Both the position numbers and the translations under genes were made by a program. The notes below the pieces were generated by a model. It had not been told where the DNA came from, searched no databases, and saw only the letters and a program-made list of their open reading frames with translations. A stretch of 64,000 nucleotides of DNA, taken from Eledone cirrhosa. Taxonomy: Eukaryota. The stretch covers positions 171,058,001 to 171,122,000 of the forward strand of contig OZ024743.1 of assembly GCA_964016885.1 (NCBI GenBank), in the 5' to 3' direction. Each line of letters opens with the position of its first letter. Positions within the stretch are counted from its first letter, which is position 1. This document shows, piece after piece, positions 1-64,000 of this stretch.

Positions 1-1343
1 TATCAACACCACAGTCACAACGTCTGTAAGACCACTGAATCAACACCATAGTCACAACTACTGTAAGACCACTGTATCAACAACACAGTCACAACTACTC
101 TAAGACCACTGTATCAACACCACAGTCACAACTACTGTAAGCCCACTGTATCAACACCATATTCATAACTACTGTAAGACCCCTGTATCAACACCATAGT
201 CATAACTACCGTAAGACCACCGTATCAACTCCATAGTCATAAGACCACTCTATCAACTCCATAGTCACAACTACTGTAAGACCACTGTATCAACACCATA
301 ATCACAACTACTGTAAGACCACGGTATCAACACCGTAGTCAGAACTACTGTAAGACCACTGTATCAACACCACAGTCACAAGGTCTGTAAGACCACTGAA
401 TCAACACCATAGTCACATCTATTGTAAGACCACTGTATCAACAACACAGTCACAACTACTCTAAGCCCACTGTATCAACACCATAGTCATAACTACTGTA
501 AGACCACTGTATCAACACAATAGTCATAACTACAGTAAGACCACTGTATCAACACCACAGTCATAAGACCACTGTATCAACACCATAGTCACAACTACTG
601 TAAGACCACTGTATCAACACCATAGTCATAACTACTGTATGACCACTGTATCAACAGCATTGTCACAACTATTGTAAGACCACTGTATCAACACCACAGT
701 CACAACTACAGTAAGACCACTGTATCAACACCATAGTCACAACTACTGTAAGACCACTGTATCAACACCACAGTCATAACTACTGTAAGACCACTGTATC
801 AACACCACAGTCACAACTACTGTAAGACCACTGTATCAACACCACAGTCACAACTACTGTAAGACCACTGTATCAACACCACAGCCACAACTACTGTAAG
901 ACCACTGTATCAACACCATAATCACAACTACTGTAAGACCACGGTATCAACACCGTAGTCAGAACTACTGTAAGACCACTGTATCAACACCACAGTCACA
1001 ACGTCTGTAAGACCACTGAATCAACACCATAGTCACAACTACTGTAAGACCCCTGTATCAACAACACAGTCACAACTACTGTAAACCACTGTATCAACAC
1101 CACAGTCACAACTACTGTAAGACCACTGTATCAACACCACAGTCACAACTACTGTAAGACCACTGTATCAACACCACAGTCACAACGTCTGTAAGACCAC
1201 TGTATCAACACAATAGTCACAACTACTGTAAGTCCTCTGTATCAACACCATAGTCACAACTACTGTAAGACCACTGCATCAACACCACAGTCACAACGTC
1301 TGTAAGACCACTGTATCAACACCATAGTCACAACTACTGTAAG
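1..1343. repeat. 37-bp minisatellite array (ACTACTGTAAGACCACTGTATCAACACCAYAGTCACA)n, runs off the window start
   Basis: Period 37 (e.g. TACTGTAAGA at 781 and 818); about 36 units, a few deleted. Confidence 0.97.
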
Positions 1344-2011
1344 AAAATACATACTTCGTTTTAATCCGACAATTTAACACCCTCACCCATCTGGATAATA
1401 TATAATTTCGCTGCTGGTTTGAAGTGGTTAAATGATTAGTATGTATTTGCTACTAATCATAACAAATAGCAGGTTGACTGATAAAATGACAAGTCAGTCA
1501 ATCATATTGGTGGCCTCCCCACAACCCCGGCGGACAAGAAGTAATAAATAGAACCCTGAGCGAGGGTGGGGTATATATTTTCCACATTCAAGACAACAGT
1601 TACAACAACAACAGCAAATACCGACCAAAGTCGCCTAAACTGGCCGCAGAAGTCGTAGTGATATTACTACCACGCTGACAACAACAACGATATCAACAGC
1701 AACAACAACAAACACTAACCAACGCCGCCTATATTGGCCGTAGTAGCCGTAGTGACAGTACCAACCCGCCGACAACAACAACGATAACACCAACCACGAC
1801 AATAAACAGAACTCAGAGCTAGGTCTATACACAGACTTGATGGCATCTTTCCCGATACCATAGCCAAAACAACAAAGGTTACTGTAACAACATTAACACC
1901 GCCCATCACCATATACCGGTCATCGCAGTAGTGGTAGTATCAATGATATTAGTACCCAGTCAATGGCAGCGAGTATCCATTACACGAGAGCCAGCCAGTG
2001 GTAACACCAAT

Positions 2012-2233
2012 TGTGGTTAGAAAAAGTTACTTCACTTACCGCTTTCGCTGGCACCGCTAATCCAATGGCTGGTTTCTCATCTCCCACGTGCGTACAATCC
2101 AACTCGTTAACCGGAAGCTCCAAGACTGACGTCCACCTCCGGTCGAGCACCCTTCCGGTCAAGCACCCTTCCGGTCAAGCACTCTTCCGGTCGAGCATTC
2201 CTCAACCTCCGGCCACCGCACACCACACCATAC
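2012..2233 (-). repeat. 3' LTR of Gypsy element
   Basis: Aligns with 5889-6135 (GAAAAAG.TACTTCACTT...CCCACGTGCGTACAATCC...CACCACACCATAC). Confidence 0.85.
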
Positions 2234-2245
2234 GCCCCTCTGATC

Positions 2246-3967
2246 TCAAGGATCAAATTCCCCCTCGTCCTGCTGCATATGAATGTCTGCTGTCCAGGTT
2301 GGTGGTTTACGACTTCTTTGCGATCTCCGCAGTGTTGAGGCGGCACTTTGGGTTTCCTCTTCCTCGGAGTCCGTTGACACAGTAATTCTACGGACATCCA
2401 GGACATGACGTGGTACTCCGTCCACGGACACATTGTTCTGGGAATTTACGGCCGTCACCGTTCCCCTTCCCCATTGAGATGTGCAACGTGCATCTGGGGG
2501 CTTAAACCAGACTTCTTCGCCCACCTGCACGAATGCATTCTCTCGCTCCACTGGCCGTTGTGGCGGTGTGCACGGGTACCGCCACTCGTATCTGAATACT
2601 GCTCTGTGTGGCACCGATTCCTCAACCTGTCCCACCCGAGGAGACATGTTGTACCAGAACACTGCCACCATTGGTGAGATGTGGCCCCACTCCACCATTG
2701 CTTTGATCGTCCGGTGGTGTCGCTCCACGATTCCATTTCCGCTCGGCCTGTACGCTGCTCTGAAGAAACGGTGCACCATCCATCGAGCATCTCCCTCAGC
2801 GCCTCCGAGCGGAACGCTGCGCTGTTGTACATCAGCAGTTCGTCCACAGGACACCTCTCTCAACGTTCGCGTGATTTCCTCGGCCGTTCCAGTCTTCATC
2901 TCCCTCCATATCGCCATCCGTCCCGGTTCACAGTCGACCATCGAGAGGTACGTTCCCTGTCGGTAGTGTGTTACATCCACCGCCAATCGCTTCCAGTCGC
3001 GATCCACAGGGAGGCTTCCCGTTTCGTGCACACCCGGGGCGGGATCAATGGACTGACATCGGACGCAGCCTCTAACCACTCTTTGAACACTGTGTCTGTC
3101 AACGTCCGAGTCGATTCTTCTGGCTAGGGACAGAGTCATATCCACTCCCATGTGCTGCATGTCATGCAACCCTTTCAGATCCGACTCGGTCAGCCGACAC
3201 ACGGCAGCTATCTCCTCTTCTACCTCCTCCGGCGCGTCCATCCAGGCTTTCTTCACCCTGGTTAAAACGTCCGCCCTATTTTTCTCTGAGGGCACGAAAA
3301 CTACGCTCAGCCTCGTGTCGAACTCGGTGGCCAGCTCTCCTAAAGTTCCCAGGCGGCGCTTTATCAGCATATCCGCCGCCCCTCTCGTTCGCACTCTCTT
3401 CTCACTGGTGAGCCCTGATCTCACCCATCCGAATACAGTAGCCGAGTCGGTGCGTATCTCGATGGTGCGCAGTTCCCACCTGAGGGCGAGATTCACCCCT
3501 CTGAACACCGCGTCCAGTTCGGTCACATTGATGTGGTTGCAATCGTCCTTCTTCCTAAGCCAGGCTGCATCCTCGAGCTCAACACCTCCTATCTCCAACG
3601 TGACACCCAGCGCTATGCTGCTGGCATCGCACCATACGGTCCCGCTCTGCGATTTGGGAACATACCAGCGTCCCCGAACTGGTTCGTCGGCCTTTACCCT
3701 CTCCACGATCTCCTGCATCATGGCCACCGTCCTCTCTCCCACTCTGTCACTCCAAGTCACCCCACCCGCTCGTCTCTTGACATAGCTGCATGCCGTCCGG
3801 AGCCACCCAGCAATCGGGTAGTGACCCACCAACTTTCCACACGCCGAGAAAATCTCCCGCCTACTAATACTTGGGCCCAGTTCTGGAACTTCATTTCTCC
3901 TCTGGAATACTAACACGCCCGTCCTGTCTCGCCGTAGCCTAAGTCCCAGCGCGGCTCCTCCCTCCAA
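2246..3967 (-). pseudogene. Gypsy pol C-terminal part: RNase H + integrase
   Basis: VWCDAS and HINVTEL (RNase H); H-H-CxxC (LHDMQHMG...CVRCQ), AVDVTH, AYRPSGNGIVERHHRTIK (integrase); local frame disruption near the second catalytic Asp. Confidence 0.9.
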
Positions 3968-3994
3968 CGCTTCTGACGGCTTCGCAGCCAGTCC

Positions 3995-5014
3995 TTACCC
4001 CTGTAAATAGCTAGTGACCTCCGCTGCCGACACTACAGACTCGTCCACTAGGATGTCGTCAATGTAGGAATTAATGGCCCACTTCATCTTGTCGGCTTTT
4101 CCCAGAATGGTCTTGAGGACCGCCGCCATGATCTTCGGTGCAGAGCTCAGCCCGAAACCGAGCCTGGTCAGGCAATATGTCCGGCCCTTATACCTGACCA
4201 GCTGATACTGCCAGAGATTCTCATCTATGTGTAATTGTAAGTATGCCGACTTTAGATCGACGATTGCGGAAGCCCCCGTCATGCGTCTCCACTCACGCAG
4301 GGTTTCCCCACAGACATCCGTGACCTCGCCACCCGTGTGGCATGACACGTGCTCGTTCAGCTCCCGAAAGTCCAGTACCGGCCTCACCCTGTTCTTCGTG
4401 GGTTGCGCCACCGCCATTAACGGCAATACTCCGCACTTCACCTCCTCTTTCCAGGGAAGCAGTATGCCCTCCTCAATCCATCTCTCTACCTCTCGCTTGA
4501 ACTCGCTCCTAATATCTCCCTTCAATGTGTGTTGATAGCAGCCCACTTTGGTCTTCAGTGTTGGTGGTTCTCCCTTCCAGTACCACTCAACAACCCATAG
4601 TTGCCCATCGAACACGGCCTTGAAGTCTTTGTCCTGCACAGTGTAAGCGGGGTATTTCTCCTCGTGGGCCTTCTGGTTCTCCTGTCGCGTACTCACAGCG
4701 CATACCGATGCGGCGCCGCCAAACGACACACCGACGTTGTTCAATGTGACGCCACCTAGATGGCCAATTGCGTCTACGCCCATAACTACGCAGATCCCAT
4801 CCACCACGTTGTCGACTATGATGGCAGAACGCCTTATTTTCTTTCCCCGTACCGCCATCTCCTCCTCGCTGCGACACCAGCATTCAATTTTCCTATCGTC
4901 GACTGCCCTTACGCTGCTCTTCCCTCTCCAGCTCTGCGCCACCCCAGTCGTACAGCCCGTGTCCACGAGGGCTCGCTGTGGCTTTCCCCTCACGAAAACT
5001 TTCACCACGGGCAA
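3995..5014 (-). pseudogene. Gypsy aspartic protease + reverse transcriptase
   Basis: ALVDTG (protease); RPVLDFRELN, DLKSAYLQ, RLGFGLSSAP, SYIDDILV (RT); broken from the RNase H-IN frame near 3970-3995. Confidence 0.92.
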
Positions 5015-5019
5015 CGCCT

Positions 5020-5760
5020 CTACTCGTAAGGGGAAACTACCGGCGCAATAGTGCCTCTTGGATCGTTTCCCTGGTCGCAGCTAGTAGCGATGTGGCCTGG
5101 TCGCTTACACCGGTAGCATATTTTTTCCGGCTTTGACTCTCTACAGTCTCTTGCCATGTGCGGGTCCTGGCACCTAAAACAGCGACCTCTAAACGTTCGC
5201 GGGCGACCGCGTGCCGTGGTTGCCTCCCTTTCACCATTTCGCTGCCGGCTGCCTTGGGCCTCTGTAATTGCTATCGCCGTGACACTCTTCTTGGCATTTT
5301 CTGCTATGATGCGGGCTTGGTCCACCAGTGCACGCATGTCCATGTCCTTGTAACCCGGGACTTGCTGCACTTTCACCGCTATGTCGTCTGGAAATCCATT
5401 TATGAACGCCAGCCGCACTGTACGTTCGCATTCCACCTGATATCCAGCCAACATGGCCAATCGCCGTATTTCCGCTGCGAAAATGTCAACGCGTTCACCG
5501 TTCCATCTAATCCTTGCCAGCTTAGCGAACGCTTCCATCATGCGCCTCTCAATCTTTTGCGCATTCCTTTGCCTATGTTCATCCATCTCTAGGAAGAGTG
5601 CCAACGCACCCCCCTCGAGGTACAGTGACATGAGGCCAGCCTCGTCTTCTATCTTTTGTAAGCTTGCGACCAGCCGGACTTTTCGCAGCCAAGCAACAAC
5701 ATCGCCTTCACCGGTAAATGCTCTAATCGCTTCTCCGCTTATTCGTAATCTCGTTGCCAT
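5020..5760 (-). CDS. Gypsy Gag with two CCHC zinc knuckles
   Basis: CFRCQDPHMARDC and CYRCKRPGHIATSC; lies upstream of protease. Confidence 0.88.
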   Translation of the reverse strand: MATRLRISGEAIRAFTGEGDVVAWLRKVRLVASLQKIEDEAGLMSLYLEGGALALFLEMDEHRQRNAQKIERRMMEAFAKLARIRWNGERVDIFAAEIRRLAMLAGYQVECERTVRLAFINGFPDDIAVKVQQVPGYKDMDMRALVDQARIIAENAKKSVTAIAITEAQGSRQRNGEREATTARGRPRTFRGRCFRCQDPHMARDCRESKPEKICYRCKRPGHIATSCDQGNDPRGTIAPVVSPYE

Positions 5761-5888
5761 ATCCTAATTTTGTCTTGCGGTAAGTAATAAAAAACAACAG
5801 ACACCTCTCTATTTTTCCAGTAGCTTTGTTTTCAAGAAAGTTCTTTTTTTTTTTTTTTTTGATCAATCAGATTTCAGTTTCCAGTGCT

Positions 5889-6140
5889 GAAAAAGCTACT
5901 TCACTTCTGGCACCGCTAATACAATGCCTCGTTTCTCCTCTCCCACGTGCGTACAATCCAATTCGTTAACCGGGAGCTCCAAAACTGACGTCCACCACGT
6001 TCGCTGACCACCCTAGAGAGAGGCAGACCTGCTGGCCCTTCCGGTCGAGTACCCTTCTGGTCAAGCACCCTTCCGGTCAAGCACTCTTCCGACCGAGCAC
6101 TCCCCAGCCTCCGGCCACCGCACACCACACCATACCCACA
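5889..6140 (-). repeat. 5' LTR of Gypsy element
   Basis: Similar to 2020-2233 with indels. Confidence 0.85.
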
Positions 6141-6304
6141 CCAATAACAATAACAACACCAGTAATGAACCCACCACGGCGACGACGGCAACACAGAGGC
6201 CTGGTGGTACGGGTTGCTGAAGACATTACTTACAAAATAATCACAGTCCAGAAAATAACTAGCCACAATAGCAGTCAGTTGTAACTACAATAGTATTAAT
6301 ACTA

Positions 6305-8600
6305 TCGAAAGGGGCTGCTAGACCTGTAAGTGAGCTGTGGGAAGCGAAAATAGGGACAGAAAAAAACATATATATATAAATTCAGGCACACATATAGAGA
6401 ACATAGAACAAACTGAACAAAGATTATACATAAATACAACAGTAGGTATACATACGGAGAACGAGGAACAAGGAACCAAGGGATATAGAACACGGACCCT
6501 CAGAGACTCCAGGCGTGCATACAGGCTATCTAGGGTTCGCCTGACGCTGGGGTCGTTGTGTGGCCACGTCCGGCTCCCACGGTCAGGCTTAGCACTGGCG
6601 CTCAACCAGTACAACTAAGTTGTTAATCTGTACAGTCTGAAGAAAGTTCCAGTTGATCTGTGGTGGCAGGTGCTGAACAGGTTACTCCTTTTATAGATAA
6701 CCCGTGTTCCCCTTTCGATTATCTCCATAATCTCGGTGACACAAAGATTGGATGAATCATGCCCTCCTCCTCTGTAGGGTTGGGCTGAGGCTACCTTGGA
6801 CCATGACAAGGTGTATTCCAAGTTGTCATGTTTGAGAGGCCACACCAGTTCGGAGAAGGCGGTGCTGTTTTTCTTATCCAGTCTCCTAAAGGTATGGCAG
6901 TGATTGTACCAGGGTTCCTTAAACTTATTAGCTGTGGCTCCTGGTTATTGGTACTCCCCTACATTCATAGACTAAGCCACTGCTAAGGCACTTGCTTTCC
7001 AGGGGGCAGTTACTGGGGTTTCTACAATTACAGCTCGGAGAGGTGTTGCCATACGGATTACCGGATCGCGCGGCATGATTCCTTGGTCGTTCACGGTTCA
7101 TAATACTACCATCGGAGGAAGAGGCATTTGTGTTGCTCACCTCCTCCTGATCACTGACTTCTATATTTTTTTAGCTAGGTTTCTCGTTGTAGAGTAGGAC
7201 AATTTAATTTTGTGCCTGTTGAAAATTACGTGGTACCTGTGCTGTTTAGGGAAGTGCTTATCCAAGGCCTTGAAGAAAGAGACTGCGCGGTTGCTTCGTA
7301 AACCAACGCAGAAGGGGCGGGTTAAATCATACGACATTGCGGGAATGGGTTCGCCTCCTGTTGTAGTCCCCAGTCCCTCTATCCTTTCCGTCCGAGTACG
7401 CGCTAGGCAGTTGCTGTGGGCGCCTGGAAAGGCCACCCCTCCCGGTTCATCTATTCCCGTTGGGTTGGTCATGCCGATCGGAGCACCCCGAGTTGTGTGG
7501 TCTCCGTTTGCAGCGAGGGAGGCGGTTTGTACTGTCAACGCTCACCCCTGGGCCCACACATGTCTCGCGTGGCTCCACCACGCTGGTTTCCTCGTTTTCC
7601 ATTGTAGGCGAAGTCCGGTTCCTGCTTAATAAGTTTTGGTTAACAGTTCCTCTAGGATTAGTTTGCAGTGTGGCTCCAGGGGTGAGTATTGCACTCCCAG
7701 CCGGATTGGCCTCGCCGTAGGTTCCTTCCGATCTGTTACTGACAGCAGTTACGCTATTCATTCGATTGGGTATATACTTAATTTTCCCTATGTAACCTGC
7801 ACTATTAAGGGCATTAGAGGGTCGGACATGCTTTCCAGCATAGTTACGTCCCTTTACGATCTGAGTTCAAATCCCGCCGAGGTTAACTTTGCCTTTCATC
7901 CTTACGGGGTCGATAAAATAAAGTACCAGTAATGTACTGAGATAATTGATGGCCTTGTGACAAAAGTAGAAACAATTATTATAATAGTTAGCTACGTTGT
8001 TGAAGGTTTCCTGATTAACTGACAGAGATGATATCCTACGGGATACGCTATTCACTATGACCCTCTTGACTGACCTGGGATGGTTGGAATTTACGTACTT
8101 GAGGCATTCGTTCAGCTTGTGGTACGGGTAGTAGAGGCCAGATTCTAGAATGAAAAGTTAACTATCCTTCTATTATCGTCTACGTCTATGTCAAGGCCCA
8201 AGTTTTTGAAAAATCTAATTAAGCTCTTTCTAGTCCTATTTATCATGTTGTTGCTGTGGTCGAGTAGCGTAAACAGCGCATCATGGCGGTATATTCCACC
8301 GCCTAACGCTTTTCAAGTTTTTGAGGATGTAGAGGCCCACCAGGTCAGTAACCTGCGCCGAGTCGCTCAATCCCATCGTGATGTCAAAGTTGTCCGGCCT
8401 CTCTCTCCTAATCCACAGTTCACCGTCAAAACCTATTAGTGTCTTCCTGGCAGTATGAATAATGTTAATTTCATCCCGAGTTAATACTGTATGGCTGTGT
8501 GCAAACATAATCGCCTTGTTAAGCACTACCTGGGAGATAGGCTCATAATAGTTACATATATCAAGCTGTATAAACTTAGTCCTTCTCGATTGCATGGGGA
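6305..8600 (-). mobile_element. Decayed Penelope-like element (Naiad-type RT + GIY-YIG), 5'-truncated, SINE-interrupted
   Basis: KFIQLDICNYY, NFDITMGLSDSAQVTDLVG (RT); DKHFPKQHRYHVIFNRHKIKLSYS; CNCRNPSNCPLESKCL; NLCVTE...STCHH; several frameshifts and deletions. Confidence 0.88.
7815..7977 (+). mobile_element. tRNA-derived SINE, 5'-truncated
   Basis: B box GTTCAAATCC plus core CTTTGCCTTTCATCCTTACGGGGTCGATAAA shared with six other copies. Confidence 0.9.
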
Positions 8601-8663
8601 ACCGTGGAAATAAATATAATGATTAAACGATCTATGTAACATCAGCATTATTATTTTTGTTAA

Positions 8664-8851
8664 GGGCGGTGGATTGGCAGTATCGGTAGAGGGTCGGACG
8701 CCATGCTTTCCAGCATATTTACGTCCCTTTACGATCTGAGTTCAAATCCCGCCGAGGTTGACTTTGCCTTTCATCCTTACGGGGTCGATTAAATAAGGTA
8801 CCAGTAATGAACTGGGTAATTGCTGGCCTTGTGCCTAAAGTAGAAACAATT
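8664..8851 (+). mobile_element. tRNA-derived SINE (MetaSINE-like core), full length
   Basis: A box TGGCAGTATCGG, B box GTTCAAATCC, GCCTTTCATCCTTACGGGGTCGAT core, (ATT)n tail. Confidence 0.92.
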
Positions 8852-8870
8852 ATTATTTTTGTTATTTTTA

Positions 8871-8933
<63 letters not shown>

Positions 8934-8944
8934 CGACGATGAAT

Positions 8945-9270
8945 TTGTTTTGCAAGGTTTTTGATATGAAATCGTGTGTCGAAACAAATATTGTTATACT
9001 TGGGGAGGTTAATATTGTTGTAATAATATTGCCAGAAATAATAACATAACACACTCACTGTTTGGTTGGTTTTCTCTTCTGTATCTTTTATATCTCCATA
9101 ATTAATTTATTTGCCAATCAGCGTTTATCATTGATTGACCAACGGTTAAAAATAAAGATATAAATATATATATATATAGTCTATCAAAGTTCTTTCGTTG
9201 CACATCTGCAACATCATCAGTGGTACTATTATTATCTTCCTTCTTATTATACTGTATTGTATTGTAATGG
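8945..9270 (-). repeat. HHR-containing interspersed repeat (pLTR-like); copy at about 11920-12235, related to 31357-31940
   Basis: High similarity to 11920-12235; shares ATATTGTTATACTT.GGGAGG with 31357. Confidence 0.8.
9177..9229 (-). ncRNA. Minimal type I hammerhead ribozyme
   Basis: Minus strand CUGAUGA-U-GUUGCA/UGCAAC-GAAA-GAAC-UU with imperfect stem I. Confidence 0.7.
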
Positions 9271-9939
9271 CGTAGACAGATAAAATACATAGAAAATGTA
9301 TCTTTCTGAGGAGGACGTTATGTTATACATATGTTATACATAAAACTTTACATATTCGAAATCTATACTAAAATAAAGTAAGGAGTACAGGACTGCATAC
9401 GGTTTATTTCTTTTAATCCAGTTAGTAAAATAAGTTGGATTACTTTGAATAAATAATGAATGACTATTACATAATTTATGTACTAAATTTCGTAACTTTT
9501 GATTAAATTTAATATAAATAATTTTATTGCTTATTTTAAATTGACTTCTTTTCAAAGTTTCAAATTTCTACACTTCCCGTATATCGCTGCCACTACCACC
9601 ACTTCAACTATCATATATATAATAAGACAGAGTGTGTGATAAGAGAGATACAGATAGACAGAGTGATTATGATTTTCAGCATGCTGATGCGTATATGTGT
9701 GTATGTGCACATACATACATCTATATGCATGAGTATATAACTATTATGAGTATATAACTATAATCGCGCAAACACAAACTTACAAAAATACACGCTCACG
9801 AACATACATTCACACAAATACACATACTTTCACACAAACACATACATACATTCACATATATACATTTACACAAACACACACATACAGTCCTGATAGCGTT
9901 CGATGAATTGGAAACGGGAGAGTAAAAGTACAACTTTTT

Positions 9940-10612
9940 ATTTATTTATTAACAACACAGTTTAACTCTTTTTTTAAAAAAACTCATTTGTATAATCCAT
10001 TTAATATAATGGTTACAGAACGAAAACACAAACAAATATAATATATACAAAGGAAAGGGAAAGGAAAAAAGAAAGAGAAAAAATACACAAACACATAATA
10101 CCCACATCTTAGACCACATAGAACGAAATGCAGACGAACGAGTGGGAAAACGAGCCGCTACCAGAGCAAAAGATAGCAATATAGCGAGGAGCACTGAGAA
10201 ACCTCTGTAATAATTTTTGAGCACGCTCGCAGCGTTACCTGGGTTGGTGGCGAGGCTCAGGTGCAGGAACAACCAAGTTCCCTTACGAGCATCAACAGTT
10301 ACCACTGTTTGGAGAGCCGCCAGTGAAGATAAGAACCTCGCTGTCAGTAGCCCGATTACCCCAAATGTCTCGAACGCCACAGGCTGTATAATGTATTTAG
10401 TTCAGAGAACACGGTATTTTAGGATTTTGTTCCGTTCAGCTTCGGATACTGCACCCAGGATCTGGGAAGAAGCAAAAGAGTCACTAAATGTAACGTAAGG
10501 CACCTGTCCCTTGACCAGGAGCACAGAGTAAGACCGTCAAGTCTTTTCCCATCAATTCTGGATAACCCAGACGGTTCCAAAATTGCGGGGATGTTTGCCC
10601 GGGCCAAAGCTT
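9940..10612 (-). mobile_element. 3' fragment of a CRE-like non-LTR retrotransposon (restriction-like endonuclease region)
   Basis: EPSGLSRIDGKRLDGLTL..W, AFETFG, LSLA...GNAASVL; A-rich tail near 9940. Confidence 0.7.
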
Positions 10613-10774
10613 TTAAGTGGTAATACGACAGTGTGTGTATGTTCGCGCACGTGAGTTTGTCGGCGTTCTTAAATTAGAGACACGTGTGTGTCACTGTTTT
10701 TAAGTTAGACATATATATGTGTATCCCTTTCCTTCCTTTTACACACACGCATACATTCACACAAACACAAATAC

Positions 10775-11468
10775 ACATTGTGTCATGGACAGGTGGACAG
10801 AAGTCCCTCAAATGTATATACATGTGAATGGAGTTCTACTGAAGCAGTTAGAGGAGTTCAAATATCTTGGAGCCGTGTTCATGAGTGATGGAATGCAGGA
10901 GGCTGAATTAAGTGCAAGAATTGCAAAAGTTGATGCAGTAATGCGCCAGCCTCAACATTCAGCAATCAAATGAAGCGGGGTAGATGTAAAAGCCAAACTC
11001 GCTGTTTTCCTGGTATTCCTGCCAACTCTTACCGAGGACCATGAATCTTGAGTAATAACCAAAAGAATACAACTGCAAATAAAAGCGGCAGAAATGGGAT
11101 TCCTCCGAAGGGTTTTTGGAGCAACTTACTCGATAAAGTGCATAGTTCAGATACCAGAGAGTCACTCCTGGTAGAGCCGCTACTTCCCCGAATTGAGAGA
11201 TCACAACTCCGATACTATGGGCATGTGTAAGAATGTCTCAGTAAAGAATCGTTGGACACATTTTACAGGCAAAACCAACCGGCAAGAGACCCAGAGGTAG
11301 ACCCTAAGCAAGATAGTTGGATAACATGCACGAGCTTAGCTGGTCACACTTTGGGATCCAGCTGGATCAGTTAGAGATGTTTGCTACTGACAGACTCACT
11401 GGAAGGAGTGTTTAAGAAGGTCTCTACCCCCTCGACCCTCTCAGAAATAAGTAGGCGAAGAAGAAGAT
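10775..11468 (+). mobile_element. RTE-clade LINE 3' fragment
   Basis: LKQLEEFKYLG...ELSARIAK, RSQLRYYGHV, GKRPRG; (GAA)n tail; stops and frameshifts. Confidence 0.85.
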
Positions 11469-11616
11469 ATTGTCAATTTACATATATCTGTATGCATATA
11501 TATTTGCATATAATACCAATGTGCACACTACATATGCTAACAGAAAACCGCCGGGGGCAGTTCTTCTGCTAGTATACATAATGAAATAAATAGAGATGAT
11601 ATAAAGTATATATATA

Positions 11617-11795
11617 TTGGCAGTATCGGTAGAGGGTCGGACGCCATGGTTTGACGCATAGAGTTACGGCCCTTTCCATTCTGAGTTCAAATCCCGCCGA
11701 GGTTAACTTTCCCTTTCATCCTTACAGGTCGTTAAAATAAAGTACCAGTAATGCACTGGGTAATTGCTGGCCTTGTGCCAAAAGTAGAAACAATT
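11617..11795 (+). mobile_element. tRNA-derived SINE
   Basis: Same A box, B box and core as 8664-8851. Confidence 0.9.
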
Positions 11796-11827
11796 ATTAT
11801 ATGTATATGTGTATATATATATATGTA

Positions 11828-11895
<68 letters not shown>

Positions 11896-11919
11896 TGTGT
11901 GTGTGTGTGTTGTGTGTAT

Positions 11920-12235
11920 TTGCTTTGCAAGGTTTTTGATATGAAATCGTGTGTCGAAACAAATATTGTTATACTTGGGGAGGGTCATATTGTTGTAATA
12001 ATATTGCCAGAAATAATAACAGAACACACTCACTGTTTGGTTCGCTTTCGCTTCTGTATCTTTTATATCTCCATAGTTAATTTATTTGGCAATAAATGTT
12101 TATCATTGACTGACCAACGGTTAAAAATACAGATAAATATATATATATAGTCTATCAAAGTTCTTTCGTTGCACATCTGCAACATGATCAGTGGTACTAT
12201 TATCATGTTCCCTCCTATTGTATTGCATTGTAATG
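11920..12235 (-). repeat. Second copy of the HHR repeat at 8945-9270; HHR core mutated
   Basis: Alignment by eye; core at 12147-12200 reads CUGAUCA instead of CUGAUGA. Confidence 0.8.
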
Positions 12236-12281
12236 TTTACACCATTTTTATTTTATTTATTTATAAATAAATAAAATAAAA

Positions 12282-12700
12282 ATGGTGGACAAATGTAATA
12301 CAAAATATATTGTATATGAGGCCAAACTGACACCCATTTTAAATAACCAGCCAGCCAGAAGTGAGCGATATGTGGGCATGACACAAGACAAATTTAAAAC
12401 CATGTATTATGCACATGTCGCTTCATTCAAACACCCTGAGAAAAGAACATCAACGGCGCTGGCTAATAAAGTGTGGGAGTTTAAAGATAGAAATATTCCA
12501 TACTCGATCGATTGGTCTATTTTAGACCACTCAAATGAATATCAGAAAGGCACAAAGAAATGTTCTTTGTGTATAACAGAAAAATACAGAATACTTCAAA
12601 ATCTGAAAACCACTACCACTTGCCTCAATTCTAAAACTGAGATCTTCAGAAGTTATCCACACCTGAAATGACATCTCCTTTCCAGCTGGAATAACACACC
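12282..12700 (+). pseudogene. PLE (Naiad-type) GIY-YIG endonuclease fragment followed by pyrimidine-rich 3' UTR
   Basis: IVYEAK...YVGMTQDKFKTMYYAH..SF, CSLCITEK, LNSKTE. Confidence 0.85.
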
Positions 12701-13768
12701 TACGATCACTCAACCACTCTGAGCTTCTTCCTTACATATTAACTCTTCCACTCACTACCTAGTTCAACTTATAAACACACACTTTCTACCATTTTACTAT
12801 CATCTCCCTCTTGTTTATTTATTTCATTTTATTTATACCCTCCCCCATTTTCTGTCTTATTTTTAACACATCCACACCCACCACCTTCATTCTGTCTACC
12901 TTTCTTACCTCACTTCCCATTTCCTATCATACATTCCCTATCATACTTTTAACACTCACACACCCACCACCTTCATTCTGTCTACCTTTCTTACCTCACT
13001 ACCCATTTCCTATCATACTTTTAACACATCCACACCCACCACCTTCATTCTGTCTACCTTTCTTACCTCGCTACCCAGATCACTTTATGAACACATATAC
13101 TTTACCCAGATCGATTCATAAACACATACTTTTTACCACAACCGTTATAAACAATTTTTTCCCGCCTGTTTATTTTATTCTTTTATACTCTCCCCCCCTT
13201 TTCTGTCAAACTTTTAACACATACACCCCCACCACCTTCTTTCTGTTCACCCTTCTTAACCCCCCTGTTTTCGAGATCCTGATCATTTCTTCCCCCTTCT
13301 TTAACCTTACCATTTTCTACAACCTATAACACTCACATAGTCACCTTACACATATATCATTTGTTATACCCTAACACTACTATTATCCCTTCTTTCTACC
13401 TATTAGTTATACGCTTTCCACACACACACTTACCTTCCCCCCTTTTTTACGGGATTCTTATTTCTAATTTTCTGATATATTCAGAGTTACATATGAATAT
13501 ATGTTTAACTATATATACACATTTATACGTTTTTATATGTATTTATTTATAATTGAGTGTGTATTCTCACTTATTTCCATTATAATGTTTGTCTTAGATA
13601 TGTGTATACCTCTACATGCTTATGTATACGTGTGTACTTATGTGTATGTGTGTGTGTATGTAAATGTATGTATGTATATGTATGTATATGTGTGTATGTA
13701 TATGTATGTATATTTATATGCGTAGATATATATGTATATGTGTGTACATCCGTATGTATGTATGTGGA

Positions 13769-13816
<48 letters not shown>

Positions 13817-14338
13817 ACATTAACAGAGAAAGCTTTAAGCTATACTCTGACTGGCTTCCATCTCACTCAACAAACATTAGGATATACCTTAGTATAATCC
13901 CAATTTTACGTTTGGGGTGCTAACTATATGTATTTTGCGGAAGACCAGTAGTATTATTTTATATGAGACATAATTAAAATATATCTCCTTTTCCAAACAA
14001 TTGTTTCATTATAAGTTTTCTACAAGTTGGGAGAATGTGTCCGGGTTATGTAGAAGCCTTCACAACATTCCGTAGAAATATATGCAGGTGGGCACTTATA
14101 AATCATCAGTGGATGCCCGTCAAACATATATATATATATATATATTTATATTTGTATATATGTATATATCATATATATATATATATATATATTTATATCT
14201 GTAATTCATTACTTGTGTTCTTGTTCTTACCCTTATATTTGTATCTGTATATATGCCTGTGATTATATGTATGTGTATGTGTGTATATATACAGATTGCT
14301 TGTATGTGTGTATAAATGTGTATGTGTGCCTATATATA

Positions 14339-14375
<37 letters not shown>

Positions 14376-14376
<1 letters not shown>

Positions 14377-15643
14377 CATCATCATCGTTTAACGTATATC
14401 TTCCACGCTAGCATGGGTTTAGACGGGGATTGTCCCACTTGAGGCAAGATTGGTCGTCTCGCTCGTATAGGACTGTCTGGCAGGTTTTCTACGGTTGGAT
14501 GCCCTTCCTAACACCAACCACGTTTACAGTATGGACTGGGAGGTTTTTACTGTGTTACCTACACAGCCGCATTACAGCGTGGACTGTGTGTCGTGACACC
14601 TACACGACCTCATTTATTTAGGACTGGATGTTGGGGTACCAACATAATTTAAGAGAGAAAAGGGTGGTGTTGATGGCGGTATGGGGTGGAGTGGAGTAGG
14701 GGTAGGGGGATGAAGGTGTATATTTGGTTAAGAGGTGCCTACTGACTGTAGGTTTCGCTTTGTACATAGGCAAGGCAGATCTCGGTCCAGTGACATTGTC
14801 TTGGAGAGGTGTAAGTGTGTGAGGTCGGAATTTATCAAATCGTCCTAGGTTTTTCTGGATCTGCCTACTCCCTAACTTCCATCAATTTTGATCGCCCTGC
14901 ACTTTTTTATACAACTGTCGTCTTTTATGCGCATCACGTGACCATACCAACGCAGTCTTCTCTCGAGTAAACAGCATCTGATCCCTCTTATTCCTAATTT
15001 CTCACTTAGTTCAGTTATGCTTTGCCGTTCACGTATATTACTATTACACATCCAACGGAGCATGCATGCTTCGTTCCTCTCCAGTCTGCGCAGATCCTCT
15101 GCACACAATGCCCATGTCTCACTACCATGTAACATTGGTGTTCGCATGCAGGCATCATACAGCCTGCCTTTCATTTTTAGAGAGAAACCTTTAGTGGCCA
15201 ATAGTGGTTTAAGCTCTCTGAACTTTTTCCATCCCGTTCTGACTCTAGTTACTGTACTTTCAGAGCACCCCTCCATCACTGCTGATTTTGTCACCCAGGT
15301 AACGGAAGGTGTCCACTATTTCTATAGAACCATCTGGGCAATAGAAGGAGCTAGTATTCTGTGGGCACTTGCTACTTATTGCACCTGAGCACCGACCTCA
15401 TAAAATCTACGTTCTTAGATAGCTTACCTGTGATCCCACTACATCTTTTATGTACCCATACTTTGCATTTGGGACATAAATGGAATTTCTGCCTAATCCT
15501 TTCCTACACACTGAGCATGGCCATTTCCCAGAGGGGACCTGTGCCCTATTTTCCTTCCTACCTACTAGAACTTTAGTCTTAGACATGTTAACTTTAAGGC
15601 TTTTTGATTCTATGCCATGCTTCCATGTTTGGAATTTCTTCAT
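14376..15643 (-). mobile_element. RTE-clade LINE 3' fragment with (ATG)n tail
   Basis: LKVNMSKTK, KGRLYDAC...MLHGSETW, RRLRWYGHVMR; CATCATCATCGTTTAAC tail at 14376-14392. Confidence 0.88.
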
Positions 15644-15899
15644 ATATATATAGTTTTGTATATGTTCGGGGATGTGTGTGTAGATATATATTTGTGTGTG
15701 TGTATGTATGTATATATGCAGTTTGTACGTACGTATGCGTATTTATATATATGTAGACATATCTATATGTGTCTTTGTATTTGCGTATGTATGCATATGC
15801 GTGTGAGCATGTTTGCTTTTATGTCCTCTTACGTATATATGTGTGTGTATATATGTATGTGCGTATATATATGAATACATATATATATATGTATATATA

Positions 15900-17160
15900 T
15901 CTATACTATAAATCTGACGGTCGTATGTAAGTAACAAACTTTCCACCAAACGGCTGGACCAAACAGCACCAAATTTGCACCATAGACGTAACTTTTTTCA
16001 AGTAAAAAAGTGAGGGTATTTTTGTCTACTGAATTTTGTTAAAAGATTAAAGACATTATTTAAATATTCATTTCTTTAAAATTTCAAATGTCAACACTTC
16101 CGGTTATACGTCATTCCTCACTTTTTATTATGACGTCGCACAACATTCCCCTCTTTTCTTAGTCTGTATGTTTGGCAGTCTGCATTAGATAACGTTTTTC
16201 GAAATATTTACTTCTGCGTTCAGAGACTGATTTTTTTATTTTCAGAAGATCTCGTTAAGGGTGAAAGCAACAATTCTTTGCTTAAACTTTAATCTGTTAT
16301 TTTAATATATATATTCGTGTACAGATATTTTTGCATACACAAAAACAAAAACCTATTTATTTCACGAAAGCACAGACGGCTTATCGTCATTGTTACTGTT
16401 CGAGGTTAGAGGACCAGAGTCTTTCCAAGATCTGAGAACCATCAATGTTCCACTTACCGTTTGGCTTGCCAGATGCGTGGTATGTTACACGATGACAGCC
16501 ATTGGCACCTCACCCTGCAAGAAGCAACAACTGCTAAAGTCCCTGCTCAGCTGCGAAAACTTTTTGCTATTATGCTGCACAACTGCGATCTCGCCGACAC
16601 ACTCGCATTGTGGAACAACCACCGCGAAACTCTAGCTAAAGATATCCTCCACCTCACACGCAGACACAATCCGAACGTAACATACGATATCGTTTTCAAT
16701 GAGGCGCTCATTTGTCTTGAAAACAGTGTCCTGGAGATTGGAGGTATGCCTCTAAGTCACTACAGCTTACCTGCTCCTGACAGGGTGTCCAGAGGTCAAC
16801 GTCTACAGAGCTTCTCCGCGAGACGAGCTACGAAATCAGTGATTCCCCCATGGTCAATTGCATGTAGGATGCTCTAGGGTTAGCTCGCAACCAATCTCTT
16901 CATCTTTGCTACGGAAGGCCGAACAAAAAATATTGTATACTCTGAGGCTCTAACAGTGTAATTTAAATATTTTCTGTTACTTGGAATTTCCATTATGGTT
17001 GTACAAATTATTGTTTGTTAAAAGATTTGTTCTCTGTTCAGCCTTTATTGTTGTAACTATCAATTTTCTTTCACGTACTGGCTGCTGAACTGGGGAATCC
17101 TAAAAACTATTCAAACGCAACAACAGAGCACGTTAACTCCCCCCTCCCCGCGCCCTTATA
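15900..17160 (+). mobile_element. Internally deleted Helitron, copy 1
   Basis: 5' TCTATACTATAAA; RepHel remnant (VRGPESFQDLRT, LHDDSHW..TLQEA, QLRKLFAIML) fused to the Pif1-type helicase C-terminus (HGQL). Confidence 0.85.
16390..16960 (+). pseudogene. Helitron RepHel fragment
   Basis: Frameshifted ORFs 16390-16635 and 16461-16877 carry Helitron helicase-upstream motifs. Confidence 0.85.
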
Positions 17161-17239
17161 ATACCTGCCTGTCTGGCTTCATTGACTTCGCTGCAAACCA
17201 ACTTTTAATTAATTATATATATATAATTATTCGTGGAGA

Positions 17240-17803
17240 TGTTTTCAACAATAATACTGTACTACATATTTACAACAGTAATACTATATCTTTTCAACAG
17301 TAATACTGTACTATATATTTTCAACAGTAATGCTGTACTACACTATTTATATTTCAACAGTAATACTGTACTGTACTATATATTTTCAACAGTAATACTG
17401 TACTATACATTTTCAACATTAATACTATACTATACTATATATTTTCAACAGTAATACTATAATATATATTTTCAACAGTGATACTATACTATATATTTTC
17501 AACAGTAATACTATACTATATATTTTCAATAGTGATACTATACTATATATTTTTATCAGTATACTGTACTACACTATATACTTTCAACAGTAATAATGTA
17601 CTGTACTATATATTTTCAACGGGTAATACTGTACTATATATTTTTAACAGTAATACTGTACTATATATTTTCAACAGTAATACTATACTATATTTTTTCA
17701 ACAGTAATACTGTACTATACTATATATTTTCAACAGTAATACTGTACTATACTATATATTTTCACCAGTAATACTGTACAATATATTTTCAACAGTAATA
17801 CTA
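17240..17803. repeat. 27/32-bp minisatellite (TATTTTCAACAGTAATACTGTACTATA)n
   Basis: Tandem units visible; same unit at 19958-20404. Confidence 0.95.
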
Positions 17804-19020
17804 TCTATACTATAAAGCTGACGGTCGTATGTAGGTAACAAACTTTCCGCCAAACGGCTGGACCAAACAGCACCATAGATGTAACTTTTTCCAAGTAAAA
17901 AGTGAGGGTATTTTCGTCTACTGAATTTTGTTAAAAGATTAAAGACATTATTTAAATATTCACAAGGGCGGTGGGTTGGCAGTATCGGTAGAGGGTCGGA
18001 CGCCATGCTTTCCAGCATAGTTACGTCCCTTTACAATCTGAGTTCAAATCCCGCCAAGGTTGACTTTGCCTTTCATCCTTACGGGGTCGATAAAATAAAG
18101 TACCAGTAATGAACTGGGTAATTGCTGGCCTTATGCCTAAAGTAGAAACAATTATTTAAATATTCACTTCTTTAAATTTTTCAAATGTCAACACTTCCGG
18201 TTATACGACATTCCTAACGTCTTCACAAAACAAAGTATCATCTTCCTGTTTTCTTTCGGTTGCAACGTTTTTCCAAATATTTACTTCTGCGTTCACAGAT
18301 TGATTTTTTTTTAATTTCAGAAGATCCTGTTAAGGGTGAAAGCAGATTCTTTGCTTAAACGTTTCGGATATAGATATTTTTGCATGCACAAAAACAAAAT
18401 ATAAACAAACGTATTTATTTCACGAAAGCACAGACGGCTTATCGTAATTGTTACTGCTGATATGCCACCCAAAATGTCCTAGCCTGGCCGCAAGATCAGA
18501 TTTTCCAGAAGAAAAAATGTTACTAGAGCAACAGAGAGACTAAGCTTCGCGATTACCATCAAGAAAACCCAGGGTCAAACCCTAAAAGTGGCTGGCCTTC
18601 ATCTGGGAATACCCTGGTCAATTGTATGTAGGATGCTCTAGGGTGAGCTCGCCAAACAATCTCTTCATCTTTGCTCCCGAGGGCCGAACAAAAAAATATT
18701 GTATACTCTGAGGCTCTCTAACAATGTAATTTATGTATTTTCTGTTACTTGGAATTTCCATTACGGTTGTACAAATTATTGTAAAGTTTGTTAAAAAATG
18801 TGTTCTCTGTTGAACCTTTATTGTTGTAACTGTCAATTTTCTTTACCGTACTGGCTGCTGAACTGGGGAATCCTAAAAACTATTCAAACCCAACGTCAGA
18901 GCACGTTACCCCCCGCCCCCTCCCGCCACCATTGCTGAGTTGAGAGGACGTGCAGTATCTTTGTACTGGAGTGGAGGGGGATTCCTGAAAAGATAAAATG
19001 CCGGTAAACCTAGCCGCATA
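17804..19020 (+). mobile_element. Internally deleted Helitron, copy 2, with SINE insertion
   Basis: 5' TCTATACTATAAAG; colinear with copy 1; RLSFAITIKKTQGQTLK helicase remnant; 3' region matches 22105-22195. Confidence 0.85.
17966..18153 (+). mobile_element. tRNA-derived SINE with about 17-bp TSD
   Basis: ATTATTTAAATATTCAC on both sides; empty site seen in Helitron copy 1 near 16055. Confidence 0.93.
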
Positions 19021-19088
19021 TATAGAGAGAGAGGGGGGGGGGGATAAAGAAGGATGAGAGGAAGGAGAGAAGGAGAAAAGAAACCTAC

Positions 19089-19199
19089 AATTGTTTCTAC
19101 TTTAGGCACAAGGCCAGCAATTACCCAGTACATTACTGGTACTCTCTTTTATCGACCCCGTAAGGATGAAAGGCAAAGTTAACCTCGGCGGGATTTGAA
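19089..19199 (-). mobile_element. tRNA-derived SINE, 5'-truncated
   Basis: Reverse complement of the SINE 3' two-thirds. Confidence 0.9.
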
Positions 19200-19798
19200 A
19201 AGAAACGTACAATGAAGAACATCTGAAAGTTTACACAAGCCAACTGTTGTATTTATTAACATTTCTATCTGCAGGTTCTTAGCAAGCTTACTGGCGCTTT
19301 AGTATGGTATTCAATTTTCATATCGTTTTTGATTGATATGGTGCATATATCGCAGCTATTCATATGTTTTAAACATTAGATAACGATTGCTTATGTATAT
19401 TGTACGACAGAATTGGTTGAAAAATATTTTGAATGAACAAATAAAAGAGATGTTTGTTGGTTGGTTTCTTCGCGTATCACACGAAAAAAAAACGAAAATT
19501 GACAATAGGAAAGTATGTACAGGATTGGAATAAGAGTATATCCAGGAAAGTTTATTGATACTAATTTTATAACACCAAAGAAGAAGAAAGACATACCACG
19601 TATGCTAACCAACCTGACTGCTATTTTTAGCACGTTGGGAATCAACCATAAGGGATTCTCTCTGCGAGTTCGTTGTTAGTGATGATCGTGTTTCGCGGCC
19701 TATGTCTCCGATTCCAACAGTGGTTTACACACACACACGGACACTCACACAGGCGCACACACACACACACACAGGCACACACACACACACACACACAG

Positions 19799-19856
<58 letters not shown>

Positions 19857-19957
19857 TGTAAACAAGACAATGCATTCAATACAGACGTTTTCTCTTCTTC
19901 CGGTCTTCTCTTATCATTTGTTAACCTTGGCGACGCTGAGTGCTTCAGCTAGAACTA

Positions 19958-20404
19958 CTTATTTTCAACAGTAATACTGTACTATATATTTTCAACAGTA
20001 ATACTATACCATATGTTTTCAACAGTAATATTATACTATATATTTTCAACAGTAATACTGTACTATACTATGTTTTCAACAGTCATACCATACTATACAT
20101 TTTCAACAGTAATACTATACTATATATTTTCAACAAGAATACTATTCTATACTATATATGTTCAACAGTAATACTATATACTATGTGCGTACTTCAGCTA
20201 GTACTATATATTTTCAACAGTAATACTGTACTATATATTTTCAACAGTAATACTATACCATATGTTTTCAACAGTAATATTATACTATATATTTTCAACA
20301 GTCATATCGTACTATACTATATGTTTTCAACAGTCATACCATACTATATATTTTCAACAGGAATACTATTCTATACTATATATTTTCAACAGTAATACTA
20401 TACT
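19958..20404. repeat. 27/32-bp minisatellite, same family as 17240-17803
   Basis: ATTTTCAAC recurs at 19961, 19988 and onward. Confidence 0.95.
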
Positions 20405-20535
20405 ACACAGACGGCTTCTCGTCTGTTTATCCAAGCGAAGCTAGGTACGTCAGCTATACAAATCTATATCTGGATGCCGTAGAACACGCCAATGGTAGCC
20501 GGGCGGGCCAGCTAGTATATATATATAATTATATA

Positions 20536-22065
20536 TTCGTGTACAGATATTTTTGCATACACAAACACACAATACATTGGAAAACAGAATTACAAACACA
20601 AAATATAAACAAACATTGTATTTATTTCGTTAACTACGCAGCGATTTATTTACATTTAGTTCGACTGTACGAAAGCACTGACGGCTTATCGTCATTGTTA
20701 CTGCCGATATGCCACCCAAAAAGTCCCGGCCTGGCCGCAAGATCCGATTTTCCCGAAGAAAAAATGTTAAAGCTCTGCAATGGCACACAACTTGCAGTCA
20801 AGCAGATGCTGTGTGATGTCATTGAAGCCACAATCACGACTGCAGTTGATAGGGGAGATGTATTTATTCCTCGCATCCCGTTGCTGCCAGCCGAATTACC
20901 CTTGAGTTCAAGCGACTTCAGTTTCCAATAAGACTAAGCTTCGCGATTACCATCGACAAAGCTCAGGGTCAAACCCTAAAAGTGGCTGGCTTTCAGCTGG
21001 GAAAACCATGCTTCTCCCATGGTCAATTGTATGTAGAACGCTATAGGGTGAGCTCGCCAAAGAATCTCTTCATCTTTGCTCCCGAAGGCCGAACAAAAAA
21101 CATTGTATATTCTGAGGCTCTAACAATGTAATTTATGTATTTTCTGTTACTTGGAATTGGAATTTCCATTACGGTTGTACAAATTATTGTAAAGTTTGTT
21201 AAAAAATGTGTTCTCTGTTCAGCCTTTATTGTTGTAACTATCAATTTCCTGTAACGTACTGGCTGCTGAACCGGGGAATCCTAAAAACTTATCAAACCGA
21301 ACATCAGAGTACGTTACTCCCCCCCTCCCCCATCTTGCGTAATTGATGGGGTTGTCTATTGTGTGCGTGTGTGTGTGTGTGTGCGCGTGTGTGTGTGTGT
21401 GTGTGACAGGGTTACAATAGGACGGCCAGGCGAATATCAAAGATAATTGGGTTCAAAGGATCAGGGGAAGGAATTAGACACGCGTCCAAGGGGTCAGGCA
21501 AGCTGGCGCTAACTTTCAGGGGAGATTGACGACACGTGCGTGAGGTGGAATCTGCACGCCGCAGTGAACTATAATTATAAACACACTAAGATTGAATCAC
21601 CACAATAGCTTTCCCCCTTAGCTCCGTAGTCGGAAGATAGTGCAGGAACGTATCTCTTATTGAAAACCACACACTTGCCACTAGCATTTCATCCAGATTT
21701 ACATAGAAAGAAGAGATGGGCATGTTTATTGGAGGGGGAAATATAGGTCAGTGAGGGTCATACTGGTAACAACGGGGAGCATGAAGACAATCAAGTAGCG
21801 TGTTGACGCATTCAGCCGAAATCACCATTATATTCCTTGCTATGTTAATTGCCAGGACATTAAACTAGCAGGCCCAGTCGGATAGCGCCTGCATCAGATC
21901 TTTTAGAAAGTCCTCACAACCAGTGTGACAATAGCAGGATTGTGGCAAAACTAATGGTCCAAAACCGCAGTTGTAACTTTTACGGAATCCAGTGATTATG
22001 GTCGTTGAGCATTCCAGTGGTGGTGGTGGTATTTTCAACGCGTTAGAAATGAGTTACCACAATAG

Positions 22066-22096
<31 letters not shown>

Positions 22097-22204
22097 TCAT
22101 ACGACAATGTGACTTGAGAGGGCGTGCGGTATCTTTGCACTGGAGTGGAGGGGGCTTTTTCTGAAAAGATAAAATGCCGGTATACCTAGCCGAGTGCCAG
22201 CTAG
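20536..22204 (+). mobile_element. Helitron copy 3 (5'-truncated) with about 740-bp insertion and CTAG 3' end
   Basis: KLCNGT, VFIPRIPL, QFPIRLSFAITIDKAQGQTLK, CFSHGQLYV (Pif1 helicase); ends ...GCCAGCTAG followed by T. Confidence 0.87.
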
Positions 22205-22207
22205 TGT

Positions 22208-22293
<86 letters not shown>

Positions 22294-22397
22294 GTATATG
22301 TATATATATATGTATATATATATATATATGTGTATATATACATATATATATGTATATATATATGTGTATATATATATATATATGTTTATATATATAC

Positions 22398-22470
<73 letters not shown>

Positions 22471-22613
22471 ATATATAAGATCAAAAGATGGTTAAAAGAG
22501 TTCCATGTATTTTATTATGCATGCAATAACATTTGCGTTTTCGTCAGATAAAATAGGGAGACATGATATGAAGGTTAAAACACACTTGTGAATAGTGCAG
22601 TTTTATTCATATG

Positions 22614-22677
<64 letters not shown>

Positions 22678-22678
22678 C

Positions 22679-22741
<63 letters not shown>

Positions 22742-22776
22742 CATATATATATACATATATATATGTATATATATAC

Positions 22777-22807
<31 letters not shown>

Positions 22808-22809
22808 CA

Positions 22810-22896
<87 letters not shown>

Positions 22897-22900
<4 letters not shown>

Positions 22901-25851
22901 AATTCATTGAGGATTGGGTTGGTAACCATCCATTTCGCATCCCCTTCTTCATTCTTACTGAGACCCACCTTAACAACTACCACTTGGAGGCCGAAGTAAG
23001 AGTGAGAAATTTCACAACCATCCGTGCAGATCGTGTTGGCAGAAGGAAGGGTGGAACTGCCATTTTCCTGCATCATTCCTTTACGGCAGATGGCAACACA
23101 ACATTCTCTAATGGTTACTGTGAATCAGTCACTGTGCACAATAAAGCCAATGACCTGATATTAGTTGGGCTCTATAGGCCGCCACAAACACCCATAATCT
23201 GTTTCAAAGAATGCCTCAACAGTATTAAATGCTTTATCAAACAGTGCCATTCTAGCAACATACTTTTGATGGGAGACTTTAATCAACCCTGTGTCGATTT
23301 GTCTACATGTAGTTTGAAACCAGGCTCCACAGCCTCAACCACTGACAAAGAGGCTGTCGAGTCACTTCTTAACTTCATGAATGAGTTTTTCTTGTCACAA
23401 CTTGTCCTTGCACCAACGAGGCATCAGAAGAACATTCTGGATCTAGTGTTTAGTAACCACACTAACACTATACATAATATTACAGTCGAAAAAACCCTTC
23501 TCTCAGACCATGACATGGTTCTTTGTAACCTGAGATTCCACCAGCCGAAAGCTAATCCCAGGGTCCTCTCTCCAGCTCACCCATTTGATAACATGGATCT
23601 CTACAATGCCAACCGGGATGCAATTATGAATGAACTATCACATGTCGACTGGTCTTTTACACACGCACACACTTCCACCAACATCAAAAGATCTTGGCAG
23701 ATCTTTGTAGACATTGTCACAAATATATGTACAAAACACACCCCACCAAAACCTGTGAAAAAACCAAGTGCAGTATCCCCCAAAACAGAAAAACAATTAT
23801 CAGAAAAAGAAAAAGAACAAACAAAAAAATTAACACACTAAAATACTGCCAACAGCAACACACACATTCAATGGCTATCACCCTGCTTGAGTCAAAAAAA
23901 TATAACCTCCAGCAATGCATGATGACCATCATCAATAACCAGAGAATAGCTGAAGAGAGGTGGGCCATTGAGAAAATAAAACTCAACCTCAAAGTGTTCT
24001 TCTCATTCGCTAAAAAACACAAGGTCACCGTCTCCACTGTTGGCCCCCTAGTTGATGAAAATGGCACACTCCAGGACAATGCCAAAACCATGGGCGAGAT
24101 ACTGCAGAAACAATACTGCTCTGTTTTCAGCAACCCAGATATGGCCGATCTGGGCCGTGTCAGTGATATTAACCCCCAACACACTATATCAAAGATAACG
24201 TTTGGCGCCCCTGATGTCTTAGCGGCAATAAATGAAATTAAACACAATTCAGCAGTAGGCCCCGACAGGTTCCCTGGTTGTGTCCTGAAGGTGTGTCGAC
24301 ACCAACTTGCAACTCCTCTTGCTAATCTGTGGAGGAATTAACTGGATACTGGCTATATTCCTGAAAACTTTCTGTCCCAGTCTTCAAAAAGGGAAATAAA
24401 TCCCTTGCTGTGAACTACCGTCCGATCTCACTCACCTCTCATATTATCAAGGTATTTGAGAGGGTAGTGAGATCACGAATAACCCACTTTCTTGAAAGCA
24501 ACCGCTGCTGAACTCCAACCAACATGGGTTCCGTAATGAAAGGGACTGCCTAACGCAGCTCCTGCATCACTTTGACGATGTTTTGAGAGCCTTGGGAGAG
24601 GGCTCCAACACTGATGTCATCTACCTTGATTTCAGCAAAGCCTTCGACAGGGTTGATCATAAGATTCTACTGAAAAAACTATCCAATGTTGGTGTCTCTG
24701 GAAGGTTACTACAGTGGATCAAATGTTTCCTGACAGGCAGAACCTAGCATGTTGTAGTTGAAGAAGTAAAATCAAGCCCTGCCAAAGTCCGCAGTGGTGT
24801 CCCACAAGGCACTGTGTTGGGCCCACTTCTTTTCATCATCTACATTACTGACATTATCAAACACAGTAACATCAGAATCTTCGCAGATGATTGCAAGCTC
24901 CAAAGGGTCATCAATGAGGTGGGTGACCGGACTTGCCTGCAGTCAGACCTACTGGCTGTTATCCAATGGGCAGAGATGAATAATATGCTGTTGAATGAGG
25001 ATAAATTTTAACTAATCCACTTTGGAAAAAAGGATGCTCTGAAACTACCATACTCTCTTCCTTCGGGTGAAACCCTGGTGGCTTCCAATAACATCAGAGA
25101 CCTGGGAGTAATTGTGGTCAACAATATAAGCTGGGCCACTCATATAAACAGCAAAGTTGATATGGCCCGCAGAATGTGTTCCTGGATTCTCAGAACTTTC
25201 CAGTCGAGAGATATCCACACTGTTGTCCTTCTCTTCTCCACCTTTTCCCGACCCCACATTGAATACTGTTGTCCACTGTGGTCACCCCACACGAAACAAA
25301 GTATCATGAAAGTTGAAGCACCCCAAAGGTCAATTACAAAAAAGATAGTTGGCATGACAGGCCTTGACTATTGGGGACGATTAGAAAAGCTCAAACTTTA
25401 TTCTCATCAACGTCGCCATGAGCGCTACATTATTTGTATGATGTGGAAAATATTCCATCAGCTTAGCCCAAATGATGTTGGCATCATCTTTAGTGTACAC
25501 CCAAGGCTTGGGCCTCGTGCTATCCGCCTAGGACAAAAATCCTACTCGCATCACATGACAACAATACGGCACAATTATTTCACCTCAATTGGCCCTGCAC
25601 TCTTTAACATTACACCAAAACACATCAAAGCAGAGACAGACCCCATGAAGTTCAAGAAGTCTTTGCATAAATTCCTTCAAGAAATCCCGGATAAGCCTCC
25701 TACACCCGGATATGCCTCTGTAAACAATAACTCTCTGCTCGAGTGGGCCATGGTGCCCAAACACTGATTTGTAAGACTTCGCCAGGTGGTGCTATTAAGT
25801 TAGACATGGCCTGGGCCAATACTGGCCGAAACCTATCAAAGTTATCAAAGT
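22897..25851 (+). mobile_element. CR1/L2-group LINE ORF2 (APE endonuclease + RT), disrupted
   Basis: [27 protein letters not shown] (APE); NYRPISL, QHGF, YLDFSKAFD, GVPQG, FADD (RT); (TATCAAAGT)2 tail; stops and frameshifts. Confidence 0.92.
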
Positions 25852-25875
25852 ATACATATACATATATATACACAC

Positions 25876-25975
<100 letters not shown>

Positions 25976-26416
25976 GCAGCCCTGTTTTTCCACATGTGCG
26001 TTTTATTTTCATAATCATGTTAAACTAGCCTGCTTTTAAATTCCCTTTTTGGCATATTAATCAGTGAGATTTTGGCTATCGTGTTGAGCTCTGCTGACGA
26101 TCGAATTCCAACCGTGACCATCCCCACTGAAAGTTTTCGTGAAATAGTATTTTCAAGACTATACAGAGCATTTGTAGTTGTTCCAAATTGAAGGATGAGT
26201 ATTTTAAACTTTATTTTATCATGAGTTAAGGCTCTATTGATTTTCCCTGGATTTCACTAAATTCTGTTGGATAAATCTATATCCTGATTCTTTTTGAATT
26301 GAGTTTGAATTATTTTTCCCACATCTTACGTTAACTCTTTTCCCATTTTGACGCTATAGTCACTTATATATTATGGAATACTGTTGTCTTCTTGCTACAA
26401 TACTTTCTATACCTTT

Positions 26417-26900
<484 letters not shown>

Positions 26901-26994
26901 ATAAATAGTAATAATAATAAATTTGAAGACTAAAATCCAAAGAAGGCTCGATAAGGATAAATATATATCAAATATATAAGAACCGGTAGCCACA

Positions 26995-27485
26995 CCATTA
27001 GCTAAGATCTTCCTCTCCCTTATTACGAAGCATTTTCCCCCTACACATAAATATAATAAAATGTTTAATAGAAATAATATTAAAATTTCTTACTCTACGA
27101 CTCCTAACCTTGCACATAACATCACAGCTTCAAATTTAGCTAAACTACCTAGCCGTAAGAACGCGTGCAACCCTGTAGTTAGTACTAACTGTAATTGTAG
27201 GAATCGGGTTGACTGCCCCCTATCCGGGAAATGCCTCTCTAGTAACATTGTCTACAAATGTAAGGTTGAAACACTCACGTCCCGTCGGGCCTACATAGGG
27301 TTAACCGCCAATAGATTCAAGCAGCGTCTTTACATGCATACCCATTCTTTTCGTTACCCTCTAAGAAGGAATATGACGTCACTTTCAGCTTATATCTGGA
27401 GTCTAAAAGACAACCACACCCAACATAAGTTACACTGGGAGATCCTAGCTAGGGCTAGATCGTATAACGGAAATAAAAGACCATG
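26995..27485 (+). pseudogene. PLE (Naiad-type) linker + GIY-YIG fragment
   Basis: [50 protein letters not shown]. Confidence 0.88.
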
Positions 27486-28866
27486 TGATACTGGTGAAAT
27501 GGTGTATATTATTCGATATTTTCAGTAAAATCGATTCTCTCAATAGAACATCAAAAACCTTAATAATAAAAGGTGTGAAATTATATATAGTATTGGCATA
27601 ATACCAAGGTGTGTGTGAGTGTGTCCAGATTATACGTACTGCAAGGGGAATCCATCAGACCTTGTCGTATTGGAATACCTGTGTACAAATATGTATCTGG
27701 AGTGTGTCCAGAAATTGTATACTTGTGTACAAATTGTATATATGTATCTGGAGTGTGTCCAGAAATTGTGTACTTGTGTACAAATATGTATCTGGAGTGT
27801 GTCCAGATTGTACGTACTGCAAGGGGAATCCATTAGGCCTTGCCGTATTGGAATACTTGTGTACAAATATGTATGTGCTCATCAGTGTGCAATGCATGTG
27901 TGCGTTTATGTATGTGTGTGTGTCGGCACGTTTATATCTATAGACATCAAAAGGTATGCAAATTTGTGTATATTTGTGTTGCACCATAGAACATGTGTGT
28001 TTACGTATGTCATTGTGTTTATATGTGGGTAGAGATGTATGCTGATGTAGGTATGTATGTTGACGTGTGTATGTTGTGGGTTCGTCTTAGGGAGAGTGTT
28101 TAGACGGGGTCCGTATTTGTTAATAAAGTAAGATTCCTTGCTGATGCGCTGGGTGTGGGTGGCATTATCTTTAAATTTGTAGAGGGGAAAGATTCTGAAG
28201 TTGGGATGATTTTGGGCGGCACAGGTATCAATGTGTTATTTTTCTGTATTCCCATATTTTAATTTGGGATCTAATATATGTATTAACTTGCTCAGGTTGT
28301 CGAGAACAATACATAGGCCAGACCAAAAACAGCCTCCGCCAACGCATGACTGTCCATAGATACAAGTATACAATTTCTGGACACACTCCAGATACATATT
28401 TGTACACAGGTATTCCAATACGGCAAGGCCTAATGGATTCCCATTGCAGTACGTACAATCTGGACACACTCACACACACCTTGGTATTATCCCAATACTA
28501 TATATAATGTCACACTTTTTATTATTAAGGTTTTTGATATTCTATTGAGAGAATCGATTTTACTGAAAATATCGAATAATGTACACCATTTCACCAGTAT
28601 CACAAAAATAATTACTGGTCCACCCACACACACACACACACATTCTCACACACACACACACACGTGTATGCGCACACACGCACATATATACACACACACA
28701 TACACACGCGTACATTAACATACAAAGAGACATATACACACACACACACACACACACTTCTCCGTATAAGACAAGAGCTGAAAAATATCTTTTAACATGT
28801 TAAAATATCCCCCACACACTTACAGACACATTCCTACTGACCATCCCTCTACCACGAATTACTCTG

Positions 28867-28945
<79 letters not shown>

Positions 28946-29075
28946 TCTTAATAGGCATTTGAACTGTCAACAGGCTGCGGTTCCCACACATCCCTGCTGA
29001 CCATTATCACAACAACGAACCTCTTTACTACTACTACACACACACACATATTTGTTTTGAAAGACTTATTTTTCA
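27486..29075. mobile_element. Rearranged 3' remnant of the Neptune-like PLE family, both orientations
   Basis: Matches 48230-49470 and 59760-60840; 27486-27720 is inverted relative to 28360-28602. Confidence 0.85.
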
Positions 29076-29114
29076 GTGACTTCTCAATCAGCCGACACAA
29101 ACCTACATTTGGCG

Positions 29115-29929
29115 ATTTAAATTTGTCTAAGTACCACGGCCATTTGCCAATATCGTTTGTTTTTATTGATTTATTATTTTAAATCGAGACAGGCAAACTG
29201 TATTATTATAATTAGTATTTTTCAATCTAGCTAACTTAGTCATTTACAATACAAACACTTATATGTTGGTATTTGTGTTTTATCATATATATTAATTTAT
29301 ATTAACTTGTATTACACGGCTCAGAAATACTTCTTTCTTTGAGCTATTTCATTGTAAAGGACTGCTTGAGTTTAGAACTCATTATTCTTAGTATCACTGC
29401 TCCTTATGTAGAGCTAACTTTAGCCCCATATAAACGGCTGTTATTTCTAGCAGAACGAGTATGCGGCAGCTATAAACTGGAAAACCATGTGCGTTAAACA
29501 GTCTTTTTAAATATTTTGAAGTGAAGCATACCAATTGTTCAGGGTGCTTACTGAGGAGAGCTGAAGGGGGTATTCTTTCACTTTTTCATCTCGAAACTTA
29601 TTTGGATTTTGAAGTTTAAACTTATCTACGGAACAGGTTTGATTTTGAAATTTAAATTTGTCTAAGTACCACGGCCATTTGCCAATATCGTTTGTTTTTA
29701 TTGATTTATTATTTTAAATCGAGACAGGCAAACTGTATTATTATAATTAGTATTTTTCAATCTAGCTAACTTAGTCATTTACAATACAAACACTTATATA
29801 TTGGTATTTGTGTTTTATCATATATATTAATTTATATTAACTTGTATTACACGGCTCAGAAATACTACTTTCTTTGAGCTATTTCATTGTAAAGGACTGC
29901 TTGAGTTTAGAACTCATTATTCTTAGTAT
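29115..29929 (+). mobile_element. ORF-less 535-bp unit with about 280-bp terminal redundancy and internal HHR
   Basis: 29115-29394 repeated almost exactly at 29650-29929. Confidence 0.8.
29546..29621 (+). ncRNA. Type I hammerhead ribozyme candidate
   Basis: GCUUA-CUGAGGA-GAG..UGAAGGGG/UUUUUCA..CUC-GAAA-CUU/AAG-UU-UAAAC; GUU triplet; weak stem I. Confidence 0.65.
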
Positions 29930-29983
29930 ATATATATGTATACATATATATATATATATACACATATATGTATATATATATAT

Positions 29984-30096
<113 letters not shown>

Positions 30097-30106
30097 TTTT
30101 ATTTTA

Positions 30107-30192
30107 ATTTTATAGAAGGAGCTTCTACAGGACTAGTACTGTTTCATTCAGATGAAACAGTACTAGTCCTGTAGAAGCTCCTTCTATAAAAT
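30107..30192. repeat. Perfect 41-bp-arm palindrome with 4-nt loop
   Basis: ...CAGGACTAGTACTGTTTCAT TCAG ATGAAACAGTACTAGTCCTG... Confidence 0.95.
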
Positions 30193-30617
30193 AAAAAATG
30201 TTTACTCTGCCATGTATTGAGTACCTTACTTACTGTGGTTATCCCCGACTCAACCCGGGACCTACGTATATATATATATATATATATCAGAGCTAACTAC
30301 ACCGCCCGTTTGCTTGACAGGCATCCACTCTGTATAATCAGTTCCTGATTATTACTAGAATTCTATAAGAATCAAACATTCATGATTTTCAGCAAACAGG
30401 CGGAGTAGTTAGGTTTGATAAGCAACAAACAGTGCGAAACAGAGCTCTGTCAGCTTTATCCCCCCTGTTTGCTGAAAATTAAAGTAAGTGAGAGTGTCAC
30501 TACTCTAAAACAATAGCGTAAAGTCTTCGAAATGCTTTTAATTAAGCATACAGTGTTGCATAATACACTATATATACAATCATATATATATCGCTATTTC
30601 AGAGCACCAATTCTAAT

Positions 30618-30648
<31 letters not shown>

Positions 30649-30652
<4 letters not shown>

Positions 30653-31304
30653 AATATGATAATAATGGAGCTGCGGCGTTGCAAATGGGTTACATATGAA
30701 AAAGTGAGTCCTTCATCAGTGACCCTCCAACCGTCCTAGGCATTTCATCGCTTTAAGGGCCATATACCTCAGGTTGGTGCGAACAACGGCTAAAAAAAGT
30801 CGTTTGGACACGTAAATAAAGAGAACGTTAGGGTGAACAAACCAAATGGTTTAAGCAACAGAAAATGAGAAGAAAGAGACAAGTCCCAGATTTCTATGAA
30901 TATAAACTCGATAAAATCGTGAACGAGAGAATAAAGACCATCAAACCTGGTTGAAATATGAGCAAGGAAGGAATTTCGCACAGGTCTAACGGGGGGAAGA
31001 AGAAGGGGTCTGGTCTGCGAATTCGGTAAACATAAGTTCTGTGAAGTCGCAGACGAGAGAGAGAGAGAAAAAAAATTCATACCGGCTTGGCAAAGAGCGC
31101 GCGAGAAAAGAAATCGGACAGGTCAAGCGGGAAGAAAGAGGAGAGGAGGAGAGGTAGTGACAGGGTATGAGTGAGTGAAAGTTGAGGAAGAGGCTAACAG
31201 AGAGAGAGACTGCTAGAAAGGGTAAAGATACAAAGAACGAAACAGACGGGTGGCAGCAGAGGAAAAAATATATGTGTAAATATGATAATAATGGAGCTGC
31301 GGCG

Positions 31305-31306
<2 letters not shown>
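30649..31306 (-). repeat. 626-bp ORF-less unit with 32-bp direct terminal repeats, between (TA)n tracts
   Basis: TGTAAATATGATAATAATGGAGCTGCGGCGTT at 30649 and 31275. Confidence 0.75.
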
Positions 31307-31364
<58 letters not shown>

Positions 31365-31515
31365 ATACTTTGGGAGGGTCATGTTGCCAATAAGAAACAC
31401 ACGCACCAGTTGCTTTCACTTCAATTTAATTTATTATATATTTATAAATTTACAAATTTATAAATTTCTGGTTGGTTGGTTGGTTCCACAACCAGGTAGT
31501 TGTTTATATATATAT

Positions 31516-31560
31516 AGTCATAGTTCTTTCGTCACACACTCTGTGACCTCTTCAGTGACT
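31516..31560 (-). ncRNA. Minimal type I hammerhead (mirror copy in left arm)
   Basis: Reverse complement of 31679-31723. Confidence 0.72.
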
Positions 31561-31678
31561 GGGGATTTTTTTCTTCGTTTCTGTGCCTTTCCTTTCTTCT
31601 ATCCTACGCCATTTTGTTGAAACAAAATGGCGTAGGATAGAAGAAAGGAAAGGCACAGAAACGAAGAAAGAAATCCCC

Positions 31679-31723
31679 AGTCACTGAAGAGGTCACAGAG
31701 TGTGTGACGAAAGAACTATGACT
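31679..31723 (+). ncRNA. Minimal type I hammerhead ribozyme
   Basis: AGUCA-CUGAAGA-G-GUCACA/UGUGAC-GAAA-GAAC-UA-UGACU. Confidence 0.75.
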
Positions 31724-31936
31724 ATATATATATAAACAACTACCTGGTTGTGGAACCAACCAACCAACCAGAAATTTATAAATTTGTAAATTTATAAATA
31801 TATAATAAATTAAATTGAAGTGAAAGCAACTGGTGCGTGTGTTTCTTATTGGCAACATGACCCTCCCAAAGTATAACAATATCGGTTTCAACACACGATT
31901 TCAGATAAAGAATCTTGCTAAACAAATTCAGAAACG

Positions 31937-32010
<74 letters not shown>

Positions 32011-32180
32011 CCATACATACATATATATATATATACATACAAATATATTTAAGAGTTAAACAAGATTCAATGAATACATCAAAGAATGAGTTTTACCATA
32101 GATTAGAAGCACTCAACAGTTTTCATTTCCAGAGTTATTAATTCCAAATATTAACAAAATAGATATTTTTGTGATCAATT

Positions 32181-32249
32181 ATATTTTATTATACATATTT
32201 CAGAGGTACTGAATTAAGTTCAACAGTACGTCCTCATCAGATAAAATAA
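32181..32249 (-). ncRNA. Type I hammerhead in inverted pLTR
   Basis: Reverse complement of the motif at 33756-33822. Confidence 0.82.
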
Positions 32250-33755
32250 AATGATACATGACATACCCTGACATGGTAGATGGTTAAGATTTAATCAAGG
32301 TAGTGATTAACTTATGAGAAAACTCCATATTTATACCCTAAAATTGAGAACATGAGAAAACGTAATACAATCAATAGAGAGAGTGTGAGTAATATATTTT
32401 AAAAATACATGGCATCAAAATAACAGTTATAGAATTTTTAATATTAAAAAAAAAAAGAAAACTACTAGAGAAATGTGCGGGAGAGGAAAGCATAGAGGAA
32501 GAAGTAGCTGATGTTATAACTTATTTAGTATTTAGCTTGAGAAGACAGATGAAAGATGAATAGATAGAGAGAGAGAGACAAAGGGGAGTAATTTATGCTC
32601 AATTTCTACGTACACATATTCATATAAAGTTGGCGGTTAATTTTCAAAATATTTAATTTATGTTATTTCAGGGTAAAGAATCAAATTTTAGGTTTTAAAA
32701 GTTAATGGGTATTTGTATTAATATTATAATATAATTATGTTAAATTTCAAAAATTCAAATTTTATGAAGACAAATTTAAAGGATTTACGAAACCCGCGAA
32801 AGAAAGAAAATATACATATAATGTTCGATAACCCCACAAAGGTAATCTTTACCAAAATTACTTATAATATTGACAACAGTTTCTATAATGTAATTTATGA
32901 GATATTTATAGTTATAACTATTAAAGAATTTACTGTTAAATAGTTTGAGTGCCTAAAGTATTAACAGGTCTTATAATTAAACTTAAAGAAGTCAGAATTT
33001 TTAGCTATATATATGTGTGTATTGATCATAATATACCAAGGCTATAGTTTATTATTTGTTCATATATTGTATTAAGTAAATGATTAAATAAGTTCGACCT
33101 TCCAGGGAAAACCAAACACTTATAATAATGCCATTTGAGTGCTTAAATTATTTATATAAATGCAACTACGATTATGTTATTACACTAGATAAAGATATTT
33201 GTACAAACTATATATAGATATACTAGGTATTAATGAAACGGTATACATTTAATAAAAAATAGCAATTATAATCATTGCTAGAAGTTTTACCTCCAGTTCA
33301 GTGGATAAACAGACCAATATTTGTCAGCTATTATGGTTTGTTAAATATACATAATAAAGCAAAGCGCAAATCCAACTTTCTGAGTCTCCAAAAACCATCT
33401 CAAAATAAGTAAAATATATATATATATAAAATATGCAAACGCATGAATGATCGACAGTTCAAATTTTAATAAGTGAATTTACAGGTTAGATATCTAAACC
33501 ATATATTTAAAACAGAGACAGAAAAATAAAGATCTGAATCAAAGTTAAAAATACCCCAAAAAACCCTAGGTTATGCATATCTATCAAGTTATCAAACAAG
33601 TGTCATTCATTCAAACATTAATTCCATTATAAATGATTAGAAGATAAAGCATTATTAAAGTTTTATAAACCGTTATGGAGTTTTCTCATAAGTTAAACAT
33701 CTAGCTTGATTAAATATTAACCATCTACCATGTCAGGGTATGTCATGTATCATTT

Positions 33756-33822
33756 TATTTTATCTGATGAGGACGTACTGTTGAACTTAATTCAGTACCT
33801 TTGAAATATGTATAATAAAATA
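33756..33822 (+). ncRNA. Type I hammerhead in 5' pLTR
   Basis: UAUUUUAU-CUGAUGA-GGAC-GUACUG/CAGUAC-CUUU-GAAA-UAUGUA-UA-AUAAAAUA. Confidence 0.82.
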
Positions 33823-34024
33823 TAATTCATCACAAGAATATCTATTATATTAATATTTGGAATTAATATTAATAACTCTGGAAATGAAAACTGTAGAGTG
33901 CTTCCAATCTATTGTAAAACTCATTCTTTGATGTATTCATTGAATCTTGTTTAACTCTTAAATATATATAGCTCCCAGCTGGTTGAGCACTTTTCTATAC
34001 AATAGATTGCATATTCAATAAATT

Positions 34025-36308
34025 ATGGAAGTCTTAACCTTCCTGACATCCCTCAAGGATATACCATCTAGTGAGGAATACATGAGGAAAATTATCGAAC
34101 AAACAAACTCTTTTATAAGAAGAATGAGATGGCGAGCATTTAATTTCGAAAATAAAGATGCTAAAAGAAAACCAACAGCAATCATTTCGAAACTTTATTT
34201 AAATCAAGAAAGAACCTCCATACAACAAACTCCTGGAGGATTTTGAAACTGAAATGCTCGGTATACTTAATTTTATTTAGGAAAAACCCATATTTAGGAA
34301 ACCCATATTTAGGAAAAACCCATATATAGGTCACCAATACCTTAGAACTCTAAAAGAAAAAATCACGGAAATAAAAAAAGTTAATAAAATATTGGTAAAA
34401 TCGGACAAAACAAACAATTTATATGGGATAAATAAAGAATAATAAAATAACTTGATTTTAAAGGAACTTAGGAAAAATTATAAAAAGCCCCGGCTGAAGA
34501 TCTTACAGACATCAATAATGATGCATATAAATTAATTACCAAATTAAGAATCGAAGGAAGAACAGAGCCCCTTATACCTAGACAGCCGCGGATCAATTTT
34601 AAAGATCAGAAAATAAACTTCGAGGAAGACCTGCCAGTTAGACTGATTGCTCCATCCAAATCGGATATTGGAGTAATCAGTAAAAATATTATTGATAGAA
34701 TTCTACCTACTCTGGAATTGATGTCTAAATTGAGCTTGTGGAAAGATACAAACGAAGTCATTGAATGGTATAAGAATATAGATGATAAGAAAAACCGTAA
34801 ATTCATCCAGATGGACATAACAAGCTATTACTCTTCCATAACGCCCAACCTACTAAATAAGGCTCTATCATACGCTTACAAGCATACTGATCTAACTACG
34901 GATGAAATTGATATCATATTAACTGCTAGAAGAACTCTTAATAACTTCGACAATGAGTATTGGACACGCTCAGATAGAAATAGAAACTTCGACATTACCA
35001 TGGGGTCATCCGATTCAGCGCAAATCACAGGTATTCTGGGGATTTTCATCTTAAATATGATAAATAGAAAACTGCCGGAGATTACCGGTGGTTTATATAG
35101 GGACGATATTTTATTTACAGTTGACAAACACAACAATATAGAACTAAATAGAGTAAAGAAAAATATAATTGAATTCTTTAAAATTTACGACCTTAAACTA
35201 GAAGTAGAAAGTGGTACCAAAATAGTTAATTTCCTTGATGTTACCTTTAACTTCAACTCTGGTTTTTATTACCCTTTCCATAAGCCCAATGGAAATTTAA
35301 ATTACGTTAGTTATTACTCCAATCACCCTAAGTCAGTGAAAAAAGCAATTGAAAATAGCGTGCAAAAACGCATTAATAGAATATCTGCCAAGAAAGCAAT
35401 ATTTGATGAAAATGCAGGATATTACGATGATGCGCTGAAAAAGGCAGGTTATAAAAATAATATAGAATATGTAGAAAATAATAATCCAAGTTTTAATCCT
35501 GATAAAAATAATGGCATATATAAACGAAATCCTATAAATTCTAGTAATTATAATTCAAACACCTGTACTGTGAATAAATCGGGGAAAAGAACCAGAACTA
35601 AATCAGTTATATGGTTTGCCCCCCTCCCCCTGCTTCTGTAGCAGTAAGAACACCAACAGCTAATCTATTCTTTAAAGCTTTGGATAGCTCATTCCCTAGT
35701 CACATAAATACCATTCCATTTTTAGTAGACGCACTCTTAAATTATCTTATTCTACAACTATGAATATAGCCCAAAACATCGCTAAAATAAACAGTAAAAT
35801 TCTAAATCAAAATCAACATAATGATATTAATAATAGTGTTAATATAAATAATAATAAATCAAAATGTAATTGTAGAAATAAACCAGACTGCCCTCTGCAA
35901 AATAATTGTTTGGATAGAAATTTGGTGTATAAATGCACCGTAAAAACAAATAGCAACACATACAACTACATAGGAGCGACTTCTTCAACATTTAAAGCAA
36001 GATATGCGATTCACAAATGCTCATTCTCGAATTCTAATAGGAAGTCTTCGACTTCTTTATCACAGCTTATATGGTCATTAAAAGACAAACATTTAAAATA
36101 CTCGATCTTTTGGATGAAGCTTTGTAATAGTGGAGTTTATGTCAACTCTTCTATATAAATTAACTGCAGACTCTGTACAAAGGAGACCCTATTAATAATT
36201 AATAATTATGAAAACTTAATTAACAAAAAAAGTGAATTATTCTCAAACTGCCTTCATAAAACTTTGTCTACATTCCAAGCCTCGCAAAAAGTCAGGAAAA
36301 AACAGTAA
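34025..36308 (+). pseudogene. PLE RT-GIY-YIG polyprotein, frameshifted
   Basis: SLKDIP, FIRRMRWRA, KSDKT, FIQMDITSYY, FDITMGSSDSAQ, GGLYRDD, NFLDVTF, CNCRNKPDCPLQNNCL, YIGATS, CRLC. Confidence 0.93.
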
Positions 36309-37925
36309 GCAATCAAGCCTGATTTTCGATGTTTATCATCAACTGTTGAGCATATAAGTCATAACGGTTTATAAAACTTTAATAATACTTTATCTTCTAA
36401 TCATTTATAATGGAATTAATGTTTGAGTGAATGACACTTGTTTGATAACTTGTTTACTTGATAGATATGCATAACCTAGGGTTTTGGGGGATATTTTTAA
36501 CTTTGATTCAGATCTTTATTTTTCTGTCTCTGTTTTAAATATAAAGTTTAGATATCTAACCTGTAAATTCACTGATTATAATTTGAACTGTCGATCATTC
36601 ATGCGTTTGCATATTTTATATATATATATATACACTTTACTCATTTTGAGATGGTTTTTGGAGACTCAGAAAGTTGGATTTGCGCTTTGCTTTTTTATAT
36701 ATATTTAACAAACCATAATAGCTGACAAATATTGGTCTATTTATCCACTGAACCGGTGGTAAAACTTGTAGCAATGATTATAATTGCTATTTTTTTAATT
36801 AAATATATACCGTTTCATTAATACCTACTATATCTATATATAGTTTGTACAAATATCTTTATCTAGTGTAATAACATAATCGTAGTTGCATTTATATAAA
36901 ACTACTAACAGTGATTATAATTATTATTCTTTATTAAATGTATACCGTTTCATTAATACCTAGTATATCTATATATCGTTTGTACAAATATATTTATCTA
37001 GTGTAATAACATAATCGTAGTTACATTTATATAAATAATTTAAACACTCAAATGACATTATTATAAGTGTTTGGTTTTCCCTGGAAGGTCGAACTTATTT
37101 AATCATTTACTTAATACAATATATGAACAAATAATAAACTATAGCCTTGGTATATTATGATCAATACACACATATATATAGCTAAAAATTCTGACTTCTT
37201 TAAGTTTAATTATAAGACCTGTAAATACTTTAGGCACTCAAACTATTTAACAGTAAATTCTTTAATAGTTATAACTATAAATATCTCATAAATTACATTA
37301 TAGAAACTGTTGTCAATATTATAAGTAATTTTGGTAAAGATTACCTTTGTCGGGTTATCGAACATTATATGTATATTTTCTTTCTTTCGCGGGTTTCGTA
37401 AATCCTTTAAATTTGTCTTCATAAAATTTGAATTTTAGAAATTTAACATAATTATATTATAATATTAATAAAAATACCCATTAACTTTTAAAACCTAAAA
37501 TTTGATTCTTTACCCTGAAATAACATAAATTAAATATTTGAAAATTAACCGCCAACTTTATATGAATATGTGTATGTAGAAACTTGAGCATAAATTACTC
37601 CCCTTTGTCTCTCTCTCTATTTATTCATTTTTCATCTGTCTTCTCAAACTAAATAATAAATAAGTTATAACATCAGCTACTTCTTCCTCTATGCTTTCCT
37701 CTCCCCCATATTTCTCTAGTAGTATTTAAAATACTAAAAATTCTATAACTGTTATTTTGATGCCATGTATTTTTAAAATATATTACTCACACTCTCTCTA
37801 TTGATTGTATTACGTTTTCTCATGTTCTCAATTTTAGGGTATAAATATGGAGTTTTCTCATAAGTTAATCACTACCTTGATTAAATCTTAACCATCTCAC
37901 CATGTCAGGGTATGTGATGTATCAT

Positions 37926-37994
37926 TTTATTTTATCTGATGAGGACGTACTGTTGAACTTAATTCAATACCTCTGAAATATGTATAATAAAATA
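37926..37994 (+). ncRNA. Type I hammerhead in 3' pLTR
   Basis: Same motif as 33756-33822 with stem II substitutions. Confidence 0.8.
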
Positions 37995-38040
37995 TAATTG
38001 ATCAGAAGAATATTTATTTTGTTAATATTTGGAATTAATA

Positions 38041-38076
<36 letters not shown>

Positions 38077-38146
38077 ACATACACACATATATATATATAC
38101 ATACATATATATCCATACATACATATATATATATATACATACATAC

Positions 38147-38329
<183 letters not shown>

Positions 38330-38350
38330 CATATATATATACATACATAC

Positions 38351-38401
<51 letters not shown>

Positions 38402-39249
38402 AATATATGTATGTATATATATATATATGTGTATGTATATCCCAGTCGACAAACTTTTTCCACTTAACTTGATGTAAAACTTCAATTATAACTTTACTAA
38501 CAATGATTGTATTTATTATTTATTATATGTATATGGATCACTAATATCGTCTTGAGTTCCGAACAGAATACTCTATGTATATTTGGACAAATGTGTATAT
38601 CTAGTATAATAACACGCTTCTAGCTATATTTATAAGTACTTTAGATACTTAAGGACATTCTAGTGTTGTAATTGTTAAATATTTTCTAAATTATATAACG
38701 ATTATTATTTTTTAATTTATTTTAATTAAATTCGGATTACCTTGGGGTCAATGAAAATCTTAAGTTTTCTCTTTCTCATGTTTGCAGACACTTTAAATAT
38801 GATATTATACTACAATATAGATCCTTGAAAATATTTTTTTGTATTTTAAAATCATATAGCTTAGATATTTGGTACTTTTATGATCGCAAACAATTTACTT
38901 TTTTACTTTGAATCTGGTTCTTATCCTTATGATTCACGAAGTTTGATTTGTATATTTATAGTATTACATGATCCTAATATAATAACCTTAATTTTTATAT
39001 TATATTATATTATGTTATGTATAACTGACTAATATCGTCTTGAACTTTAGACAATATGCTCTTTGTATATATTTTAGACAAATGCATATATCTAATTTAA
39101 TAATACCCTTCTTTAAGTTTAATTATAAGGCCTTTAGATACTTTAAAGCATTCTAACTGTTAATTTAAAATTTTTAAGGTTATAACTGTAATTATTTTCT
39201 AAATTATATAATGTGAGTTATTTCAATATAAAAACATTTTTTTAAATAT

Positions 39250-39431
39250 AATTGTTTCTACTTTTGGCACAAGGCCAGCAATTATCCAGTACATTACTGG
39301 TACTTTATTTTATCGACCCTATAAGGATGAAAGGCAAAGTTAACCTCGGCGGGATTTGAACTCAGAATGGCAAGGGCCGTAACTCTATGCGCCAAAGCAT
39401 GGCGTCCAACCCTCTACCGATACTGCCAATT
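39250..39431 (-). mobile_element. tRNA-derived SINE
   Basis: Reverse complement of the SINE; resembles the 11617 variant. Confidence 0.92.
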
Positions 39432-39448
39432 CAAATATAATATAAGAT

Positions 39449-39633
39449 AATTGTTTCTACTTTTGGCACAAGGCCAGCAATTAATCAGTACATTACTGGT
39501 ACTTTATTTTATCGACCCCGTAAGGATGAAAGGCAAAGTGAACCTCAGCGGGATTTGAACTCAGACCGTATAGGGACGTAACTATGCTGGAAAGCATGGC
39601 GTCCGACTCTCTACCGATACTGCCAATCCACCA
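39449..39633 (-). mobile_element. tRNA-derived SINE
   Basis: Reverse complement of the SINE; TATAAGATAAT on both flanks (candidate TSD). Confidence 0.92.
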
Positions 39634-40061
39634 GTTATAAGATAATATAATTTAATATGGATTACCTTCGTGAGGATGAAAATATTAAGTATTCCTTCTC
39701 ATGTTTGCAAATACTTTAAATATGATTTTATAAATTAAATATAATAGTATACTTTAATATTAATATAGATATTTATAAACTTTTACAGCCTGAAATATTA
39801 TACATTTTGATTAATTCATTATTCTAAACTAACATAAATGATTTTAAATTTAACTGTCAGCCGGATAAGTTTGGATATATATAGTGTATATAATTAATTG
39901 TTAGTATATTTGTAATTAACTAAGGACACGTAATTAAACCTTTATATAATTACACCCAGATATATTTAATATTTAGATTGATGGATATTTCTAGATAATT
40001 CAAAAATTCAAGATTCTAGTTTAATCTTTCACAAATGTATATTCATGTGTTTGTATAGATA

Positions 40062-40792
40062 TAATAATTCTAAGGACATGATTTATGATATATTGCTCTG
40101 ATTATTTAATTTATTAATTCTTCATAGAGCCAAAAAGTGACCGGTTGCAGCATATATGTCTATAACTTTATGTATATGTAAACCTTTATATTTAATAATC
40201 TCCCGTTAGGTTGAGATACAATTTGGCGATATTTGGCTGCGCTTTCTAGCAACAAGCCTACCCGCCGTAAGCAACCAATCACATTCTTTCTAGCTTGACC
40301 ACAGCCACATTGCGATTCTTAGCCATTTTTGAATCTAATTTTGGCGCGATCACGTTGGAAAACTAAATGTCTGATTTTGAGTTTGTCTCCTGATGAATCC
40401 TAACTCAAGACATTCCTATTAATTGGATGTCTAAAAATACGGATGAAACCATGGTAGAGATATAATTACGGTATGTACACATTTCTTCTAAGTTTAATTT
40501 TACACCTAATTGTGTATGGTTGATGGTATATTTAGTCAGTTTCTACATGCTGTCGAAATGTTGGATAAATACTCTATTGGGGCCACCGCGAAGAGGCCAC
40601 TTTCGGTTATTTGTCGGAAATTTCTTCATAAGAGCCTTTCTTCTTATAGCTTGGTCTAATTGATTTTTTATATGGTTAATTATGCTAATTGGGAGAGGAA
40701 ATGGTATATATTTTATCTAATAATTCTAAGGACATGATTTATGATATATTGCTCTGATTATTTAATTTATTAATTCTTCATAGAGCCAAAAA
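40062..40792 (+). mobile_element. ORF-less 656-bp unit with 75-bp direct terminal repeats and internal HHR
   Basis: 40062-40136 repeated at 40718-40792; interior homologous to 58510-58936. Confidence 0.82.
40384..40462 (+). ncRNA. Type I hammerhead with extended stem II and palindromic stem III
   Basis: UGUCUC-CUGAUGA-AUCC...GGAU-GAAA-CCAUGG-UA-GAGAUA; GUA triplet. Confidence 0.88.
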
Positions 40793-40804
40793 TATATATA
40801 AATG

Positions 40805-42118
40805 TATATATAATATAAGATCAAAAGATGGTTAAAGGAGTTCCATATATTTTATTATGCGCATTTCAAAAACAAACATCATCAAGCAATAATATTTGTG
40901 TTTTCATCAGATAAAACAGGAGAACATGATATGAAGGCTAAAAAACACTTGTTGATAGTGCAGTTTTAAATCAACATATGAAAAGTGGTTTTAGATTGAT
41001 GTGTGATATTGGGAAAAATATTTTATTTAGAGAGGGGGGGGGGAAGGATGAAAAGGGAAGGAGATGAGAGGGAGAGATGGGTGATAGAGAGAAAGAGATA
41101 GTTTTTATAACTGAGAGGAGATATATTTTTTTTACATAGAGGGGTTGAAAACCGTTGGAAGATACTGTATAAATTAAAAATTTTGAAAATTAACGAAGGG
41201 AGGATATGTGCGAGGAAAAAATATTTTATTTAGGGAGGGGGGGTGGAAAGGATGAAAAAAAGGGGGGAGGAGATGAGAGTGAAGGTGGAGAGGGAGAGAT
41301 GGGTGATAGAGAGAAAGAGATAGTTTTTATAACTGAGAAAAAGATATATTGTTTTAATATAGAGAGGTTGGGAACCGTTGGAAGATAATGTATAAATTAA
41401 AGGAATTTGAAAATTAACGAAGGGAAATTATGTATGAAGATAGAGAGAAAAAAATAATAATTGTGGGTGAATATTCTAACGTCAAAAGAAGAAATGTATG
41501 TATTGTGGCAATTTCAAAATTAGCGAAGAGAAAAATTGTTAAGGTTTGTGTGTAGAAGGATTTGAGAAAAATAATGTGAAGTTAAAGTTTGTATATTGAA
41601 TTGATATGTATTAATAATGAGTTCGTTGATGGGGAGAAAAAAATAATAATAAATTAAGGATGAAATTGAGATTAAAAAGATTTATGATAGAGAGAAAAAA
41701 TAATAATGATTGCGGATGAATATTCAAAATGTCAAAAACAAATGTTATTATTTTACGAGAAGATAGAATGAGGGTAATGAGTAAACGAGTATTATAGAGT
41801 GTATAATGCCCTTTAAAGTAAGGTAGATGGGTATATTTTAAAGAGGTGTATGTATATGTGCCTTTGAGAAAAGATTCTAAATTGATAAAGAATTGAATAT
41901 TAACTGTATACTTTGTGAAAAGTTCTATGGAATTTATGCAGGCAGATAGAAAACAAATCTGAGCGTCTATTTATTATAGAATCTAGGTTAGAGATAATGG
42001 TAAATTTTTCATTTAGGCAGAGATTACAGATTTTAGATAGAGAGCTGTTCAAGTATGAGGATGCAGAAAAAATCTTTTAAGGACCATATGAGTTCTGAGA
42101 GAGCAGTGTTAGTTCTTT
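40805..42118 (-). mobile_element. Naiad-type PLE 3' fragment (endonuclease C-terminus + 3' UTR/pLTR)
   Basis: Minus-strand reading RTNTALSELIWSLKD...ICNLCLNEK...INRRSDLFSICLHK at about 41915-42118; end region also copied at 22465-22608. Confidence 0.8.
40850..40916 (-). ncRNA. Type I hammerhead with palindromic stem III
   Basis: UUUUAU-CUGAUGA-AAAC-ACAAAUAUUAU/AUGAUGUUUGU-UUUU-GAAA-UGCGCA-UA-AUAAAA. Confidence 0.85.
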
Positions 42119-42385
42119 TAAAAAGAACACCTCAATACTAACGCTTCCTCATTTAAGAAACACCTAGTTAAATGCAAAAACACCGACAAAACCATAACAG
42201 TTAGGATAGAAACTAAGGAAAGAAACCTCGGCAATCTTAGAATTAAGGAAGCACTAATTATAGACAAAACACAACCACCAATCAATAATAGACTAGAACT
42301 CAACACCCAATTTATAACTTGCTAGAGCTTCTAGCCCCATATTTACACACACCCCACACACACGCACACACGCACGCACACATAA
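42119..42385 (+). mobile_element. Short 3' fragment of the PLE family at 42570-45360
   Basis: Reverse complement of about 43060-43320 (KEHLNTNASSF...ELNTQFIT). Confidence 0.88.
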
Positions 42386-42423
<38 letters not shown>

Positions 42424-42477
42424 GTATATTTATATATATGTATATATGTTTATATATATGTATATATATATGTATAA

Positions 42478-42527
<50 letters not shown>

Positions 42528-42687
42528 GGAGGAGGTTATAGTTCACTTGAAACATTGTGTAATGAGGTATAGACGTTTGTATATGTATAATAAAGCCAAA
42601 TCAATGCAGGTATGGACATAGAATAAAGAATGCAAATGCAAAAGATATTGTTGACAATTAGTCTTTTAGCTTAGATTTATTTAAATG

Positions 42688-42725
42688 TCCTTAATTTTCG
42701 AGATAATATCTCTTCTTCAGAGGGA
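42688..42725 (-). ncRNA. Very compact type I hammerhead candidate
   Basis: CCU-CUGAAGA-A-GAGA/UCUC-GAAA-AUU-A-AGG; stem III could form only as a dimer. Confidence 0.6.
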
Positions 42726-43117
42726 AATAAAGCTGTTAATCGAGTGTTCTAAATAGCTTGCCAAGTCATGCTGACAGGAAATGGTATAGAGTATCTGTTC
42801 TATCTCTAATGTCAAAGAGTTAAGATTAGGTGGATAAAGAGTAGTCTCCCTTTAAAAGGGTTTTTTTTTCGTACATGCCTGTTTAAGTGTGTGGGAGAAT
42901 GCATGAAGGTGTAAGTATGTGAGTGTGTGTGTGTGAGTGTGAGAAGATATGTCTATACGTAAATGTGGGGGATAGATGTTATCTCGTGTTAGAATTGGTT
43001 TTGTGTGTGTATGTGTGAGAGAGAATAAGTGGAGGTGTAAACGTGTGTGTGTGTGTGTGTGTGCGTGCGTGTGTGCGTGTGTGTGGGGTGTGTGTAAATA
43101 TGGGGCTAGATGCTCTA

Positions 43118-44835
43118 TCAAGTTATAAATTGGGTGTTGAGTTCTATGCTAGTATTGATTGGTGGTTGTGTTTTGTCTATAATTAGTGCTTCCTTAATTC
43201 TAAGATTGCCGAGGTTTCTTTCCTTAGTTTCTATCCTAACTGTTATGGTTTTGTCGGTGTTTTTGCATTTAACTAGGTGTTTCTTAAATGAGGAAGCGTT
43301 AGTATTGAGGTGTTCTTTTATTCTTATGTGGAGTGGTCTGGTGGTGCTACCTACGTAGAAGTTGTTGCATTTGTCACACTCTAGTCTGTATACGACGTAA
43401 GCCTGGTGGTATAGGTCTGTGTCGTTGATGGGGCAGTTGGCTAGTCTGCAGCAGTTGTCATGTCTGGTGGAGTGTCTTTTGGTTAGCTGTCCGCGTAGAG
43501 AAGGACCTGAGTGTGCCAGTTGGATATCTAGTCCCTCTCGTCTGATAGCTCTGCGGATGGCTGTTGTTGTTTCTTCACTGAAGTGTGGGAGCTTCAGGAA
43601 GCAAGTGTTAGTGCCTCGGGTGTGGTGTCCTCTGTTCTTTCTGGCACGGTTTGTGGTGGATGTCGTGTATCCGTTCAGTTTGAGTACTTCCAGGAAATGT
43701 GTGGTGTGTGTGTCTCGGTCTCTAGCGTCGGTGCATTTGTTCCGGATACGTGTTAGTTCGTTCCTTATGTATCCGAACTTAGCACTGGCTGGGAGGGCCG
43801 ATCTGAAATGTACGAACAGGTCCCTGCTGGCGGCTTTTTTATAGAAGCAGGTGTTGATGTTGCCTTCCTCTGTTACTCTGAGTTGGAAGTCCAGTAGGGA
43901 TAGGGATCCGCGGTCATTGGGGTGTTCCATGCTGAACTTTATACTGGCGTCCATGCTGGAGAATGTTGTGTATATTTTCTCTGCCTCCTCGCGGGATGAT
44001 GTAAGGATGAGTATGTCATCTACATATCGGGTGAAGAAGGTATGGGAATGGCAGGTGTTGAGGGCTCGGCATTCTAGCTAGTTCATGTAGGTGATGACCA
44101 GCAGTCCCGATAGGCTGGATCCCATGGGTCATCCTGTTGTCTGTCTGTATGTGTGGTGGTGGAAGGTGAAGTACGTGTTGTCTACTGTGAAGGACAAAAG
44201 CTGGTGTATGTCCGTCGGGTGGAGGCCGTAGCAGTCGATGTCCTCTGCGACCACGCAGTCCGTTGATAAATCGACAGCTGGATGAGCGGGGACTGTAGTG
44301 TAGAGGGAGACAACGTCGAGGCTAAAGCCGTATCTATTTAGTTTAAGATGTTCTGGCTGGAGTTGGTGTAGTCTACGTATAAGTTCGTCGGAGCTACTGA
44401 CATGCCCGGGAAAGGTGGAGAGTAGAGGCTTGAGGACCTGGGAGAGGAGCCAGGAAATTTTGTATAGGGGTCCTTCTATGCTAGAGACGATGGGTCTTAT
44501 TTGCGTCTTAGTACTATTCTTGTGGGTATTGATGAGGTGGTAGAAAGTGGGCAGTCTGCTATTTCTAGTGGTGTAGTTGAGCTTAACTTTATTTGGGAAT
44601 TGTCTTCTCCTACAGATATCGAACCAGATGGAGTTGGTCTGTTTTTCGATCTGGGCTGCAGTCATGTCCGGGATCTCTGTATATAATTCATTGTCGCTTA
44701 GGTGTTCAAAGGCTAGGTTGTTGTATGTGGCTTGAGAGATGACGCAAAACTCTTTACCTTTGTCGGATGGTAAGTATATAAGTTCCCTATTCCGTAGGTT
44801 CTTCAGGGCGAGTTGTTGTGTCCTGGAGAGGTTTG
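43118..44835 (-). pseudogene. PLE RT + GIY-YIG, interrupted by in-frame stops
   Basis: ORFs 44129-45025 (part) and 43118-43954 are in the same frame, separated by stops. Confidence 0.9.
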
Positions 44836-45518
44836 ACACTTGCTTCCTGAAGCTCCCACACTTCAGTGAAGAAACAACAACAGCCATCCGCAGAGCTATC
44901 AGACGAGAGGGACTAGATATCCAACTGGCACACTCAGGTCCTTCTCTACGCGGACAGCTAACCAAAAGACACTCCACCAGACATGACAACTGCTGCAGAC
45001 TAGCCAACTGCCCCATCAACGACACAGACCTATGCCACCAGGCTTACGTCGTATACAGACTAGAGTGTGACAAATGCAACAACTTCTACGTAGGTAGCAC
45101 CACCAGACCACTCCACATAAGAATAAAAGAACACCTCAATACTAACGCTTCCTCATTTAAGAAACACCTAGTTAAATGCAAAAACACCGACAAAACCATA
45201 ACAGTTAGGATAGAAAGAGATATTATCTCGAAAATTAAAGACATTTAAATAAATCTAAGGTAAAAGACTAATTGTCAACAATATCTTTTGCATTTGCATT
45301 CTTTATTCTATGTCCATACCTGCATTTATTTGGCTTTATTATACATATACAAACGTCTATATATATATATGTATATAACAAAGGCATTGTGGTAAGGAGC
45401 CAGATGGACCATAAACACACCAGAGTACTAAATACTTAGGGTAGTAGTGTGGGAAATAAAAAAATGTATGACCTCGACGGCAGAGCTCAAGCGGTTTCGA
45501 CGGCTATTTCTGGACTAA

Positions 45519-45566
<48 letters not shown>

Positions 45567-45668
45567 TCAGGTTATCAATAATGTAGTGATAATATATCGT
45601 TACGTTAGAGATGAACAGCGTACGTGCAGGTTTGCTCAACGAGTATAAATTATATTCCGGAGAAAATG

Positions 45669-47717
45669 TAGAAAGGATGAATATAAAATGAAAGTGCTTT
45701 TTTTAAAAAGGAATTTATTAGGTATTGACATATGTTTCTGTAACAGACGGAATACCTATGTATCGCTGCTTGCGTAATCATATAATGTTAGCAAGTATTC
45801 GATAGCAAATGTATAATAGGTTGTCACTTCTTCAGAGATTTTGGATAAATTGGATAAAATCAGAAAAATTGAAGTATTTATATTAGTAATAGAGGAAGAA
45901 AAAGAGGGGATAGTATATGACAGATGGTAAATTAATTTACTGCTAAACAAGTATATAATGGGTTTCTAATGAGAATACCATGAGTAAATCTAAATAAGAA
46001 TTTTGGGAGTGCCAATTTTAATCTCTACTTGACCAATTGGACAGTGGACAGGGCTGGTCATTTGGTGCAGTAGTATTAATTATAAAGTGTCAGTTGGGGA
46101 AGGGGGAGATTTCGATTGCTACTAAATAACATCCATGCTAGTAGCCAGCTGGTATATGCATTAGGGAATTGAATCAAGAAATCAGAAATCTCATTTTATC
46201 TATAGCAGTTTATATTAAAAAGTAAATAATAGAAGAGTTGATAGAATTAAGACTAATAAAGAATGTTAATATCTATTTTGACAATCAAACGGAGATAGAG
46301 ACAGGCGTTCAATCCTGGTAGTATTTATAATATGAAAATGTAGATTTTAAGCGATGGTTACAGTATAACGATCGCTCTATTCTGTTATTTAATAAAATGT
46401 TTTTGGATTTCATAATACAAAATAATTCAAATAATTCTACATTACATAATTTACAAAATTCCTGTCCATGGGATTAGGGGGGGGGGGGGCAGCCGCTATT
46501 ATATCCCATTTTAGGTGAAATTGTTGGTTATTTTCACGCAGCTGCCAACTAACATCACAAAACAACAAACAACATCCTATCCTACATAAGCAACCTCATC
46601 AACCCATCCATGGCAATACAACAACGCAAAATTATAATTGCAACTGTGTCCAACCAGGAATGTGTCCGTTGAACAATCAGTGTCTTGAACGCAACATCGT
46701 ATACAAATGTACTATCGAATCGGATAGACAGAAGTGGTACTATGTGGGATCTACGGCCACCTCCTTCAAATCATGCCTTTATAGACATCGTTACTCGATA
46801 AAACATGAAAACCAGCGTTATGTAACAACACTCGCAGACAAGGCTTGGCAGCTGCGTGAAAATAACCAACAATTTCACCTAAAATGGGATATAATAGCGG
46901 CTGCCCCCCCCCCCCCCCCCATAATCCCATGGACAGGAATTTTGTAAATTATGTAATGTAGAATTATTTTGTATTATGAAATCCAAAAACATTTTATTAA
47001 ATAACAGAATAGACCGATCGTTATACTGTAACCATCGCTTAAAATCTACATTTTCATATTATAAATACTACCAGGATTGAACGCCTGTCTCTATCTCCGT
47101 TTGATTGTCAAAATAGATATTAACATTCTTTATTAGTCTTAATTCTATCAACTCTTCTATTATTTACTTTTTAATATAAACTGCTATAGATAAAATGAGA
47201 TTTCTGATTTCTTGATTCAATTCCCTAATGCATATACCAGCTGGCTACTAGCATGGATGTTATTTAGTAGCAATCGAAATCTCTCCCTTCCCCAACTGAC
47301 ACTTTATAATTAATACTACTGCACCAAATGACCAGCCCTGTCCACTGTCCAATTGGTCAAGTAGAGATTAAAATTGGCACTCCCAAAATTCTTATTTAGA
47401 TTTACTCATGGTATTCTCATTAGAAACCCATTATATACTTGTTTAGCAGTAAATTAATTTACCATCTGTCATATACTATCCCCTCTTTTTCTTCCTCTAT
47501 TACTAATATAATACTTCAATTTTTCTGATTTTATCCAATTTATCCAAAATCTCTGAAGAAGTGACAACTGATTATACATTTGCTATCGAATACTTGCTAA
47601 CATTATATGATTACGCAAGCAGCGATACATAGGTATTCCGTCTGTTACAGAAACATATGTCAATACCTAATAAATTCCTTTTTAAAAAAAGCACTTTCAT
47701 TATATATTCATCCTTTC

Positions 47718-47719
<2 letters not shown>
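45669..47719 (+). mobile_element. Heavily 5'-truncated Naiad-type PLE with about 880-bp inverted repeats
   Basis: 45669-46548 is the reverse complement of 46845-47719; centre encodes CNCVQPGMCPLNNQCL..IVYKCT..YVGSTATSFK. Confidence 0.92.
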
Positions 47720-47754
<35 letters not shown>

Positions 47755-47766
47755 ATATATATATGT

Positions 47767-47836
<70 letters not shown>

Positions 47837-47848
47837 ATATATATATGT

Positions 47849-47905
<57 letters not shown>

Positions 47906-47909
<4 letters not shown>

Positions 47910-48419
47910 TAAACGGAATAGAAAATGCTGACAAATTGTTCACAGTGAAAAATAGTTTAATTAGGAATAAATGAGAATTAGTAATTGTATTGGTTAGTAA
48001 TCAGTTTTGGTTTTAAGTTTTACCGGTTGCGCATTTCTAAATGCTTTTCCAAAATAATTTTGAGATAGAGCGTCCGTGATGTTTGCTCTCATCTGATTAG
48101 TTTTGGGAATTCTACCTGATTTTATGTTAAAAAAGTGGCTCCAACGCTATTAAAATTGTTTTTTTGCGCCAATTCGTGTTGCAAAAATTCTTGTGGTCAA
48201 AACAATTTTGATTGGTCGGTAGAGGTCATGTGAATGTAAAAAATTGATTTTGCGCCAAGACTGAGAAATGACTCTTTCACAACAAATATGTGTGTGTGTG
48301 TGTGTAGTAGTAGTAAAGTGTTCGTTGTTGTTATAATGGTTAGCAGGGATGTGTGTACGAACAGCAGCCCGTTGACAGTTCAAATGCCTATTAAGACAAG
48401 TGTGTGTGTGTGTGTGTGT

Positions 48420-48498
<79 letters not shown>

Positions 48499-48747
48499 GC
48501 AGAGTAATTCGTGGTAGAGGGATGGTCAGTAGGAATGTGTCTGTAAGTGAGTGGGGGATATTTTAACATGTTAAAAGATATTTTTCAGCTCTTGTCTTAT
48601 AATGAGAAGTGTGTATGTGTGTGTGTGTGTGTGTGTGTAGCAGAGTAATTCGTGGTAGAGGGATGGTCAGTAGGAATGTGTCTGTAAGTGAGTGGAGGAT
48701 ATTTTAACATGTTAAAAGAAATTTTTCAGCTCTTGTCTTATACGGAG

Positions 48748-48816
<69 letters not shown>

Positions 48817-51736
48817 AGACACTTTGTATGTTAATGTACGCGTGTGTATGTGTGTGTGTGTATAAGACTCTTTGTATGTTAATGTACGCGTGTGTATGTG
48901 TGTGTGTGTATATATATATATGTGTGTGTGTGTGTGGGTGGACCAGTATTTTTTTCCTAGTAAAATGGTGTACATTATTCGATATTTTCAGCAAAATCGA
49001 TTCTCTCAATAGAACATCAAAAACCTTAACAATAAAAGGTGTGAAATTATATTCACTATATATATATATACATACATATATTCACTATACATATATATAT
49101 ATATATATTTTTGTGTTGCACCATAGAACATGTGTGTTTACGTATGTCATTGTGTTTATATGTTGGTATGTATGTTGTGGGTTCATCTTAGGGAGAAGTG
49201 TTTAGACGGGGTCCGTATTTTTTAATAAAGTAATATTCCTTGCTGATGCGCTGGGTGTGGGTGGCATTATATTTAAATTTGTAGAGGGGAAACATTCTGA
49301 AGTTGGGATGATTTTGGGCGGCACAGGTATCAATGTGTTCACTCAGTGGTATTTTCCTGTATTCCCGTATTTTAATTTGGGATCTATGGACAGTCATGCG
49401 TTGGCGGGGGATGTTTTTGGTCTGGCCTATGTATTGTTCTCGACAACCTGAGCAAGTTAATACATATATTAGATTTTCCGATGTACATGTGAAATTGTGT
49501 TTTACTATAAAACGTTGCCCTTTTTTGAAATAGAATTCCGAACCCTCTATTAGGTTGATGCAAATGCCACAGTTGGGTCTATCGCATTTTTTTACTGTGG
49601 GTTTCGTTGTTGTGGTTGGTGGTACTTTGCATGTGTTAGGATGTTTTTCATTGACTTAGATTGTCTTTTGCTCTTTATGATATCGTGTGTGCGTAGGATT
49701 TGGTTCATTCTATGGTCCTTTTTCAACACAGGGATGTTCTGGAGGATGGTGTCAAAGGCCTCATTGTTGAAGGGGTGTGTGTGGAGATGTATGAAAGAGC
49801 TTTTAGTTTCGGTTGATTTACTTTAGGGTGTCTAAGGTCCTGGGTACTGAGTTTTAGGGCACGTTGGATTCCATTGTCAATTAGTGATGCAGGGTAGTCC
49901 CTGCCTATAAGTGCGTCCTTTAGTTCTTGTAGCCGTAAGTAGCAGGTGTTTTTATTGGAGACTATAGTACAGATTCTCTTGGCTAAGTTGTAGGGAATAT
50001 TAATTTTAACGTGTCTAGGGTGGCAAGAGTTGAAAGGAAGATATTGTTTGGAGTCTGTGGGCTTGTAGTATATGTCTGTTTCTATTTTTTGTTATGGATC
50101 TTAAAGAGGATGTCGAGGAAGGGGAGTTGTTGATGGCTGTATTCCATCGTGAAGTTAATATTCGTGTTGAGCCCATTTATAAGGGTGTGAAATTTTAAAG
50201 TTTTTCGATGTTTTCGTGCCAAAGGATGAAGCAGTCATCTAGATATCGCTTCCAGTTCCTTTCTATGTGTAAGTGGAGAGTGTTTCCAAATTTGTTTAGG
50301 ACTTTAGTGTAGAGGGTGATTTCCAGGTATCCCATGACTAGGTTGGCATAAGTGGGGGCTGTTTTCGTTCCCATAGCGGTCCCAGATTTCTGCCTGTACG
50401 GTTTGTTATTGAAAACGAAGTAATTGTTCTCCAAGATAAATTTGAGTCCCTCTATCACGAATTCTTTTTTGATGCGTTGTGGGAGTTCATTGTGGAAATT
50501 ATCCAGCCAGAATTGGATAGCTTCTATTCCTAGGTTGTGGGGGTTGTTGGAGTATAGGTTGACTATACCGAACGTCACTAGTAGGGTTTGTTCAGAAAGT
50601 GGCATATTAGGGAGGTGATTGAGCATATCTAGGTCGTCCCTTATATAGCTTTTGATGTGTTTGAGAAAGGGCTTGAGAAGGGTATCAATGAAGTTGCTAA
50701 GGCGGTGGGTTTCGCAAGCGGGGCCTGCTATTATAGGTCTTAATTTGAGATCATTGGGTGAGGGGACATTGATGACTATGTCTGTGGCTTCCTTGCATGC
50801 CTTACTTATTAATTCGCTTTTATGTACTTTAGGGATACCGTAGAAAAGGCTGGATTTACTTGTGAAGTATGTGATGAAGCTGAATTCCTTGTTAGTGAGT
50901 CCTTCTTTGTATTGGTTGATTAGAGTTTTTAGGTTTCTCATAATTTTCTGTTGATTGTAGTGTTCAGCCTTTTCGTAGTATGTTTCGTTTTCCAAAGTGG
51001 AGAGCGCTAAGTTGATATAGAATTCTGTCTCCATTAGGACTACTGAACTCCCTTTATCAGCCTCTTTAATTGTAATGGTTCTGTCGGTTTTTAATCTATT
51101 TAATTCTTCCCATTATTTCTTGTTGAGGTTTCGCTTGTGTTTTTGTCTGTGCAAGTGTTGGTAAGGGAAGTTTGTGATGTGTTCACAGAATTCGTCCAGG
51201 ATTTTATTTCTACCTTTTGATGGGGTGTAATTGCTTCTATTTCTGGCTAATGATTCATCCTCATTGTACTGGTCGAATAGTTGTTCACTGAGTCGTAACT
51301 TTCTACAGAAGTCTGTGATGTCTTCCTTCATTTCATAGTAGTTAGGACGTAGTGGGGTCGGTGTGAATTTAAGACCTTTGGAGAGTAAGTTGATAAGGTT
51401 GGGTGTTGGTTCTGAACTAGTAAGATTGATAATTTTTATTACTATCGGGTTCTCCCCCCTGTCTTGTGTTATTTTGTTTGCCTGTATCTGTGTGCTGTGT
51501 CTAAAAAATGGTTGGGGTAGAGGGGTTGTCTGCTGATGTTAAGTGGTCTCCTGTGTTTGTTATATTCCTTGTTGTTGTAAAATGTGGTTCGGGTTGGTGG
51601 TTGTAGATTGAATGGGGTGTTCCTGTACTGCGAGTATGGGTGTGTGTTTCTATGTGCCATGTTGTATTGTGGTGTTATAGGTGGCCTACGTTGTTGGTTG
51701 TATCGTGTGGAGTGGGTTTGTTGTGTATTGTGGAAG

Positions 51737-51740
<4 letters not shown>
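47906..51740 (-). mobile_element. Neptune-like PLE, long copy, frameshifted
   Basis: LLSKGLKF, KEADKG, RPIIAG, GTAMGTKTAPTYANL, RYLDD, CDRPNCGIC linker, LIYVLTC...YIGQT; (CA)n-rich 3' UTR; (TA)n on both sides. Confidence 0.9.
49188..51450 (-). pseudogene. PLE RT + GIY-YIG ORF, disrupted
   Basis: ORF pieces 51113-51331, 50195-51034 and 49188-49397; C-terminal pieces colinear with 60562-62076. Confidence 0.9.
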
Positions 51741-51788
<48 letters not shown>

Positions 51789-52580
51789 TATTAAAAAAAT
51801 AATGAATAAAACAATGAAACAGTTCCTTATATTAAACAAAAAAAGTTCATTATTTAACGATCGTTTCTGGGATATATATGTGTTAGAATTGGCATGTATA
51901 TTTAACAGATCTATGTACAAAATTATACAAAATTATACAAACTATCAAAATTAAATATACATACCAACTCATATATATGCCGTCTTCAGAAATAATGAAA
52001 TATATTTATTGATAATAACAACAATTCAAAATTACAGGTCTGTTTGGGAACAGAGTTCAGATTGACCAATGGAAACACAAAAAGTTTATACAGTTAGGTG
52101 TGTGTATATATGTAAGTAACTTCGTTCACAGATATGCATAAAAATATATGTTCAATTGCATACGCATGCCGAAAAGATGTATGTAAATACAAAAATTCAG
52201 GGCTAATGTCTCTGTATGTTTATAATCTACAGATAAAATACATATACGCATATAAACATATAAATATAAAAATAAATATATACACATTCATATACTCACA
52301 CATATACATACATTCACACACACACGCGCATATACGCATGAACATACACACAACCACGAACATACATACACACACACACTCACACACACATATATGTGTA
52401 CATACCATATGGACATTAATGCGCGCACATAAACACTGCCACACATACTTAGATCCAGATACAGAAAGTAGGTGGGGGGGAAGGGGGGGTCAGTATTTAC
52501 TGGTGTCAGCAAACTGCCTATTTATAAATGTATCTATAAATTTAGAAATAAAAAGAAAAAGAAAAAAGAAAAATATTAAG

Positions 52581-52619
<39 letters not shown>

Positions 52620-52645
52620 AAGTAAAATATAAAATATACATCGAT

Positions 52646-52688
<43 letters not shown>

Positions 52689-52893
52689 TATATACCTACA
52701 TATACATACACATATACATAAACACATACATACACATACATATACATGCACACACCATATATATACACATACACATACACACACGCGCATACATATAGAA
52801 ACACATACATATACACATATAAATACATAGACATATACATATATACACACATATATATATATATACACACATACATATATACATACATTCACA

Positions 52894-52935
<42 letters not shown>

Positions 52936-52979
52936 ATAAATACACTCATGTATATACACATATACACATACATACCCAC

Positions 52980-53011
<32 letters not shown>

Positions 53012-53072
53012 ACACACACATGTACACATACACATATACACAAAGATATATATATATACACACACGCATATA

Positions 53073-53129
<57 letters not shown>

Positions 53130-53417
53130 TATACATACATACATATATATACTCATACATAGACATACATATATACACACACACACATACACACATACAT
53201 ATACGCATATATACACATACATACACATCCATGTATGCGTATACACATACAAACACAACCACACGCTCACACAACTCAGACATACATAAATAAAGGGATA
53301 TACATACACATATATACATATATAAATAGAGATATACACATACACACATATACACATAGACGTATACATGCGCATACATATACATACACACATATACCCA
53401 CATAAATACATAGATAC

Positions 53418-53486
<69 letters not shown>

Positions 53487-53649
53487 CAATCATACACCCT
53501 TATTTACATGCGCACATATGTATTTTTATACTCACATACAAACACCCAAACATACATACCTACCTACATATACATACATACATCCACGCTTACAAATACA
53601 AATAATAATAGGGGGGGGAGGGGATTATAGTAAATATAGGTTTCAAGAA

Positions 53650-56600
53650 ACATAGAATATTAATCTGCATTTAGATCATAATATGTGTTTACATAGTAGT
53701 TTCAGTATTAGGAAATGTAAGAAAGAAGGCAAAATTATGCATTTTAATATAAGTAGACTATTAATTATAGGTTAACTAAATTAAAGATAGTTAATATATT
53801 GATTTCTAAGGTGTATACTATTTAGGTTTATAATATTTGAAGCGGAATTTTGAAGTTAAATAGTAGTAGGGTATTAATTATAGTATAACTAAATTAAAAT
53901 TATTAACGTTATGGTATCAATATTAGGAAATGAATTTAGTAATAGGGAAAAAAACCAAATAAAGTATTACATCGGTAGTAGAATATAAATTATAGGTTAA
54001 CTAAATTAAAAATTATATATTAATTTCTATAGTATATGTTAATTAGGTTTATAATAATTATAACAGATATTGTATTTTATCTATAGTAGAATATAATTAT
54101 AGGTAAACAAAAATTAAAATTAATATATACACACATATATATTCATATATATATACACACACATATATATATATATACATATACACATACATATATATAT
54201 ACATATTTTTTCAAAAATTGCAAAGAATATATTAACTAGGTATACATCTAAAACCTATCTCAGTCTATGATTATATGACACTCTGCAATCCATCTGTATT
54301 AGGATTTTAATTTTAAGCCAATTAAATTAAATTTTTAGGTTAACCAAATTAAAACCAAATTATAATTATATTTCTAAATTGTACATTAATTAGGTCTATA
54401 ATATTAAAAAATATTTCTCTGTCATTGAATACACGATATTTTGTTAAATTTTATCTGTAAAGGAATTTTAATAAAAGGTTAAATAAATTAAAATTAATCT
54501 ATAAATTAATTTACAAAGTATATATTAGTAATATTTAAAAGTTTTTCACAATTTATGATTACACAATATTTTATAATCTCATCTGTAGTAGAATTTTAAT
54601 TAAATTAAATTTATAGGTTAACTAACATTTAAATTAAATTATATGTTAATATCTAAAATAATGTTATTAATTAGGTTTATAATATTTAAATGTTTTTCTT
54701 AGTTTATGATTACACGATATAATTAATTCCTGTCGTTTATTTAATAGGATATCCTTAGATTTCATTATTTCAAATAGTTCTTGGGAACATAATCTACATT
54801 CATTTCTATTATTTTGATAAGGGGTGGCTCTTTTGAGCACACTCCAGGTCATATCATATTCTATATTCTTATTTTTATAACTATTGATTTTTTCTGCTAG
54901 AGATGTTGTATTAGCCAGTGCGGCATTTTTAAAACTATGTTTGTGGGTATTAAACCTTACCTTAAAATTGTTAGAAGTAGCTCCTATATATGAGCAAATA
55001 GAATCTTTAGTTTTAACATTACATTTATAAACTATGTTGTTAACAAGACAATTTCCTTTTAATGGGCAGTTTGCTTTGTTTCTACAGTTACAACCTTTCG
55101 TTAATTCTGTATTTGAGGAGATATTATGGTTAGTTTGATGTATTGGTGGTATACTTATGGTATTCTTACATTTATATGCATTATAGGCACTTATATTTTG
55201 TTTTATGTTATTGGTTGTTGAGTATGAGAATTTAACTGTAGACCTATTTAAGATTTGATGGTATTTGTGGTTTGGCGGGAAGTTTTTCTCTAGGATATAA
55301 AAAATTTTTTTAGCAATATTATCCTTAATTTGTAAATTAAATGGAGCATTATACCAAGTAACTCGTCTATTACGGTTTCTATGTTGTTTATTATTTTTAT
55401 AGGTTGTATCGTGATGTTTACTAGGAGGATTAATGTTAATGATCTCACCACGCACATTTTTAGTTAGATTTATAGATTTAGGTGTTTTATCTTGTTTATT
55501 AAGAGTTTTATTATTAACATTTATTAGAGTTGTATGATGAGTAGTTTTTTGAGAGTTACTATACTTTATATTAGAAGAGTTGTTGGTATTTTTGGGTATA
55601 GTGTGGGTGGCATTTAGGTGTGTACTTTTCATTTGGTGTTTGTTGGTAATATTAGGTTGTATGTTTATAGTATTTTTATTTTTAGTAGAAGGTATATATT
55701 CTAATCTATTTTTGTGGCCACTTCTATCTAGAGCTTCATTATAGAAGGTCGCATTTTTATCAAATACATCTTGGTTAGAAGAAAGGTTAGAAATTCTAAG
55801 TGATATATTATATGCAAGGTTTTTAAGGATAGATTTAGGGTGATTAGATTGTGAGTGTATGTAGTGTAAGTTTTGGTTGGGTTTATGGTAAGGTTGGTAG
55901 ATACCCGTAGCTAAGTCTAAAGTTATATCTAGGAAATTTACTACTTTACTTGTTTTTTCAAAAGTAATATGAAGACTATAATAGTCTTTAAGGAAAGTTC
56001 TAATATGCTTTTTGTTTTTTCTATTTCTGAAAGGCTAAGGTTGTTGGAAAGAAGAAGACAGTCATCACGATATAAACCACCTTTAAGGTGGGGAAAGGAG
56101 GCATTTATGTTGAAAAGGAGAAAGAGGCCCACAAGATCAGTAATTTGGGCGGAATCGCTTGAACCCATAGTAATATCAAATAGATTACTATATGTGTTTC
56201 TGGTCCAGTATTCATTCTGAAATTCAATAAATGTTAGTCTAGCATGTGTCATATTAATGTCATCCAAAGTTAAGTTAGATCTATTTTTAGCAAATATCAA
56301 TGCTTTGTTCAGGAGTATAGGTGATATAGAAGAATAGTAATTATCTATATCAAATTGTAGAAATGAAGCAGAAGATTTACATCTAATATTTTTAAACCAG
56401 TTAATTACCTGGGAAGTGTTTTCCCAGAGTGGTAAATTAACGTGTTTTCTTATTTGTGGGATGACTCTATCCAAAATTTTTTTGCTAATTATTCCAATAT
56501 CAGATTTGGAGGGACATATAAGTCTTATAGAAGGATTTGAGTTAAAGTTTGATTTATGATCCTTCAGGTTGAAGTGTGGTCTTTTCAATGCCAAAGGTTC

Positions 56601-57340
56601 AGTTCTATCTTCAATGTTTAGTTTTTTTACTATGTTGTGTGTTTTGTTTATTGATGTTGGTGAGTGACGCATTATTAGATTTTTTATAATTTTTCCTGAG
56701 TTCTTTATATATGAACTCATTATAATCTTCAATATCCATGTGATACAAGTTACCAGTTTTGTCCGAGTGGACATGGATTTTTTTAGACTTTTTTAGGTCC
56801 AATAGGGTAGAATCAAGGTCCTTTTGAAAGACAGATTTATACTTCTTAAATTTGAGGTGTTTAATTAAATTAAAAAGGTCTTTCTCAAAGTCTTCAAGTA
56901 AAGAGTTGTGTGGTGGATTCTTGTAAGTATTGAAATCATACATATATTTCCTATCTGCATAATTAGATTTTTTATCGAAGTGGTAGGCCCTCCATCTAAC
57001 TCTTCTGATAAATTGGTTGGTTTTTTGAATCATAAGGAGTAAGAAGTCATCCTTAGAAGGTATTGGTATATTCTTTAAAGAGGTTCCCAAGTATTGTTTT
57101 TCCATTGTGATATGGATGATGGACAATTGAAAGAGCTCAACTAACTGTATATGGGTTTACAAAATCATACATATATATGTATATACATAAATATAAAATT
57201 AACACACACATACAGTATCTTGACTCTGTATTCCGTTTATCTTTCACCGAAAGTGATTTTTCATTGCATTTCTTCTTTCCATGATATCCGGATTACATTG
57301 AGTTCTTCATACGGATTGGACACTACCGTAAACTCTTGGT
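53650..57340 (-). mobile_element. Near full-length Naiad-type PLE with AT-rich repetitive 3' UTR
   Basis: SLKNIPIPS, FIRRVRWRA, SDKTGN, FDIDNYY, FDITMGSSDSAQ, GGLYRDD, CNCRNKANCPLKGNCL, YIGATS, CRLC. Confidence 0.9.
54667..57126 (-). pseudogene. PLE RT-GIY-YIG polyprotein, frameshifted
   Basis: ORFs 56611-57126, 55941-56774 and 54667-55632 are successive pieces. Confidence 0.92.
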
Positions 57341-57349
57341 AGATTTATC

Positions 57350-57388
<39 letters not shown>

Positions 57389-57427
57389 CTTCCACAATAC
57401 ACGACAAACCCACATGTATATATATGT

Positions 57428-57465
<38 letters not shown>

Positions 57466-57500
57466 ACATATATATGTATACATATATACACACACACACA

Positions 57501-57642
<142 letters not shown>

Positions 57643-57697
57643 GTGTATATATATATGTATAAATGTACATATATATATATATGTATATATATATATG

Positions 57698-57876
<179 letters not shown>

Positions 57877-57891
57877 ACATATATATGTATA

Positions 57892-58107
<216 letters not shown>

Positions 58108-58120
58108 GTATATATATATG

Positions 58121-58155
<35 letters not shown>

Positions 58156-58274
58156 GTATATATATATAAAGGTTTACATATATATATATATACATATATA
58201 CATATACGTGTTTTGCAACGGATCACTTTGTGGTTCAATGAAAAGTTAATAAATTAAATAATCAGTGCTATATA

Positions 58275-58932
58275 TCATAAAACATGTCTATAGAATCACC
58301 AGACAAAATATATACCATTTCGTCTCCCAATTAGCATAATTAACCATATGAAAAATCGAATAGACCAGGCTATAAGAATAAGGCTTCTATGAAGACATCT
58401 CCAACAAATAACCGAAACCAGCCCTTCGCGTCGGCTGCGACGGAATATTTATCGAATATTTCGACAGCGTAATCGCCCAGATATACAGTCAATTAAACAG
58501 AATTAGGCTGCTACGTCACGATTCTTAGCCATTTCTGAATGTATTCTTGGCGCGATCACTTTCGAAAATTTATTGTCTAGATTTGAGCTAACTCCTGAAG
58601 AGTCCAGTGCTCAAGGTTCCGAAGTTATCGGTAATCTTAAAATGCGGACGAAACCAAGGTCGGGGTAAATAAATGTATTCTCTTTTCTCCTAGTTTATTT
58701 TACACCTAATTCTGTTTAATTGACTGTATATCTGGGCGATTACGCTGTCGAAATATTCGATAAATATTCCGTCGCAGCCGGCGCGAAGGGCTGGTTTCGG
58801 TTATTTGTTGGAGATTTCTTCATAGAAGCCTTATTCTTATAGCCTGGTCTATTCGATTTTTTATATCGGTAATTATGCTAATTGGGAGAGGAAATGGTAT
58901 ATATTTTATCTGGTGATTCTATAGACATGTTT

Positions 58933-58938
<6 letters not shown>
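58275..58938 (+). mobile_element. ORF-less fold-back element: about 233-bp inverted repeats around a 200-bp HHR-containing loop
   Basis: 58275-58507 is the reverse complement of 58705-58938. Confidence 0.9.
58590..58666 (+). ncRNA. Type I hammerhead, homologue of 40384-40462
   Basis: ACUC-CUGAAGA-GUCC...GGAC-GAAA-CCAAGG-UC-GGGGU; GUC triplet. Confidence 0.85.
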
Positions 58939-59024
<86 letters not shown>

Positions 59025-59034
59025 AGAACAAAAG

Positions 59035-59220
<186 letters not shown>

Positions 59221-59310
59221 TTCTTAGGGTACTACTTCGCTTTTCACTATTCGATATGTATATATATATATAGTTAAAAGAATAGAGGTGTAACACACCT
59301 GTTATTATAT

Positions 59311-63149
<3,839 letters not shown>

Positions 63150-63150
63150 G

Positions 63151-63201
<51 letters not shown>

Positions 63202-63304
63202 ATAATAATAATAGTAATAATAATAAAATTGAAGACTAAAATCCAAAGAGGGCTCGATAAGGAAAATATATATCAAATATATAAAAACCGTAGAGCAAAT
63301 ATTT

Positions 63305-63735
63305 ATTAAAATAACAGATTAAAGTTTAAGCAAAGAATCGCTGCTTTCACCCTTAACGGGATCTTCTGAAACTAACAAAGTCAATCTGTAAACGCAGAAC
63401 TGGATATTTCAAAAAATGTTGCAACCGGAGGAAGACAGTAAGACGATACTTTGGTTCGTGGAAACGTTCGCTGGCAAAGAACGGGAAAAAAGGAATATAA
63501 TACGTCATTAATAGGAGCGGTGAAAAACAATTACGCGCAAAGACAGAACCACGTTTATGGTATAAAAGAGGTCGTAGACTAATGTTCTCTTAGGTGGTGC
63601 ATAGAGACGTTCTCTGGCAATGAACGAAAAAACGAAGATAATACGTCATATGTGGAGCGTGGAGAACAATAGCACGCAAAGACAAAACCACGTAAATGGT
63701 ATAGCAGAAGTCGTAGACTAAAATTCTAACTAGGA
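63305..63735 (-). mobile_element. Fragment of the Helitron 5' region plus a 143-bp tandem duplication
   Basis: 63307-63430 is the reverse complement of about 16190-16305 and 18255-18360; 63464-63594 resembles 63607-63734. Confidence 0.7.
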
Positions 63736-64000
63736 GACCAAATGAATCTCCGCTACAGAGTTAAGAACAAAGTAAATAAATACAATACAGAAGTAATAGA
63801 AATAAATAAATACATACACGCAAACAAATACGTACATACACGAGCATACGCAAAAACTTACCATAGGTATACAAAACCCCGCACATATAAATATGTGTGT
63901 GTGTGTATGCGTGTATACAAATAAATAAATAATTATATAAACAGATATAAATAAATAAATACGTATATAACAAGCGCACACACATACCTTCATATAAACA

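What the first reader, a model, noticed from the sequence alone, without database searches (positions are those of the whole stretch)
58275..58938. Same HHR family recurs as a fold-back element, with compensatory changes in the ribozyme
Seen: about 233-bp inverted repeats enclose a 200-bp loop with an HHR. The loop and right arm are homologous to about 40310-40745 but diverged. Stem II covaries (AUCC/GGAU versus GUCC/GGAC), the core is CUGAUGA versus CUGAAGA, the triplet is GUA versus GUC, and both keep an internal hairpin in loop II. Inference: covariation points to selection on the RNA fold, and one non-coding family integrates in both direct-repeat and inverted-repeat form, as PLEs do.
Basis: partly seen in the sequence, partly recalled or inferred. 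Interest (0 to 1): 0.75.

Follow-up and report, generated by a model that had tools for sequence, protein, structure and literature searches.

The report
Penelope-footprinted hammerhead retrozyme copy
This fold-back is one decayed copy of a 656-base non-coding repeat, present thousands of times in the genome, that carries a hammerhead ribozyme motif and was likely pasted in by Penelope-type retrotransposon enzymes, whose known back-to-back, one-tailed insertion pattern it shows.

Summary
Observation confirmed: 239-bp arms (96.7%), a type I hammerhead in the loop, 77% like 40313-40749. It is not a family with terminal inverted repeats. Both window copies belong to an ORF-less ~656-bp tandem unit (2,066 exact core matches, control 0; a 44-unit array). 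Ends lie in (TA)n. This is the published Penelope-like (PLE) footprint, so the best reading is a PLE-mobilised non-LTR retrozyme. 5' ends are threefold enriched at the cut site, yet 204 of 221 arms read through. No autonomous partner was found. The scan noted this footprint and a pseudoknotted retrozyme before on other DNA. New variant of a known kind.

The parts
58161..58276 (-). Tail: start of the next unit (unit positions 1-118), present on the left arm only; ends in (TA)n
   Evidence: 93% to reference unit; exact outer end fuzzy by a few bases in TA
58269..58507 (-). Left arm: 5'-truncated copy, unit 423-662
58507..58943 (+). Right arm: 5'-truncated copy, unit 225-662, ends at the main end into (TA)n; joined head to head to the left arm with one shared base at 58507
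58583..58588 (+). 5' strand of the predicted pseudoknot (pairs with 58609-58614 in loop II)
   Evidence: sequence; pair counts
58590..58666 (+). Type I hammerhead motif: stem I 58590-58594/58662-58666, core 58595-58601, stem II 58602-58605/58646-58649, loop-II hairpin about 58615-58636, GAAA 58650-58653, short stem III with CCAAGG (family CCAUGG), predicted cut after 58661
58662..58943 (+). Region from cut site to main end; in the 40-kb copy it folds as a long rod
   Evidence: whole unit z = -4.1, 0 of 20 shuffles as good
57600..58160 (.). Left (TA)n target tract (extends further left)
58944..59219 (.). Right (TA)n target tract, with a short piece of another repeat inside
40059..40792 (+). Second copy, other subfamily: unit 629-663, full unit 40087-40749, then unit 1-50; hammerhead core 40390, cut after 40456, pseudoknot strands 40377-40383 and 40402-40408

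Best explanation
The fold-back is two shortened copies of a 656-bp ORF-less hammerhead repeat joined head to head in a TA microsatellite, likely written there in one event by a Penelope-like reverse transcriptase-endonuclease acting in trans on retrozyme RNA. Shown: tandem unit, no ORF, locus-specific inversions, two fixed 3' ends about 110 nt apart with one on each arm, (TA)n targets. Inferred: tandem copies give multimeric or circular RNA; the enzyme nicks both strands of (TA)n; each strand primes reverse transcription, one at the main end and one at the tail end of the template; both cDNAs stop early and are joined at their far ends. The hammerhead, with a palindromic mini stem III, would cut as a dimer and only part of the time, with the pseudoknot standing in for the usual loop I-loop II contact. 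This copy is probably an inactive relic.
For: Unit and period: 147 full units, longest stop-free frame median 65 aa, max 127; 44-unit array. Footprint: of 160 classified chains 66 are head to head; 56 of 57 with both ends classifiable have one tail and one main end (28.5 expected, P 4e-16); 66 of 66 junctions differ; (TA)4+ follows 122 of 130 main ends and 69 of 76 tail ends. PMC8557442 (passages) describes inverted 5'-truncated copies, a tail often at one end only and (TA)n bias for PLEs; PMC11167929 (parts 1-2 of 4) shows two internal RT start sites, both strands cleaved and extended, uncut RNA as main template. bioRxiv 10.64898/2026.07.22.740005 (parts 1-3 of 5) relates animal retrozymes of 51-972 bp to pLTRs. 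Fold: 88.7% cells paired vs 83.7 shuffled and 31-44% slid, 13 of 25 pairs with two-sided change. 5' ends at -3..+12 of the cut: 17 vs 5.6 expected; -2..+2: 7 vs 1.8. GIY-YIG-bearing RT fragments exist in the window.
Against: No autonomous element sharing the unit was found. The tail is about 110 nt, longer than the 30-40 bp in PMC8557442. Both 3' ends lie at TA-rich points of the unit, so microhomology may help fix them, whereas the anole PLE starts without homology. 9 of 66 inverted loci had an end that fit neither class. Covariation is not significant once kinship is counted: 1 independent pair for the pseudoknot swap, 1 for column 35/82, about 2 for the first stem II pair, which is unpaired in 21 of 62 copies. 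The cut-site window was chosen after seeing the data, is AT-rich, and another 5-nt window (-172) holds 7 ends too; in the genome-order sample alone it is 5 vs 2.0, P 0.05. The isolated ribozyme does not fold better than shuffles (z -0.4 to -1.4).
Confidence: 0.82

Rival explanations
1. The unit is only the truncated pseudo-LTR of an autonomous PLE that is still in the genome.
For: PLE copies are mostly 5'-truncated (PMC8557442); the RT search had 46,722 first-look candidates; the partner search was a sample.
Against: Copies that run past the unit's start continue into the same unit, not into an ORF; 44-unit array; unit profile against 30 RT loci gave nothing better than E 0.04; the one same-strand RT neighbour looked at (L152) is separated by an inverted tail and unrelated sequence.
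Confidence: 0.08
2. A foldback DNA transposon or MITE whose terminal inverted repeats captured a ribozyme.
For: Long near-perfect arms in TA targets at this locus.
Against: Arm lengths and junctions differ at every locus, 94 of 160 chains have no inversion by the chaining used, and the ends are asymmetric.
Confidence: 0.02
3. A satellite spread by DNA-level events, inverted by template switching at (TA)n, with a fossil ribozyme.
For: A long array exists; ends lie at TA-rich points; most arms ignore the cut site.
Against: Fixed 3' ends with scattered 5' ends are the polarity of reverse transcription; one-tail rule; helices kept across subfamilies that differ by up to 30%.
Confidence: 0.05
4. 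Mobilised by a LINE with L1-type twin priming.
For: LINE-type endonuclease-RT fragments occur in the window; twin priming gives 5' inversions (recalled).
Against: L1 twin priming gives adjacent, non-overlapping segments (recalled); here both arms hold the same 3' segment. No poly(A) end seen (flanks).
Confidence: 0.03

Closest known systems
Animal non-LTR retrozymes (PMC7229834, passages; bioRxiv 10.64898/2026.07.22.740005, parts 1-3 of 5)
   Same: Tandem ORF-less repeats, type I hammerhead per unit, GC 34-36%, self-paired RNA, dispersed monomers to long arrays, PLEs in the same genome.
   Different: 656 nt against 170-400 nt in PMC7229834 (inside the 51-972 bp range of the preprint); loop II of about 40 nt with a hairpin and predicted pseudoknot; frequent head-to-head insertions with a one-sided tail, which the passages read do not describe; RNA not shown.
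Insertion units of endonuclease-bearing PLEs: Penelope/Poseidon, Neptune, Nematis, Naiad, Hydra (PMC8557442, passages; PMC11167929, parts 1-2 of 4)
   Same: Partial tandems, inverted 5'-truncated copy, tail at one end, microsatellite targets, hammerhead near the end.
   Different: No RT-endonuclease ORF; tail about 110 nt, not 30-40; no sequence link to a PLE found.
Metazoan and PLE hammerheads with short palindromic helix III (PMC4209133, passages)
   Same: 1-2 bp helix III with palindromic loop, predicted to work as a dimer.
   Different: Large structured loop II; one subfamily has a longer helix III (81 matches).
Pseudoknot-stabilised hammerheads (PMC3088659, passages)
   Same: Base pairing between stem I and stem II regions replaces loop-loop contacts; reported in all three types.
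   Different: Here between the strand 5' of stem I and loop II in an animal retroelement; predicted only.

Membership tests
Animal non-LTR retrozyme | Type I hammerhead motif in each unit | tested here: met
Animal non-LTR retrozyme | Tandem units, dimers to multimers | tested here: met
Animal non-LTR retrozyme | No protein coding | tested here: met
   median longest frame 65 aa over 147 units
Animal non-LTR retrozyme | Low GC, self-paired RNA | tested here: met
   GC 0.34-0.36; z -4.1 for one unit
Animal non-LTR retrozyme | Self-cleavage | not testable with these tools
   Indirect only: 17 vs 5.6 5' ends at the cut
Animal non-LTR retrozyme | Expressed as circular RNA | not testable with these tools
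   No RNA run was available to lay
PLE-mobilised element | Inverted 5'-truncated copy with tail at one end | tested here: met
   56 of 57; tail longer than published
PLE-mobilised element | Microsatellite target bias | tested here: met
   191 of 206 3' ends followed by (TA)4+
PLE-mobilised element | Sequence shared with an autonomous PLE | tested here: inconclusive
   None in the loci sampled; thousands of copies unread
Autonomous PLE | RT plus GIY-YIG ORF | tested here: not met
Foldback transposon or MITE | Family-fixed terminal inverted repeats | tested here: not met
   66 different junctions in 66 loci

The most novel reading that the evidence does not exclude
This family is a genomic record of how a PLE enzyme copies a retrozyme: both target strands are primed on one template at two fixed sites 110 nt apart, one each, with near-perfect regularity, and a pseudoknotted, dimer-dependent hammerhead cuts a minority of templates in vivo, leaving 5' ends at its cut site. 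It would be a minimal 656-nt substrate for dissecting PLE double-ended insertion and a distinct structural class of animal hammerheads shared by unrelated retrozymes.
Probability: 0.35. Interest if true: 0.62.

Novelty: new variant of a known kind. Interest (0 to 1): 0.4.

Why it matters
That PLEs mobilise animal retrozymes is proposed from co-occurrence and pLTR kinship (PMC7229834; bioRxiv 10.64898/2026.07.22.740005). Here an ORF-less retrozyme carries the PLE insertion footprint itself, with a quantified one-tail rule that constrains how inverted PLE insertions form, a question PMC8557442 lists as open. The cut-site excess and the pseudoknot give direct bench tests. The single locus is an ordinary decayed copy, and each component has a published precedent.

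Tried and rejected
Rfam scan: no hammerhead among the 150 of 153 matches shown. RNA holders: none listed; contigs of 3 runs not on record as RNA hold family sequence, one from a second organism, and say nothing on expression. Partner hunt: tblastn with 7 window RT fragments over the fetched loci, unit profile against 30 RT loci, alignment to the 5' region of the RT element at 54667-57156 (15 of 300 shuffles as good): nothing contiguous. A diverged group that looked like a partner is a further subfamily. First motif scan had an index error and missed both ribozymes (fixed). The first cut-site count lacked one subfamily and showed no peak (redone in 60, 61). Arm-to-arm kinship: sister arm was the nearest copy in 16 of 42 loci, above the median of the ten nearest in 22 of 42, three rows having boundary artefacts: it cannot tell one RNA from two. 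Tree-aware covariation tests were not significant (1 of 63 rows dropped). Paper searches listed no paper on this family; supplements were not opened and may hold such ribozymes or Repbase names. Scan look-ups by place and by sequence were empty.

Full report
Observation. The arms are 58269-58507 and 58705-58943, 239 bp and 96.7% complementary; loop plus right arm match 40313-40749 at 77%. Rfam shows no hammerhead among 150 of 153 listed matches, and the bare motif folds no better than shuffles.

The family. The host is a 3.0-Gb, TA-microsatellite-rich genome. Searches with the two window copies gave 1,781 and 2,689 first-look candidates, at 93-96% and 97-100% identity among those scored. An exact core pattern has 2,066 matches and a 22-nt 3' motif 4,185, both with 0 in the reversed control. 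All 30 first pattern loci belong to one unit of about 656 bp. 147 full units fall into 19 clusters at 93%, with a longest stop-free frame of median 65 aa. GC is 34-36%; one array holds 44 near-full units and begins with an inverted tail-bearing arm. One full unit folds well below shuffles (z -4.1).

What the fold-back is. Against a reference unit the window element is positions 225-662 on the plus strand joined, with one shared base, to positions 423-662 plus 1-118 on the minus strand, so it spans about 58161-58943. In 159 merged segments, 66 chains are head to head, 94 single-orientation and 4 set aside; some single ones have short inverted tails that my filter hid. All 66 junctions differ. 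Outer ends fall at a main end or about 110 nt further on; of 57 inverted loci with both ends classifiable, 56 have one of each, against 28.5 if independent; 9 others have an odd end. (TA)4+ follows 122 of 130 main and 69 of 76 tail ends. PMC8557442 (passages) describes this layout for PLEs with a 30-40 bp tail. PMC11167929 (parts 1-2 of 4) ties the tail to two internal RT start sites and shows both DNA strands cleaved and extended.

The ribozyme. On 63 distinct copies, 88.7% of cells pair (shuffled 83.7; slid 31-44) and 13 of 25 pairs change on both sides. On a tree of the downstream region (62 rows) that swap is one event, and no pair reaches significance. Independent support comes from a family unrelated outside the ribozyme, found as an outlier: 17 of 18 correctly anchored copies (of 30 loci; 10 lacked the core, 2 were mis-anchored) have 7-10 bp at the same place, controls averaging 3.6; an alternative pairing inside its loop II is possible. 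In our family the helix is 4-5 bp in 48 of 63, controls mostly 2-4. Such pseudoknots are known in hammerheads (PMC3088659, passages). The palindromic mini stem III predicts cleavage as a dimer (PMC4209133, passages). The window copy differs from 26 subfamily copies at three positions where all 26 agree and one where 24 do, in stems I and II, the hairpin and the palindrome: it is decaying.

Does it cut? Among 308 arms, 5' ends at -3..+12 of the cut number 17 against 5.6 expected, and 7 against 1.8 at -2..+2, three exactly at +1; 204 of 221 arms read through. The window was chosen after seeing the data, the region is AT-rich, and the genome-order sample alone gives 5 against 2.0. I read this as a hint of partial cleavage, with uncut or circular RNA as the main template.

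Partner. The window holds several RT fragments inside inverted repeats, two with GIY-YIG hits; three have no Pfam hit and my label 'Hydra-like' for them is recalled, not tested. No copy of the unit ran into an RT ORF in the loci read, and the unit profile found nothing in 30 RT loci. The enzyme is therefore inferred from the footprint.

Mechanism. Shown: unit, tandems, polarity, two 3' ends, one per arm, TA targets. Inferred: multimeric or circular RNA, a PLE enzyme nicking both strands, priming at two sites, joining of the truncated cDNAs. Whether one or two RNAs are used is open.

Verdict. A non-LTR retrozyme by every feature testable here (PMC7229834, passages; bioRxiv 10.64898/2026.07.22.740005, parts 1-3 of 5), with a long unit, long tail and predicted pseudoknot. 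Six paper searches listed no paper on this family; supplements were not read. Earlier notes of the scan report the same footprint and a pseudoknotted retrozyme on other DNA; I reached this reading before seeing them. Interest 0.40.

Noticed in passing
window 31357-31882: A second, unrelated fold-back: 526-bp palindrome (99.2%) with a small type I hammerhead motif on each arm (cores at 31555 minus and 31684 plus).
   Followed up: partly
window about 9220, minus strand: Another small hammerhead-like motif followed by TA.
   Followed up: no
window 31939-38230: RT-bearing element (frame 34484-35641) inside 1.3-kb inverted arms, with a hammerhead-like motif at about 37946 that relatives carry just upstream of their ORF; 46,722 first-look candidates.
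   Followed up: partly
window 43118-45216, 45666-47722, 49188-51538, 54667-57156, 59068-63198: Further RT or GIY-YIG fragments, most within inverted arms: the window is dense in PLE-type insertions.
   Followed up: partly
window 2246-5763, minus strand: gag/pol-like frames of an LTR-type retroelement.
   Followed up: no
L161-L163 and L236 (G000 C1, about 92.986-93.016 Mb): Array of 44 near-full units starting with an inverted tail-bearing arm; some units have an altered stem II. A possible source locus.
   Followed up: partly
L198 and L334-L363: A second hammerhead repeat family (564 candidates, about 460-bp period in three loci), unrelated outside the ribozyme, with the same design and a 7-10 bp predicted pseudoknot.
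   Followed up: partly
L242, L249, L319-L333: Subfamily with a longer stem III closed by a 3-nt loop (81 matches), which could cut as a monomer.
   Followed up: partly
L127, L129, L137-L139, L143 and kin: A clade whose first stem II pair is A-A or shifted by extra bases after the core.
   Followed up: no
L161 700-2030, L165 440-1560, L154, L166: Other small hammerhead repeats with a period near 466 bp and head-to-head layout.
   Followed up: no
window 1-1350 and 17239-20408: Tandem arrays of 37-bp and 27/32-bp units.
   Followed up: no
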